Positions 1 through 64,000 of a stretch of DNA of 64,000 nt are shown here, piece by piece. The DNA comes from Alphaproteobacteria bacterium (GTDB taxonomy: Bacteria > Pseudomonadota > Alphaproteobacteria > UBA828). Each line of letters opens with the position of its first letter. Within the stretch, counting starts at the first letter, position 1. The notes beneath the pieces are model-generated. The model did not search any database, had not been told where the DNA came from, and worked only from the letters and a program-made list of their open reading frames with translations. The stretch spans positions 64,001-128,000 of the forward strand of contig CAXXVO010000015.1 of the NCBI GenBank assembly GCA_963422645.2, in the 5' to 3' direction. Made by a program: the position numbers and the translations under genes.

Positions 1-103
1 GCCCGCGCCAGCGCCGCCAATGCCCCCCCGTGCGCGCCGCCCAGCATCGCCCCAACTCCGCCTGCGCTTCCCGCCTTCCGTCCATCATGCCATAACCGGC
101 TGC

Positions 104-1009
104 ATGACCCAGCGCGCGCCTCAGCCCGACGGCGCCGCGGTCTTCGACCGTGCCGCCTTGCGCGCCCACCGCAACCGCGCCGCTGCCGGCTTCGCAGAGC
201 GGGGCGACTTTTTGGTTCGCGAGGTGGGCGAACGGCTTGTGGGCCGGCTCGACGACGTGAAGCGCCGCTTCGCCTGCGTCCTCGATCTCGGCTGCCATGG
301 CGGACAATTGGGACCGCTGCTGCGCCGGCAAGCCGCGTCCGATCTGCTGATCGAGGCCGACCTCTCGCTCGCCATGGTCACGCACGCTGCGGGCCCCGCG
401 CGCCTTGTCGCCGACGAGGAGTGGCTGCCGATCCGCGCGGACTCGCTCGATCTCGTCGTGAGCGCGCTCAGCCTGCATTGGGTAAACGATCTGCCGGGCG
501 CGCTGGTCCAAATCAGGCGGGCGCTCAAGCCGGACGGCCTGCTGCTCGCGGCGATGCTTGGCGGCGAGACCCTGTTCGAGCTGCGCGAGGCGTTCCTGCA
601 GGCGGAAGCGGGGCAGGAAGGCGGTGCGCGGCCGCACGTCTCGCCTTTCCCCGATGTTCAGACCCTCGGCGCCCTGCTGCAGCGGACCGGCTTCGCGCTG
701 CCGGTGATCGACAGCGACCGCATCACGGTCACCTACGAGAGCACCGAGGCGCTGATGCACGATCTGCGGGCCATGGGCGAGGCCAACGCGACCCGTGGGC
801 GGGCGCGGCACTTCGCCAGGCGCAGCACCTTCCATGCGGTGGCCGCCTGCTACCGGGAACTGTTCGGCGACGCGGACGGTCGAATTCCGGCGACCTTCCA
901 GGTGCTCTACCTCACCGGCTGGTGCCCGCACGACTCTCAACAGCAGCCCGCGCGGCGAGGCAGCGGCAGCGTGCGCCTGACGGAGGCGCTCAGACCCGAT
1001 ACACCGTAG
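104..1009 (+). CDS. SAM-dependent methyltransferase (BioC/NDUFAF5-like)
   Basis: Motifs VLDLGCHGG, DLVVSALSLHWVNDL, LKPDG and PATFQVLYLTGW; ATG at 104 chosen within ORF 20..1009. Confidence 0.85.
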   Translation: MTQRAPQPDGAAVFDRAALRAHRNRAAAGFAERGDFLVREVGERLVGRLDDVKRRFACVLDLGCHGGQLGPLLRRQAASDLLIEADLSLAMVTHAAGPARLVADEEWLPIRADSLDLVVSALSLHWVNDLPGALVQIRRALKPDGLLLAAMLGGETLFELREAFLQAEAGQEGGARPHVSPFPDVQTLGALLQRTGFALPVIDSDRITVTYESTEALMHDLRAMGEANATRGRARHFARRSTFHAVAACYRELFGDADGRIPATFQVLYLTGWCPHDSQQQPARRGSGSVRLTEALRPDTP

Positions 1010-1018
1010 CCGGCACGT

Positions 1019-1681
1019 TCAGCCCGCGCGCGCGATCGGACCGATCACGCCCTCGATCGCCCGGGCGCTCACGACGCCCGCGCGGAGCAGGCGGGGAACG
1101 TCCCCGGTGAGGTCGAGCAGGGTGGACCCCAGATTATCGGTGGCCCGTCCGCCGTCGATGATCAGCGCGACGTGCGCTCCGAGCCCGGCCGCAACCTCGG
1201 CGGCGGTGAGCGGGCTCGGCGCACCCGAGGGGTTGGCGCTCGGCGCCGTCAACGGCCGCCCGGCGGCCTCGACCACGGCACACGCGGTCTCGTTGCAGGG
1301 AATCCGCAGCGAGACGCCGGGCGCCCCCTGGTGAACCAAAGGAGAGAGCGGCGACCCCGCAGCGCGCGGCACCACAAGGGTCAACGGGCCGGGCCAGAAG
1401 ACCTCGGCGAGCGCCAGGGCCCGCGCGGAGAACGTCCCACAAGTCTCGGCCATCGCCATTGTGGCGACGAGGGCGATGAGCGGCTTCTCGGCCGGCCTGC
1501 CCTTGGCGCGAAAGACGCCTGCCACGGCCGCATCGCTGGTGGAATCGGCGGCGAGGCCGTAGACCGTATCGGTCGGCAGCCCGACAAGCCCGCCGTCACG
1601 GATGACCCGCGCGGCTCGCGTGAAGGCCGCCGGCGTCGGCGCCAGGCATGGCGGGTCAATTTTGGCGTCGGGGGGTGTCAT
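1019..1681 (-). CDS. tsaC: L-threonylcarbamoyladenylate synthase (Sua5/YrdC)
   Basis: Motifs PTDTVYGL, KGRP..KPLI, FWPGPLT and APSANPSG. Confidence 0.9.
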   Translation of the reverse strand: MTPPDAKIDPPCLAPTPAAFTRAARVIRDGGLVGLPTDTVYGLAADSTSDAAVAGVFRAKGRPAEKPLIALVATMAMAETCGTFSARALALAEVFWPGPLTLVVPRAAGSPLSPLVHQGAPGVSLRIPCNETACAVVEAAGRPLTAPSANPSGAPSPLTAAEVAAGLGAHVALIIDGGRATDNLGSTLLDLTGDVPRLLRAGVVSARAIEGVIGPIARAG

Positions 1682-2469
1682 CGGGCCGCATCCACGCCGC
1701 AGGCAACGAATGGCGGGTTGACGAACCCTGCCTTGCCGTAGCGCAGCTCACGGCCGTTCAGGTCGCGGACATGGCCGCCGGCCGCTTCCAGGACCGCCTG
1801 GCCCGCGGCGGTGTCCCACTCCATGGTACGCCCGAAACGGGGGTAGACGTCGGCCTCGCCCCGCGCCAGAAGACCGAACTTGAGGGCGCTCCCGGCGCTC
1901 TCGATCCGTTCGGGCCTGAGCGTCGCTATGTACGCATCGGTCTCCGCGTCGCGGTGCAAGCGACTGGCGACGACGGCCGGGCCCTCGCCGGGCACCGCCC
2001 GCGCGCTGATTGGCCGGGGCACCCCGTTGCCCACGACGCGCACCGCCTGCCCCAGCCCGTCGGCGACGTAGGATTCGCCCTGGACCGGGGCGTGGAGCAC
2101 GCCGAGCACCGGCCGGCCATCCTCGATCAAGGCGATATTGACCGCGAACTCGCCGGTGTGCGCGATGAACTCCCGGGTGCCGTCCAGAGGATCCACGAGC
2201 CAGAAACGCCCGCCGGGGGGAGCTGCAAGATCGTCGTTAGCCGTGCCCTCCTCCGAAATCACGGGGATTTGCGGATCGGCCGCGCGCAGGCCCGCGACGA
2301 TGAGGCGATCCGCCGCCCGGTCCGCGCCAGTCACCGGCGAGCGATCCGCCTTGGTTTCGACCGTCGTGCCGTCGCGGTAGAAGGCCATGATGGTGCGCCC
2401 GGCCTCCAGCGCCAGACGCCGGGCCGCTGCCGCCAATCGTGGATAATCCTCGCTCTTTGTGCCCGGCAT
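1678..2469 (-). CDS. cysQ: 3'(2'),5'-bisphosphate nucleotidase
   Basis: Motifs SPVT.AD, FWLVDPLDGTREF, GSALKF and EWDTAAG. Confidence 0.93.
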   Translation of the reverse strand: MPGTKSEDYPRLAAAARRLALEAGRTIMAFYRDGTTVETKADRSPVTGADRAADRLIVAGLRAADPQIPVISEEGTANDDLAAPPGGRFWLVDPLDGTREFIAHTGEFAVNIALIEDGRPVLGVLHAPVQGESYVADGLGQAVRVVGNGVPRPISARAVPGEGPAVVASRLHRDAETDAYIATLRPERIESAGSALKFGLLARGEADVYPRFGRTMEWDTAAGQAVLEAAGGHVRDLNGRELRYGKAGFVNPPFVACGVDAAR

Positions 2470-2542
2470 AGGCCTTTCCCGGCGTTCACATTATCGTCAA
2501 CAAGGCGAAATCGCTTTTGCCCGCTGCCGATATACACCACAA

Positions 2543-2557
2543 TGGCATGGGCTTGGC
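2543..2557 (+). promoter_or_regulatory. Possible sigma54 (-24/-12) promoter upstream of the Cys-rich peptide gene
   Basis: TGGCATGGGCTTGGC fits GG-N10-GC but is an imperfect match to TGGCAC-N5-TTGC. Confidence 0.25.
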
Positions 2558-2639
2558 GCAGCATGGGCATTCGAAGCAGCGGCGCGAAGTCCCAACTCAA
2601 ACCAACCAAAATCGCGTCTGCGAGGAGGAGATACCGAGA

Positions 2640-2864
2640 ATGATCAAGGAAACCGTGGTCGCCGTGAGTATCGTCACCATGGCGGCCGGCGCCGCTCTCG
2701 CGCCGTCGGCCGTGTCCGCTGGCAGCCAGCCACTCGTGCTCGCGGACTCGCACGATGCCTGCGAAGATGATCCGTGCAACCCCTGTCCGGACCCGTGTGG
2801 CGGCTGTAACCCGTGTGGAGCCTGCAACCCCTGTGGCGGTTGCAACCCCTGCGCTGGCGACTAA
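2640..2864 (+). CDS. Small secreted cysteine-rich peptide (74 aa) with CNPC/CGGC repeats
   Basis: RBS GAGGAGGAG at 2622-2630, hydrophobic signal-like N-terminus, 10 Cys in the C-terminal ~35 aa, terminator immediately downstream. Confidence 0.85.
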   Translation: MIKETVVAVSIVTMAAGAALAPSAVSAGSQPLVLADSHDACEDDPCNPCPDPCGGCNPCGACNPCGGCNPCAGD

Positions 2865-2892
2865 GCCGAACAGCACACTTGACCTTACCCAA

Positions 2893-2927
2893 GGGCGCCG
2901 CCTCGCGAGAGGCGGCGTTCTTTATTT
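2893..2927 (+). terminator. Rho-independent terminator
   Basis: Hairpin GGGCGCCGCCTC-GCGA-GAGGCGGCGTTC followed by TTTATTT. Confidence 0.8.
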
Positions 2928-2982
2928 CCGGGGTATCGCGTTGCGGCTCGTCGCGGGCGGGCGTCTCGACACGTGCGTGCCT

Positions 2983-3744
2983 TCAGCCTCGCGCGTCGAG
3001 AGCAGCCCTGACTGCGGCGATCTGCGCCTCGATGTCGACCTCGGCCTGTGAGACGACCTCGAGGCGACGATCCTCGAGCGTGTCCTTGCTCGGATTCTGG
3101 GTGGCCCAGTTCTCGATCACCTGATCCCGCGCCTTGAGCAGCAGGATGATCTGCGGCCAGAAGAGCCGCACCATGGCGACGACCCAGCGATTGGTCGGCC
3201 AGGACGGGCGGGCGTGGTCGATGACGTAGCGGCCGATCACCTTGGCGACGTCGTCGGCGCGATACCAGGTCTCGCCGGTGACCCAGCGGTTGGTGGTGAA
3301 GAGCCTGAGCGGCTCGCCCTTCGAACCCATCGAGATGGCGACCACGTGGGTGAGTGCATCATCCCCCATGGGCCACTTGTCGCGGCTCTTGCGGCGCATG
3401 GGCTTCATGCCGCGCGGCATCCCCTTGGCGCGCACGAAGGTGTGGAAGTGCCCGTGCTCCACGTCCCTGAAGCCGCCGGGATGGGCGTGGTAGAAATATT
3501 GGGAGTGGCTCTTGCCGTCGAAGACGTCCCCCTTCGGGTGATGATCCCACTCGTAGAACGTCCCGTACTCGCGCAGCAGTTCGCTCACCACGCTGTCGCC
3601 GGTCCTGCCGAGCACGCGCTGGATCTCGATCACTTCCTCGCCGGCGGCGAGCATCGTGCGCAGCCGCTTCACGGGCTGCGTCGCCATGTCGAGGTGGCGG
3701 GTTTCCTCCTGCCGCTCGTTCTTCGCCGCCGAAGCCTGGGCCAT
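2983..3744 (-). CDS. Conserved His-rich hypothetical protein (DUF6969-like)
   Basis: Motifs YFYHAHP, EHGHFHTF and LFTTNRWVTGETWY; start could also be 3687. Confidence 0.7.
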   Translation of the reverse strand: MAQASAAKNERQEETRHLDMATQPVKRLRTMLAAGEEVIEIQRVLGRTGDSVVSELLREYGTFYEWDHHPKGDVFDGKSHSQYFYHAHPGGFRDVEHGHFHTFVRAKGMPRGMKPMRRKSRDKWPMGDDALTHVVAISMGSKGEPLRLFTTNRWVTGETWYRADDVAKVIGRYVIDHARPSWPTNRWVVAMVRLFWPQIILLLKARDQVIENWATQNPSKDTLEDRRLEVVSQAEVDIEAQIAAVRAALDARG

Positions 3745-3844
3745 TCTGCCGCTCTGCCGCCTGTTCGCTGGCCGTGCCGTCAGGGAAAGATAGTGCTGGG
3801 GTTCCGCACTTGCCAGACCGGGCGTTCTCTTCCTTGCCCGTCTG

Positions 3845-4720
3845 CTATTCCCCCTCGCCCGGCTCGAGGACGAGGCGGAAGCCGACAAGGATGTGCTTGA
3901 TATCGGCCGGCCGGGCATGCCGCGCCGCAGGGCGGCAGACGCCGCAGCCGCTGTCGTCCCACGACCCGCCCTTGACCAGGAAACGCCCCGGATTGCCGGG
4001 CGAGGCGGTCCACTCGAAGACCATTCCCGCCGCATCGAGCAGGCCGTAGGGGCTCGCGCCGGCGGGAAAACTCCCGACCGGCACCGTGTCGAAGGGGCCG
4101 GCGTCGTGGCTGTTGAGCCGCGCCGGGTCGTAGGTATCGCCCCAGGGGAAGGCACGCCCGTCGGTGCCGCGCGCGGCCTTCTCCCATTCGAGCGCCGTCG
4201 GCAGGCGCCAGGTGTGCCCTGTCTCGGCCGAGAGCCAGGCCGCGTAAGCCGTGGCGTCGTCGTGCGAGACCATCACCACCGGATGGTCGTCGCGCCCCGG
4301 CGGCGGCTTTCCGTCCGTCCACGCGTGGCGGCGGGTGCGCTCATAGGGGTGGATCAGCCGATAGCCGCGCCAGGTCTCGACATCGACATCGGGCACGCGA
4401 TGGTTCGCGGCATCCACGAACGCCTGATATTGGGCGTTGGTGATCAGCGTGCGCGTGACGAAAAAGCGCTCCAGCGTCTTGGATCCGCGCGGGCGCTCGC
4501 GGTCGTACCAGCCGCGTTCCCGCGTTCGGGAGTGGCCGTAGGCCGCCTCGTCGAGCTGGTAGGCGTATTCGCGCTCAGCCGCGTCGGAGCCCGCGATGAA
4601 GGGGCCGGCCGGAACCTCCACGACCTCCGGCGCGATCGCGGTTTCGGCATGGGTGGCGCCCGCGAAGGCAGCGCCGGAGACCGCGAAGCATAGGGCGAGC
4701 AAGGTTCGAACGAGAATCAT
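3845..4720 (-). CDS. Secreted formylglycine-generating enzyme (SUMF1/FGE-sulfatase) domain protein
   Basis: Signal peptide; motifs VPAGPFIAGS, HPVVMVS, RLPT.LEWEKAARG, YGLLD.AG.V.EW and KGGSW. Confidence 0.88.
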   Translation of the reverse strand: MILVRTLLALCFAVSGAAFAGATHAETAIAPEVVEVPAGPFIAGSDAAEREYAYQLDEAAYGHSRTRERGWYDRERPRGSKTLERFFVTRTLITNAQYQAFVDAANHRVPDVDVETWRGYRLIHPYERTRRHAWTDGKPPPGRDDHPVVMVSHDDATAYAAWLSAETGHTWRLPTALEWEKAARGTDGRAFPWGDTYDPARLNSHDAGPFDTVPVGSFPAGASPYGLLDAAGMVFEWTASPGNPGRFLVKGGSWDDSGCGVCRPAARHARPADIKHILVGFRLVLEPGEGE

Positions 4721-4769
4721 CCCTGCAATCTATGCACGGACCGCCCGACGGAGGAATCACAAAAATTTG

Positions 4770-6657
4770 GTAACTGCCCAGGTCGTCTGATTTGTCATTT
4801 TGGGCCAGTGGATTGAGGCGTTTCTCGTTCGGAGTTGGTGGAAAGGGCTTGACGGGAATTTCGGGAAATGACTCAACAACGACATGAGCAATCCCGAGTC
4901 GCCGCGCGGCCCTTCGACGGGAGCAGCGCCCGAAACGCCCGCGCAGAAGATCGCCCGCCTGGAGGAGGAGAACGCCCGGCTTCGGGAGGAAAATGCCTGG
5001 CTTCGGCAGCAGAACGCGCGGCTGGAAGAGCAAGTCGCGCGTCTCGTCGAGCGCATCGAGGAGTTGGAGCGCCGTCTCGGCCTCAACAGCGGCAACAGCG
5101 GCAAGCCGCCTTCGAGCGATGGGCTGAGGAAGCCGAATTCGAAGCGGCGAACCCGAAGCCTGCGCGGCAAATCGGGCCGCAAGCCCGGTGGCCAGCCCGG
5201 CCACAAGGGCAAGACGCTGCGCCGCGCCGATCACCCGGATCGGGTGAAGGATCACGTCCCGGCTTCCTGCAAGGGATGCGGTTCGCCGCTTTCGGACGCG
5301 GCCAGGGCGGGAACGCCCGTCGCCCGCCAGGTGTTCGATCTGCCCGAGCCGAGCCCCCTGGAGGTGACCGAGCACCGGGCGCATGCCAAGTGCTGCGGGC
5401 ATTGCGGGACGGTGACCCGGGCGGCGTTCCCCGACGGGGTGTCGGCGCCGGTGCAGTACGGCCCGCGCATTGCCGGGGTGGCGGTCTACCTTCAGCACGC
5501 TCACTTCCTGCCGGAGGATCGGCTGTCGCAGGTGATGGCCGAGCTCTTCGGCGCGCCGGTGACGGCTGCGACGTTGGCGACGATGAGCGAGAGGGCGGCC
5601 GAGCGGCTGCGGGACGCGGCCTTGCACATACAGGACCTGGCGGCGGGCACGGCGCGGGTGAAACACATGGACGAGACCGGCTTGCGGATCGGCGGTCAGA
5701 CGCAGTGGCTTCATGTGATCTGCACGCCGCTGCTGGCGGCGTACCGGGTCAGCGGCAAGCGCGGCGCCCTGCTCTCGGGTGTCTCCGGCATCGTCGTGCA
5801 CGATCACTGGAAGCCGTACTTCGCGATGGAAGGGGTGGAGCACGGCCTGTGCAACGCCCATCACCTGCGGGAGTTGCAGGCGCTGGTGGACATCGAAGGG
5901 GAGGCTTGGGCCCGGCGGATGCAGCAGCTCCTGCGCCGAGCCAATCGCGCCGCCCGCATCGCGCTGGACAAGGATATCGCCGTTCCGGCGAGGCTTGTGG
6001 CGCTGATCGAGCGCCGATACGACGAGATCATCGCCGATGCGCTGGCCTTTCACGAGAGCCAACCACCGTTCTCGCCTGGCAAGAGGAAGAAGCGCCGGAA
6101 GCGAAGGATCGGTCACAATCTGGCCTTGAGGCTGCGCGACCACAAATGCGCGGTGCTCCGGTTCCTGATCGACCTCGAGGTCGGGTTCACGAACAACGAG
6201 GCCGAGCGCGACCTTCGGATGATGAAGCTGCGCCAGAAGATCTCCGGGGGCTTCCGGTCCGCGCAGGGGGCCGAGAACTTCGCCATCCTGCGCAGCGTCA
6301 TCACCACCGCCAGAAAGCAGGGCTGGAATATCATCGAAGCCCTGACCAGCCCATCGGATCGGCTCATCGCCACCGTCAAGTGCGCGTAAGCTCACCTGGC
6401 ACGGGTTCTCCAACAGCGGAGCCATTCTCATAAACGATCATGGTCGACGCCGTGCTGGACCACCCCATAGAATGAAAATCGGTGCCCGTCGCGCGGGCGG
6501 ACTTCGGGCCACATCGGGGTAGCTTACCGGTCGCAGTCCGCAAGAGGGGCATCGTGAGCTGTGAAACCCGGCGACCCCAGAGGAGCACACGGGCGTCGCG
6601 TGGGTAGCGTTGTGCCGAATCCCAGAGAATTTTCACAGCAAGAACCTGGGCAGTTAC
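4770..6657 (+). mobile_element. IS66-family element (single transposase, ISBst12-like), no passenger gene
   Basis: Terminal IR GTAACTGCCCAGGT at both ends; 8-bp TSD AAAATTTG at 4762-4769 and 6658-6665. Confidence 0.95.
4884..6389 (+). CDS. IS66-family transposase (TnpC-like)
   Basis: Coiled coil, NSGKPPSSDG, GGQPGHKG, zinc finger, HMDETG, VHDHW, LCNAHHLREL and NNEAERDLR. Confidence 0.95.
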   Translation: MSNPESPRGPSTGAAPETPAQKIARLEEENARLREENAWLRQQNARLEEQVARLVERIEELERRLGLNSGNSGKPPSSDGLRKPNSKRRTRSLRGKSGRKPGGQPGHKGKTLRRADHPDRVKDHVPASCKGCGSPLSDAARAGTPVARQVFDLPEPSPLEVTEHRAHAKCCGHCGTVTRAAFPDGVSAPVQYGPRIAGVAVYLQHAHFLPEDRLSQVMAELFGAPVTAATLATMSERAAERLRDAALHIQDLAAGTARVKHMDETGLRIGGQTQWLHVICTPLLAAYRVSGKRGALLSGVSGIVVHDHWKPYFAMEGVEHGLCNAHHLRELQALVDIEGEAWARRMQQLLRRANRAARIALDKDIAVPARLVALIERRYDEIIADALAFHESQPPFSPGKRKKRRKRRIGHNLALRLRDHKCAVLRFLIDLEVGFTNNEAERDLRMMKLRQKISGGFRSAQGAENFAILRSVITTARKQGWNIIEALTSPSDRLIATVKCA

Positions 6658-6740
6658 AAAATTTGAGTGGAAGGGGTTTGCCCGGCACGATGCGGTCGCC
6701 GACAATTCATAACGAACACGGTCATAAAGGGAGGCTCCAC

Positions 6741-8030
6741 ATGCCACGCTCGAAACCCCTGCTCGCCGGAACGGTGGTCCCTGTGGTCATCGGGCTTGCG
6801 GTCGCCACCAGTGGCGGCCACGCCACCGCCGGCACATCCGCCGGCGAGAGTCCGGGGGCGACCCCGCAACAGCAGGAACCGGGCGTGCTCCTCTTCGCTT
6901 CCTGCAACCCCTGCGGACCATGCGGGCCCTGCAATCCGTGCGATTCATGCGCAGCGGCATGCGGGCCCTGTGGGCCGTGCAATCCTTGCAATCCCTGTAA
7001 TCCCTGTGCCGGTGCGTGCAATCCCTGCGAACCCTGGGACGCCTGCAACCCCTGCGCCGGCGCTTGCGGCCCGTGCGGCCCATGCAATCCCTGCAACCCC
7101 TGCGCGGCTGCTTGTGGTCCCTGTGGCCCGTGCAACCCCTGCGCGGCTGGTGCTGCGGTCAGCTCGGACTGCGAAGTCCCACGCCTCGCCGCCGCGAGCA
7201 GCCCCTGTGGGCCGTGTGCTCCCTGCAATCCATGCGGGCCATGCAACCCCTGCGCGGCCTCCTGCGCACCCTGCGGTCCTTGCGGCCCCTGCAACCCCTG
7301 CGCAGCCGCTTGCGCGCCCTGCGGCCCTTGCAACCCATGCGAGCCGTGCAATCCATGCGCAGCCGCCTGCGCACCCTGCAACCCCTGCAGTCCGTGCAAC
7401 CCCTGCGCGGCGGCAAACCCGTGCGGGCCATGCAACCCCTGTGCGGCGGCAAACCCCTGCAATCCCTGTGCACCGTGCGGGCCGTGCGGCGCCTGCAACC
7501 CGTGCAACCCCTGTGCGGCCGGCGAGGAGGTCGAGCTGACCGCAGACGAGGCTCGGGACGCCTATGCCTGCATCAGTGGGGTCATGGCCGAGGGATACGC
7601 CAAGTCGGGCAACCAGTGGGCGGCGTCTTACCGGAACTGGCGCAACGTCGCGGCACAGCCCTATGTCTCCGACACCCACGGCGCGCGCTACGTCAACAAC
7701 TACGCCAACGACATCGGCGTCGACAATTACAGCCTCTTCGAAGAGGCCGGGCCGTCGCCTGCGGGGACCGTGCTGGCCAAGGACAGCTTCACCGTCAAGC
7801 CCAACGGCAAGATCGGCGCCGGGCCGCTCTTCCTGATGGAAAAGATGGAAGCCGGCTTCAACGCCGATACAGGCGACTGGCGCTATACGCTGATCATGCC
7901 GAACGGCCGGACGATCGGCACCACCGGCGGCAAGGGCAACAAGAACGTCGTCTTCTGCGCCGAGTGCCACCTCGGCGTCGAGGACTATGACAGCCGCTTC
8001 TTCCTCGACGAGGACTACCGGGTCCAATAG
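6741..8030 (+). CDS. Exported protein with Cys-rich (CxP)n repeats fused to a C-terminal cytochrome P460/c'-beta family domain
   Basis: RBS AGGGAGG, signal peptide; C-terminal [21 protein letters not shown] and heme motif CAECH. Confidence 0.85.
6903..7514 (+). repeat. Degenerate 9-nt coding tandem repeat (C-N/G/A-P) in two blocks
   Basis: Repeated TGCAACCCC/TGCGGCCCG units; 58 Cys in 204 codons by manual count. Confidence 0.95.
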
Positions 8031-8157
8031 CCACCCGCCTGCGGCGCGCTGCTCCCCGGGAGCGACGCGCCGCCGGCTGAATGGTCTGCTTGATCGCGGG
8101 TGCGAACCCGGCCTATGTTCGCGCCTTCACCGCTTGATCGGGACTAGAGCTAAGGAG

Positions 8158-8553
8158 ATGCCCGTGCGCGCACGTCACGTACTCGCCGTTGCCCTCGCCA
8201 CCTTCATGATGGCGGCGAGCGCCTCCGCCATTGCCGCCGATGTGAAGAAGGGCAAGAAGGTCTTCAAGAAGTGCAAGGTGTGCCACACCGTCAAGGAAGG
8301 CGGGAAGCACAAGGTCGGCCCCAACCTCCACGGCGTCTTCGGCCGCACCTCGGGCACGGCCGAGGGCTTCAAGAAGTACTCAGACGCGATGAAGGACGCG
8401 GCGATCGTCTGGGACGAGGAGACCATCTACGCGTACATCTCCGATCCCAAGGGGTACATTCCGAAGAACAAGATGGCGTTCAAGGGGGTCAGGAAAGAGA
8501 AAGACCGCGAGAACCTGATGGCCTATCTCAAGGAAGCCACCGGCGCCGAGTGA
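8158..8553 (+). CDS. Cytochrome c2-like class I cytochrome c
   Basis: Signal peptide, [17 protein letters not shown] and KMAFKG. Confidence 0.93.
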
Positions 8554-8594
8554 GCCGGGCGGGCGCCGCCACTCTGCGCTGATCGGCGGCAGCC

Positions 8595-9119
8595 ATGCCC
8601 GACTTCGACCTGCGCGAGCACATCCGCGAAATTCCGGACTTTCCCAAGCCCGGCATCCTCTTCTACGACATCTCCACCTTACTCGCCCACGCCGAGGCCT
8701 GGGGCGAAACGGTGCAACGACTCGCCGACGTGGTGGGCGGTCACAAGCCCGATTTGCTGGCGGGTATCGAATCCCGCGGCTTTCTGGTCGCGGCGCCGTT
8801 GGCGCACGCGCTCGGCTGCGGCTTCATCATGGTGCGCAAGAAGGGCAAGCTGCCGGGCCAGACCGTGGCGTACGAGTACGCGCTCGAATACGGCACCGAT
8901 CAGGTCGAGGTGCAGGCCGACGCCGTGGCACCTGGCCAGCGGGTCGTCCTGGTCGACGATCTGCTTGCAACCGGAGGCACGGCGGCCGCGTCGCACGCTC
9001 TGCTGCGCCAACTGGGCGCCGAGGTGGTGGCGGCGACCTTCATCATCGAGCTGACCTTCCTCGGTGGGAGGGGGCGCCTCGACCTGCCGATCACCTCCCT
9101 CGTCGCCTACGACGAGTAG
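8595..9119 (+). CDS. apt: Adenine phosphoribosyltransferase
   Basis: Motifs [25 protein letters not shown] and [10 protein letters not shown]. Confidence 0.97.
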
Positions 9120-9152
9120 CGGCGGCACAAGGGAACGCGGGAGACCTATTCC

Positions 9153-9821
9153 ATGGCCATCGCCGTGATCGGAGGCACCGGTCCCCAGGGCCGCGGGCTG
9201 GCTCAGCGCTGCGCGCTCGCCGGCATCGATGTGGTGGTCGGCTCGCGCGATGCCACCCGCGCAGCGGAGATTGCCGCCGATCTTAGGGACGGCGTGCCTG
9301 ACGCGCCGGGGGCAATCGAAGGCGCCGCCAACGCCGACGCGGTCGCGCAAGCCGAGCGCATGGTGGTGCTGGCGGTGCCGTGGAGCGCGCACCAGGCGAC
9401 GCTCGCGGGGCTCACCGAAGCGCTGCAGGGGAAGATCCTGGTTGACATGGCGGTGCCGCTCGCCGACGGCAATCCCCGGCGCACCGCGATGCCCCCCGAG
9501 GGCTCGGCGACCGAGGCGGCGCAGGCGATGCTCGGCGAAGGCGTCGCCGTGGTGGGCGCGCTCCACAACGTCTCCGCCCACGTGCTCGCCGCCCTCGATC
9601 AGCCGATCAACTGCGACATCCTCGTCTGCGGCGACGATCTGGAGGCGAAGCGCGTGGTGATGGACCTGGTCGAGACCATCGGGGCGCGCGCCTACAATTG
9701 CGGCCCGGCCGAGAGCGCGCGCTGCATCGAGGCGATGACCTCGTTGCTGATTCGCCTCAACATGTCCAAGGCGACGGGCTTCAAGCACGCGGGCGTAAAG
9801 ATCTGGCCGGAAGCCGGGTGA
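9153..9821 (+). CDS. npdG: NADPH-dependent F420 reductase
   Basis: Motifs [21 protein letters not shown] and ALHNVSA. Confidence 0.88.
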
Positions 9822-9832
9822 GGGAGACGACC

Positions 9833-10852
9833 ATGGAATTCGCCATCACTTTCCGCGGCGATCTAGACAAGGATCGCATCGTCGCCATCTGCCGGCAGGC
9901 CGAGGCGGCGGGTTTCGACTACGCCTGGTTCTTCGACAGCCACGCGCTGTGGCGCGACCTCTACCCGCAGATGGCGGTTGCCATCGAGCACACACGGCGG
10001 CTGCGCTTCGGCCCCTGCGTCACCAACCCGATGACCCGCGAATGGTCGGTGGCCGCGAGCCTGTTCGGGGCGATGGCGGTGCAGTCGGACGGCCGCTTCG
10101 ACATGGGCGTGGGGCGCGGCGACAGCGCCGTGCGCGCAATCGGCAAGCGGCCGGCGACGGTGGCGCGCCTGGAGGAGTTCTGCCACGCGATGAAGGCGCT
10201 GGTGCGGGGCGAGGCGGTCACCTACGAGGGCGTGCCGGAGCCGGTGCAGTTCGACTGGACCGGCGGCTACGAGATGCCGGTCTGGGTTGCGGCCTACGGG
10301 CCCCGGGCGCTGGCGGCAGCCGGCCGTGTCGGCGACGGGCTGATCGTGCAGCTCGCCGATGTCGGCCTCTGCCAGTGGATGGGTGGCCAGGCGCGCGCTG
10401 CCGGCCGCGCCGAGGGCCGCGACATGGCGGACTATCGCGTCATGGCCTGTGCGCCGGTCTGGGTCGGCGATCGCGAGGCCGGGATCGCCCAGACCAAGTG
10501 GTTCCCGGCGCTAGTGGGCAACCACGTGGCCGACATCGTGAAGCACCACGGCGCCGGCACCGACCTCGTGCCGAAGAGCCTCACCGCCTACATCGCGCAG
10601 CGCGAAGGCGTCGGCGCCGATGAGGGCTACGACTACCACCAGCACACCGCGCTGGAGTCGGACAACAGCGCCTACGTCTCGCCCGAGATCACCGAGGACT
10701 TCTGCGTGATCGGCCCGGCCGAGGCCCATGTCGAGAAGATTCGGGCGCTGGAGGCCGCCGGCGTCACCCAGTTCAACATTTACCTCACCAACGGCGGCGA
10801 GGAGCAGATCGTCGCGGCCTACGCCGACCACGTGCTCCCGCACTTTCGTTAG
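9833..10852 (+). CDS. LLM-class (probably F420-dependent) oxidoreductase
   Basis: Motifs WFFDSH, GPCVTNP, GRGDSA and AAYGPRAL; adjacent to npdG. Confidence 0.87.
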   Translation: MEFAITFRGDLDKDRIVAICRQAEAAGFDYAWFFDSHALWRDLYPQMAVAIEHTRRLRFGPCVTNPMTREWSVAASLFGAMAVQSDGRFDMGVGRGDSAVRAIGKRPATVARLEEFCHAMKALVRGEAVTYEGVPEPVQFDWTGGYEMPVWVAAYGPRALAAAGRVGDGLIVQLADVGLCQWMGGQARAAGRAEGRDMADYRVMACAPVWVGDREAGIAQTKWFPALVGNHVADIVKHHGAGTDLVPKSLTAYIAQREGVGADEGYDYHQHTALESDNSAYVSPEITEDFCVIGPAEAHVEKIRALEAAGVTQFNIYLTNGGEEQIVAAYADHVLPHFR

Positions 10853-10957
10853 GAGGTAACTGCCCAGGTCTGATTCTGCCGAGCACTCGGACGTGATGGA
10901 TTGATGGTTCTGACCAGCCAGGGGTCAGGCGGCGCTTTCCCGGAGCAGCGCAGGATT

Positions 10958-12499
10958 TCAGAAGCGCAATACGGGGATCAGCTGGATTGGATCGGGGTGC
11001 GCCAGGGTTTCGAGGACATTCCAGCGCTGTTTTCGAGCGGTGGCGATGACGGATCGCAGGTTTGCGAAGTCGCGGGCGCCTTGTATCGAGCGGAAGCCGC
11101 CTGAGATTTTCTGGCGCAGCTTGCCCATTCGGAGGTCGCGCTCGGCCTCGTTGTTGGAGAAGGGGGTTCGCGGATCGGTGAGGAAGCGCAGGCACCCCTC
11201 CTTGTACTTCTGGAGTCGGAGGGCGAGGTTGTGACCGATGCGGCGCTTTTGTCGTCCGCGCTTTCCGGTCTGGAGCGGTGGCATTTCTTCGTGAGAGGCG
11301 ATGGCACGTTCGAGGATGCGGTCCCAGGCTCGCGAGATGCGGGCCACCAGTGAGGCGGGCACGTCGCGGTCGTTCTTGTGGGCGAAGCGGGCGGCTCTGT
11401 TGGCACGGATGAGGAGCCGGTGCGTGCTCGTTGCCCAGTCTTCCTTCTCGATCTCGATGAGGGCTTGGAGCTCGCGCAGGTGATGGGCGTTGCAGGCCCC
11501 GTGGCGCACGCCCTCGAGAGCGAAGTAGGTGGCGTAGTCGTCATGGATGACGATGCCGTTGAGCTTCTCGTCGATGTGGCTGCGCCCGGTGGCGACGCGC
11601 AGGATGGTGAGCAACGGGGTGCACAGCACATGGAGCCAATGGGTCCGGGCGGCGATGCGGATGCCGGTCTCGTCGAGGTGTTTGACTGGGGCTGCGGTGC
11701 GGATGATCTCCGCGAGGCGATCGAGGAAGCCCTCGAAGCGCCGGGCGGTGCGCCTTCCCATGGCGACGATGGTGGCTGTTGAGAGCTTGACCGCGAAGAG
11801 GTCGCTCATGACCTCGGCGACCCGCTTCTCGGGAATGAACTGAGCGTGCAGCAGGTAGGTCACCCACGCGGTGATGCGCGGCCCGTATTGGACCGGTGCG
11901 CTCACGCCGTTCGGGAAGACGGCTGTCGTCACGGTGCCGCAGGCAGCGCAGAGGCAACGATGGCCGCGATGTTCGGTGACCTCGAGGGGCTGCGGCTCGG
12001 GCACATCGAAGACCTGCCGGCAGACGGGGGCTCCGTGACGGTCAGCGTCCGACAGCGGCGCGCCGCAGCCCTCACAGGCGGACGGATCATGATCGACGAC
12101 ATGGTCGGGCGTCGCGGTCCGCTCCAGGGTAGTTCCCTTGTGGCCCGGCTGGCCGCCACTGGGCCTGTCGGACTTGCCGCGCTGGCTCCGGGTGCGCTTC
12201 TCCCGGTCACCGCTCTTCTTCTTCAGACCGTCGCTGGCCGGCGGCTTGGAGCTGGTGGTGCTGTCGAGCGCGGCGCTGCGCTCGAGTTCGGCGATCCGCT
12301 CGCGCAAGCGGGCGTTCTCCCGCTCCAGCGCGTCGTTCTCCTTGACCAGGGCCGCGCTCAGGCGCAGCAACCTCTGGCCCCATTCCCGAATGGCTTTGAC
12401 GGCGGTCATTGCGAAGGATTGTGGGGTGAAAAGGTCCTGCAGGCACGCGAAGGCCTCGTCGTGGGCAGCGAGGTCCTCGTGCCAGCGCGACACTGTCAC
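10958..12499 (-). CDS. IS66-family transposase
   Basis: Motifs SSKPPASDG, HLDETG, HDDY and NNEAERDLR; GTG start overlaps the MTase stop (GTGA). Confidence 0.93.
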   Translation of the reverse strand: MTVSRWHEDLAAHDEAFACLQDLFTPQSFAMTAVKAIREWGQRLLRLSAALVKENDALERENARLRERIAELERSAALDSTTSSKPPASDGLKKKSGDREKRTRSQRGKSDRPSGGQPGHKGTTLERTATPDHVVDHDPSACEGCGAPLSDADRHGAPVCRQVFDVPEPQPLEVTEHRGHRCLCAACGTVTTAVFPNGVSAPVQYGPRITAWVTYLLHAQFIPEKRVAEVMSDLFAVKLSTATIVAMGRRTARRFEGFLDRLAEIIRTAAPVKHLDETGIRIAARTHWLHVLCTPLLTILRVATGRSHIDEKLNGIVIHDDYATYFALEGVRHGACNAHHLRELQALIEIEKEDWATSTHRLLIRANRAARFAHKNDRDVPASLVARISRAWDRILERAIASHEEMPPLQTGKRGRQKRRIGHNLALRLQKYKEGCLRFLTDPRTPFSNNEAERDLRMGKLRQKISGGFRSIQGARDFANLRSVIATARKQRWNVLETLAHPDPIQLIPVLRF

Positions 12500-13164
12500 G
12501 AACCCTCGTCGGCCTCGACGGCCATGATCGCGGCCAGCACCGCCAGGCGTTCGCCCGCCGGCATGGCCTCGTAGCGCCGGCCCCAGTTGGCCGCCTTGCG
12601 CTTGATGCACTGGCGCTCGGTGAAGTTCCGGCCGGCGAAGCTCGCCCAGTGCACCCGGTCAGGCGCGAAGTTGAACCACACGACCTCGGTCCGCACCTGG
12701 GCCTGGGTCGTCACCTGCAGCGCCAGCCGGCGCCAGCCCGCCAGCAGCTCGTCATAGAGCGCAGACGGGTGGCCCGAGACCATCACCTGGCAGGGCAGAC
12801 CCTTGAGCAGTTCGAGGAGCGCGACGTGGTCGGCCTCCTCGTACTCGAAGCGGTAGCGCTGCGACGAACGCCGGGTCGCGTGCAGATAGGGCGGATCGCT
12901 GTAGACCAGCTCCGGGCCCAGAAACGGGAACGAGGCCAGGAAGGAATGGGCGCAGCCGGGCACCAACTCCACCGGGTAGTCGCAGCCAAAGGCCTCAAGC
13001 GCCCGCTCGTCGCGGTCGATCCCGATCGAGCGCATGGCCGCAGGCTTGCGCTTCATCAGCGCCCCGCCCCCAAGATGGCTCTCGATATAGACAGAGTGCG
13101 GCGGCATCAGCGCAATCAGCGCCTGGCTCAGACCGGTCGTCGCCTTCGACCCGAAATACCCCAC
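12496..13164 (-). CDS. Compact Dam/D12-like N6-adenine DNA methyltransferase
   Basis: N-terminal YFGSK, motif I YIESHLGGGA, motif II IGID, catalytic VYSDPPY and EVVWFN. Confidence 0.88.
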   Translation of the reverse strand: MGYFGSKATTGLSQALIALMPPHSVYIESHLGGGALMKRKPAAMRSIGIDRDERALEAFGCDYPVELVPGCAHSFLASFPFLGPELVYSDPPYLHATRRSSQRYRFEYEEADHVALLELLKGLPCQVMVSGHPSALYDELLAGWRRLALQVTTQAQVRTEVVWFNFAPDRVHWASFAGRNFTERQCIKRKAANWGRRYEAMPAGERLAVLAAIMAVEADEGS

Positions 13165-13548
13165 CGGCTGCTCCTCTCATGCGAGAGTGCAACCCATAGG
13201 CGAGAGAACCTATACAGTCAAGCGGGGATCAACGACGCGCCGACGGCGAAACGGCACCGACGGCAAGCAACATCAGCACGCACTCAGAACTGGCGGCGGG
13301 GTACCTGGGTAGTTACGTTAGGAGTAGGGTGTCGCCCTGGCGCGGGCGGACTGACGTCGCTCCGAGAAATCCGGCAGGCCTGTAAAGAACGCAGCGCGAA
13401 GTCCCGGTAATTCGGGCAGAATGAGCCGGCAGGCGCTCAGCCTTCTCGCATCAGGGAGGTCGGTTCGATGACCGAGATCGCGTCCAATTCACGCCGATTG
13501 GCTGTTGTGCGGACTTCTGGGAAAGCGCATCGGCCGAGATTCACCAAG

Positions 13549-14136
13549 ATGGCAGGACTGATCCCGGTTCTTGGTCTGACGGCACTCGTGACGCTCGGCG
13601 GCTGCGCCACGGTGCTGGAGCCCATGGCGGAGCCCAAGAGGGCCGTCGGCGATACCGAGGTCTGGCGCAGCCGGACGGGAACACTGACCCACACGCTCGT
13701 GGCAATGGACAGCGCCACGATGAGCTACGAGATCGCTGAGAACAGTTGCACCTACACGCGTCCCAAGGGCGGACTGCTGCCCTGGACGCAATGGTCGAAC
13801 TGCCGCGGCATGCCCGATGGAAGCCAGACCGTCACGGTGACCGAAGGACGAATCTGGCCCCTGGAAATCGGACGGTCGTGGCGCTACCGCAAGGTGGGCT
13901 CGGACAAGAGCGGTAACGAATGGAATGAGACGGCACTCTGCAAGGTCTTGAGTCAACGTCGTTCGCACGTCGAGGCCGGCTCCTATCACGCGTACCGCAC
14001 GATCTGTAGATCGAAGACCGAGCGCATCGAGATTTATTTGGCGCCCGCCATCGGGAGAAACGTTCTTACCTGGCACTCGCTCCTCGATCGGTCACAACCG
14101 CCGAAAAGGTGGAAACTGCTGCGTTTCACGCCGTGA
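13549..14136 (+). CDS. Hypothetical lipoprotein
   Basis: Hydrophobic stretch ending in lipobox LGGC. Confidence 0.65.
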   Translation: MAGLIPVLGLTALVTLGGCATVLEPMAEPKRAVGDTEVWRSRTGTLTHTLVAMDSATMSYEIAENSCTYTRPKGGLLPWTQWSNCRGMPDGSQTVTVTEGRIWPLEIGRSWRYRKVGSDKSGNEWNETALCKVLSQRRSHVEAGSYHAYRTICRSKTERIEIYLAPAIGRNVLTWHSLLDRSQPPKRWKLLRFTP

Positions 14137-14200
14137 CCGGACGGTTAGAGCGCGTCCGACTTTGACGGACGCGCGATAGGCCGCGACTGCGGCCGGCGCC

Positions 14201-15550
14201 TCAGTAAAGCTCGATGTACTCGTCCCGCTCCCACTGGGTAACGTGGGCGTTGAAGCGGGCGAGCTCGGCGCGCTTCATCGTGGTGAAGACGGTCACGAAC
14301 TCCTCGCCGAGCAACTCCACCATCGCCTTGTCGGCTTCGAGCGCGACGAGCGCGGCTTCGAGATTGGCCGGGAAGGGCGGCAGGCTCGGGTCGTCCTCGC
14401 TCGGCCCGTCGGACTGCGTGACCAGTGAGCGCTGCTCGCTGAGCCCGAGCAGCCCGCAGGCGAGCGTGCCAGCGGCGCAGAGGTAGGGATTGCTGATGGC
14501 CGACGACGCCCGCATCTCCACGTGCATCCCCGGCGAGCCCGGCTGCTTGATGCGGACCATCGCGCTCCGGTCCTCCTCGCCCCAGCTCACATTGGACGGC
14601 GCGAAGGTGTGGGGCGTGAGCCGGCGGTAGCAGTTGGGCGTCGGGTTGAAGAGCGCCGTGCAGGCGGCGCCGTGGTCGATGAGGCCCTGGACGAAGTGCC
14701 GCAGCGTGGGTGTCATCGCACTTGGGTTCTCGGGGTCGTAGAAGGCGCTCCGCCCGCTCTCCTTCTCCAACAGACTGATATGGTAGTGGCAACCGGAGCC
14801 CGCTGAGCTCGCCGACGGCTTGCCCATGAAGGTCGCGGTGTAACCCGCGTGCTGGACAATCTCCTTCACCCCGTTCTTGAAGGTGAACGCTCTGTCGAGG
14901 CCGGCCATCCCCTCGTCATGCCTGTAGACCAGCTCGTACTGAGAAGGCGCGTACTCGGCGTTCGCGGTCAACATCGGGATACCGGCAGCGCGCAGGCCGT
15001 CCACCACCGCGCGGATAGCCGGCAGGTGGTCGTTGCGCAGATTGTTGAAGATGTGGACGCCGCCAAAGAGCGGCTGGTGCGTCTCGCGGTCGAGCACGTA
15101 GAACTCGTACTCGTGGGCGCTCTCGATGCCGAAGCCGAGCTCGGCCGTCCTCTCCAGCATCCGGCGGGCGACGCCGCGGGGCGCGGCGTGAAGCGGCGTG
15201 CCGTCCTCCCACTCGGTGTCGCAGATCACCTTCGCCATGCCGTCGAGCCACGGCACCCGTGCGAGGGTTGCGAGGTCGGGACGCAGGGTCTGGTCCTTGT
15301 ACTTGACCTCCTCGTTGTAGAGGGTGCCGGGGATCACGTGGGAGGCCGTGTCGAGGGCGACGATGCCGCCATACATGTTCACACCCTCGCGGGCGGAGGC
15401 GGCGAAGCGCTCCACCGGCACCTGCTTGGAGCGTGCCGAGCCATGCATGTCCGGCAACTCGAAGCGGACATGCTGGATGCCGTCGCGCTCGAGCCGCGCC
15501 AGCGCTTCGTCTACCTGATCGCGGGCGCCTTGCCCTCCATTGTCGGCCAC
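14201..15550 (-). CDS. Glutamine synthetase-family (gamma-glutamyl-amine ligase-like) protein
   Basis: Motifs EYEFY, EYAPSQYE, ATFMGKP, GSGCHYHISL and EMR..S...NPYL. Confidence 0.88.
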   Translation of the reverse strand: MADNGGQGARDQVDEALARLERDGIQHVRFELPDMHGSARSKQVPVERFAASAREGVNMYGGIVALDTASHVIPGTLYNEEVKYKDQTLRPDLATLARVPWLDGMAKVICDTEWEDGTPLHAAPRGVARRMLERTAELGFGIESAHEYEFYVLDRETHQPLFGGVHIFNNLRNDHLPAIRAVVDGLRAAGIPMLTANAEYAPSQYELVYRHDEGMAGLDRAFTFKNGVKEIVQHAGYTATFMGKPSASSAGSGCHYHISLLEKESGRSAFYDPENPSAMTPTLRHFVQGLIDHGAACTALFNPTPNCYRRLTPHTFAPSNVSWGEEDRSAMVRIKQPGSPGMHVEMRASSAISNPYLCAAGTLACGLLGLSEQRSLVTQSDGPSEDDPSLPPFPANLEAALVALEADKAMVELLGEEFVTVFTTMKRAELARFNAHVTQWERDEYIELY

Positions 15551-15647
15551 GACTGCCTCCTTTCCGTCATGCCTAATTCACCCGCCGTGCGGGCGGCCCG
15601 AATTCGCGGTTTCAGGCGCGGCGAGTCAAGGGCGGATGGAGACGCCG

Positions 15648-16664
15648 CTACCCGGCCGCCGCCTCGGCGTCGGCGAGGAGCGGGCGGCGGCTACGGTCGA
15701 TCTTGTGCGCGACATGGGCGCCGGAGGTAATGGGCGCGTAGCGGGGCGGGTTGGCGTCGTCGGCACAGCTCGGCAGGCACTCGATCACCGCGTCGTAGTT
15801 GGGCTGGTGAAAGAAGAGCAGCGAGAGCCGGCTGCTCTCCGCCTCCTCGCGCGGCGGGTTGACCACCCGGTGCAGAGTTGAGCGCCAGCGGTCGTTGGTC
15901 CATTCCGCCATCAGGTCGCCGAGATTGATGACGAAGGTGCCGGGGATGCAGGGCACGTCGGCCCAGGTACCGTCCCTGCCCAGCACCTGCAGGCCGCCCA
16001 CCGGAGTATCGGAGGAAACGATGGTGAGGCTGCCATAGTCCGCATGGGCGCCGCAGCGGAGCTGCCCCGGCAAGGGCGGATTCGGCTGTGGCGGGTAATA
16101 GGAGGCGATGAAGTTGGTGATGTGGCGGTCGATCTTGTCGGCGAAGAAGGCCTCGGGCAGCCCAAGCGCGCAGGCGAATATCCGCATCAGGTCGTCGGCC
16201 AGCCGCTCCATCTCCCGGTAGTAGGCTTCCCAGAGCGGCCGTATCCCGGCCGGGCGGTCGGGCCAGAGATTGGCGGCGAAGAAGCGCCAGCCCTTCGGCC
16301 CGTAGTGGTAGTCGTCGTAGGCGTGGTCGTAGGGCCCGGTGACGAAGCTCTCGCGCCAGTCGGGCGCGCCCTCGTCCGCGTCCATGCTGTAGGCCACGTC
16401 CTCGCTGCCCACCGTCATCAGCCCGCGATAGCGGTCGGGCGGCATCTTGACCCGGAGCTTCTCCCAATAGGGCAGGTCGAAGAAGGCGCGGGTGACGCGC
16501 CGCATCTCGTCGGTCTCGGCTTGCGCGACGCCGTGGCCTGCGATGACGAGGAAGCCGATCTCGCGGCAGGCGGCGTCCACTTCTGCGGCGACGCACGCCT
16601 TGTCCTCGCGCCCGCCGGCGAGAAAGGGCGCGATATCGATGACCGGAACCACCGACTCTCTCAT
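15648..16664 (-). CDS. Isopenicillin N synthase-family 2OG-Fe(II) oxygenase
   Basis: Motifs VPVIDIAP, HADYGSLT, NLGDLM..WTND and STLHRV. Confidence 0.9.
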   Translation of the reverse strand: MRESVVPVIDIAPFLAGGREDKACVAAEVDAACREIGFLVIAGHGVAQAETDEMRRVTRAFFDLPYWEKLRVKMPPDRYRGLMTVGSEDVAYSMDADEGAPDWRESFVTGPYDHAYDDYHYGPKGWRFFAANLWPDRPAGIRPLWEAYYREMERLADDLMRIFACALGLPEAFFADKIDRHITNFIASYYPPQPNPPLPGQLRCGAHADYGSLTIVSSDTPVGGLQVLGRDGTWADVPCIPGTFVINLGDLMAEWTNDRWRSTLHRVVNPPREEAESSRLSLLFFHQPNYDAVIECLPSCADDANPPRYAPITSGAHVAHKIDRSRRPLLADAEAAAG

Positions 16665-16866
16665 CCTTTGCCCCCGCTGTGCCGGTCTAGCCGGCCAATC
16701 CTACCAGTGGGAGCCCGGGCCGCGCGAGTGGGGCAGTTGACGCGACCCGGATCGTGCCCAGATTCTCCGGGAGAAATCCCTACCGTCGCGTAATTTCGCG
16801 CGGTCGCGTAGTATGTCGAGAGGCCGAGTGGCGGAGGAACCGCCGCGCGCCGGTGGAGCGGAAGCC

Positions 16867-17859
16867 ATGCTGATCGACCCATTCGAGCGTCACGTCACTT
16901 ACCTGCGGGTCTCGGTCACGGACCGGTGCGACTTCCGCTGCTTCTACTGCATGTCCGAGCACATGAGCTTCCTGCCGAAGGCGGAGCTGCTGACGCTTGA
17001 GGAGCTGGATCGCCTGTGCAGCGCCTTCGTCGGCCTCGGCGTGCGCAAGCTTCGCATCACCGGCGGCGAGCCGCTGGTGCGCAAGGGCGTCATGGGGCTG
17101 TTCGAGAGCCTGGGCCGCCACCTGAAGACCGGCGCGCTCGACGAGCTCACGCTCACCACCAACGGCAGCCAGCTCCCGCGCCATGCGGAAGGTCTCTACG
17201 CGGCCGGCGTGCGTCGGATCAATATCTCCCTCGACACCCGCGATCCCGCAAAATTCGCAGAGATCACCCGTTGGGGCCGGCTCGACCAGGTGTTGGAAGG
17301 GATCGAGGCGGCGCGCGCGGCGGGGCTCAAGGTCAAGATCAACACCGTGGCCCTGCGCGGAGTCAACGAGGGCGAGATCGAGGACCTGATCGAGTGGTGC
17401 GCAACCGACGGCCACGACATCACCTTCATCGAGACGATGCCGCTCGGTGACATCGACGGCGACCGCACCGAGCACTACCTGCCGCTCTCGCTCGTCCGCG
17501 CGCGGCTGCGCAAGCGCTGGACCCTGGACGAGAGCGACCACCGCACCGGCGGGCCGGCGCGCTACGTCACGGTGCGCGAGACCGGCCAGCGGATCGGCTT
17601 CATCACGCCGCTCACCCACAACTTCTGCGAATCCTGCAACCGGGTCCGGCTCACCTGCACCGGCACGCTCTACATGTGCCTGGGCCAGGAGGACGCGGCC
17701 GACCTGCGCACGCCGCTCCGGCGAAGCGAGAGCGACGAGGCGCTGGTCGCAGCGATCCACGAGGCGATCGGGCGCAAGCCCAAGGGCCACGACTTCATCA
17801 TCGACCGCCGCCACACGCGCCCGGCGGTCGGCCGCCACATGAGCGTGACCGGCGGCTGA
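16867..17859 (+). CDS. moaA: GTP 3',8-cyclase (molybdenum cofactor biosynthesis)
   Basis: Motifs [18 protein letters not shown] and FCESCNRVR; C-terminal GG. Confidence 0.97.
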
Positions 17860-17914
17860 CCCGCCGCTCAGACAGCGTCCCGCGCCGCGTCGGCGCAGCC
17901 CATCGGGAGACCCC

Positions 17915-18682
17915 ATGCGTTATCGGAGGATCGCCGCCGTCGCGTCGACCGCCGCCGATGCCCAGGCGGCACTCGCCGAGGTTGCCGAACGCTATCCTTT
18001 GACCGAGCCAGCCGACGCCGACGTCATCGTCGCGCTCGGGGGCGACGGCTTCATGTTGGAGACCCAGCACCACCTGCTGCGCCAAGGCAAGCCCATCTAC
18101 GGCATGAGCCGGGGCACCGTCGGCTTCCTGATGAACGAATTCTCCCTCGACGACCTGCCCACGCGGCTGGAGCAGGCCCACAGCACGGTCCTGCACCCGC
18201 TCAGCATGCGAGCCAGGACGATCCACGGCGAGGCGCACGAGGCGCTCGCCATCAACGAGGTCTCGATGCTGCGTGAGACCCGCCAGGCCGCCAAGATCAG
18301 GATCAGTGTGGACGGCGTCGTGCGCGTGCCTGAGCTCATCTGCGACGGCATGATCGTGGCGACGCCCGCCGGCAGTACCGCCTACAACCTCTCGGCCCAC
18401 GGGCCGATCATCCCGCTCGGCGCCAACATCCTCGCGCTCACGCCGATCAGCGCCTTCCGCCCGCGCCGCTGGCGGGGCGCGCTGCTGCTGCACGAGGCCA
18501 CCGTTCGGCTCGAGGTGATCGAGCACGACAAACGCCCGGTCAGCGCGGTCGCCGACTACACCGAGGTGCGGGACGTGGCGTCGGTCGAGGTCGCGGTCGA
18601 TCACGCGACGGCGATCAATTTTCTGTTCGATCCTGAGCATAGCCTCACCGAGCGCATCCTCGCCGAGCAGTTCACCCCCTGA
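17915..18682 (+). CDS. nadK: NAD kinase
   Basis: Motifs [27 protein letters not shown] and RPRRW. Confidence 0.93.
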
Positions 18683-18695
18683 AGGGGCGCGATCC

Positions 18696-19790
18696 GTGAA
18701 ACGACCGGGCGCCCTGTTCGTCGACGGATTCCGGGCCGCGCGGCTCCGCGTCGCCGGCTTGCGCTTTGCGCTTTCCATCGGCCTCGGCGCCGTCGGCGGG
18801 GCGGTTTTCTTCGCGCTGGCGTTGCCGCTCCCCTGGATGCTGGGCGCCATGACCCTCGCGACGGGAGCGGCGCTTGCCGGCGCGCCGCTCGCGGTTCCCG
18901 CGCAGGTCCGCAACGCCATGATCGCGATCCTGGGCGTTTTGCTGGGAAGCCAGTTCACCATCGACCTCTTCGCCCGAATCGCGGAGTGGTACGTGGGTCT
19001 CTCGGGCGTGGTGCTCTCCACGGCGTTGGCGGCAGGTCTGGCCTATGTCGTCTTCCGTAAGCTGGGCGGTTACGACCGCGTGTCCGCCTACTTCTCGTCG
19101 ATGCCGGGCGGGCTCAGCGAGATGATGGTGCTGGGCGAGACCATGGGCGGCGACGGTCGCACGATTTCGCTCACCCACGCCACGCGCATCCTGGTCGCCG
19201 TCTTCCTGATCGCCTTCTACTTCCGGCTGGTCGAGGGGGTCGCCCCGCTGGGCCTGCCGGTACCCACCGGCGGGGCGGCGGACTGGATCGACATCCTCGC
19301 GCTCATCGCCTGTGCGCTGATCGGCTATCCGGCGGCGAAGGCGCTACGGGTGCCGGCGGCGCAGCTGGTGGGGCCGATGGTGCTGAGCGCCGCCCTGCAC
19401 TTGAGCGGACTGGTCTCGGCACAGCCGCCGGGCGAGCTGATCGCAGCTGCCCAAGTGGTGCTCGGCGGCGCCATCGGGGCGCGCTTCGTGGGTATGGCGT
19501 TCAGCGAGCTCCGGCGGATCATGCTGCTGGCCGCCCTGGTGGCGGTGATGATGGTACTGGTCACCGCCGGCGCCGCTTACGGCCTTGCCGCCGTCGCGGG
19601 CCAATCGGGCCCGACCCTGTTCCTCGCCTTCGCCCCCGGCGGGCTTGCCGAGATGAGCCTGATCGCGCTCACGATGGGGAGCGCCGCCGCCTTCGTCTCG
19701 ACCCACCACATCGCGCGGATCATACTGATCGTGATCGTGGCTCCCTTGATATTTCGTCTCGCCCAGGCGCGCCGACGCTCGCTAAGTTAG
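18696..19790 (+). CDS. AbrB-family membrane protein
   Basis: Motifs PLPWMLGAM and duplicated PGGLSEM/PGGLAEM; multiple TM segments. Confidence 0.88.
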
Positions 19791-19797
19791 GCCGGTC

Positions 19798-20937
19798 ATG
19801 GATTTCAACCTTTCTGAGGAGCAAGAGGCGTTCCGCGAGCTCGCGCAGAGCTTTGCCGAGAACGAGCTCGCCCCTCACGCGGCCCAGTGGGACCGGGACT
19901 GCACCTTTCCGGTGGAGACCCTGCGCAAGGCCGCGGCGCTCGGCTTCGGCGGCATCTACGTGGGCGACGATGTCGGCGGGTCGAACCTTACGCGGCTCGA
20001 TGCCGCGCTGATCTTCGAGGGGGTGGCGCGGGGCTGCGCCTCGACCGCAGCCTATATCTCGATCCACAACATGGCGTCCTGGATGATCGACCGCTTCGGC
20101 GGCGAAGCTCAGCGCAGGCGCTTCCTGCCGCGTCTCGCAAGCATGGAGCACTTCGCGAGCTACTGCTTGACCGAGCCGGGTTCGGGCTCCGACGCCGCCT
20201 CGCTCAAGACCAGTGCCCGCCGCGACGGCGATGACTACGTGCTCAACGGCACCAAGGCGTTCATCTCCGGCGGCGGCTTAGCGGATGTCTACGTCTGCAT
20301 GGTGCGCACCGGCGGGCCCGGCCCAGACGGCATTTCCTGCATTGCGGTGGAGCGGGATGCGCCCGGACTCAACTTCGGCGCCCAGGAGAAGAAGCTCGGC
20401 TGGCACAGCCAACCGACGGCGATGGTGATCTTCGAGGACTGCCGCGTGCTGGCCGAAAACCTCATCGGCGCGGAGGGCCAGGGCTTCAAGATCGCCATGG
20501 CAGGCCTCGACGGCGGGCGCATCAACATCGGGGCCTGTTCGATCGGCGCGGCCCAGGCAAGCCTGGAGATCGCCCGCGATCATCTGCTCCAGCGCGAGCA
20601 ATTCGGCCGCAAGCTCGCCGATTTCCAGGCGCTCCAGTTCAAACTCGCCGACATGGCGACGAACCTGGAGGCCGCCCGCCTGATGATCCACCGCGCGGCG
20701 GCCGCGCTCGACGCGCGCGAGGACGGCGCCACCGCCACCATCGCCATGGCCAAGCGCCTCGCCACCGATACCGGCTTCGAGGTCTGCAACCAGGCGCTCC
20801 AGCTGCTTGGCGGCTACGGCTATCTGATGGATTTCCCGGTGGAGCGCCACCTGCGGGACCTGCGCGTTCATCAGATCCTCGAAGGCACCAACGAGATCAT
20901 GCGCCTCATCATCGCCCGCCGCCTGCTAGCCGAGTGA
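19798..20937 (+). CDS. Acyl-CoA dehydrogenase (isobutyryl-CoA dehydrogenase-like)
   Basis: Motifs [23 protein letters not shown] and [10 protein letters not shown]. Confidence 0.92.
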
Positions 20938-21008
20938 AGCGGCACGGCTATTCCCCCATCGGGGCGTAGTCCTTAGGATGCCCGGCAATCGAGCGGGGCG
21001 GAGCGACC

Positions 21009-22076
21009 GTGAGCGACGAGATCATCTTGGAACGCAAGGGCCGGGTCGGCAGCGTCACGCTGAACCGGCCGAAGGCGCTCAACGCGCTGACCCAACCCAT
21101 GGTCCTGGACCTGGACGCGAGGCTGAAGGAATGGGCGGAGGACGCGTCCATCTCCGCCGTGGTCGTGCGCGGCGCGGCGCGGGACGACGGGCGCGTGCCC
21201 TTCTGCGCCGGCGGTGATATCCGCCTTCTCTACGGCGAGCAGGACGATCCCGAGCGCCACTTCGCCACCGTCTTCTATGCCCAGGAATACCGCCTCAACA
21301 CCTTCGTCTTCCGATACCCCAAGCCCTATGTCGCGTTGATAGACGGCGTCGTCATGGGCGGTGGCGTCGGACTCTCGATCCATGGCTCGCACCGCGTGAT
21401 GACCGAGCGCGCGCTCTTCGCCATGCCGGAGACGGGGATCGGACTCTTCCCCGATGTCGGCGCCACGTACTTTCTGCCCAGGCTCACGGGCAAGGCCGGG
21501 CTCTATCTCGGCCTCACGGGCGCGCGCATCGGCGCCGCCGACTCGCTCTATCTCGGGCTTGCCAGCCACGTTGTGGCGAGCGACGCGCTGCAGGCGCTGG
21601 ACGAGACCCTGCTGGCGATGGACCTCGGCGGCGACGCGCACGCGGCGATCGACCGGCTGCTTGCGGAGAGCGCCGCAGACCTCGGCCCGGCTCCTCTCGC
21701 CGCTCACCAGGCGGCGATCGACCGCTGCTTCGATGCTGGCTCCTTGGAGGAGATCGTCTCCAACCTCGAGGCCGAGGGCTCGGACTGGGCGGCGGAGACT
21801 CTCGCGACGCTCGCCCAAAAATCGCCGACCAGCCTCAAGGTCACTTACAAGCAGCTCACAGAGTACGGCGAGCGGGACTTCGAGGAGGCCATGGCGCTGG
21901 AGTACCGGCTCGCCATGCACTGCAACCTGGGGGTCGATTTCTTCGAGGGCATCCGCGCCCAGATCGTCGACAAGGACCGCAACCCGGCCTGGCGCCCGGC
22001 GCGGCTGGAGGATGTGACGGCGGCGGCGGTCGATGCCTACTTCAAGGAGCCGCCCAAGGGCGATATGACGTGGTGA
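21009..22076 (+). CDS. 3-hydroxyisobutyryl-CoA hydrolase (crotonase family)
   Basis: Motifs LNRPKALNAL, FCAGGDI, MGGGVG and AMPETGIGLFPDVG. Confidence 0.9.
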   Translation: MSDEIILERKGRVGSVTLNRPKALNALTQPMVLDLDARLKEWAEDASISAVVVRGAARDDGRVPFCAGGDIRLLYGEQDDPERHFATVFYAQEYRLNTFVFRYPKPYVALIDGVVMGGGVGLSIHGSHRVMTERALFAMPETGIGLFPDVGATYFLPRLTGKAGLYLGLTGARIGAADSLYLGLASHVVASDALQALDETLLAMDLGGDAHAAIDRLLAESAADLGPAPLAAHQAAIDRCFDAGSLEEIVSNLEAEGSDWAAETLATLAQKSPTSLKVTYKQLTEYGERDFEEAMALEYRLAMHCNLGVDFFEGIRAQIVDKDRNPAWRPARLEDVTAAAVDAYFKEPPKGDMTW

Positions 22077-22129
22077 CGGGCCGAAAGCGGTGCGGCTGAC
22101 GGCAAGCGACAGGCGAGGGAGATTCCGAC

Positions 22130-23020
22130 ATGGCTGACATCGGGTTCATCGGGCTCGGCAACATGGGAGGGCCGATGGCCGCCAATCTGGCGAAGGCCGG
22201 CCACGCCGTCACCGCCTTCGACATCAGCGCGGAGGCGATAGAGAGCGCGCGCGAGGCGGGCGCCTCAACGGCAGACACGGTGGCAGAGACGGCGGCCGGG
22301 CGCGAGGTGGTCGTCACCATGCTGCCCGCCGGCGCGGAGGTGTCCGAGGTCTATCGCGGCGAGGGCGGAGTCCTCTCGGCCGCTGCGCCGGGCACGCTCC
22401 TCATCGACTGCTCGACCATCGACGTCGATACCGCCCGCGCGGTCGCGGCGACGGCGGCGGAGGGCGGCTGGCCGTTGCTGGATGCGCCGGTCTCGGGCGG
22501 TGTCGCCGGTGCGGCGGCGGGCACCCTCACCTTCATGGTGGGCGGCGAGGCCGAGGCGGTCGAGCGCGGGCGGACAGTGCTGGGCGACATGGGCAAGGCC
22601 GTGATCCACGCCGGCGCCTCGGGCGCGGGCCAGACCGCGAAAGTGTGCAACAACCTGATCCTCGCGGTCTCGATGATCGGGGTCTGCGAAGCCTTCGGGA
22701 TGGCCGACCGGCTCGGGCTCGAGCGTCAAACCCTCTTCGATATCGTCTCGAAGGCGACGGGCCAGTGCTGGGCGCTCACCTCCTACTGCCCGGTGCCGGG
22801 GCCGGTGCCGAACGCGCCGTCCAACCGCGACTACGCGCCTGGGTTCACCGCCGCCATGATGCTGAAGGACCTGCGCTTGGCCCAGGCTGCTGCGGCCTCG
22901 GCCGGTGCGGCCTCGCCGCTCGGCGCGGAGGCTGCGGCGCTCTACACGCTCTTCTGCAACGCCGGCTTCGGAGCGGACGATTTTTCCGGCATCATGAAGA
23001 TGATCGGTCAGGGAGACTGA
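22130..23020 (+). CDS. mmsB: 3-hydroxyisobutyrate dehydrogenase
   Basis: Motifs GLGNMGGPMA, DAPVSGG, KVCNN and YCPVPGPVP. Confidence 0.93.
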   Translation: MADIGFIGLGNMGGPMAANLAKAGHAVTAFDISAEAIESAREAGASTADTVAETAAGREVVVTMLPAGAEVSEVYRGEGGVLSAAAPGTLLIDCSTIDVDTARAVAATAAEGGWPLLDAPVSGGVAGAAAGTLTFMVGGEAEAVERGRTVLGDMGKAVIHAGASGAGQTAKVCNNLILAVSMIGVCEAFGMADRLGLERQTLFDIVSKATGQCWALTSYCPVPGPVPNAPSNRDYAPGFTAAMMLKDLRLAQAAAASAGAASPLGAEAAALYTLFCNAGFGADDFSGIMKMIGQGD

Positions 23021-23038
23021 CGCTCCCCGCAGCGCACC

Positions 23039-23875
23039 CTACAGAATTTCCAAGGGCGCCCCGCCCTCGGATGGTGGGAAGTCCTTGTCCAGGGCCGCAA
23101 GCTCGTCATCGCTGAGCACGATGTCGAGCGCACCCAGGTTGGCATCGACGTGGGCGATGCGGCTCGCCTTGGGCACGACGAACACGTCCTCGTGGCGGAG
23201 CACCCAGGCGAGCGCCACCTGCATCGTCGTCACGCCGCGGGCGGCGGCGATGGCGCCGAGCGCACCGCCCGCCGGCAGCCTGCCCTGCTCCAGCGGCGAA
23301 TAGATCATGAGCGGCTGCCCGTTGCGCCGGGACCACGGCATCAGCGATGCCTCGGGCCAGCGCCGCGTCAGGTTGTAGAGGATCTGGTTGGTCTGGCAGC
23401 CCTGGCCCTCCGGGGTCTCCCACAGCTCTTCCATGTCGTCGGTGTCGAAGTTGCTGACCCCGAAGCGGCGGATCTTGCCGGCCTCCTGCAGCGCGAGAAA
23501 GCCTTCGATGGTCTCGTCGAGGGAGACGCCGCTGCGCCAGTGCAACAGGTAGAGGTCGAGATAATCGGTGCCGAGGCACTTCAGGCTCTTCTCGCAGGCA
23601 CGCTTCATGCGCTTGCGCCCGGCGTTCGAGGGCAGGACCTTGCTCACCACGTAGACCTTATCGCGCTGCCCGCGGATCGCCTCGCCCACCACCCGCTCCG
23701 AGCCGCCGGAGCCGTACATCTCCGCCGTGTCGATGAGCGTCATGCCGCAGGCGATGCCGTGCTGGAGCGCCGCCACCTCGTCCTTGCGCGCCCCTCGGCG
23801 TTCACCCATGCGCCACGTGCCCTGACCGAGGGCCGCCACCTCGTCGCCGCCCGGTAGTCTCACCGTCCGCATCAT
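23039..23875 (-). CDS. Aldo/keto reductase
   Basis: Motifs LGQGTW, IDTAEMY, LDLYLLHW and GVSNF. Confidence 0.93.
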   Translation of the reverse strand: MMRTVRLPGGDEVAALGQGTWRMGERRGARKDEVAALQHGIACGMTLIDTAEMYGSGGSERVVGEAIRGQRDKVYVVSKVLPSNAGRKRMKRACEKSLKCLGTDYLDLYLLHWRSGVSLDETIEGFLALQEAGKIRRFGVSNFDTDDMEELWETPEGQGCQTNQILYNLTRRWPEASLMPWSRRNGQPLMIYSPLEQGRLPAGGALGAIAAARGVTTMQVALAWVLRHEDVFVVPKASRIAHVDANLGALDIVLSDDELAALDKDFPPSEGGAPLEIL

Positions 23876-23975
23876 CGCGCTCTCCCTGCCCGCACGGCCG
23901 CGAACTTAGCACGGGCTTCCGGGGCCGCGCCTGCCGGGTTAGGTTGTGACTCGAACTCGCACCCCGGAGACCGCC

Positions 23976-25997
23976 ATGACAGGCGAGAAGGAAGTCCTCA
24001 AGACCACGTGTCCGCGCGATTGCTACGACGCCTGCGGCATCGTCGCGATCAAGCGCGACGGCGCGATCACCCGCGTGCTTGGCGACCCGGACCACCCGGT
24101 GAGCCGGGGCGCGCTCTGCGGCAAGTGCGCGCTCGCCTACAACGGCGTCTTCCGCGATCCCGAGGTACGGCTGCAGACGCCGCTCAAGCGCACCGGCGCC
24201 AAGGGCGAAGGACGCTTCGAGCCGGTCTCCTGGGACGAGGCCATCGGGGACATCGCCGCGCGCTTCAAGGCGGTCGCAGACGGCGACGGCGCGGACCGGA
24301 TCGTGCACGCGCACTACACCGGCACCTGCTCGCTGATCGCCAACAACTTCCCGATGCGCTTCCTGGGCCGTCTCGGCGCCCGCGAGGTGGAGCCTGACAC
24401 GGTCTGCAACATGGCCGGTCACGTCGCACTCGACTACGTGATCGGCACCTCGGTGATCGGCTTCGACCCGCGTACCGCCAAGGACTCCAACTGCATCGTC
24501 GTTTGGGGCGCCAACCCCTCCGCCTCCGGGCCGCACCAGCACAAGCACTGGCTGAAGGAGGCGCCGGGCACGGTGATCGTGATCGACCCGGTGCGCCACC
24601 CGACCGCCGAGCAGGCCGACATGCACCTGCAGCCCTTCCCCGGCAGCGATGCGGCGCTGGCCTTCGCCATGGTCCACGTGCTGGTCCGCGACGGGCTGAT
24701 CGACCGCGCCTTCCTCGATGCCCACGCACTCGGCTGGGACGAGCTGGAGCCCGCCATCGCCCCCTGCACGCCGGCCTGGGGCGAGGCCCGCACCGGCGTA
24801 CCGGCGGCGCAGATCGAGGAAGCGGCGCGGATCTACGGTGCAGGGCCGGCGCTGCTCTGGCTCGGCCAGGGGCTGCAACGCCAGGCGATGGGCGGCAACG
24901 TGATACGCGCCTGCGCGCTGCTGCCGGCAGTCACCGGCAACTACGGCAAGCCCGGCGCGGGCATGCTCTACCTCAACGGCGGCGGACGCAAAGGCGTCGA
25001 CGGCGACTATTTGAGCGGCGCGGCAATAAGCCAGAGCCCGCCGAGCTTCAGCCAGATGGAGCTCGCGGCGCGGCTCGAAGATCCGGCGGACATCCAGGCC
25101 TTCCTCTGCTGGAACATCAACCCGGCCGCCTCCAGCCCGGAGCAGGCGCGGCTGCGGCGCGCGCTAAAGCGTGAGGACCTCTTCACCGTGGTTTTGGACA
25201 TCTTCCAGACCGACACCGCCGACTATGCCGACTACCTGCTGCCGGCGGCGTCGTTCCTGGAGTTCGACGATCTGGTCTCGGGCTACTTCAACCTCTCATT
25301 CTCCGCCCAGGCCAAGCTGCAGGAGCCGCTGGGCGAGTCCCTCCCCAACCAGGAGATCTTCCGCCGCCTCTCACGCGCCATGGGCTTCGCGGAACCCGAG
25401 CTCTACGAGGACGACGCGACGATCATCGAGCGGATCATGGGTCAGGTGGGTGTCGAGGGCTCCTTCGACGAGTTCAAGAAGACCGGCACGGTTTATCCCA
25501 CCACCCAGCCGATCATCCAGTTCCCCGACCTCGCCTTCCCGACCCCGAGCGGCAAGATCGAGATCGCCTCGGCCCGCGCCGAGGCCGACGGCCACCCCCG
25601 CCTGCCGCTCGCCGACGCCGACCCGAAGCCGGCGAAGGGCCGGCTGCGCCTGCTGACGCCGGCCTCGCCCTGGCTGATGAACGATTCCTACGCCAACGAT
25701 CAGCGCATCGCCGAGCGCATGGGCGAGGCGGCCGTGACTCTGCACCCCGAGGACGCGGCGGCACGCGGCTTGACCGAAGGGCAGCAGGTGCGGCTCAGCA
25801 ACGAGACCGGCAGCCTGGAGCTTGCGCTGGCGGTCGCCGAGACTATCCCGCAAGGTGTCGCGCTCAGCCCCAAGGGCCGCTGGCCGCGCCAGGAGGGCAC
25901 GCGCGCCAACGTCAATGTCCTCAACCCCGGCATCAAGACGGACATGGGCGAGAGCACCAGCGTTCACGGCGTCGAGGTCGAGATCGCCGCCGTCTGA
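23976..25997 (+). CDS. Molybdopterin-dependent oxidoreductase
   Basis: N-terminal CPRDCYDAC...C [4Fe-4S] motif, SWDEA, WGANP and C-terminal Mo-binding domain. Confidence 0.92.
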   Translation: MTGEKEVLKTTCPRDCYDACGIVAIKRDGAITRVLGDPDHPVSRGALCGKCALAYNGVFRDPEVRLQTPLKRTGAKGEGRFEPVSWDEAIGDIAARFKAVADGDGADRIVHAHYTGTCSLIANNFPMRFLGRLGAREVEPDTVCNMAGHVALDYVIGTSVIGFDPRTAKDSNCIVVWGANPSASGPHQHKHWLKEAPGTVIVIDPVRHPTAEQADMHLQPFPGSDAALAFAMVHVLVRDGLIDRAFLDAHALGWDELEPAIAPCTPAWGEARTGVPAAQIEEAARIYGAGPALLWLGQGLQRQAMGGNVIRACALLPAVTGNYGKPGAGMLYLNGGGRKGVDGDYLSGAAISQSPPSFSQMELAARLEDPADIQAFLCWNINPAASSPEQARLRRALKREDLFTVVLDIFQTDTADYADYLLPAASFLEFDDLVSGYFNLSFSAQAKLQEPLGESLPNQEIFRRLSRAMGFAEPELYEDDATIIERIMGQVGVEGSFDEFKKTGTVYPTTQPIIQFPDLAFPTPSGKIEIASARAEADGHPRLPLADADPKPAKGRLRLLTPASPWLMNDSYANDQRIAERMGEAAVTLHPEDAAARGLTEGQQVRLSNETGSLELALAVAETIPQGVALSPKGRWPRQEGTRANVNVLNPGIKTDMGESTSVHGVEVEIAAV

Positions 25998-26099
25998 AGC
26001 CTTGGCGCAACGCAACTGAACCACACCGGTGTTGCCGGCGGCGCACTTCGGTCTAAGCTGTCTCCGCCGCAACACCCCCAAGCCCGAGAGAACACCGCC

Positions 26100-26915
26100 A
26101 TGTCTGGAGCCGTCCACGCGCAGATCAACTACATCCTTCCCACGGACGAGAAGCCGGTTACCTACCTGACCAATCCGGGCAGCAAGCCGGCACAACGCAA
26201 CGCCGAGTACCGCGAGGTCGAGGTCACGATCCGCGACGCCCGGCCGACCGCGAACGCCCTTGATCTGGAGCGCGAGGGCTTCACCTTCAGCACCGAGGGA
26301 AGTGCGGTCTCGGATTTCTACGACAACGACGAGATCGAGGCGGTCTACAGCCCGGAGGTGGAGCGTCTGGTGAAGCAGGCGAGCGGCGCGGCGGAAGTAC
26401 TGGTCTTCGACCACACCATCCGCGTCGCCGACGACTCGCTGCGGAGCGAGCGCAAGGTGCGCGAGCCCGTCCACGTGGCGCACAACGACTACACCCCCCG
26501 CTCGGCACCGCAGCGGGTGCGCGACCTGCTGCCGGCGGACCGCGCCGAGGCGCTTCTGCAGCACCGCTTCGCCGTGGTGCAGATGTGGCGGCCGATTGCG
26601 GGTCCGGTGCAGGACATGCCGCTCGCGATCTGCGACGCCCAGAGCATCGACGAGCGGGACTTCATGCTGACCGATCTGGTCTACACCCACCGCGTTGGCG
26701 AGGTGATGCAGCTCTCCCACAATCCAGGCCATCGCTGGTTCTACTTTCCCGAGATGGCCACCGGTGAGGCGCTGATCTTCAAGACTTTCGATTCGCTCGC
26801 CGATGGCCGGGCGCGCTTCACCGCCCACACGGCCTTCGCCAATCCCAACGCGCCGGCGGACGCGCGCCCGCGCCAGAGCATCGAATCCCGCACCCTCGCC
26901 TTCTTCGCACCCTGA
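26100..26915 (+). CDS. CmcJ/NvfI-family oxidoreductase
   Basis: Motifs VFDHTIR, HNDYT, WRPI..P..D.PLAICD, HTAF and RQSIESR. Confidence 0.82.
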   Translation: MSGAVHAQINYILPTDEKPVTYLTNPGSKPAQRNAEYREVEVTIRDARPTANALDLEREGFTFSTEGSAVSDFYDNDEIEAVYSPEVERLVKQASGAAEVLVFDHTIRVADDSLRSERKVREPVHVAHNDYTPRSAPQRVRDLLPADRAEALLQHRFAVVQMWRPIAGPVQDMPLAICDAQSIDERDFMLTDLVYTHRVGEVMQLSHNPGHRWFYFPEMATGEALIFKTFDSLADGRARFTAHTAFANPNAPADARPRQSIESRTLAFFAP

Positions 26916-26966
26916 GGATGGCGCACCCCGAGAGTGGCACACCCCGTGGGTGGCACACCGACAGAA

Positions 26967-28448
26967 ATGACGGAGGCGGACAGCACCCTCGCTGACGGCA
27001 GCAACCGGCCGGTCTTCTCGGTCGGTGAGCTCTCGCAGGCGCTTAAGCGCGTGGTCGAGGGCGAGTTCGCCTGGGTCAGCGTGCGGGGCGAGGTCTCCGG
27101 TTTCAAGCGGGCCGCGTCGGGCCACCTCTATTTCTCGCTCAAGGACTCGGACGCGGTGCTCGACGCTGTCTGCTGGCGCGGCGTTGCCGGCAGGCTCGGG
27201 ATCGCGCCGGAGGACGGGCTCGAGGTCGTCGCCACCGGCAAGCTCAGCACCTACCCGGGCCGCTCGCGCTACCAGATCGTGGTCGAGCGGCTGGAGCTGT
27301 CGGGTGCCGGCGCCCTGCTCGCGCTGCTGGAGGCGCGCAAGAAGGCGCTCGCCGAAGAAGGCCTGTTCGACGAGGCGCGCAAGCGCGCGCTGCCCTACCT
27401 GCCGGAGACGGTGGGCGTCGTGACCTCACCCACGGGCGCCGTGATCCGCGACATCCTGCACCGTATCGAAGACCGCTTCCCGCGCCGGGTGCTGGTCTGG
27501 CCGGTCAAGGTCCAAGGCACCGGCGCGGCAGAGGAGGTCGCCGCTGCCATCGCGGGCTTTAGCCGCCTCGACGCGGGCGGGCCGATACTGCGGCCCGATG
27601 TGCTGATCGTCGCGCGCGGCGGCGGCAGCCTGGAGGACCTCTGGGCCTTCAACGAGGAGGTCGTGGTGCGCGCCGCAGCCGCGAGCGAAATCCCGCTGAT
27701 ATCCGCCGTGGGACACGAGACCGACGTGACCCTGATCGACCTCGCCGCGGACCGCCGGGCGCCGACGCCCACCGCCGCCGCCGAGATGGCCGTGCCGGTG
27801 CGCGCCGACCTGCTGGAGCGCACGCAGTCTCTGGAACATCGGCTGGGCGCGTCGCTCCGCCGGCAGATCGCAGAGCGGCGCACGCGGATCGACGGGCTCG
27901 GGCGCGGTCTGCCGGCGGCGCGGGACCGGCTCACGACTGCGGGCCAACGGCTCGACGACTGGTCGGAACGGCTCGCCCGTGGCGCGCGCGGCCGGCTCGC
28001 GGCGGAACGCCAGGCCGTGGACCGGCTCAGGCCGCTCAGGCCGCGCCAGCTCCTCGCGCTCAAGCGCCAGCAGCTCGCACATGCCGCCGGGCGCCTCGTG
28101 GCCGACCGCCCCACCGGGCGCATCGCCCAGGCTCGCCAGGCGAGCGAGATGCTGGCGGAACGGCTCGCCCGCGCCGGTCGGGCGGCGTTGAGCGAGCGGG
28201 CGGCGCGGATCGAGACTGCGGCGCGCCTGCTCGAAGGCTATTCCTACCGGGGCGTGCTCGCGCGCGGCTTCGCGGTGGTGCGCGACCAGCGCGAGCGCCC
28301 GCTCACCAGCGCTGCGACGGTGAAGTCCGGCGCCGTGCTCTCCCTCGAGTTCCAAGACGGCCGCGCCGCCGCCCGCGCCGCCGGCAGACCCAGGCCCCGC
28401 AAGTCTAAGTCAGGGAACGACGAAGGCGGGCAGGCTTCGCTGCTATAG
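26967..28448 (+). CDS. xseA: Exodeoxyribonuclease VII large subunit
   Basis: Motifs [32 protein letters not shown] and APTPTAAAE. Confidence 0.96.
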
Positions 28449-28584
28449 CCCTGGAAAGGCCCCCAACCTCGACACGCCTCCCCACGCAGTCGGATTAGTT
28501 TCGTCGGCTTGGGGAGTGCGTGGACACGCGGGGATCAAACATCGGCCAGGGTGTCCAAGTATGCACGTTCGGTCCGTCAAGGTC

Positions 28585-29541
28585 TTATCGTAGAATCTGT
28601 TCGGCAAACTCAGGGCTTGTCTCGGCTATCGCGTCCTCCAGCGAGCGTTGAGGAAAGCTCTCAGCAACGGCACAATCGCGTTCGGCCTTCAGCCGGAGTT
28701 TAGTGTTCAGCCGCGAAGCAATTCCTCTGATGATTCCGCATCGCCGCTGAATTCGTGAGCGGAACACAGGCAGAGGCAGGATCTCGGAGGCCTCGAACTC
28801 CAACTGCTTTCTTTGAAAGCGGCTCTCGGGATATTTTTCGAGGTCATAGTTGGCGAATCCAGCAGCGTCTCTTAGGTACTTCATGTGCCAATAAAGAAAT
28901 CCCGCGAACTTGCGCGGGATGCCGCCACGGTCGAAGCGTTCGAAGCGGGAGTCATGACGAAACCGGGTAGCCCGGGTGGGTGTGAAAAAGCCGATGTCGC
29001 CGCTGCCAGAAATCGGGTCTGCCATGGGAATTCCAAGGCTGCCATCGGCCATGTGCGCAAGATTAAGGCCTGAGAAACACCAGATTGCCGTCAGCCTACA
29101 ATCGCGGGCACGGATCCGTCGGCACATCTCTTCGAGCGGGGCATCCAGTGCGATATGATCGTCGTCCAGCTTGGTGACTGCGCTGTACCGGGTCTGCGCC
29201 AAGGCAAAGTTCGAGTAGTGGACGAGCGAATGCGGCGAATCGGCAGGCTCGGAGGCGTGCTTGGGACTTCCGGGCGGGAAGACTTCGGGGCGGTAATCGA
29301 AGACCCGCAGTGATTTACGGTATTCCACCGCCAACCGGGCAAGGATGTCGGGAGTAGCGTCAGTGCAACCATTGAAGACGGCGACGATCTCGTCGAAGCG
29401 GTGGATGTGGCTGCGTATCGCGGGTTCGATATAGTCGGCCCCGTTCTTGACACGCAAGAACGCGCTGATCCCTGCTGGCCGCGATGGATCGCCAATCCGC
29501 CCAAGCTGAATTTGTGGATTCTCTACAATGTTGATGGTCAT
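28585..29541 (-). CDS. GT-A fold glycosyltransferase (GT2/CgtA-like)
   Basis: Motifs ISAFLRVKN, FNGCTDAT and DxD-type KLDDDH. Confidence 0.75.
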   Translation of the reverse strand: MTINIVENPQIQLGRIGDPSRPAGISAFLRVKNGADYIEPAIRSHIHRFDEIVAVFNGCTDATPDILARLAVEYRKSLRVFDYRPEVFPPGSPKHASEPADSPHSLVHYSNFALAQTRYSAVTKLDDDHIALDAPLEEMCRRIRARDCRLTAIWCFSGLNLAHMADGSLGIPMADPISGSGDIGFFTPTRATRFRHDSRFERFDRGGIPRKFAGFLYWHMKYLRDAAGFANYDLEKYPESRFQRKQLEFEASEILPLPVFRSRIQRRCGIIRGIASRLNTKLRLKAERDCAVAESFPQRSLEDAIAETSPEFAEQILR

Positions 29542-30674
29542 GGCCCGACCCTCCAGAAGCCGTATCCATCCGGTCCGGCCAGCCGTTCAGCGATACTTGC
29601 GGCCGACTCGTCCCCGTCGATTGCGGGGAAATAGACCAAGGAAAGGTAGCTCATGAAGGCGTCGCGGGCGTCTTCATCAAAACTAAGAACCTCGGCCTCG
29701 GCAAGGACATCCTTGAGGTTGTCTAGGTCAGGCGCTGATGTGGTGATTCCGGGGATGGCCCAGTATGTCTGTCCGCAAACCACCACCGGTTTGTCGAAAT
29801 AGAGCGCCTGGATTCCAACCGACGAATTGACCGTGACCACCCCGCGCGACGCGGCGACTTGCGCGAAAGTGTCGGTGTCATTGTCCAGCCAGATCCGGGA
29901 CGTGCTGGCTGCGCGGATCGCTTCGACAACCGAGACCTGGGTCGAGGGGTGTTCCTTGAGCCGTAGATGCCAGCCTTCGGGCAATGAACTGGCTGCCGAC
30001 GCAAGGGATGAAACAAAGTCATCGACGCTCTTGAACTCGCCTCCAAATAACCGGAGTTGGGCGTCATTGGGAACCTGCAACGGTACGAAAAGAAATGGCT
30101 CATCCAAGGGCGGCAATCCGTCATCGCTGACCCGTAGCCGGGAGACGGTGCGCTGCCGGATGTCGCTCTGCGCCTTACGCCATGCCTTTCGATCGGGTGC
30201 ATGTTTGTCGGCCCATGCCAGATAGGGCTCGAGCGTCCGGGGCAACGAACAGAGCGCATTGACCCCGCGCGGGTCGACTGTAATCCGCCCGGGTAGCGGC
30301 GCGAGTTCGAGGTATAGCCGTTGCGCACCAGCGGCTCGCGCACCTTCCATGAAAGCCATGCGCCCTCCGTCGCTGCCGCCCCAAGCCACGGCGACGGCCG
30401 ACCCGCGGCGCTGGAACAGCCGTCGTGCGCCAGCGTATTGCGCCCGGAGGTGCCATAGCTTGAATGTTCGCATCAACCAGCTAGACGGCCGGTTTGGCGC
30501 GTTGGCCAACGCTCTTTCGGCAACCGCGCGCGCTTCTTCATACCGGCGCAGACTTATCGGGCGCAGCAGGATCCAGCCAACCCTGCCTTCCCGGCCCAGC
30601 ACGCGCTCGATCGCCCGCCGCTGCGAAAGGTCACGGCTCAAGCACAGGAACTCGAATGGCGCAGTCTTGGTCAT
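29538..30674 (-). CDS. Capsule polysaccharide biosynthesis/export protein (KpsS/LipB-like)
   Basis: Motifs DPRGVN, FVPLQVPND, KEHP and TVNSSVG. Confidence 0.85.
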   Translation of the reverse strand: MTKTAPFEFLCLSRDLSQRRAIERVLGREGRVGWILLRPISLRRYEEARAVAERALANAPNRPSSWLMRTFKLWHLRAQYAGARRLFQRRGSAVAVAWGGSDGGRMAFMEGARAAGAQRLYLELAPLPGRITVDPRGVNALCSLPRTLEPYLAWADKHAPDRKAWRKAQSDIRQRTVSRLRVSDDGLPPLDEPFLFVPLQVPNDAQLRLFGGEFKSVDDFVSSLASAASSLPEGWHLRLKEHPSTQVSVVEAIRAASTSRIWLDNDTDTFAQVAASRGVVTVNSSVGIQALYFDKPVVVCGQTYWAIPGITTSAPDLDNLKDVLAEAEVLSFDEDARDAFMSYLSLVYFPAIDGDESAASIAERLAGPDGYGFWRVGP

Positions 30675-31103
30675 CTTGAGTTACTAGGGCATAGCAGGAA
30701 GTCGGAGGCCCGGCGGCTAATGGCAAGTATGGGGGTTGGCAACCCGGCTTCCGGTGTCGAGTGGACGCGGCGGACCCTACATTCTAACGCGACGGCACAC
30801 TTGCCATATGACATTGCATACACCCGCACGCATGAAGCGTTTTTGTAACTACCCAGGTACCCCAATCCTGAGTTGAGGACGGTGATTATGGCGGCGGCCG
30901 CGGTCTGGTTCTGCCACCGCGATTGGTTCTTGACCTCATAGAGTTGCGGGACTATGGACTGCTCTATCGCGTGACGGGAGCGGTCCATGGGGTATTTCGG
31001 CTCGAAGGCGACAGCAGGTCTGTGCCAAGCGCTGATTGCGCTGATGCCGCCGCACTCCGTCTACATCGAAAGCCACCTTCAGAACTCCTGACATGGTGCA
31101 ATT

Positions 31104-33386
31104 TCAAATGGCGGAAAGAGCCGGGGGCTGGAAGACGAATCGGAGTTGCGTTCCCGGATAGAGGTGCGATTCGGCGGTGAGATTTTCGCAGAGATGAGCG
31201 AGAGCGCGGTTGAATCGCGGGTTGGCCATGGAGTGGAAGCGGAGGATGAGTATCTGTCGTTCGGGTCGCGGGATCATGTCGGCCGGAAGCTGGTAGACCG
31301 CCTTGAGGAAAGTGCGGCCCTCCTCGGCATCGCGCATGAACAGCGGTGCGATCATGGGCAGCATCGCACTCTCGGCGCGGTATGCGATCATGCGGATCAG
31401 GTCGGTGAAGCGCTTGCGTTCGATCTCGAGACGAACGATGTCCGCCTCGTCCATCACGGTCTTGGCCGACACCTTCTTCGGCAAGGCTCTCTTCCCGGCC
31501 CGGATCTCCTTGAGGATACGGTCGAACTCGCCGATCCATTCCCTGATGTCCGGCAGGTCCGGATCGCTCGGCTTCCGGTCGCGCAGTTCGCCGTAGCGAA
31601 TGCGAAGCTTGTCGAGCGCCTTCTTCACGATCTTCCGGCTTTTCTCCAGAGCCTTGATCTGAGGATTTGCCATCGGGCGGTCGGGGTCTGCGGCTTCTGC
31701 GGCATAGCTGCACCGATGGTCGAGGGCGTATTCCTGGCGCATGTATTTGAAGTAGTTCTCCTGCCGCCATCGCGCGAACATCCGGGCGGCGACGGCGCCG
31801 GTCGACAGGTCGGTGCGCGTGGTCACGATCGAGGTCTGGTGGCCGTTGTCGCATAGCCTGCGAACTTCGCGCACTGTCAGAGAGTCACCGCCCCCGGTGC
31901 TGAGCGCGAGCGGCTTTTCGGCCAGCTTCCAGGTCATCGGCTTGCCTGCCTTCTGCCGGCCGCTCGGATCGACAACGGTGACGAAGTCCTGCTGTGGCCA
32001 GGGGGCGTAGCGACCCTTGCGATAGGTCATGATGTCGAAGCCGGCGATCGACCAGCGCTGGAAGGCAGCCGGGCTCCAGGCGCCGCGATCGAACACCACG
32101 GTCGGCCGCGGCCCGGCGCCGACCTCGTCGCGGATTTTCGGGAGAACCGCGTTCTCAAGCATCGACAGCAGGTCGTCATTGGCTTCGGCGGTGACGAAGA
32201 ACCAGGGCTGCGCCTGCGCGTCGTTCACCCAGGTATCGGAGGTCGCCGGCATGCACAGCCGACGCTGCGGCGACCAGGTCTTCGGGATCTTGTACTTGCG
32301 GCCATGATAGGGCCGGACATGGCCGTCGACATAGAGATAGCCCAGCGCCTCGGGGCGCGCCCAACGCCGGGCCAGCGCATCGGCGAAGTGGCGCGCCTTG
32401 CCCATGGCGCCGATTTCCGCGAGCTTGCGGCGCAAGGTCTTCACCTCCGGCGCGCGGTCGAGGCCGAGCAGCAGGCCGAGTTCGCCCGGCGCATGGGCTT
32501 TGAGCTGCTCCGGCGTGCGTATCCGCAGCAGCGCCATGAAGGTGAGCAACAACAGCACGCTGCACAGACCGAAGAAGCCCTTCTTGAGATGGCCGTAGGC
32601 TTGCTCGCCGGCCGCGAACAGGCCCTGATCCAGCACCGCCGGCAGCGCCAGCAGCACACCGGCTCCCGGCACCGCTTCCGCCGCCTGCACCTGCATCGGC
32701 GCCTCCGTCAGGCGGCCGGCCATCGCCAGAGTCCGTTCCTCAATCCGCTTGACGGCAACACCGGCGCTGCACTGCGCATCCGCCGCCGAACGCAGCGACG
32801 GTCCCGGCCCGGTCTCCAGGATGCCCTGTGGGAGCGACAACGATACCGGCGCTTCCGTTCGCTGAGCGCCCGGCGCCGGTGCAGCTGCAACCGAACCCTG
32901 CGCCGGCCCGGCACCCTTGCCTCCTCGCGCCGTCCGCTTGCCCGGCCGCACCAGCTTGCCGGTCTTGATCGCCGCCCTGACGCACCCTTCCGAGACCCCG
33001 ACGGCACGCCCTGTTGCCGACACGCTCGCACCTGCGTCGAGCAGCTCCTGTGCCAGGGTGAGCTCGGCCCCGGCCAGCTTGTATCCTTTTCTTGGACGCG
33101 GCTTCGCGATGAGCGCCTCCAGCCCACCGTCGAGATACTTGTCACGATTGCGCCGGACGGTCTGCCCGCTGACACCCATCGCCCTTGCCAGAGCTTCGGC
33201 TGAGACCAGACGCTGTGCAGTGAGCATCGCCATTGCGTGGCGTTTCCCGAGGGCATCGTCTTCGGCATAGGTGAAGATCGGGCCCGCGCTGTTGAAAAAG
33301 ACGACCCTTCCGTCCTCTTCGACCATTGCGAGCGTCTCGGAGATGACGATGGCGTTTTCCGGCCACAGCGGAAACTGAAGCTGCAT
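31104..33386 (-). CDS. Large putative DDE transposase (760 aa) with N-terminal HTHs
   Basis: Motifs LYVDGH, VVFDRG and MFARWRQENYFKY (YREK-like); fills the IR-bounded element. Confidence 0.85.
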   Translation of the reverse strand: MQLQFPLWPENAIVISETLAMVEEDGRVVFFNSAGPIFTYAEDDALGKRHAMAMLTAQRLVSAEALARAMGVSGQTVRRNRDKYLDGGLEALIAKPRPRKGYKLAGAELTLAQELLDAGASVSATGRAVGVSEGCVRAAIKTGKLVRPGKRTARGGKGAGPAQGSVAAAPAPGAQRTEAPVSLSLPQGILETGPGPSLRSAADAQCSAGVAVKRIEERTLAMAGRLTEAPMQVQAAEAVPGAGVLLALPAVLDQGLFAAGEQAYGHLKKGFFGLCSVLLLLTFMALLRIRTPEQLKAHAPGELGLLLGLDRAPEVKTLRRKLAEIGAMGKARHFADALARRWARPEALGYLYVDGHVRPYHGRKYKIPKTWSPQRRLCMPATSDTWVNDAQAQPWFFVTAEANDDLLSMLENAVLPKIRDEVGAGPRPTVVFDRGAWSPAAFQRWSIAGFDIMTYRKGRYAPWPQQDFVTVVDPSGRQKAGKPMTWKLAEKPLALSTGGGDSLTVREVRRLCDNGHQTSIVTTRTDLSTGAVAARMFARWRQENYFKYMRQEYALDHRCSYAAEAADPDRPMANPQIKALEKSRKIVKKALDKLRIRYGELRDRKPSDPDLPDIREWIGEFDRILKEIRAGKRALPKKVSAKTVMDEADIVRLEIERKRFTDLIRMIAYRAESAMLPMIAPLFMRDAEEGRTFLKAVYQLPADMIPRPERQILILRFHSMANPRFNRALAHLCENLTAESHLYPGTQLRFVFQPPALSAI

Positions 33387-33480
33387 CGGCTATGTTCCTG
33401 AACCGCGTTGTGCCCCTTTGCCGCGCATTGTAAGCGAGTTCGGCTGCTCACTACGAGGCCCCTTTACAGCGCCCATATCA

Positions 33481-33510
33481 TTGACATTAGTTGGAATACC
33501 CTGCTATTCT
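33481..33510 (+). promoter_or_regulatory. Putative outward-facing sigma70 promoter in the nested IS end
   Basis: TTGACA-N18-TATTCT with an extended -10 TG. Confidence 0.45.
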
Positions 33511-34212
33511 GACCGCTTCTTTCTGCCGCTCGTCCCGCATCTTTTCGCCTCAACACTTGACATTACGAAGGTCGGCCGGCGGTTCCCAAAACATTCTCAA
33601 TGATTCAATCACTTACCAGCGTAATGTCAGGAGTTCTGACCTTGGGGGCGGGGCGCTGATGAAGCGCAAGCCGCCGGCCGTGCGTTCGATCGGCATCGAC
33701 CGCGATGCGCAGGCGCTCGAGGCCTTCGTCTGCGACTACCCGGTCGATCTGGTTCACGGCTGTGCCCATGACTTCCTGGCCTCGTTCCCGTTCCTGGGCC
33801 CGGAGCTGGTTTACAGCGATCCGCCCTATCTGCACGCGACCCGCCGCTCGGCGCAGCGCTACCGCTTCGAGTACGAGGAGGCCGGCCACGTCGCGCTTCT
33901 CGCGCTGCTCAAGGCTCTGCCCTGCCAGGTCATGATCTCGGGCCATCCGTCGGCGCTCTATGACGAGGTGCTGGCGGGATGGCGCCGGCTGGCGCTGCAG
34001 GTCACGACCCAGGGTCTGGTGCGAACCGAGGTCGTCTGGTTCAACTACGCCCCCGACCGGATGCATTGGGCCAGCCACGCAGGCCGGAACTTCACCGACC
34101 GCCAGCGCATCAAGCGCAAGGCAGCCAACTGGGGCCGGCGCTACCAGGCCTTGCCGCCGGGCGAACGCCTCGCCGTGCTCGCCGCCATGATGGCCGTCGA
34201 GGCCGAAGACAC

Positions 34213-35751
34213 GTGACGGTGTCGCACTGGCACGAAGACCTCGCCGCCCGTAACGAGGCCTTCTGCTGCCTGAAGGAGCTTCTCGAGCCATCATCCCTCG
34301 CAACCACTGTCGTCGTTGCCGTCCGGGAATGGGGGCAGGGGCTGCTGCGATCAGCCACCGCGCTCGCCCGGGAAAATGCCGCACTCGAGCAGGAGAACGC
34401 GGCCCTGCGCGAGCGCATCGCCGAACTCGAGCGCAGCGCGGCCCTCAACAGCACCACAAGCAGCAAGCCCCCCGCCAGCGACGGGCTCAAGAAGAAAAGC
34501 GGAGCCCAGAGGCGCACCCAAAGCCAGCGCGGAAAGTCCGGCGGGCCCAGTGGCGGCCAGCCCGGCCACAAGGGAACCACCCTCGCGCGGAGCGACAGCC
34601 CGGACCGTGTCGTCGATCACCACCCCTCCACCTGTTCCGGCTGTGGCGTCGAGCTCTCGGACGCCGACCGGCAAGGCGCGCCCGCCTGTCGGCAGGTCTT
34701 CGACGTACCCGAGCCGCAGCCTCTCGAGGTCACCGAACACCGCGCCCATCGCTGCCTCTGCGGCGCATGCGGCACGCTGACACGAGCCGCCTTCCCGCCG
34801 GGCGTCACCGCCCCGGTCCAGTACGGCCCTCGCATCACCGCTTGGGTGAGTTACCTGCTGTACGCCCAGTTCGTGCCCGAGAAGCGTCTGGCCGAACTCA
34901 TGAGCGACATCTTCGCGGTGTCCATCTCCACTGCCACGATCGCCGCCATGGGCCGGCGCACAGCGCAGCGCTTCGAGGGCTTCCTCGACCATGTCGCCGA
35001 TCTGATCCGCACGCAGGCGCCGGTCAAGCACCTCGACGAGACCGGCCTGCGTATCGCCGCCCGTACCCGCTGGCTCCATGTGCTGTGCACCCCGTTGCTC
35101 ACCGTCCTGCGCATCGGCGAGGGACGCGGCGATGTCGAAAAGAACCTGAAAGGCATCCTCGTCCACGACGACTTCGCCCCCTACTTCACCATCAAGGGCG
35201 TCCGCCACGGCGCCTGCAACGCACATCACCTGCGCGAACTCCAGGCCCTGATCGACATCGAGAAGGAGGAATGGGCGGCGAGCATGCACCGCCTGCTTCA
35301 GCGCGCGCGCAGGGCCGCCCGCTTCGCCCGTGAGAAAGACCGTCAAGTCCCCGCCTCCCTGGTGGCCCGCATCTCAAGGGCATGGGACCGTATCCTCGAA
35401 GAAGCCATCGCCTTCCATGAGGCCCAACCGCCGCTCCAGATCGCAAAGCGAGGGCGAAAGAAACGCCGCATCGGCCACAACCTCGCGCGCCGCCTTCAAA
35501 AGCATAAGGAGGGCTGCCTGCGCTTCCTCACCGACCTGCGCACGCCGTTCACGAATAACGAGGCGGAGCGTGACATCCGTATGAACAAAGTGCATGAGAA
35601 GATCTCAGGCGGCTTCCGCTCCCTGCAAGGCGCCTGCAACTTCGCCGGAATGCGCAGCGTCATCGTCACCGCTCGAAAGCAAGGCTGGAACATCCTGCAA
35701 ATCCTGGCGCACCCGGAACCGATGCAGCTGATCCCTATACTGCGCTCCTGA
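34213..35751 (+). CDS. IS66-family transposase
   Basis: Same translation as 60691-62229; motifs HLDETG, HDDF and NNEAERDIR. Confidence 0.93.
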   Translation: MTVSHWHEDLAARNEAFCCLKELLEPSSLATTVVVAVREWGQGLLRSATALARENAALEQENAALRERIAELERSAALNSTTSSKPPASDGLKKKSGAQRRTQSQRGKSGGPSGGQPGHKGTTLARSDSPDRVVDHHPSTCSGCGVELSDADRQGAPACRQVFDVPEPQPLEVTEHRAHRCLCGACGTLTRAAFPPGVTAPVQYGPRITAWVSYLLYAQFVPEKRLAELMSDIFAVSISTATIAAMGRRTAQRFEGFLDHVADLIRTQAPVKHLDETGLRIAARTRWLHVLCTPLLTVLRIGEGRGDVEKNLKGILVHDDFAPYFTIKGVRHGACNAHHLRELQALIDIEKEEWAASMHRLLQRARRAARFAREKDRQVPASLVARISRAWDRILEEAIAFHEAQPPLQIAKRGRKKRRIGHNLARRLQKHKEGCLRFLTDLRTPFTNNEAERDIRMNKVHEKISGGFRSLQGACNFAGMRSVIVTARKQGWNILQILAHPEPMQLIPILRS

Positions 35752-35912
35752 ACTTCTCCGGCTCATCCTGAGTATCGCTGTCCTCTCATCTTGTTCGCGA
35801 CGCGGCGTTCATCATCCTCTCGCGCTCAAGAGAGTAGGCACCCCCGCGGCGTGGGGGCGTTGACGCAAAAGGAACTGGCTTGTTCCATAAGAGAGAGGGG
35901 GTACCTGGGCAG

Positions 35913-36206
35913 TTACGATGAATCATCGAACGCGGACATCCGCTTGAGCGATGACGCGCGGCGTTCGGCCCGAGCCTCCCGTTCCCAAGCTGCGACATCG
36001 ACCCCCTGCGCCTTGAGCGAGGCCTGCCAGCGATCGAGAGCCTCCAGCTTGTTCTTCACGCGCTGATTCTCGTCACCCGCCGCCGCGCGGATTGCGCGAC
36101 GCAGCACTTCGGATTTCGACACGTTCCAGCGGCGCGCGAGCGACTCCAGCGTGCGCACGGTCTCGACATCCAGCGAATAGGTCGATTTGATCGTCGTTAC
36201 GACCAT
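35913..36206 (-). CDS. CopG/ribbon-helix-helix protein, probable antitoxin (stop codon supplied by the IS)
   Basis: RHH pattern STYSLD..TV..LE.LARRWNVSKSEVLRRAI. Confidence 0.75.
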   Translation of the reverse strand: MVVTTIKSTYSLDVETVRTLESLARRWNVSKSEVLRRAIRAAAGDENQRVKNKLEALDRWQASLKAQGVDVAAWEREARAERRASSLKRMSAFDDSS

Positions 36207-36213
36207 AACGCTA

Positions 36214-36240
36214 AGTATGGCCGTACTCCAACTATGTCAA
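36214..36240 (-). promoter_or_regulatory. Putative promoter/operator of the RHH gene
   Basis: TTGACA at 36240-36235 and near-palindrome AGTATGGCCGTACT (36214-36227) just before the ATG. Confidence 0.45.
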
Positions 36241-36249
36241 GCCAACGAG

Positions 36250-37434
36250 TCAGGAGCCGGCAAAATAACGCTCCAGAACGCCGAGATAGATGTCCGCGAG
36301 CCGCTCCATCGCCTCCACCGGCACGCACTCGTCGGTGCGGTGCATGGTCCGGCCGATCAGGCCGAACTCGGCGACCGGGCAATAATCTTTGATGAAGCGC
36401 GCGTCCGAGGTGCCGCCGGTGGTGCTGAGAGTGGGGGTCCTGCCGGTCACGGCAGTCACGGAGTCGGCGACAATCGTGCTGAGCCGGCCCGGCGGGGTCA
36501 CGAAAGCCTCGCCCGAGACCTCGGTCACGAGCTCGTAGGGCTCGCCGGCCGCATCGAGGCATGCGCGGATGGTGCGCTTGAGACTCGTCCCGGTGTGGCG
36601 GTCGTTGAAGCGGACGTTGAAGCGCGCCGCTGCTGCACCGGGAATGATGTTCGTCGCCTCGTTGCCGACATCGATGGAGGTGAGCTCAATCCGGCTCGGC
36701 TGGAAGTGATCCGTGCCCTGGTCCAGCTCCAGCGCAAGCAGGGCATTGAGCAGGGTCACAAGACGGGGCAGGGGGTTGTCGGCGAGCATGGGATAGGCCA
36801 CGTGCCCCTGGCGGCCGGCGACGCGCAGTGTGCCGTTGAGGCTGCCGCGCCGGCCGATCTTCACCATCTCGCCGACCTCGTCGGGGTTGGTCGGCTCCCC
36901 AACCAGGCAGACATCGAGGGTCTCGCCTTGCGCGCCGAGCCAGTCCAACACCTTGCGCGTGCCGTTGACCGCCGGCCCCTCCTCGTCGCCGGTGATCAGC
37001 AGGCTGATGGGACCGGCCACGGCGCCGCCTGCGCCGAAGCGCGCCACTGCGGCGACGAAGGCCGCGATCGCCCCTTTCATGTCGCTCGCACCGCGCCCGT
37101 AGAGCACGCCGTCCTCCACTTGCGCCGCGAAGGGCTCGCGGGTCCAACCCGCACGATCCCCCGTTGGCACCACGTCGGTGTGGCCCGCGAAGCAGAAGTT
37201 GGGCCGGCCCTCGCCCCGCCTCGCGAAGAGGTTATCGACCCGCGCCGTGCCCGGCTCCTCGAAAGGCAGGCGGTGACACGTGAAGCCGAGCGTCTGGAGC
37301 GCGCCTTGAAGCACGTCGAGCGCGCCGCCATCCGCCGGCGTTACGCTCTCGCAGCGGATCAGCGCGCGGGCGAGCGCCAGCGGATGCGCGAGCGCCTCAG
37401 CGGATGCCAGGTCCTCCGTGCTCGCCCCGCTCAA
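36250..37434 (-). CDS. dapE: Succinyl-diaminopimelate desuccinylase
   Basis: Motifs [28 protein letters not shown] and GGTSDARF; TTG start overlaps the dapD stop. Confidence 0.96.
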
Positions 37435-38276
37435 TTGCGAAGTAGCTCGTTGATCGAGGTCTTGGCCCGCGTGCCCGCGTCCACCCGCTTGACGATCACC
37501 GCGCAATAGAGGCTGGGGCCGGGCGAGCCGTCCGGAAGCGGCTTGCCCGGCAGCGAGCCCGGCACGACCACCGAGTAGGAAGGAATGCGCCCACGATGGA
37601 CCTCGCCGGTCTCACGGTCGATCACCCGCGTCGAGGCGCCGACGTAGACGCCCATCGACAGCACCGCGCCCTGCTCGACGATGACGCCTTCGGCCACCTC
37701 GCTGCGCGCGCCGACGAAGCAGTCGTCCTCGATGATCACCGGGTTCGCCTGGAGCGGCTCCAGCACGCCGCCGATCCCAGCGCCGCCGGAGATGTGGCAG
37801 TTCTTGCCGATCTGCGCGCAGCTCCCCACCGTGGCCCAGGTGTCGACCATGGTGCCGCTGTCCACGTAGGCGCCGATGTTCACGAAGGACGGCATCAGCA
37901 CCACACCGGGCGCGACGTATGCCGAGCGCCGCACAATGGCGCTGGGCACTGCACGGAAGCCTGCCTCTTGAAACCGGGCCTCGTCCCAGCCCGCGAACTT
38001 GGACGGCACCTTGTCGTACCAAGGCGTATCGGCCCCCGGCCCCCCCGGAATCGTCGCCATGTCGTTGAGCCGAAAGGAGAGCAGCACCGCCTTCTTCAGC
38101 CACTGATTGACGATCCACTCGTTGTCCCGCTTTTCAGCGACACGCGCCTCGCCGGAATCGAGCAGGGCGAGAGCGGCCTCCACCGCCTCCGCCGCGGCAC
38201 CGCCGCTCGTGGGCGAGAGCGTGTCGCGCTCCTCCCAGGCGGCTTCCACCGCGTGTTCGAGGTCTGCTGTATTCAC
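37431..38276 (-). CDS. dapD: Tetrahydrodipicolinate N-succinyltransferase
   Basis: Motifs [27 protein letters not shown] and KTSINELLR. Confidence 0.97.
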
Positions 38277-38299
38277 GGGCCTCTCCCTTGCTCCTTGCT

Positions 38300-39019
38300 T
38301 CAGCCGCCCGTGCCGTCCGCCGCCGGCGCGGGTAGCGCGGCGAGCCAGGCGGGTAGATCGTCGGTCACGTAATCGGGCGTGATTTGCTCCGCGCCGGACG
38401 ACGCCCAAGCGCTGTCGTTTTGCACCCAAACGGTGGCCATTCCGAGCGCGGCTGCCGGCGCGAGGTTACGCAGAATGTCCTCGAAGAAGATGGCCCGCGT
38501 GGGCTCGACGTCGTGCACGTCCGCGAGCCGCGCATAGGCTTCGGGATAGGGCTTCGGCACCCAGTCAGCTGCTTCGATATCGTAGATCTCGCTGAAGTGG
38601 TGGCCGATGCCGAGCCGTGCCATCACGCGCTTGGCGTAGGGGGCATCGGCGTTGGTGAAGACCAGCTTGCGGCCGGGCAGCCGGCCCAGCGCCGTCTCCA
38701 GGATCTCGCTCCGCGCGATGGGCGTGAGATCGATGTCGTGCACATAGTCGAGAAAGGGCGCGGGCTCCATGCCGTGCTTGAGCATGAGGCCGCGCAGCGT
38801 GGTGCCGTATTTACGGAAGTAGCCCTTCTGCAGCTTGTGGGCCTCCTCCCGATCCACATCGAATGCGCTGGCGATGTAGTCGCCGATGCGTTGGCTGACC
38901 TGGTCGAAGAGGTGCGAGCTCGACGGATAGAGGGTGTTGTCGAGATCGAATATCCAGGTGTCGATGTGAGCGAGGTCGGCGCCGCCCGGTGCCGTGCGCG
39001 CGCCGTCGGTCAGTTGCAT
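38300..39019 (-). CDS. HAD-family pyrimidine 5'-nucleotidase
   Basis: Motifs [21 protein letters not shown] and FFED..RNL. Confidence 0.9.
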
Positions 39020-39516
39020 TGGCCGCTGGAGCCCTCCGCGCACACCTTGTTGCCATCAATCCAGCGCGCCCCGCTGAGGTCGGCCTTGAGAAAATCGGTG
39101 GTGTCGAGCCGGGCGCCGGTGAAGTCGGCACCGCGCAGGTCGGCGCGGAAGAAGCGCGCGCGGCGGAGATCGGCGCCCTCGAACGAGGCGCCGGAGAGGT
39201 CCGACTTGGTGAAGTCGGTGCCGATCAGGCGCGCGCCGGCCCAGTTCGTATCCACCAGGACGGCGTCAGTGAACTTGGCGCGCCGGGCGTCGACGGCGCT
39301 GAAGTCGGCTCCGGTGAGGTCCGAGCGCGCGAAAAACCCGTCGCGCAGCGTGGCCCCGGCGAGGTCGACGTCGACGAAGGTCCGGTTGTCGAGAAGGCAG
39401 CGCCGCCAATCGACGCCTGGTTGCGGCGTGTCCGTGCACGCGGCTTGCGCGCCGGGTGCCGCGAGCGCAAGCAACGCCCCGATCAGCCCCGCCACCACGA
39501 CACTCGCTCGCCTCAT
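39010..39516 (-). CDS. Secreted pentapeptide-repeat protein
   Basis: Signal peptide; A(D/N)LxG repeats bounded by Cys motifs. Confidence 0.88.
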   Translation of the reverse strand: MRRASVVVAGLIGALLALAAPGAQAACTDTPQPGVDWRRCLLDNRTFVDVDLAGATLRDGFFARSDLTGADFSAVDARRAKFTDAVLVDTNWAGARLIGTDFTKSDLSGASFEGADLRRARFFRADLRGADFTGARLDTTDFLKADLSGARWIDGNKVCAEGSSGQCN

Positions 39517-39554
39517 TCTACCGGACACCACCTGAACCTATCCCGACGTGCCGC

Positions 39555-39779
39555 TCAGTCGCCCTTTGGGCCCAGTCTGTCGCCGCCCTCGGGCTCGTCG
39601 GCCTCATGATCGATCCGCTTACCGTCCTGCGCGCCATCGCCCCGGGCTGCCTCGACCTGCGTTGCTTGTCTTTCCGCCTTGGTGCGCCCTGTCCGCGCAC
39701 GGTTCGCCGCGCGTTGCTGCGCCTTCGCCGCCCTGTCGCGCTTCTTACGGAACTGGTTCAGGTTGACGACATCGCCCAT
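39555..39779 (-). CDS. Small basic protein (DUF4169-like)
   Basis: MGDVVNLNQFRKKR...ANRARTGRTKAER. Confidence 0.8.
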   Translation of the reverse strand: MGDVVNLNQFRKKRDRAAKAQQRAANRARTGRTKAERQATQVEAARGDGAQDGKRIDHEADEPEGGDRLGPKGD

Positions 39780-39963
39780 GACCAAAGGCCTTTCGGTACG
39801 CCGGCAAACATGGTCTAAGAAACGCGGGGCCTCCCATCCGATCAGACCCGTCCGATCGAGAGGCAAGCCTAGACGAAATGATTGGGGCTGTTAACCGGAG
39901 TCGACCGGGCCGGCATCGCTCGGGCAAAGTGCCCGTCCTCTCCGCCTCGAGGCATGGCCAACG

Positions 39964-42900
39964 GTGAAATTCGTTTACGGCATCCTTGTCTTTCTGGCTC
40001 TCGTCGTCGCCGCTCTCTTTCTCGTGCCGTCATTCCTCGATTGGGAGGAGTTCAAGCCCGAGATTTCCGAGCGCCTTGAGGCCATCACGGGGCGCACGCT
40101 AACGATCGACGGCCCGCTCAAGGTCTCGATATTGCCCACGCCAACGATCGAGGCGACCGACCTGCGCCTCGCCAACGTGCCTGGCGCGGCCAGCCCGGAT
40201 ATGGCGCGGATCAAGTCGCTCGATCTCAGGCTCGCGCTCGGGCGGCTCCTCGGTGGCGAAATCGCTGTCACAGGCCTTGCAATCGACGAACCCGTGATCG
40301 AGCTGCAGCGTCTCGCCGATGGTCGCCCCAACTGGCTCTTCGAAAGCATGCCGGGGCCGGTGACCGAGGGGAACGCTGCGGAGGAAGCCGAGTTCGGCCT
40401 TGAATTGACCAGGCTCGACTCCGCGACGATCACGAACGGTGCAATCGTCTATCGCCATGCCGACGGTCGGCCGCCGGAGCGGATCGAGGGGATCGACGCA
40501 ACCCTCTCCGCCCGCACGCTCAACGGACCCTTCCGTGGAGACGGCACATTCATTGTGCGCGGCCGGCCGGTCGCGTTCCAGCTCGCGACAAGCACGCTAA
40601 GTGACGACGGCACCATGCCGATCTCGGTCGAAGCCGTCTTCGGCGATGAAGGGGGCCGCGCGCTGTTCGAGGGCACCGTGCGCGGCAATGGCGAGGTGCC
40701 CGCCTTCGACGGCAATGTGCGCCTTGAGGCGGCTGACTTCGGCTCGCTGCTGAGCGAACTCGACGTGGATCTCGGCGCGCTGCCGGCGGCGCCGTTGGCC
40801 ACCGAATTCGACGCCAAGGCGGCGCTCAGCCTGAACACCGAGACCATCGCCACGCGGGATATTCAACTGCGTCTTGGCGAGAGCCAGGCGAACGGAGCGC
40901 TCTCCTGGCAGGGCGGCGACGTGCCGCGGCTCGTCGCCGAGATCGACCTCAATCGGCTCGACCTGGATCAGTTCCTGCCGGCCGAAGACACACCGCAGGC
41001 GGCCGCCGGTACCGGTCAGTCTGACGAAGCGCAGCCGCTCGCCGCCCTGCAAAGCATCTCCGGTGACATTCGGGAAGTGATTCCCGGCGACGTTGCGGCG
41101 GCGGTCGACCTCAAGATCGGCACCCTCACCTGGCGCGAGGGTATCATTCGCCAGGCCCGGACGCAACTTGCGCTGGCCGACGGCACGGTCGCGATCCAGC
41201 AGGCCTCTGCGCTCCTGCCCGGCGGCACCCAGGTTCAATTCGCTGGCCAACTGACGCGAGGTGGCGATCGTCCGTGGCTCGACGGCGTGGCCGATATCGC
41301 GGCCGACGATCTGCGTGCCGTCCTCTCCTGGCTCGGCGTGGATGTGGGCGATGTCCCGGCGGATCGGCTGCGTGTCCTCAGCGCGAGCGCCGATCTCTCC
41401 GCCGATGGCAACCAGTTCTCGGCATCCCACCTGGACGTCAGAGTCGATACCACGCGGATCGCCGGCAACGCGGCCCTTGCAGCGGGCGAGCGGCCACGCG
41501 TCACCGCCTCCCTCGCAGCCGACACGGTCAATCTCGACGCCTATCTGCCCGCAGCCGGCAACGCGGCCGACGGATCGCAGGAAACCGCGCAGGCAGAGCC
41601 GGAGAACACCGACACTGACGTATGGGCCGGGCTCGCCGATGTCGACGCGAATGTCTTGCTCATGATGGATGCGCTGACCTACGACGGTGTGCGCCTGGCC
41701 GGACTGGAGCTCAGCGCCGCCCTCAATGATGGCGACCTGACCCTGCGTCGGGCATCGGTGGCGGATGCAGCAGGCGCCAGCGTCTCCGTCACAGGCACCG
41801 GGCGCACGCTCTGGACGGCGCCCCGCTTCGATCTCGCGATCGAAGGCGCGGCCGACTCCCTCGATGGCGTCACCGCGCTTCTCGACATCGATCCCGACAT
41901 TCGTACCGAGGCGTTCGGCAAGATCGCGCTCAACGGCACTGCAGCCGGCGGCGAGGACGCCTTGTCGCTCGACCTTACCCTTGCGGCCGGCACCGCCGAG
42001 GCAACGCTGCGAGGCACCATCGACGAGCCCTTGGGCACGCCGGCCGGTGCCCTGGCGTTCAGTCTCCGTGCCTCGGATTCCGGAGCGCTGGCCCGCACCC
42101 TTGGGCTCACGCCACCTGCCGTCGTCGGTCGGCTGGGCGGGCTGGCGGTCGATGGCGGGATCGGCGGCGATCTCGATTCCATCGCAATCGATCTCAGTGG
42201 CGAGACCGCCGGCGCAACGCTGAAGATCGCCGGAAAGGTCACGGACCTGCTCGCCTCGCCGGGTTACAGCGTCGACGTCGATCTCGCTCATCCCAGCGGC
42301 GAGGACCTGGTCGAGACCGTGATCGGCGAGCCGATGGCCGGCGCCACCCTCGGCGCCGTGCGCCTGGTCGGCAAGGTCTCGGGAGATCGGACAGTGGCCA
42401 ACCTCGCCGGCATCGAAGCGGCGATCGGCGACAGCACGCTGGCTGGCGATATCTTCCTCCGCCTGGATCAGGAGCCAACCGCTTTCCACGCGGACATGCG
42501 CTCCGGTCTGCTCGACCTCGCGTGGGTCGGCGGCGGCCTCGCGGCAACGGACGGCAGCTCGGGTGCCGACACCGAAGTCGTTGAACTGGGATCGGAGCGG
42601 TGGTCCGACGAGCCGATCGACTTCGCGCTCCTCGATCGGCTCTCCGGCACGCTCGCTCTCGACGCAGAGGCGCTGGTGCTCGGCCCCCACCGCATCGAGC
42701 AAGCCGTTATCGACCTCGCCGCGGCCGAGGGCACGCTGACTCTGCGCTCGCTCGAAGGGCGGCTCTTCGGGGGCGCACTGAAAGCCGACGGCAGCCTGGC
42801 CGGAGGGCCGGCGCCGTCCGGGCAAGCGGCGGTTCGGCTCGTCGATGCGGACATCGGCGCCATTCTGCGCGAGGCTGCGGACGGTCGCGCGGTCTCCGGC

Positions 42901-44067
42901 ACCGCCACGATCGACGGCTATTTCACCCTGAGCGGCCGGAGCGAGCGCGAAATGGTGGAGAGCCTCACCGGCCGCGTGGCGATCACCGGCGGCGAGGGCA
43001 TGGTCGAGGGCGTGGACGTGCCGGCGATCAGCGGCCAGATTGCCGCGCTATCCACGGTCGATGCGTTGAACGACATCGTGGGCTTCGTGGAGCAGGCGGA
43101 ACAAAGCCTTTCAAGCGGGCAAACGGCGATCCGCTCCCTCGATGGCACCGTGCGGGTTCAGAAGGGCCAGGCGCGCATTGACGGCTTCGAGATCGTCGCC
43201 GACGGAGGCGTCGGCGAAATCAACGGCACCGCCGATTTGCCCGCGTGGCAGCTCGACCTCACGGCGCTCTTCCGCCTCGCCGAGCATGCGGACGCCCCGC
43301 AGGTGGGTGTGCAGCTCGAAGGTTCGATCGACCGGCCGGAGCGGCGCTATCTGATCGAGGAGATGCAGGCTCATCTGGTCAAACTCGGGCTGCTCTCGCT
43401 CGCCGGCTCGGATGACGTGCCCAAGATCACGCTCCGCAAGGGTGCGAAGGCAGAACCGGGGACCGAAATAGACACGTTGCTGCGAAACGTGCTGGGCGAT
43501 CCGGACGAGGCGGAGGCTGCCGGGCCAGTCGGCGAGCAGACGGAATTGCCTGAAGGAGCGGAAGAGACAGGCAAGGCGATGGAGGCTCCCAACCAAGACG
43601 ATGCTGGGAGCGCCCTGCTGTCGCTGGACGACGTGCCGGCCAGTCCCGTGGTAGTGGAAGAGCCGGTTGACGCCGACCAGGCAGAGAAAGCGGCGGGCAC
43701 GGAGCAGACGGAACCGCGAGAAGAGACATTGCTGACCGACGACGAGGTGCAGCCCACGGCGGCGCCTCCGTCCGACGAGACGGCGCTTGTGACTCCGTCC
43801 GACGAGCCGGTGCCCGAACCCCCGCCGGCGCCCGACCGCTATCGGGGCGAGGACCTGCAAGACTTCGTCAACGACTTGCTGGGGGAGCCTGAGCCAGAGG
43901 GGGAGGAGAACCCCCAAGACCTCGTCGACGGTGCGTCGGGGGAGCCTGAGCGGGAAGGGGAGGAGAAACTGCAGGACGTCGACGATTTGTCGGAGGAGCC
44001 TGCGCCGGAGGGGGAGGACGAACTCCAGGACTTCGTCGACGATCTGTTGAAGACCCTCGACGAATAG
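39964..44067 (+). CDS. AsmA-family protein with acidic low-complexity C-terminal tail
   Basis: N-terminal TM then PSFLDW..FK..I, GRTLTIDGPL and NW motif; long beta-rich body. Confidence 0.88.
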   Translation: MKFVYGILVFLALVVAALFLVPSFLDWEEFKPEISERLEAITGRTLTIDGPLKVSILPTPTIEATDLRLANVPGAASPDMARIKSLDLRLALGRLLGGEIAVTGLAIDEPVIELQRLADGRPNWLFESMPGPVTEGNAAEEAEFGLELTRLDSATITNGAIVYRHADGRPPERIEGIDATLSARTLNGPFRGDGTFIVRGRPVAFQLATSTLSDDGTMPISVEAVFGDEGGRALFEGTVRGNGEVPAFDGNVRLEAADFGSLLSELDVDLGALPAAPLATEFDAKAALSLNTETIATRDIQLRLGESQANGALSWQGGDVPRLVAEIDLNRLDLDQFLPAEDTPQAAAGTGQSDEAQPLAALQSISGDIREVIPGDVAAAVDLKIGTLTWREGIIRQARTQLALADGTVAIQQASALLPGGTQVQFAGQLTRGGDRPWLDGVADIAADDLRAVLSWLGVDVGDVPADRLRVLSASADLSADGNQFSASHLDVRVDTTRIAGNAALAAGERPRVTASLAADTVNLDAYLPAAGNAADGSQETAQAEPENTDTDVWAGLADVDANVLLMMDALTYDGVRLAGLELSAALNDGDLTLRRASVADAAGASVSVTGTGRTLWTAPRFDLAIEGAADSLDGVTALLDIDPDIRTEAFGKIALNGTAAGGEDALSLDLTLAAGTAEATLRGTIDEPLGTPAGALAFSLRASDSGALARTLGLTPPAVVGRLGGLAVDGGIGGDLDSIAIDLSGETAGATLKIAGKVTDLLASPGYSVDVDLAHPSGEDLVETVIGEPMAGATLGAVRLVGKVSGDRTVANLAGIEAAIGDSTLAGDIFLRLDQEPTAFHADMRSGLLDLAWVGGGLAATDGSSGADTEVVELGSERWSDEPIDFALLDRLSGTLALDAEALVLGPHRIEQAVIDLAAAEGTLTLRSLEGRLFGGALKADGSLAGGPAPSGQAAVRLVDADIGAILREAADGRAVSGTATIDGYFTLSGRSEREMVESLTGRVAITGGEGMVEGVDVPAISGQIAALSTVDALNDIVGFVEQAEQSLSSGQTAIRSLDGTVRVQKGQARIDGFEIVADGGVGEINGTADLPAWQLDLTALFRLAEHADAPQVGVQLEGSIDRPERRYLIEEMQAHLVKLGLLSLAGSDDVPKITLRKGAKAEPGTEIDTLLRNVLGDPDEAEAAGPVGEQTELPEGAEETGKAMEAPNQDDAGSALLSLDDVPASPVVVEEPVDADQAEKAAGTEQTEPREETLLTDDEVQPTAAPPSDETALVTPSDEPVPEPPPAPDRYRGEDLQDFVNDLLGEPEPEGEENPQDLVDGASGEPEREGEEKLQDVDDLSEEPAPEGEDELQDFVDDLLKTLDE
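43846..44049 (+). repeat. Imperfect 54-57-nt coding tandem repeat (~3.5 copies)
   Basis: QDFVNDLLGEPEPEGEENP / QDLVDGASGEPEREGEEKL / QDVDDLSEEPAPEGEDEL / QDFVDDLL. Confidence 0.75.
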
Positions 44068-44113
44068 ACGCTCTCAGCCTGCGTCGCTCGTAATCGTGTG
44101 TGTGGCGGCGCAA

Positions 44114-44144
44114 GGGCCGGCGCCCCGGTTGGGAACGCCGGCCC
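44114..44144. terminator. GC-rich hairpin between convergent genes
   Basis: Inverted repeat GGGCCGGCG ... CGCCGGCCC. Confidence 0.5.
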
Positions 44145-44180
44145 CCTCCCGCCCCACCTCAAGAGGTGACGAAGCGACCC

Positions 44181-45704
44181 TCAAGCGGTGACAAAGGGAA
44201 GAGCGACAAAGCGCTCGCTTCCGTCCCGGCTCATCAGCATGAGGACGGCCTCGCGCCCATCGCCCTGGGCGGCCTCGATGCGCTCGTTCACCTCAGCGAT
44301 CGAGCCCACGGGCTCGTTGCCGACGGTGACGATCACGTCGCCGGGGCGAATGCCCTTTCGGTGAGCGGCGCTCCCCGGCGCCACGTCGGCGACGACCACG
44401 GCACCCCCGCTGCCGTCCATGTCGGCACCCTCGCCCGCCTCGGAATCGACGTTTTCGAGGCGAAGGCCGAAGGTATCGAGCCGGCCGGCCTCGTCAGTGC
44501 CGGACATCTCCGCGCTGGTTTCGACTGCCGGCGCCGCGTTCCCGATCGCCGCCGCGAGTTCGACGACCTCGCCATCGCGCCAGACCGTGAGGGTGGCGGA
44601 GGTTCCGGCATCGATGGCGGCGATCGTCTGCGAGAGCGTCCGCGAGTCCTCGATCGGCGCCTGGTTCACGGCGGTGATAACATCGCCCTGCTCGAGCCCT
44701 GCCTCTGCGGCCGGGCTCTCCGGCTGCACGCGGGCGACGATGGCGCCCTCCGTGCCCTCCAGCCCGAGGCTCGCCGCGATGTCCTTGGTGATAGGCTGGA
44801 TGTGCACGCCGAGCCAGCCGCGCATGACCCGGCCATGGGCCCTCAGGTCGTCGATGACCGCCGCGGCCGTGACGGCGGGGACTGCGTAGCCGATCCCCAC
44901 GTTGCCGCCCGAGGGCGAGACGATGGACGTGTTCACCCCGATGACCTCGCCGAGCAGATTGACCGTGGGGCCACCCGAGTTGCCGCTGTTGATGGGCGCA
45001 TCGATCTGCAGATGGTCCTCGTAGGGGTTGGGGCCGGTGCCGCGCCCGCGCGCGGAGACGATGCCGAAGGTCGCGGTCTTGCCCACGCCGAAGGGATTGC
45101 CGACGGCGACCACCCAATCGCCAACGCGGGTGCCGTCGTCCGCCGCGAAACTCACGGTCGGCAGCGGCACGCCGCTCTCGACCTTGAGCAGGGCGATATC
45201 GGACCGCCTGTCGCCGCCGACGATCTCGGCGTTGAGCCGGGTGCCGTCATCGAGGATGACGGTCACGGTCTCCGCGCCGGCGATCACGTGATTGCTGGTC
45301 ACGATGTAGCCATCGGCATCAACGATGAAGCCCGAACCGATGCCGCCGCTCGGCGCGTCGCGGCGGGGGCCGAAGTCCGGCGTGAAGCCGAAGCGCTCGG
45401 CAAAGTCCTCGCCGAAGAAGCGCTTGAAGTGGTCAGGGATGCGCTGGCCGCGCTGCTGCTGGGCGGTGAGCGCGGGCCGGGCCTTGTGCATGACCTCGAT
45501 CGAGACGACAGCCGGGCTTACCGCCTCCACCACGCCGGCGAGGCTGGGCATCGTCAGAAGCTGATCCACCGAGGTCGGCGGCGTGACCGCCGTGGCCGTC
45601 TTCAGTGAAGTGGCCAGCCCGCCGCCGGCCAGCGCGATCATGCCGAGGCCTGCCAGGGCCGCGACGATGACCGTCCGTTTGCGTTGGGGTGAAAGCGTGC
45701 TCAT
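44181..45704 (-). CDS. Do/DegQ (HtrA) serine endopeptidase with two PDZ domains
   Basis: Motifs GSGFIV, TSNHV, DIALLK, INSGNSGG and RGWLGV. Confidence 0.93.
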   Translation of the reverse strand: MSTLSPQRKRTVIVAALAGLGMIALAGGGLATSLKTATAVTPPTSVDQLLTMPSLAGVVEAVSPAVVSIEVMHKARPALTAQQQRGQRIPDHFKRFFGEDFAERFGFTPDFGPRRDAPSGGIGSGFIVDADGYIVTSNHVIAGAETVTVILDDGTRLNAEIVGGDRRSDIALLKVESGVPLPTVSFAADDGTRVGDWVVAVGNPFGVGKTATFGIVSARGRGTGPNPYEDHLQIDAPINSGNSGGPTVNLLGEVIGVNTSIVSPSGGNVGIGYAVPAVTAAAVIDDLRAHGRVMRGWLGVHIQPITKDIAASLGLEGTEGAIVARVQPESPAAEAGLEQGDVITAVNQAPIEDSRTLSQTIAAIDAGTSATLTVWRDGEVVELAAAIGNAAPAVETSAEMSGTDEAGRLDTFGLRLENVDSEAGEGADMDGSGGAVVVADVAPGSAAHRKGIRPGDVIVTVGNEPVGSIAEVNERIEAAQGDGREAVLMLMSRDGSERFVALPFVTA

Positions 45705-45856
45705 CGTTTCCTCACTTGCCGTTGCTGTTGATTCGCAGCGGCCGATGGCAGGCCGCCGGTCATCTATGACAGGGCAAGCTGTCGTCACGATGGACGTAGG
45801 ATTAACTCTTCGTCATTGTGGGGTAACGCTTTCGCGAGAGGACAAGGCCTTTCGGC

Positions 45857-46213
45857 ATGGCCGAGCGACTCAAACCCTGTCCGTCCAAGCCCAACTGCGT
45901 CTGCAGCCGGCACGGCGCGTCCCCGCGTCATCGCGTTGAGCCCTTCGCCGTCTCCGGCGACCCTGCGGAGGCCCTCCGCCGATTGAAGTCCCTGCTGGAA
46001 GCCCTGCCGCGAACCAGGATCGTCACGGCGACCGACGACTACCTCCACGCGGTCTGCCGAACGCGGCTCGGGTTCCCCGACGATGTCGAGTGCCTGCTTT
46101 CCCCGGAGGAGGGCGTGATCCACGTCCGCTCGGCTTCGCGGGTGGGCTACTCCGACTGGGGTGTGAACAGACGGCGGGTGGAAGATCTCCGCCGCCGCTT
46201 TCAGGGCGCGTGA
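45857..46213 (+). CDS. DUF1499-like protein
   Basis: Motifs PCPSKPNCV, GFPDDVE and RSASRVGYSDWGVNRRR. Confidence 0.85.
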   Translation: MAERLKPCPSKPNCVCSRHGASPRHRVEPFAVSGDPAEALRRLKSLLEALPRTRIVTATDDYLHAVCRTRLGFPDDVECLLSPEEGVIHVRSASRVGYSDWGVNRRRVEDLRRRFQGA

Positions 46214-46255
46214 GGACCTGAGCCTGGTCGGGCTCTGACCGTCCGGTTGCGCCGC

Positions 46256-47641
46256 TCAGGGCGCCACAGGCGGAAACGTCACACTGACGCGAAGTCCTCC
46301 CAATGGGCTTTCGTCCAGCACCAACTCGGCCCGGTGCAAGGTCGCGACACCCGCGACGAGGCTGAGCCCCAGGCCGCTGCCGCCGCCGGTGCGGCTCGCA
46401 TCCAGGCGGACGAAGCGCTGCAGCACGCGCTCCTGCTCCTCGGGCGGGATGCCCGGCCCCGAATCCTCAACCGTCAGCCGCACCCCACCCGAATCTTCAC
46501 GCGCGAGGCTCACCCTGATCCGGCCCTCGGGCGTGTAGGCCAGCGCGTTGTCGAGCAGATTGGCGACGAGTTGGGAGAGGAACTGGCCGTGGCCGGCCAC
46601 GCTACCCGTCTCCTCCAATGCAGCTTCGATGGCGAGCCCCTTCTCCTCGGTGAGCGGGGCGTAAAGCTCCACCATGTCGGCGACGATGGAACGGAGGTCC
46701 ACCGGCTCGAGCGCGATCCCGGCTTTCCCCGATTCGGCGCGGGCGATTTCCATTAGCGTGGCGAAGGTGCGCAGAATGCCGTCGGTCTCGGCAATCGCGC
46801 GTTCGAGGGCGGCGCGGTGGCCCTGCTCGTCCGCCGGCCCCTCTCCGAGCGCGAGTTCCAGCCTGGACTTGAGGCGGGTGAGCGGGCTGCGCAGGTCGTG
46901 CGCGACGCTGTCGGTCACCGTGCGCAAGCCGGTCATCAACGTCTCGATCTCGTCCAACATCTCGTTGACCGTGATCGAGAGGCGGTCGAACTCGTCGCCC
47001 ACGCCCGTGACCGGCATGCGCCGCGAGAGGTCGCCGCGCACGATACGCTGGCCGGTCTCACGCACGGCATCGACCCGACGCAGCATCCGCCGGCTCATGA
47101 CGAGGCCGCCGAGGAGCCCCAGCACCAGCGTGATCCCGAGCGCGCCGCCCAGGGATTCGAGGATCAGGTCCTCGAAGTCCGACCGCCCGCGCGGGTCGCG
47201 GCCGACCAGCAGCCGGAAGCCGCCCGGCAGGACGAAGGTGCGCGCGCGGATGGTGCCGTGGGCTTCGTCGCCACTCGCGCGCCTCGCCGAAATCTCCACC
47301 CAGCCGGCCCCGGCCCCGGCCGCCTCGCGCGGCCAAGCGCTGAGATTGCCGGCAAGCCGCCTGAGGTCGGGATCGGCGAGGAGGTAGACGCTGTCCGGAT
47401 CGCCGTAGGGGCCGCTGCGTTCCTCGATGACGGCGACCAGCTGGCGGATACCCCGCGCCCGGTACTGCTCGGCGAGGCCGCGCACCTCGGCCTCGATGGT
47501 GTTGCTGGTCTGCCGGTCGATGACCCGCACAGTGGTCCAGTAGATGAAGGCGAGCAGCAGCAGGACCGAGGCGCCGAACAGGACGACGTAGAGGAGCGAA
47601 AGCCGGAACGTTGACGTCCGGAGCAGTCTAAGCGTCGGCAC
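46256..47641 (-). CDS. HAMP-domain sensor histidine kinase
   Basis: Two TM segments; motifs AHDLRSPL, NLLDNA, DSGPGI and GLGL. Confidence 0.93.
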   Translation of the reverse strand: MPTLRLLRTSTFRLSLLYVVLFGASVLLLLAFIYWTTVRVIDRQTSNTIEAEVRGLAEQYRARGIRQLVAVIEERSGPYGDPDSVYLLADPDLRRLAGNLSAWPREAAGAGAGWVEISARRASGDEAHGTIRARTFVLPGGFRLLVGRDPRGRSDFEDLILESLGGALGITLVLGLLGGLVMSRRMLRRVDAVRETGQRIVRGDLSRRMPVTGVGDEFDRLSITVNEMLDEIETLMTGLRTVTDSVAHDLRSPLTRLKSRLELALGEGPADEQGHRAALERAIAETDGILRTFATLMEIARAESGKAGIALEPVDLRSIVADMVELYAPLTEEKGLAIEAALEETGSVAGHGQFLSQLVANLLDNALAYTPEGRIRVSLAREDSGGVRLTVEDSGPGIPPEEQERVLQRFVRLDASRTGGGSGLGLSLVAGVATLHRAELVLDESPLGGLRVSVTFPPVAP

Positions 47642-47642
47642 G

Positions 47643-48332
47643 TCACGCGTCCTCGCGCGCAGGCGCACGAAGGCAATACCCGACGCCCCGCACGGTGTGG
47701 ATCAGCGGAGGGTCGAACCCCTTGTCGATCTTGCCGCGCAGCCGGCTCACATGGACGTCGATCACGTTGGTCTGGGGGTCGAATTGGTAGCCCCAGACAT
47801 GCTCCAGCAGCATCGTGCGCGTCACCACTTGGCCCGTGTGGCGCATGAAGTAGGCCAGCAGGTTGAACTCACGCGGCTGCAGCGCGATCTCGCGGCCTGC
47901 CCGCCGCACCGTGCGGGCAAGCAGATCCAGCTCCAGGTCCGCGAAGCTGAGACGCGTCTCGCCGGCCGCGTCGCCCGCGCGCCGGAGCAGCGCCTCCAGC
48001 CGCGCCAGAAGCTCGGAGAAGGCGAAGGGCTTGGTCAAGTAATCGTCGCCGCCGGCCCTGAGGCCTTCCACCCGGTCGTCCACCTGGGCGAGCGCGCTCA
48101 GGATCAGCGCCGGCGTGCGCCGACCCTTGCGGCGCAGCGTCTCGATCAGGGAAAGCCCGTCGAGGCCCGGCAGCATGCGGTCGACCACGAGCGCGTCGAA
48201 GCGGTGGTCGAGCGCGAGCGCGAGCCCGTCCGCCCCGTCATGGACGAGCTCGACCACGTGGCCGCTCTCGCTCAGGCCCTTCTGCAGATAGCGGGCGGTC
48301 TCGATGTCGTCTTCGACGACCAGCACGTGCAT
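47643..48332 (-). CDS. OmpR-family response regulator
   Basis: Motifs VVEDD, DRMLP, DYLTKPF, NVIDVHVSRLR and TVRGVGY. Confidence 0.95.
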   Translation of the reverse strand: MHVLVVEDDIETARYLQKGLSESGHVVELVHDGADGLALALDHRFDALVVDRMLPGLDGLSLIETLRRKGRRTPALILSALAQVDDRVEGLRAGGDDYLTKPFAFSELLARLEALLRRAGDAAGETRLSFADLELDLLARTVRRAGREIALQPREFNLLAYFMRHTGQVVTRTMLLEHVWGYQFDPQTNVIDVHVSRLRGKIDKGFDPPLIHTVRGVGYCLRAPAREDA

Positions 48333-48392
48333 GGCTGCAACCTTGGCAGGCCGGGCGCAGCGATCAAGGGCCTCAACACATTGTGTGCGGGT

Positions 48393-49250
48393 TCACTTGC
48401 GTCGCGGTGCTGGCGGGGCGCCGTAGAGCGCAAGCCGCACCGCGCGCCACGCAGCCTCCAGCCCGCGGCGTAGCGTAGCGCCGTCCCTCGCAAGCAGGCG
48501 CACGCCGATGCCGGCCTCGTTGGGGAGCGCTGAAGCACCGCCATAGAACTCATCCGACGGCGTGAGAGCGCTGCGGAGAGCCGCCAAGATGGCCTCGCAG
48601 GTCGGGCTCCGGTGGGCGACGACGAAATTGCCCTGCGCGGGCCAGCGCGCGAGTTGCGCGCGGCCTGCCGCCAGCCGCTCGCCTGCGACGTCATAGCGCT
48701 CCAGGGCGAGAAGCCGGCCGCCCTCGTCGCGGATCCGCATCTCCGCCGCGAAGCTGTCAAACCGGCGGTCCTCGCCGCCCGGGTCGTGGTGGGCGAAGCT
48801 CTCGGACGCGACGACGGTGGCATCCGCTGCAGCCTCGATCTCCAGCACCGAGGTCAGCCGTGCGCCGGGGAACATGATCAGCGGGTCCGGCAGATACTCG
48901 AGCAACGCGCCGTCCGCAGCCTCCAACGCGACCGTCTGCCGCGCCGGCGACCGAGGCATGCGGTGCACGATGGTCGCCGCCTGGGTGGTCACATGGGCGG
49001 CGCTGCCGGCGCCTGCGGCGCAGGTCATCACGAGATCCTCGCCCTGATAGATGCCGCCGGAGACCGACTGGAGGTAGAGCGTCAGCGCCCCTGCCGGCGC
49101 CTCGTCGAAGTGGAATGGCCGGGTGATGTGGAAGGGATAGCCGACGCGCTGGCGCGCGATGTAGCTCGGCCCGTCGGGCGCCCGGGCGAAGCGGAGCGCG
49201 GCTTGTGGCCCCTCGTTGGGCCGGGCGGCCGGCATGGCATTGGCAGCCAA
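48393..49250 (-). CDS. ureD: Urease accessory protein UreD
   Basis: Motifs SGGIYQGE, VTTQAAT and LEYLPDPLI.F. Confidence 0.85.
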   Translation of the reverse strand: MAANAMPAARPNEGPQAALRFARAPDGPSYIARQRVGYPFHITRPFHFDEAPAGALTLYLQSVSGGIYQGEDLVMTCAAGAGSAAHVTTQAATIVHRMPRSPARQTVALEAADGALLEYLPDPLIMFPGARLTSVLEIEAAADATVVASESFAHHDPGGEDRRFDSFAAEMRIRDEGGRLLALERYDVAGERLAAGRAQLARWPAQGNFVVAHRSPTCEAILAALRSALTPSDEFYGGASALPNEAGIGVRLLARDGATLRRGLEAAWRAVRLALYGAPPAPRRK

Positions 49251-49259
49251 AATACGAGC

Positions 49260-50969
49260 TCAGCGCAGCAGGTAGTTCTGGCCGAGGGTGATCTTGTCGA
49301 TCGGCTCGCAGGCAGCGAGCGTCCCGTCGACGAAGACCTCGAAGGTCTGGCTGTCGACGCGGATATCGGGGCAGGCGTCGTTGTGCAGCATGTCCTTCTT
49401 GGTGAGCTTGGTGAAGCTTCCGATCGGCAGGATCGGCTTGGCGAGGCCGAGACGGCCCTGCACGTCGATATCGAGCGCACGCCGATGGGCGAAGTTGGCG
49501 CTCAGCGTCGTTGGCGCCCGCCCGTAATGGCCGAACTGCGGCCGCATGATTACCGGCTCGGTGGCGAAATAGCTGCCCGAAGGATCGCCGCTCGCGCCCC
49601 AGGCGACGAAGCCGCCCTTGATCACGCCGAAGGGCTTCATCCCGAAGAAGGCGGGCTTCCAGGTCACGAGGTCGGCCATCTTGCCGGGCTCCAGCGAGCC
49701 CACGTATTGATCGACGCCGAAGGCGATCGCCGGGTTGATGGTGTACTTCGCGATGTAGCGCTTGATGCGCTCGTTGTCGGCGTCGGCGGTGGTCTCCTCG
49801 GGCAAGCGCCCGCGCTGGTCGCGCATCTTGCTCGCGAGTTGCCAGCAGCGCGTGATGACCTCGTTGATCCGCCCCATGCCCTGGCTGTCGGAGCCGAACA
49901 TGGAGACCGAGCCGATGTCGTGCAGCACGTCCTCGGCCGCGATTGTGCCGTGGCGCACCCGGCTCTCGGCGAAGGCCACGTCCTCCGGCAGGTCATAGCG
50001 CAGCAGGTGGCAGGCCATGGTCATGTCGAGCTGCTCGTCGAAGACGTTGACCGTGTAGGGGTTGGTCGGGTTGGTCGAGGACGGCAGGCAGTGCGGCTCG
50101 CCGTTGCAGCGGATGATGTCCGGCGCATGGCCGCCGCCGGAGCCTTCCGTGTGATACATGTGGATGGTGCGGCCCGCGATCGCCGCCATCGTGTCCTCGT
50201 AGAAGCCGGACTCGTTCAACGTGTCCGTGTGGATCTGGACCGGGAAGTCGTGCTCGGCCGAGGCACGCAGGCAGGCGTCGATGGTGGCCGGCATGGCGCC
50301 GTAGTCCTCGTGAATCTTCACGCCGATGATGGCGCCGTCGAGATGCTCGGCGATGGTTGCCGGGTCGTGGGAGGAGCCCCGGCCGAAGAAGCCGAAGTTG
50401 ATCGGCCAGGCTTCGGATGCCTCATGCATGCGGTAGGTGTTCCAGGGGCCGCCGCAGTCGATGGCAAAGAGCGGCCCCATGGTGCCGCCGATCATGGTGG
50501 TGAGCCCGCTGGCCAGCGCATGGTTGCACTGCTCCGCCGACAGCCAGTGGACGTGCACGTCGATCCCGCCCGGCGTCACGATGAGGCCGCCGGCCGGGTA
50601 GTAGGTGGTGTTGGGGCCGCAGACGAGATTGGGATCCACCCCGTCCTGGGTGTTGGGGTTGCCGGCCTTGCCGACGCCCGCGATCTTGCCGTCCTTGATG
50701 CCGATGTCGGCCTTTACCAGACCCAATACGGGATCGATGACGGTGGCGTTCTCCACCAGCATGTCGATGGCGCCGTCGGCTGCGGAGGTGTGGGCGTCGT
50801 AGGACATGCCGTCCCGCATCACGCGGCCGGCGCCGGTCCAGCACTCGTCGCCGTATGAGGTGTGGTCGTGCTCGATCTCGCCGATCAACGAGGTGTCGCC
50901 GAGCCTGATCTTGTCGCCCTTGGTCGGCCCGTAGTAGCGGGCATAGGTCTCGCGCGCGATCTTCACCAT
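49260..50969 (-). CDS. ureC: Urease alpha subunit (divergent)
   Basis: Motifs [38 protein letters not shown] and KYTINPA. Confidence 0.9.
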
Positions 50970-50973
50970 CTGC

Positions 50974-51669
50974 CTATGCTCCCCGGAATCCGCCCGCCTT
51001 GGCGCGGGCGATCGCTTGCTCCTTCACCGCAGGCGAGTCGATCATGCCCTCGGTGAGACTGTTGAAGCCGCTGATCCGGCCGCGGCCGCCGAATTCCACC
51101 AGCGCGACCTCCTTCTTCTGGCCGGGCTCGAAGCGGACGGCGGTGCCGGACGGGATGTCGAGACGCAGACCGAAGGTCGCCTGCCGGTCGAATTCGAGCG
51201 CCCGGTTGACCTCGAAGAAGTGGAAGTGGCTGCCGATCTGCACCGGGCGGTCGCCGGTGTTGGTGACGGTGACCGACCCCGTCCTGCGGCCCGCGTTCAG
51301 CTCGACCTCCTCGTCCGGTGTGATGATCTCGCCGGCGCGGGGGCCGGGCGGGGTCTCGGCCTTACCGGGGCGGATCGGCTGATGCACGGTGATGAGCTTG
51401 GTGCCGTCCGGGAACATCGCCTCCACGTGAACCACCGGAATGAGCTCGGGCACGTCCGACAGCACGTCATCCGACGTGAGGATCTCCGCGCCGTACCCCA
51501 TGAGGTCCTTGAGCGAGCGGCCTTCTCGGGCGCACATCAGGAGCTCGTCGCATATCAGGGCGACGGCCTCGGGGTGGCTCAGCTTGATGCCGCGGCGCCT
51601 GTGCTCGCGCGCGAGCTGGGCGGCCGTGAATATGGTGAGCCGCTCTTTCTCCGTCGGATTGAGGTTCAT
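50974..51669 (-). CDS. ureAB: Fused urease gamma/beta subunit
   Basis: [11 protein letters not shown]...[14 protein letters not shown] followed by [19 protein letters not shown]. Confidence 0.92.
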
Positions 51670-51794
51670 CGGCCGTCGCCTCCCTAATGCGTCCCATCAT
51701 CAGAGTAGTCGCCGGGAAGCGCGGAAAACAGCCGAATTTGCCGCTGCCCGTCGCTCGCATAAACTCGCCGCCGCGTCAGGAGGGAGCCCAGCCC

Positions 51795-52808
51795 ATGATA
51801 GCCAACGCCAACCGCCAGATCGTGCTCGCCGCCCGCCCGGAAGGGGCACCAAAGGAGACTGATTTCCGCCTTGTCGAGGCGCCAGTGCCCGAGCCTGCGG
51901 ACGGCGAGCTGCTGGTGCGGACGATCTGGCTCTCCCTCGACCCTTACATGCGGCTCAGGATGGGGACGAACCTGCGCTACTACCCGCCAATCCCGCTCGG
52001 CGACGTGATCGTGGGCGGTGCGGTCAGCCAGGTGGTGGAGAGCCGGCATCCGAGATTCCAGCCCGGCGATATCGTCGACGACTACACAGGCTGGCAGGAC
52101 TATGCCATCGCGCAAGGCGCGAGCGCGCACAAGGTGGATCCGGGGTTGGGACCGCTCTCCACCGCCATCGGCGTCCTCGGCATGCCGGGGCTCACCGCCT
52201 ATCTCGGCCTCGTCAAGGTCGGCCGCCCCGCACCGGGCGACACGGTCGTGATCTCGGCAGCGGCAGGCGCGGTCGGCGCGGTCGTGGGCCAGGTGGCGAA
52301 GATCGCGGGCTGCCGGGTGGTCGGCATCGCCGGCGGGGCGGAGAAGCTGCGCTACCTCACCCAGGAACTCGGCTTCGATGAAGCCATCGACCGCCACACG
52401 GACGACCTGCCCGGCGCGCTCGCCAAGGCATGCGGCGACGGCATCGACGTCTATTTCGAGAATGTCGGCGGGCCCATCGGCGATGCGATCTATCCCCTGC
52501 TCGCCCACGGCGCCCGCGTCGTGATCTGCGGCGGCATCTCCCACTACAACGCAACCGAGCCACCCAGGGTCGCAAGCCACCTCGCGCCCATCCTCTTCAC
52601 CGAGACCGAAGTGAAGGGCTTCAACATCTATTCTTACGGCGCGCACTACGGGCACGCGCGCAAGCGCCTCGCCCGCTGGCTCGCCGACGGTCGTCTCGCC
52701 TTCAAGGAAGACGTCGTGCAGGGGCTCGAGAACGCGCCTCTGGCGTTTCAGCGCCTCTTCGACGGCCGCAATTTCGGCAAGCTGCTGGTCAAGGTCTCCG
52801 AGGAATGA
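51795..52808 (+). CDS. NADP-dependent oxidoreductase (prostaglandin reductase/CurA-like)
   Basis: Motifs LAARPEGAP, LSLDPYMR, GMPGLTAY and NFGKLLV. Confidence 0.9.
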   Translation: MIANANRQIVLAARPEGAPKETDFRLVEAPVPEPADGELLVRTIWLSLDPYMRLRMGTNLRYYPPIPLGDVIVGGAVSQVVESRHPRFQPGDIVDDYTGWQDYAIAQGASAHKVDPGLGPLSTAIGVLGMPGLTAYLGLVKVGRPAPGDTVVISAAAGAVGAVVGQVAKIAGCRVVGIAGGAEKLRYLTQELGFDEAIDRHTDDLPGALAKACGDGIDVYFENVGGPIGDAIYPLLAHGARVVICGGISHYNATEPPRVASHLAPILFTETEVKGFNIYSYGAHYGHARKRLARWLADGRLAFKEDVVQGLENAPLAFQRLFDGRNFGKLLVKVSEE

Positions 52809-52829
52809 TCGTCCACACGCCTGGGGCTT

Positions 52830-53540
52830 CTATTCGTGCCCGTGAACGTGATCCTGGCCGACACGGATGCAGACCGGCACGGGCCGGTCGTTGTTGGGAT
52901 CGGGGGGCGAGGCGTGCATGTGCTCCAGCTCTTCGAGCACGACGGCGGTGATGTAGGGGAGCGGTAGCGCCATGGCCTCGGTCACCGAGACCCAGCGGAG
53001 GTCGAGCAGCTCGCCATTGCCGTCGAGGGTGCCCGACGCGTCATCCGCGCGCGCCAGGAAGAACCGCGCGTTGAAGCGGCGCGGCAGCCCCGGCGGAGTC
53101 ACCGCGCGGTAGATGTAGTCGAGCCTGTCCAGCGCGGGTGCCAGCCCGGTCGCATGGAAGTCCTGCCATTCGGGCCGCAGCTTCTCGTTCGCCGCCGGCG
53201 CCTCGACCCCGAGCGCGAGTCCGGTCTCCTCGAAGGTCTCGCGCACGGCCGCAGCGGCCAGCGAGCGGGCGCGCGCCGGCGTGCATGCGCGCGCGAGCCG
53301 CGCGGCGACGGCGGGTCTCAGCTCCGTCGCCGGGCGCACCCAGCGGTCGCAGGGTTCGACACCGCCGCCGGGAAACACGTACTGGTCCGGCATGAACACC
53401 TGGCGGCGGGGGCGGCGGCCCATCAGGACCTCGGGCCCGCCCGCGCCTTCGCGCACCAGAACCAGTGTTGCGGCGTCTTTGGGCCGGGGGCTGCGGCGGC
53501 TTACGCCATCGGCTCCCCGGCGGGCGGGCGCGTCAGTCAC
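52830..53540 (-). CDS. NUDIX hydrolase
   Basis: Motifs DAATLVL, VFPGG, AAVRETFEETG and TPP...RRF.ARFF; start uncertain. Confidence 0.85.
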   Translation of the reverse strand: MTDAPARRGADGVSRRSPRPKDAATLVLVREGAGGPEVLMGRRPRRQVFMPDQYVFPGGGVEPCDRWVRPATELRPAVAARLARACTPARARSLAAAAVRETFEETGLALGVEAPAANEKLRPEWQDFHATGLAPALDRLDYIYRAVTPPGLPRRFNARFFLARADDASGTLDGNGELLDLRWVSVTEAMALPLPYITAVVLEELEHMHASPPDPNNDRPVPVCIRVGQDHVHGHE

Positions 53541-53982
53541 TGGTGAAGAGCACGCCCCACTGGTTGTCGACGACCGCGCCCGCGCCCGAGACCGTGAAGT
53601 TGGAGGTGATGATCCCGGTCGCGCCTGCCAGTGGCCCGGTGCCGCCATCAATCTTCCAGCTGATCCCGCCATGGGTGAGCCCGTCTTGCGCGCTCGGCCC
53701 CATCCATCCGGTTCCGATGGTGCTGAAGTCGAGCGTGCCGGCCTCACCGAAGTCGATGGTGCCGTCCTCGGTGAATTCACCGTCCTCGAGCATCTGCACG
53801 TTCGAGGTGAACGACGCCCGCTGCGATGCCGCCTCGTCGATGGAGACTGTGGGCCCGCTCGCGCCCAGTGCGGTCGTGAGCGCATTCGTGGTGGAGCCCG
53901 TCTTGGCCCAAAGCTCGTTCTCCTTGCCCTCCTGCGGCCCGGCGGACCCCCTGAACTGCATGGCGTAACTGATCTGGCTCAT
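53533..53982 (-). CDS. Hypothetical beta-rich protein (149 aa)
   Basis: RBS-like GAGGGAG upstream, coding-like codon usage, motif IDGGTGPLAGATG. Confidence 0.7.
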   Translation of the reverse strand: MSQISYAMQFRGSAGPQEGKENELWAKTGSTTNALTTALGASGPTVSIDEAASQRASFTSNVQMLEDGEFTEDGTIDFGEAGTLDFSTIGTGWMGPSAQDGLTHGGISWKIDGGTGPLAGATGIITSNFTVSGAGAVVDNQWGVLFTSD

Positions 53983-54253
53983 TCCTGACTCTCCCTCATA
54001 TCCGCACGGCCCCGGCTCATGCGGGAGCCCCGCCGTTCCGATTCCCGGCGCATCTTACGCGCAAGCGCCGAGCTTGCCGATGGTCGATCGGCGATCTCTC
54101 CACCCTAGCGGCGAACGTTGCGCTGTGGTGGCGTTTCCGTTACCTCTCAAGGCTGTACGGAAGGACCAAGGCACGGCGGGCCGGCATGGGCGTGAGCGGC
54201 ATGACGGGCACGGTTGCTGACCCCGCCGGCGGCACGGTGGTGAAGGCGCGCGC

Positions 54254-55168
54254 ATGACGGTCGCCGCGGGCCGGGAGCGGCACTTCGCACGTCGCGCAAA
54301 CCTCTTCGCCGACCGGCATTTCAAGTGGCTGGTGATCGCGCCGTCGATCATCGTGCTGCTGCTGATCGGCCTCTATCCGCTGATCTACACCGGCATCGTC
54401 AGCTTCCAAGACATCACCATGCTGGCCGAGGACACCTCCTGGTCCGGCGGCAAGCATTATGCGGCGCTCTTCTCCGACACGCGGCTCTGGGAGGCGATGG
54501 GCCACACCTTCCTGATCCTGGCCATCGCGCTTCCCATCGAGCTGGTGCTGGGCTTGCTGATGGCGCAGCTCTTCCTCGAAAAGATGCCGCTCAAGCAGGT
54601 GTTCGTCGCGCTCCTCATCATCCCGACCGTCATCTCGCCGATCGTCGCGGGCTCCACCTGGCGGCTGATGTTCGACAATCAGTACGGGCCGATAAACCAG
54701 ATCATCGGCTGGTTCTCGTCGGATCCGGTTGCGATCCTCTGGCTCTCGCGGCCGGAATGGGTCTATCCGGCGATTCTGGTCTGCGAGGTGTGGCAGTGGA
54801 CGCCATTCATGTTCCTGATCCTGCTGGCCGCTCTCTCCAACGTCGACCGTAGCCTGATCGAGGCGGCCGAGATCGACGGCGCCTCGTTCTGGAAGATCTT
54901 CTTCAGGATCACGCTGCCGGTGATCAAGCCGGTGCTCGTCATCGCCATCCTGATCCGTGCGCTCGATCTCTTCCGCATCTTCGACATCATCTGGGCGATG
55001 ACCAAGGGCGGACCCGGTACGATGACCGAGACAATTTCGATCTACGCGTACATCCGGGCTTTCAAGGAATTCGAGACGAGCTATGCGGGGGCGATCGCCT
55101 TCCTGGTGATCATTCTGCTCTCGATCATCGTCATATTCGCGCTCAAACGGGTGGAGATCGCCCGATGA
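54254..55168 (+). CDS. Carbohydrate (CUT1) ABC transporter permease
   Basis: Motifs WQWTPF, EAAEIDGAS and TKGGPG. Confidence 0.93.
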   Translation: MTVAAGRERHFARRANLFADRHFKWLVIAPSIIVLLLIGLYPLIYTGIVSFQDITMLAEDTSWSGGKHYAALFSDTRLWEAMGHTFLILAIALPIELVLGLLMAQLFLEKMPLKQVFVALLIIPTVISPIVAGSTWRLMFDNQYGPINQIIGWFSSDPVAILWLSRPEWVYPAILVCEVWQWTPFMFLILLAALSNVDRSLIEAAEIDGASFWKIFFRITLPVIKPVLVIAILIRALDLFRIFDIIWAMTKGGPGTMTETISIYAYIRAFKEFETSYAGAIAFLVIILLSIIVIFALKRVEIAR

Positions 55169-56040
55169 CGGCGTCCGACACGTCCGCCTCTCAACCTGCC
55201 AGCAGGTGGCCGCGCTGGCTCACGCGCGAGCGGCGCCGCATGGCCTGGCGCTTCCTGATCGCGCTGGTGGTGCTCGTCTTCTTCCTCTTCCCGGTCTACT
55301 GGCTCTTCATCACCTCGATCAAATCGGCAGGCGATATCTTCGCCCGCCCGCCGGTCTGGTTCCCGAACGAGCCGAACTTCCGCATCTTCGGGGTCCTGTT
55401 CAAGGACGGCGACGTCTGGGCGATCTACAACAGCCTGATCATCGCCAGCGTCTCCACCGTCGTCGCCATGATACTCGGCACCGCAGCCGCGTACTCCCTC
55501 GCGCGCTTCAAGACCGGCGGGCAGAACCTCGCGATCTGGATCATCTCGCAGCGGATGATCCCGCCCATCGTCGTCGTCTTCCCAATCTTCCTGCTCTTCG
55601 TCTGGTTCGGCTGGATCGACAGCTACGTCGGGCTGATTCTGCTCTACATCGCGTTCAACCTGCCCTACGTGATCTGGATGATGCGCGGCTATATCGAGGA
55701 CATCCCGGTCGAGGTGGAGGAGAGCGCGCTCACCGACGGCTGCTCCCGCTGGCAGGCGCTGCGCAAGATCGTCTTCCCCATGGCGCGCACCGGCATCTTC
55801 GCGACGGCGGTGTTCACCTTCATCTTCGCCTGGAACGAGTTCGTCTTCGCGCTGATCCTGACCCGCACGGACGTGCTCACCTTCCCCGTGCTGGTCACCC
55901 ATTACTACGGCGCTCAGTCGACCTTCTGGGCGAAGATCGCGGCGCTCTCGGTGCTGGGCACGCTGCCGGTGTTCTTCGCGGTGGCGACGCTGCAGCGCTT
56001 CCTCGTGCGCGGGATCACCATGGGCGCGGTCAAGGGGTAG
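55165..56040 (+). CDS. Carbohydrate (CUT1) ABC transporter permease
   Basis: Motifs EESALTDGCS and FIFAWNEF; C-terminal GAVKG. Confidence 0.93.
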   Translation: MTASDTSASQPASRWPRWLTRERRRMAWRFLIALVVLVFFLFPVYWLFITSIKSAGDIFARPPVWFPNEPNFRIFGVLFKDGDVWAIYNSLIIASVSTVVAMILGTAAAYSLARFKTGGQNLAIWIISQRMIPPIVVVFPIFLLFVWFGWIDSYVGLILLYIAFNLPYVIWMMRGYIEDIPVEVEESALTDGCSRWQALRKIVFPMARTGIFATAVFTFIFAWNEFVFALILTRTDVLTFPVLVTHYYGAQSTFWAKIAALSVLGTLPVFFAVATLQRFLVRGITMGAVKG

Positions 56041-56050
56041 GAGAAGCGCG

Positions 56051-57148
56051 ATGGCCGGAGTCAGGTTGCGCGGCGTGCACAAGCGTTTCGGCAAGGTCCA
56101 TGCCGTGCGCGGGGTGGACATCGAGATTCCCGACCGCGCGTTTACCGTGCTGGTGGGGCCGTCCGGCTGCGGCAAGAGCACGCTGCTCCGCATGATCGCG
56201 GGGCTCGAGGAGATGACCGAGGGCACGGTGGAGATCGAGGGCGCGGTGGTCAACGACGTCCGGCCCAAGGACCGGGACGTCGCGATGGTGTTCCAGAACT
56301 ACGCGCTCTACCCGCACATGTCGGTGTTCGAGAACGTGGCCTTCGGGCTCAGGATGCGAAACGCGCCCAATGCCGAGATTCGCCCGCGGGTGGAGCGGGC
56401 TGCGGCCATGCTGGGGATCTCGGATCTGCTCGACCGCCAGCCGCGTCAGCTTTCCGGCGGCCAGCGCCAGCGCGTCGCCATGGGCCGCGCCCTGGTGCGG
56501 GATGCGAAGCTCTATCTCTTCGATGAGCCGCTCAGTAACCTCGACGCCCAGCTCCGCGACGAGATGCGCACCGAGATCAAGCGGCTGCATCAAGACATGC
56601 AGCGGACCATGATCTACGTCACCCACGATCAGGTCGAGGCGATGACGCTGGCCGACCGCATCGTGCTGCTGCGCGACGGACAAATCGAGCAGGAGGGGCC
56701 GCCGCTGGAGCTCTACGAGCGGCCGCAGACCCGCTTCGTCGCGGCCTTCATCGGCTCGCCGGCGATGAACTTCGCTCCGGCGCAGATCGAGGCGGCGGAC
56801 GGCGCGGTCACGGTCCTGGCCGGTGACGATGCTTTCGCCCTGCCGCCGGAACGCGCCGCGCGCCACGCCGGCGACGGCGGGCGCACGGTGCTACTCGGCA
56901 TCAGGCCCGAGCACATGTACCGGGCCGAGGGCGAGGCACCCCGGCCCGATTGCGCGCGGCTCGTGACCACGGTCGAGATTGTCGAGCCCATGGGCGCCAA
57001 CACCCTCGTCAACTTCCACCTGGGCGAGACCTCGATGCTCGTGCGCCTGGAAGGCTCCGCCGCCGAGCAGCCGGGGGATTCGCTCCCGCTCGATGTGGAC
57101 ATGAGCCGGGCCGTCCTCGTCGATCCCGAGAGCGAGCGGGTGATCTGA
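56051..57148 (+). CDS. ABC transporter ATP-binding protein (MalK/UgpC-like)
   Basis: Motifs GPSGCGKS, LSGGQRQR, DEPLSNLD and VTHDQ. Confidence 0.95.
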   Translation: MAGVRLRGVHKRFGKVHAVRGVDIEIPDRAFTVLVGPSGCGKSTLLRMIAGLEEMTEGTVEIEGAVVNDVRPKDRDVAMVFQNYALYPHMSVFENVAFGLRMRNAPNAEIRPRVERAAAMLGISDLLDRQPRQLSGGQRQRVAMGRALVRDAKLYLFDEPLSNLDAQLRDEMRTEIKRLHQDMQRTMIYVTHDQVEAMTLADRIVLLRDGQIEQEGPPLELYERPQTRFVAAFIGSPAMNFAPAQIEAADGAVTVLAGDDAFALPPERAARHAGDGGRTVLLGIRPEHMYRAEGEAPRPDCARLVTTVEIVEPMGANTLVNFHLGETSMLVRLEGSAAEQPGDSLPLDVDMSRAVLVDPESERVI

Positions 57149-57159
57149 AGTCGCTCGAT

Positions 57160-58035
57160 TCAGCCGGTTGTTGACAGCGTGCCGATCCCGGCAATGACGA
57201 TGGCGACGCCCAGCCACTGAAGCGGCATCACCGGCTCGCGCAGGATTATCCGCGCCAGCAGGATCGACACCACCGAGTAGGCGGAGCCGGTGACCATCGC
57301 GAACTCGCCGTTCTCCAGCGCGAGCCCGGCATAAAGGAGGACATAGGCGAGGGTGTCCATCAGGGTGATGAGGAGGATCAGCGGCCACGCGCTGAGCGGC
57401 ATGCGCGGCAGCCTGCGCATGCCGAGAAAGGCACCGCCCAGGGCGATGGCGCCGACAATCCGCCCCGACAGCAGGGTCATCAGGAGGCCGTAACGCTCGA
57501 CTGCGTGATCGGCGGCCAGCATGGCGACGGCAAAGCAGAACGCGGCGCCGATCGCCGTTGGCACGGCGCGGCGCAGCACCGCCGGCGCGTAGTCCGGCTT
57601 GTCGCCGCTGTCCACGCGGGAGACCGCGAGCGCCACCAGCCAGACCCCGCCGAGCGTGGCGGCCATCGCAACCCAGTGGATGGGCTCCGGCCGCGCGCCG
57701 AAGACGACCGTCATCGGCACCGCGAATGCCGGATAGCTGGAGGCGATCGGCGAGCCGAGAGAGACCGGGCCACGGGTGACGGCGTCGAACAGCAAGAGCG
57801 TCGCCAACATGGTGGCGACACCGTTGAGGACCAGCAGCCAGAGGCCGGAAAGCTCCCAGACCAGCGTCTCGCCGCTGGCAACGACGTAGATGCCGATGCC
57901 GAGGCTGCCGAGCAGCATGATGCCGAGCAGCGCCTGCGGCGGGCCAATGGCGCGCCCGACGAAGCGGGCCGCAAAGTCGCCGACGCCAAAGCTGCCCGCA
58001 GCGGCCGCTCCGAACAGTGCCGACCCGGCGATCAT
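57160..58035 (-). CDS. EamA/DMT-family transporter
   Basis: About 10 hydrophobic segments with a duplicated EamA pattern. Confidence 0.85.
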   Translation of the reverse strand: MIAGSALFGAAAAGSFGVGDFAARFVGRAIGPPQALLGIMLLGSLGIGIYVVASGETLVWELSGLWLLVLNGVATMLATLLLFDAVTRGPVSLGSPIASSYPAFAVPMTVVFGARPEPIHWVAMAATLGGVWLVALAVSRVDSGDKPDYAPAVLRRAVPTAIGAAFCFAVAMLAADHAVERYGLLMTLLSGRIVGAIALGGAFLGMRRLPRMPLSAWPLILLITLMDTLAYVLLYAGLALENGEFAMVTGSAYSVVSILLARIILREPVMPLQWLGVAIVIAGIGTLSTTG

Positions 58036-58049
58036 GGTCTGCCCGGCTC

Positions 58050-58240
58050 GACCGCGATGGCCGCCCGACCGAGAGAGGCCGCGCACGCAATCGACCCGCG
58101 TTTCATCGGCATACCTTGTTCACCTTGTGGTGGGAGGCCCCCAAACACACCGCTGAGGCGGGTCGCGACAATCACACCCTCAGGTTAAGTCCGGGATCGC
58201 CCGGGACATAGCGGGATATAGGAGGACGCGCCGCCATCGT
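58050..58240 (-). ncRNA. Candidate structured RNA or leader upstream of the DMT gene
   Basis: 8-bp stem CGACCCGC/GCGGGTCG (58092-58099/58158-58165), hairpin at 58189-58207 and a CTATAT-like -10 near 58220 on the minus strand. Confidence 0.3.
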
Positions 58241-58278
58241 GGCCCCGCATGCGAGGCCCGGCATCGCCGCCGCAACGC

Positions 58279-58959
58279 TCAGGGCTCGCCGATCTCGCCC
58301 AGGATCGCGTCGGACGGGATGACCCGCGCGTAGCCGCGCCGGAGCGTCTTCAGCTCCGCCTCGTGCAGGTCCCGGTTGTCGGTCGCGGTCACGTCGCTGC
58401 CGAAGATGACCTTGTAGTCGCGGAAGAACGCGTCCCGCGCGGTCGCGCCGCAGCAGTAATTCGTCATGCAGCCCGTGATGATCACCGTGTCCACGTCGCA
58501 CCCGCGCAGATAAGTGTGCAGGTCCGTATCGAAGAAGGCGCTGTAGCGGTGCTTCTGGATCACCTTCTCGCCCGGCTCCGGCGCGATCTCGTGGTAGGTG
58601 GGCACGTCGTCCGCGCCGATCCGGAGCGCGCCCTCCCTGATCGGCCGGTTGAGCGGCACGTCCCACATCAATCCCTTTTCCCGGCTCGTGGCGTCGTGGG
58701 CGTGCTCGGTGAAGATGACGGGGATGCCGAGCGTGCGGCAGCGCTCGATCAGCGCCTTGACGCGGGGCAGGATCCGAAGGTTTTCCGGGGTCCACATGCG
58801 CGCGCCTTCGGCAACGAACCCCTCCTGAAGGTCGATCACCAGCAGCGCCGTCTTGCCTGGATCGATGGGAAAGTCGGGGTTGGACGCTTCGTATTGATCG
58901 GCCGCGCGCTCGAGGATTTCCGCCTCGCCCGGAAACGCTTGATCAGCCCCGCCCGCCAT
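58279..58959 (-). CDS. Isochorismatase-family cysteine hydrolase
   Basis: Motifs ALLVIDLQ, KHRYSAF and GCMTNYCC..TARDA. Confidence 0.9.
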   Translation of the reverse strand: MAGGADQAFPGEAEILERAADQYEASNPDFPIDPGKTALLVIDLQEGFVAEGARMWTPENLRILPRVKALIERCRTLGIPVIFTEHAHDATSREKGLMWDVPLNRPIREGALRIGADDVPTYHEIAPEPGEKVIQKHRYSAFFDTDLHTYLRGCDVDTVIITGCMTNYCCGATARDAFFRDYKVIFGSDVTATDNRDLHEAELKTLRRGYARVIPSDAILGEIGEP

Positions 58960-59164
58960 GCCGGCTTCCTCCCTCGTCTCTGCCCGTCCCGGCGCCCGCC
59001 TGGTCAGGGCCGGCTCGTCCGCCAGAAATCCGAGAGTACCCCACACCGCCGGATTTGCGGACGCCCAAAGCCGGAATCATTTGGAGGTCGTGCACGCGCT
59101 AATTCGTTTTGTACATTAATTACTTGGCAAAATGATTCTGGTGACCGGTTGGAGAGGGCCGAGA

Positions 59165-59338
59165 GTGGAATTCGCCGATCGCGAGAGCTTCGCCAAGCAC
59201 CGGCCCCAGGCAGCGCTGACCGTGGCGCGCCCGGAACTGCTCGTCGACGGCTCCGACGACGCCTTCCGTCAGATGATCCATGACGCGCTGGCGTTCGCCT
59301 CACGGCTGCAGGCGGGGCGCGAGGAACCTCCCCCGTGA
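59165..59338 (+). pseudogene. Probable truncated MarR-family regulator (N-terminal fragment)
   Basis: LTVARPELLVDGSDDAFRQMIHD resembles the N-terminus of a proteobacterial MarR subfamily (from memory) and stops before any HTH. Confidence 0.5.
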
Positions 59339-59394
59339 CCGCCGGATGACGGCGATGCTCTTCTAGCAGTCGTTGAGCGCCCGCGCGTCTGGCG

Positions 59395-60525
59395 TCAGTC
59401 CCAGAAGTACATGGGCGTGTTGGTGAGCATCTCGATGCCGTCTTCCTTGACGATGAAGTTCTGCTCGAAACCCGCGGCCCCCACGCCCTTGCGCATGAGG
59501 AAGGCCTCGGAGCTGCACACCATGTTGGCCTCGATCACCTCGTCGTCGGTGCAGGTCTCTGCGCCGTAGATCGGGCGCTCGAAATAGAGACCGCAGCTAT
59601 GCCCATAGAGCGGCCACTGCTCGCCGGCCTGGTCGGGATCGCCATGCGCCTCCTCCGTCAGCCTGTCGCCGATACGCGCGAGCTCCTTGGCCGCTATGCC
59701 CGGCCTGAATGCCTCGATCACACCTTCGACGATGCCGCCGCAGGCCTCGATGAGATCGCGCTGTGCGCTGGTTGGCCGGCCGCGCACTGTGGTCCGCCCG
59801 GGATCGAGCCAGTAGCCCTTGCACATCGGGCCCATCAACCAGGCGCGCACCATGTCGCCCTCTTTGGGTGCGTCGGCACTGGCGCCGGTGAGGGACTCCC
59901 GGGCGAAGTTGGTCATCTCCCGGTCCACGCCGTGGGAGCAGCGAATGATCGTCGGCACACCGCCGCGTTCAACGACTATCTTTGCTGCCTCGCCGGCCGC
60001 CTCGCGCTCTGACTTGCCGACGAGCAGCCCCTTCATCATGGCATCCAGCCCGAGCGTCACGGTCTCACCGCCTTCCCGAAAGGCGTCGAGCTCGAGCGGA
60101 CTCTTGATCAGGCGCGGCTTCTGAACGAGGTCGTCCTCGAACACCCACTCGATATCGGGGGTCATCGCCTCGAGCTGGCGCATGTACTTCACGCCGAAGA
60201 AGTCGCTGCCGACGAGCGCCACGCGTCCCGAGATGCCGCGACGGTTGAGCTCCTTGGCCACGCCCTCCACCGGGTTCATGTGCCAATCCACCCGATCGGT
60301 GGCGACGTCCTCGGCGCGGGGTGACGGCTCGTCCATGTGAAGATGCGGCGTCTCGCCGCTTTGCATGATCACGGCGGCATGCGCCCGTGCGCTCCACAGA
60401 GGAACCTCGGGCTCATGGCCGGAATGGCAGGAATACCAGTTGGAGAGATAGAGCACGTCGGCACAACGCTCGTGAGTGCTGGCGCTGCGGCTCCAGATCA
60501 CGGCGACGTCGTAGCCGCGATTTTT
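59395..60525 (-). pseudogene. M24 (Xaa-Pro peptidase/creatinase-like) hydrolase, 5' end removed at the IS junction
   Basis: Motifs RLIKSPLE, GYWLDPGRT, GHSCGL and GFEQN; the frame runs into the IS IR with no native start. Confidence 0.82.
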
Positions 60526-60690
60526 GTAACTGCCCAGGTACCCCCTCTCTCTTATGGAACAAGCCAGTTCCTTTTGCGTCAACGCCCCCACGCCGCGGGG
60601 GTGCCTACTCTCTTGAGCGCGAGAGGATGATGAACGCCGCGTCGCGAACAAGATGAGAGGACAGCGATACTCAGGATGAGCCGGAGAAGT

Positions 60691-62229
60691 TCAGGAGCGC
60701 AGTATAGGGATCAGCTGCATCGGTTCCGGGTGCGCCAGGATTTGCAGGATGTTCCAGCCTTGCTTTCGAGCGGTGACGATGACGCTGCGCATTCCGGCGA
60801 AGTTGCAGGCGCCTTGCAGGGAGCGGAAGCCGCCTGAGATCTTCTCATGCACTTTGTTCATACGGATGTCACGCTCCGCCTCGTTATTCGTGAACGGCGT
60901 GCGCAGGTCGGTGAGGAAGCGCAGGCAGCCCTCCTTATGCTTTTGAAGGCGGCGCGCGAGGTTGTGGCCGATGCGGCGTTTCTTTCGCCCTCGCTTTGCG
61001 ATCTGGAGCGGCGGTTGGGCCTCATGGAAGGCGATGGCTTCTTCGAGGATACGGTCCCATGCCCTTGAGATGCGGGCCACCAGGGAGGCGGGGACTTGAC
61101 GGTCTTTCTCACGGGCGAAGCGGGCGGCCCTGCGCGCGCGCTGAAGCAGGCGGTGCATGCTCGCCGCCCATTCCTCCTTCTCGATGTCGATCAGGGCCTG
61201 GAGTTCGCGCAGGTGATGTGCGTTGCAGGCGCCGTGGCGGACGCCCTTGATGGTGAAGTAGGGGGCGAAGTCGTCGTGGACGAGGATGCCTTTCAGGTTC
61301 TTTTCGACATCGCCGCGTCCCTCGCCGATGCGCAGGACGGTGAGCAACGGGGTGCACAGCACATGGAGCCAGCGGGTACGGGCGGCGATACGCAGGCCGG
61401 TCTCGTCGAGGTGCTTGACCGGCGCCTGCGTGCGGATCAGATCGGCGACATGGTCGAGGAAGCCCTCGAAGCGCTGCGCTGTGCGCCGGCCCATGGCGGC
61501 GATCGTGGCAGTGGAGATGGACACCGCGAAGATGTCGCTCATGAGTTCGGCCAGACGCTTCTCGGGCACGAACTGGGCGTACAGCAGGTAACTCACCCAA
61601 GCGGTGATGCGAGGGCCGTACTGGACCGGGGCGGTGACGCCCGGCGGGAAGGCGGCTCGTGTCAGCGTGCCGCATGCGCCGCAGAGGCAGCGATGGGCGC
61701 GGTGTTCGGTGACCTCGAGAGGCTGCGGCTCGGGTACGTCGAAGACCTGCCGACAGGCGGGCGCGCCTTGCCGGTCGGCGTCCGAGAGCTCGACGCCACA
61801 GCCGGAACAGGTGGAGGGGTGGTGATCGACGACACGGTCCGGGCTGTCGCTCCGCGCGAGGGTGGTTCCCTTGTGGCCGGGCTGGCCGCCACTGGGCCCG
61901 CCGGACTTTCCGCGCTGGCTTTGGGTGCGCCTCTGGGCTCCGCTTTTCTTCTTGAGCCCGTCGCTGGCGGGGGGCTTGCTGCTTGTGGTGCTGTTGAGGG
62001 CCGCGCTGCGCTCGAGTTCGGCGATGCGCTCGCGCAGGGCCGCGTTCTCCTGCTCGAGTGCGGCATTTTCCCGGGCGAGCGCGGTGGCTGATCGCAGCAG
62101 CCCCTGCCCCCATTCCCGGACGGCAACGACGACAGTGGTTGCGAGGGATGATGGCTCGAGAAGCTCCTTCAGGCAGCAGAAGGCCTCGTTACGGGCGGCG
62201 AGGTCTTCGTGCCAGTGCGACACCGTCAC
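60691..62229 (-). CDS. IS66-family transposase
   Basis: Motifs HLDETG, HDDF and NNEAERDIR; GTG start overlaps the MTase stop. Confidence 0.93.
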   Translation of the reverse strand: MTVSHWHEDLAARNEAFCCLKELLEPSSLATTVVVAVREWGQGLLRSATALARENAALEQENAALRERIAELERSAALNSTTSSKPPASDGLKKKSGAQRRTQSQRGKSGGPSGGQPGHKGTTLARSDSPDRVVDHHPSTCSGCGVELSDADRQGAPACRQVFDVPEPQPLEVTEHRAHRCLCGACGTLTRAAFPPGVTAPVQYGPRITAWVSYLLYAQFVPEKRLAELMSDIFAVSISTATIAAMGRRTAQRFEGFLDHVADLIRTQAPVKHLDETGLRIAARTRWLHVLCTPLLTVLRIGEGRGDVEKNLKGILVHDDFAPYFTIKGVRHGACNAHHLRELQALIDIEKEEWAASMHRLLQRARRAARFAREKDRQVPASLVARISRAWDRILEEAIAFHEAQPPLQIAKRGRKKRRIGHNLARRLQKHKEGCLRFLTDLRTPFTNNEAERDIRMNKVHEKISGGFRSLQGACNFAGMRSVIVTARKQGWNILQILAHPEPMQLIPILRS

Positions 62230-62891
62230 GTGTCTTCGGCCTCGACGGCCATCATGGCGGCGAGCACGGCGAGGCGTTCGCCCGGCGGCAAGGCCTGGTA
62301 GCGCCGGCCCCAGTTGGCTGCCTTGCGCTTGATGCGCTGGCGGTCGGTGAAGTTCCGGCCTGCGTGGCTGGCCCAATGCATCCGGTCGGGGGCGTAGTTG
62401 AACCAGACGACCTCGGTTCGCACCAGACCCTGGGTCGTGACCTGCAGCGCCAGCCGGCGCCATCCCGCCAGCACCTCGTCATAGAGCGCCGACGGATGGC
62501 CCGAGATCATGACCTGGCAGGGCAGAGCCTTGAGCAGCGCGAGAAGCGCGACGTGGCCGGCCTCCTCGTACTCGAAGCGGTAGCGCTGCGCCGAGCGGCG
62601 GGTCGCGTGCAGATAGGGCGGATCGCTGTAAACCAGCTCCGGGCCCAGGAACGGGAACGAGGCCAGGAAGTCATGGGCACAGCCGTGAACCAGATCGACC
62701 GGGTAGTCGCAGACGAAGGCCTCGAGCGCCTGCGCATCGCGGTCGATGCCGATCGAACGCACGGCCGGCGGCTTGCGCTTCGTCAGCGCCCCGCCCCCAA
62801 GGTGGCTTTCGATGTAGACGGAGTGCGGCGGCATCAGCGCAATCAGCGCTTGGCACAGACCTGCTGTCGCCTTCGAGCCGAAATACCCCAT
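62226..62891 (-). CDS. Compact Dam/D12-like N6-adenine DNA methyltransferase
   Basis: Motifs YFGSK, YIESHLGGGA, IGID and VYSDPPY. Confidence 0.88.
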   Translation of the reverse strand: MGYFGSKATAGLCQALIALMPPHSVYIESHLGGGALTKRKPPAVRSIGIDRDAQALEAFVCDYPVDLVHGCAHDFLASFPFLGPELVYSDPPYLHATRRSAQRYRFEYEEAGHVALLALLKALPCQVMISGHPSALYDEVLAGWRRLALQVTTQGLVRTEVVWFNYAPDRMHWASHAGRNFTDRQRIKRKAANWGRRYQALPPGERLAVLAAMMAVEAEDT

Positions 62892-63033
62892 GGACCGCTC
62901 CCGTCACGCGAGAGAGCAGTCCATAGTCCCGCAACTCTATGAGGTCAAGAACCAATCGCGGTGGCAGAACCAGGCCGCGGCCGCCGCCATAATCACCGTC
63001 CTCAACTCAGGATTGGGGTACCTGGGTAGTTAC

Positions 63034-64000
63034 GATTTGTCATTTTGGGCCAGTGGATTGAGGCGTTTCTCGTTCGGAGTTGGTGGAAAGGGCTTGACGG
63101 GAATTTCGGGAAATGACTCAACAACGACATGAGCAATCCCGAGTCGCCGCGCGGCCCTTCGACGGGAGCAGCGCCCGAAACGCCCGCGCAGAAGATCGCC
63201 CGCCTGGAGGAGGAGAACGCCCGGCTTCGGGAGGAAAATGCCTGGCTTCGGCAGCAGAACGCGCGGCTGGAAGAGCAAGTCGCGCGTCTCGTCGAGCGCA
63301 TCGAGGAGTTGGAGCGCCGTCTCGGCCTCAACAGCGGCAACAGCGGCAAGCCGCCTTCGAGCGATGGGCTGAGGAAGCCGAATTCGAAGCGGCGAACCCG
63401 AAGCCTGCGCGGCAAATCGGGCCGCAAGCCCGGTGGCCAGCCCGGCCACAAGGGCAAGACGCTGCGCCGCGCCGATCACCCGGATCGGGTGAAGGATCAC
63501 GTCCCGGCTTCCTGCAAGGGATGCGGTTCGCCGCTTTCGGACGCGGCCAGGGCGGGAACGCCCGTCGCCCGCCAGGTGTTCGATCTGCCCGAGCCGAGCC
63601 CCCTGGAGGTGACCGAGCACCGGGCGCATGCCAAGTGCTGCGGGCATTGCGGGACGGTGACCCGGGCGGCGTTCCCCGACGGGGTGTCGGCGCCGGTGCA
63701 GTACGGCCCGCGCATTGCCGGGGTGGCGGTCTACCTTCAGCACGCTCACTTCCTGCCGGAGGATCGGCTGTCGCAGGTGATGGCCGAGCTCTTCGGCGCG
63801 CCGGTGACGGCTGCGACGTTGGCGACGATGAGCGAGAGGGCGGCCGAGCGGCTTGCGGGACGCGGCCTTGCACATACAGGACCTGGCGGCGGGCACGGCG
63901 CGGGTGAAACACATGGACGAGACCGGCTTGCGGATCGGCGGTCAGACGCAGTGGCTTCATGTGATCTGCACGCCGCTGCTGGCGGCGTACCGGGTCAGCG
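63034..64000 (+). mobile_element. Damaged partial copy of the MTase-less IS66 at 4770-6657
   Basis: Matches the first copy from position 4789 onward; lacks the first 19 bp including the left IR; runs off the window. Confidence 0.92.
63129..64000 (+). pseudogene. IS66 transposase with a +1 frameshift
   Basis: GAGCGGCTTGCGG at 63846-63858 versus GAGCGGCTGCGG in the intact copy. Confidence 0.75.

Follow-up and report, generated by a model that had tools for sequence, protein, structure and literature searches.

The insertion sequence at positions 60526-63033 of the window (the whole stretch of DNA that was analysed, 64,000 nucleotides long) raises the question of what a small gene with likeness to DNA methyltransferases does directly upstream of a transposase gene whose start it overlaps. 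The earlier note on this DNA had described a 2508-bp unit of the IS66 family, bounded by inverted repeats and carrying two genes, with a 221-aa DPPY gene in the upstream accessory slot and its TGA overlapping the transposase GTG (GTGA). This description holds in coordinates and anatomy: the inverted repeats match at 18/19 positions, neither tnpA nor tnpB is present within the 2508 bp, the 221-aa DPPY ORF and a 512-aa TnpC are the only two genes, and 25 of 31 near-lineage loci share the -4 GTGA overlap with the GTG start. The features of the element are as follows.

60526..63033, minus strand: complete insertion sequence of family 1 (IS66 family), 2508 bp; layout ISBst12-like, with one gene added upstream
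60526..60544, minus strand: right terminal inverted repeat, transposase-distal, GTAACTGCCCAGGTACCCC; 18/19 against the reverse complement of GTAACTACCCAGGTACCCC
62229..60691, minus strand: IS66-family DDE transposase TnpC, 512 aa, GTG start (P0001)
62226..62229, minus strand: GTGA, small-gene stop and transposase GTG start, -4 overlap
62226..62891, minus strand: Upf31-family methyltransferase-like gene, 221 aa (P0002)
62925-62920, minus strand: putative -10 box TATGGA, overlapping the inverted repeat
62922..62941, minus strand: candidate operator, inverted repeat CATAG-N10-CTATG, which takes up the 17-nt spacer and reaches four bases into the putative -10
62943..62948, minus strand: putative -35 box TTGACC, 57 nt upstream of the ATG
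63015..63033, minus strand: left terminal inverted repeat, promoter-proximal, GTAACTACCCAGGTACCCC on the minus strand; 18/19 match with the other end

Family 1 is a genuine IS66-family element, recently active and of the tnpC-only (ISBst12-like) kind. It is present in the genome as 36 full-length copies that are 99.68-100% identical, all of which start GTAACTACCCAG and finish CTGGGCAGTTAC (36/36 at each end), and 22 of these show perfect 8-bp target duplications, so that the family boundaries are more than a matter of chance; the copy at 60526-63033 has no target duplication. Its ends begin GTAAC, and members of the IS66 family have terminal inverted repeats starting GTAA and generate an 8-bp target duplication. 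The transposase matches NF033517 (289.7 bits, cut-off 180) and Pfam DDE_Tnp_IS66 (PF03050; 4.4e-41, 141.6 bits, cut-off 23.1), DUF6444 was also matched, and zf-IS66 scored under its Pfam cut-off. A lone DDE_Tnp_IS66 transposase without tnpA or tnpB, GTAA ends and an 8-bp duplication are shared with the ISBst12 group, which PMC8024623 (Table 4) gives as an IS66 subgroup; family 1 differs from that group in adding an upstream gene with its own promoter-like motif, the GTGA overlap and approximately 68 extra N-terminal residues. Similarity of TnpC to its relatives runs from residue 1, and in the near lineage these approximately 68 residues are absent from plasmid-borne IS66 transposases, alignments to which begin at residue 69 in 10 of the 12 listed. 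In canonical IS66 and IS679 (tnpA-tnpB-tnpC), accessory frames lie upstream of tnpC and are joined by stop-start overlaps; here, in contrast, the upstream protein has a predicted methyltransferase fold and matches methyltransferase models, not TnpA or TnpB.

Two further copies and one neighbouring element in the window bear on this anatomy.

10856..13316, minus strand: copy 3, sister family 2, 2461 bp, intact; approximately 82% identical to family 1
30845..35916, plus strand: copy 2, family 1, identical in sequence, in two pieces (30845-31079 and 33639-35916)
63034..64000, plus strand: neighbouring IS66-type element with TnpC alone and no small gene; it adjoins the copy at 60526-63033, for which its first bases form the insertion context, and lies outside the finding

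The same architecture had been counted three times in 64 kb, and three copies are indeed present; however, copy 2 is split and copy 3 belongs to the sister family. The small gene of copy 2 is interrupted by a 2559-bp insertion (31080-33638) carrying a 760-aa Transposase_29 ORF (PF21804, 5e-96), and its two pieces, as repeat pairs, overlap by 5 bp. Copy 3 carries its small gene at 13164..12496 and its TnpC from the GTG at 12499, with the GTGA overlap kept, a CATAG-type inverted repeat at 13195-13214 and the 8-bp duplication GTTAGGAG on both sides (10848-10855 and 13317-13324); sister family 2 numbers 14 full-length copies in the genome, 11 of them with a perfect 8-bp duplication. The element from 63034, the TnpC of which contains DUF6444, zf-IS66 and DDE_Tnp_IS66, is identical to window positions 4789-5754.

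By sequence, the 221-aa protein, which has 3704 homologues, is a member of the Upf31 (upf31.0) family of IncP-1beta plasmids such as pBP136 and R751. Upf31 of pBP136 aligns with it at 46.7% identity over residues 1-206 (93% of the query; tblastn). The alignment runs through the C-terminus, and the HLGGG loop, DPPY and the basic C-terminal helices are common to both. In the 221-aa protein the glycine loop HLGGGA occupies residues 30-35 and DPPY residues 90-93, with 56 residues and no large insert between them, and G32-G34, D90, P91 and P92 are invariant in all 22 aligned members. The structure model (pLDDT 77.3) places helices at 181-199 and 203-219 in the basic C-terminal tail, and among PDB structures it comes closest in fold to E. 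coli Dam (4rtl_A, E 9.5e-6, TM 0.52), with generic Rossmann methyltransferases nearly equal; a homodimer prediction, at a score of 0.28 against a mark of 0.42, speaks neither for nor against a dimer. The methyltransferase call is supported through homology only: PADLOC MTase_II (E 1.4e-21) and PHROG 56 (E 4.8e-17) were matched, the query stayed under the curated cut-offs of PF02086 (12 versus 22 bits) and TIGR00571 (21.1 versus 114.85 bits), and 21 of 22 relatives match PF02086 only at E values up to 1 (best 1.3e-6). Two TPR-repeat hits that ranked above DpnM (E 0.0029) in the PDB sequence search were rejected as spurious.

What is known of the family comes from its sole tested member, Upf31, a plasmid backbone gene uncoupled from any transposase. 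According to the two reports (10.1101/2024.02.05.579024; PMC11997246), Upf31 showed no Dam activity and no SMRT-detectable methylation, repressed its own 68-bp promoter 50-fold and required its C-terminal dimerisation domain for its phenotype; the published operator is an inverted CAGCATCG, KorB is credited with part of the effect, and action on GATC was not found (10.1101/2024.02.05.579024). The text of PMC11997246 assigns a beta motif order to Upf31, whereas in the present alignments the glycine loop precedes DPPY, which is the Dam-like order; the word 'transposase' has 0 occurrences in that text and the link between Upf31 and insertion sequences is not made there. The suggestion of the earlier note, a DNA adenine methyltransferase that would methylate the ends, shield incoming DNA or alter the host methylome, is not supported in that form: a relative at 46.7% identity represses itself without detected methylation, and by eye the ends of the carrier elements have no common motif (below).

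Upstream of the small gene lies a conserved motif, TTGAC-N3-CATAG-N10-CTATGG, which we take as a candidate promoter with an embedded operator. Among 40 distinct 48-nt upstream segments, TTGAC occupies the -35 place in all 40, and high information is confined to CTTGAC, ATAG and CTATG; the 5-nt half-sites are perfectly complementary in 19 of the 40 and one position off in 14, and in the L056/L071/L078 lineage both half-sites are altered together (GTAG...CTAC). A looser pattern, TTGAC-N2-5-TAG-N9-15-CTA, covers 66 of the 71 unique upstream sequences. Within the window, CATAG-N10-CTATG with at most one mismatch has four matches where 0.36 were expected (0 of 100 shuffles reached four), and three of these four stand at the promoter place in the three copies. 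The exact repeat lies upstream of two of eight plasmid homologues and is absent from the other six; in pBP136 and a Synechocystis plasmid, read by eye, the half-site directly after TTGACA is CATCG instead of CATAG, and the Upf31 promoter thus resembles the motif of the present element in the placing of its half-site. A hairpin suspected by eye downstream of the -10, in the leader ahead of the start codon, was rejected, since 22 leaders fold no better than shuffles (z -0.75 to +1.87). Among the datasets listed as containing the element, none is an RNA dataset; one listed run with a small share of the element is labelled sponge-metagenome, which is no evidence of habitat.

The earlier note missed that the cassette is not restricted to IS66. 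A transposase gene follows directly downstream on the same strand in 74 of 80 related loci, and in 68 of the 80 the transposase ORF begins -17 to +67 nt from the small-gene stop. The partners in the 74 loci are 31 near IS66 and 34 far IS66 transposases (the two lineages being only 32% identical), seven of IS701 and two annotated as ISNCY. Comparison of copies places the small gene inside the ends of all four element types, each with its own ends and duplication length: the IS701-type carrier has the inverted repeat CTCGACTTTGT and a 5-bp duplication, and the ISNCY-type carrier, with five copies, has CAGCAGTTCTCATTTTG and a 9-bp duplication. An AU test rejected a single clade for all IS66-linked small proteins (p 0.0059), and small proteins serving unrelated transposase families are 68-85% identical. 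The presence of the same cassette in three insertion-sequence families suggests a portable module for self-control. By eye, the ends of the carrier types (GTAACTAC..., CTCGACTTTGT..., CAGCAGTTCTC...) have no common word, which makes methylation of the ends at a shared site unlikely. In the mainly open-access literature searched, no paper describes an IS66, IS701 or ISNCY transposase to which a gene of methyltransferase type is coupled.

We suggest that family 1 has acquired a self-contained cassette, placed between its left end and the transposase gene, in which promoter, operator and regulator travel together and feed back on transposase expression; we give this reading an even chance. Its three parts would be the promoter-like motif (-35 TTGAC, 17-nt spacer, -10 TATGG), the inverted repeat CATAG-N10-CTATG buried in that motif, and the 221-aa Upf31-family protein with its predicted Dam-like methyltransferase fold, intact SAM loop and DPPY, and two-helix basic tail. 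Since the transposase start overlaps the small-gene stop, the two genes probably share one transcript and may be translationally coupled. If the TTGAC/TATGG motif is a promoter and the 221-aa protein binds the inverted repeat, then the bound protein would shut off the promoter of both the small gene and the transposase gene; on entry into a naive cell there could be a burst of transposase, with later repression in trans as copies and protein accumulate. Autorepression in the insertion-sequence members is proposed here from the behaviour of one plasmid protein at 46.7% identity.

Several observations stand against the cassette reading. The operator word published for Upf31 differs (an inverted CAGCATCG), and its proposed partner KorB is absent from the insertion-sequence element. 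Part of the repeat is the -10 box itself, so that the additional conservation comes down to the ATAG after the -35, and the centres of the half-sites are separated by 15 bp, an unusual distance for a dimeric repressor. The invariance of D90, P91, P92 and G32-G34 argues that catalysis matters, which a pure repressor would not need, and the element reached 36 copies despite the supposed repression. In addition to the six plasmid homologues without the exact repeat, a simple sigma-70 scan of 60400-63150 returned no promoter-like site, the TATGGA of the copy at 60526-63033 failing its rule.

The invariant residues bring forward an alternative in which the protein would methylate adenines in the bipartite repeat of its own promoter, and transposase expression would follow the full or hemimethylated state after replication. 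It accounts for a SAM loop and DPPY that are invariant in the 22 members and present in Upf31, for the significant homology to DNA methyltransferases (PADLOC, PHROG, Dam fold) and for adenines in both half-sites at a position fixed relative to the -35 and -10; moreover, a 10-base bipartite site would be very rare in the E. coli genome and may have been invisible to the SMRT screen of Upf31. [quoted passage not shown] We consider such operator-specific methylation unlikely, and we are similarly doubtful of its fullest form, in which the Upf31-like protein would be a dimeric methyltransferase targeting only the half-sites of its own promoter, a portable epigenetic switch that couples transposase to replication and new-cell entry, was passed between at least three families of insertion sequences (two deep IS66 lineages, IS701 and an ISNCY-annotated type) and derives from a conjugative-plasmid regulator. 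The reading of the earlier note, an adenine methyltransferase of broad or low specificity that as a passenger pre-modifies host and vehicle (plasmid or phage) DNA against restriction, or alters the host methylome, gains from the company the relatives keep: plasmids carry those at 46-56% identity, and 134 of the 196 records matched are typed conjugative. In the three regions examined, one relative has conjugal-transfer and stbB genes next to it, another has genes for SprT-like and zincin-like metallopeptidases, and a third lies near a zincin-like metallopeptidase gene. The distribution among relatives is also patchy (4 of 40 other genomes), and the records are titled with many phyla. The absent recognition insert recalls Hia5, Hin1523 and Nma1821, Dam-related promiscuous phage adenine methyltransferases with DPPY and FxGxG that serve in anti-restriction according to PMC3299994; by that description, however, these enzymes keep a divergent recognition region (approximately residues 80-170 in Hia5) that is missing from the 221-aa protein with its 56 residues between motifs. 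In methylation-free E. coli, Upf31 gave no genome-wide kinetic signal of the sort expected of a broad enzyme (10.1101/2024.02.05.579024; PMC11997246). Tight linkage to a transposase that is weakly expressed, with the small gene always upstream of it and in the same orientation, would ill suit an early anti-restriction gene, and the conserved promoter repeat is left unexplained; we hold a broad methyltransferase to be improbable.

A transposition cofactor, which might for example help the transposase to recognise the ends, choose a target or assemble its complex and would replace TnpA/TnpB, would agree with a slot and a stop-start overlap like those of IS66 accessory genes and with the approximately 68 extra N-terminal residues of near-lineage TnpC. 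Against this, a protein 68-85% identical that accompanies unrelated transposase families with different ends is hard to fit to a specific protein-protein or end role, and the tnpC-only IS66 element of 63034, which lacks the small gene, gives 137 blast hits in the same genome at an identity of 97% or more; we regard a cofactor as very unlikely. Least credible, to the point of being barely tenable, is an inert hitch-hiker: a piece of a gene, picked up accidentally, that recent bursts of transposition spread. Given copies 99.7-100% identical within the genome, intactness alone says little. However, the small gene is under purifying selection and is therefore not an inert passenger: dN/dS, for which the earlier note had named a value near 1 as the mark of a passenger, is 0.13-0.34 across lineages (45 pairs), and between the two families of the genome it is 0.235 for the small gene and 0.244 for TnpC. 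The small protein remains 68-72% identical where the partner transposase is 30-35% identical or of another family, the upstream motif is conserved, and 73 of 75 full-length genomic matches to the small gene are without a stop. Passenger-gene insertion sequences (tIS) carry within their ends an additional gene that takes no part in transposition or in controlling it. The tight coupling of the small gene and the putative promoter that it shares with the transposase argue against such a mere passenger.

The proposed self-regulating cassette may be set beside known forms of transposase control. In IS10, IS50 and IS903, adenine methylation by host Dam at the transposase promoter or the ends ties expression to replication; there the enzyme belongs to the host and the site is GATC, whereas here the putative enzyme is carried by the element. 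In IS1 (InsA) and IS911 (OrfA) the product of an upstream frame binds the promoter or an end and limits transposase, but those proteins have an unrelated fold, and here the candidate site lies in an internal promoter rather than in a terminal repeat and the cassette crosses families.

Finally, the usual picture of an insertion sequence is a transposase gene between two ends, with family-specific accessory genes as the recognised exception. In the present case a single small gene, accompanied by a promoter-like motif and a repeat, is common to elements with unrelated transposases, which points to a module useful to any such element and swapped among them. If the protein is an autorepressor, these elements would follow the burst-then-silence logic of plasmid regulators, which would help to explain dozens of near-identical copies per genome, and if it also methylates its own operator, they would carry with them a counterpart of the control that Dam exerts on IS10 and IS50. 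Moreover, since the present genome alone has 72 matches to a small gene that pipelines name 'DNA adenine methylase', counts of orphan methylase or restriction-modification genes in genomes of this kind may be inflated by insertion-sequence copies.

The 2508-bp element at 60526-63033 of the window (C16:64001-128000 of the 5.9 Mb, 23-contig genome G000) has the position, size and two-gene content that the earlier note had given it: its GTAAC... inverted-repeat ends match at 18 of 19 positions, both genes lie on the minus strand, and the GTG start of tnpC overlaps the TGA of the small methyltransferase-like gene (GTGA). The IS66 identity of the transposase is confirmed by NF033517 (289.7 bits, cut-off 180) and Pfam DDE_Tnp_IS66 (4.4e-41), and within this family the backbone is ISBst12-like. 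The architecture had also been said to occur three times in 64 kb; three copies are indeed present, but the second is split and the third belongs to a sister family.

Genes of the element and its further copies in the window
62891..62226, minus strand: small gene, 221 aa, DPPY at residues 90-93
62229..60691, minus strand: TnpC (P0001), 512 aa, GTG start
30845-31079 plus 33639-35916: copy 2, family 1, broken inside the small gene by a 2559-bp element
10856-13316: copy 3, sister family (family 2), intact, GTTAGGAG on each side, GTGA overlap kept

Residues 1-68 of P0001 (window 62229-62026) have no counterpart in plasmid-borne IS66 transposases, the alignments to which start at residue 69 in 10 and at residue 123 in 2 of the 12 listed; these approximately 68 N-terminal residues are conserved in the sister family.

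Blast against the genome found 36 full-length copies of family 1 at 99.68-100% identity, plus about 70 fragments. A perfect 8-bp duplication flanks 22 of the 36 and, since these duplications fix the ends, the boundaries are exactly those drawn in the earlier note; the 14 copies without a target duplication suggest recombination between copies. The copy at 60526-63033 has no duplication and abuts another IS66-type element. The sister family, about 82% identical to family 1, comprises 14 full-length copies, 11 with duplications. The genome is heavily loaded with IS66-type elements, and a third element, which encodes only TnpC and measures about 1.9 kb (window about 4770-6657), gives 137 blast hits at 97% identity or above. 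Family-1 copies lie repeatedly within the first ~100 bp of this element (window 63034-63131 and copy flanks); 7 of the 36 full copies have flanks that match its leader, at several different positions and with a duplication in one of the seven, and this leader upstream of the transposase may be an insertion hotspot.

The element that interrupts copy 2 (window 31080-33638) carries a 760-aa ORF with Transposase_29 (5e-96) and HTH domains; the halves of copy 2 overlap by 5 bp, probably its target duplication, and a related ORF adjoins the small gene at locus L041. Of the host genes at the insertion sites, a Peptidase_M24 gene (window 59395-60525) reaches the right end of the family-1 element at 60526, its Pfam match beginning only at ORF residue 148, and copy 3 is inserted three bases past the stop of a luciferase-like monooxygenase gene (window 9698-10852). 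At window 6910-7519 and 2790-2857 lie imperfect tandem repeats (9 to 57 bp) in which AACCCCTGC/GGGCCATGC words abound; they are perhaps a Cys/Pro-rich repetitive coding region.

By sequence, the small protein appears to be a distant Dam-like methyltransferase. It falls under the curated cut-offs of PF02086 and TIGR00571 and matches PADLOC MTase_II (1.4e-21) and PHROG 56 (4.8e-17); its AlphaFold model (pLDDT 77.3) has E. coli Dam as top structure match (4rtl_A, E 9.5e-6, TM 0.52), with generic Rossmann methyltransferases close behind. Dam has a large insert between the glycine loop and DPPY, which is missing here, given that only 56 residues separate the glycine loop (30-35) from DPPY (90-93); two C-terminal helices (181-219) are added. 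An alignment of 22 relatives shows no variation at G32-G34, D90, P91 or P92, and strong conservation of the RQRIKRKA segment at the C-terminus (Q185, R189, K190 and A191 invariant; R186, I187 and K188 at least 90%).

A tblastn search of 72,556 plasmids gave 196 records of relatives, all below 60% identity, 134 of them typed conjugative. Among these matches is IncP-1beta plasmid pBP136 (46.7% identity over residues 1-206), where the gene is upf31; the accessory gene belongs to the Upf31 family, and Upf31 itself retains HLGGG and DPPY. The Upf31 study reports that the protein showed neither Dam activity nor, when SMRT sequencing was applied to a methylation-free E. coli, a kinetic signature of methylation; that it repressed its own promoter of 68 bp, reporter units falling from 4.76 to 0.09; and that its effects required the C-terminal dimerisation domain (10.1101/2024.02.05.579024; PMC11997246). 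The word 'transposase' does not occur in the published paper (PMC11997246).

The cassette is not confined to IS66. One genome per species was scanned, yielding at least 330 confirmed stretches, the best 80 loci of which were used.

Transposase downstream of the small gene on the same strand, best 80 loci
Near IS66, the lineage of the window element: 31 (blastp to representatives)
Second IS66 lineage, 32% identical to the first: 34 (NF033517 at 248 bits)
IS701: 7 (NF049999 at 309 bits vs 170)
DDE_Tnp_1 type: 2 (plasmid relatives at 40-43% identity annotated ISNCY; Pfam below cut-off)
No recognisable partner: 6 (two truncated by the contig end, one interrupted by another element)

The transposase ORF starts -17 to +67 nt from the small-gene stop in 68 of these 80 loci; the GTGA overlap is retained in 25 of 31 near-IS66 loci, and an ATGA overlap is found in 3 of 7 IS701 and 1 of 2 ISNCY-type loci. 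When the copies in a genome are compared with one another, the small gene falls inside each type of element.

Elements delimited by comparing copies
IS701-type: 2790 and 2537 bp, ends CTCGACTTTGT..., 5-bp duplications CTTAG, CTCAG, CTGAG, TTCAG
ISNCY-type: five copies of ~2.14 kb, ends CAGCAGTTCTCATTTTG, 9-bp duplications
Second-lineage IS66: 2294 bp, ends GGTAACTACTC

The distribution is patchy (4 of 40 related genomes, with 1 to 16 matches each, vs 72 in G000). At L076:1406-2725 the small gene precedes an ORF with alpha/beta-hydrolase domains, and the IS66 transposase match is an 87-residue remnant only; here the cassette may have outlived the decay of its element. Methylation- or repressor-controlled transposition is an old idea; in the literature searched, outside which lay ISfinder, REBASE and the main IS66 review, the gene-transposase coupling, the conserved promoter-repeat and the presence in three insertion-sequence families are undescribed.

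In every lineage the small gene is preceded by the motif CTTGAC-N3-CATAG-N10-CTATGG, where N is any base. It can be read as a putative -35 box and a -10-like box set 17 nt apart; the 5+5 inverted repeat occupies this spacer and extends into the putative -10. The alphaproteobacterial promoter consensus is CTTGAC-N17-CTATAT, which we take the motif to fit; counter to the promoter reading, a simple sigma-70 scan of window 60400-63150 called no promoter, because TATGGA fails the scan's rule. The loose pattern is present in 66 of 71 unique upstream sequences, and the only high-information positions among 40 distinct 48-nt segments are the CTTGAC, CATAG and CTATGG blocks. The half-sites of these 40 are perfectly complementary in 19, with one mismatch in 14, two in 6 and three in 1, and in the L056/L071/L078 lineage both half-sites are changed (GTAG...CTAC). 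With up to one mismatch the repeat pattern occurs four times in the window vs 0.36 expected, three of the four at the promoter-like position of the three copies. The same repeat lies upstream of 2 of 8 plasmid homologues examined; at the corresponding place, pBP136 and a Synechocystis plasmid, read by eye, carry TTGACA and then CATCG.

The small protein keeps 67-72% identity between loci whose partner transposases share 30-35% identity or come from different families. When its tree is rooted with two plasmid proteins, a single group (support 100) holds the insertion-sequence proteins, within which IS701-linked proteins cluster with near-IS66-linked ones (support 97). Monophyly of all IS66-linked proteins is rejected by an AU test (log-likelihood difference 72.4, p 0.0059) of a group named after the tree had been seen. 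Between families 1 and 2, dS is 0.31 for the small gene (62226-62891 vs 12496-13164) and 0.63 for TnpC (60691-62229 vs 10958-12499); that the former is half the latter points to more recent cassette exchange, and would fit a cassette that has been exchanged, or has undergone conversion, between lineages of the element. The earlier note had held that dN/dS near 1 would argue for an inert passenger; this was not borne out, small-gene dN/dS being 0.131-0.343 (45 pairs), and these selection data exclude an inert passenger. Between the two families the small gene has a dN/dS of 0.235 and TnpC one of 0.244, and 73 of 75 full-length small-gene matches in G000 are without a stop.

A broad anti-restriction enzyme is less likely, because the published SMRT screen of Upf31 gave no methylation signature. 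Of the alternatives, the most interesting would have the small protein methylate the repeat itself: a pure repressor does not account for the invariant catalytic motifs, and the repeat may be too rare a site to show in that screen.

The best-supported reading, built throughout on homology and conservation, is an Upf31-like role for the small protein: by binding the repeat, it would repress the surrounding putative promoter, from which both its own gene and the coupled transposase would be expressed. A near-consensus -35 with a 17-nt spacer, together with an autorepressor, would give high expression on entering a naive cell, and silencing after entry, including in trans between copies of the element.
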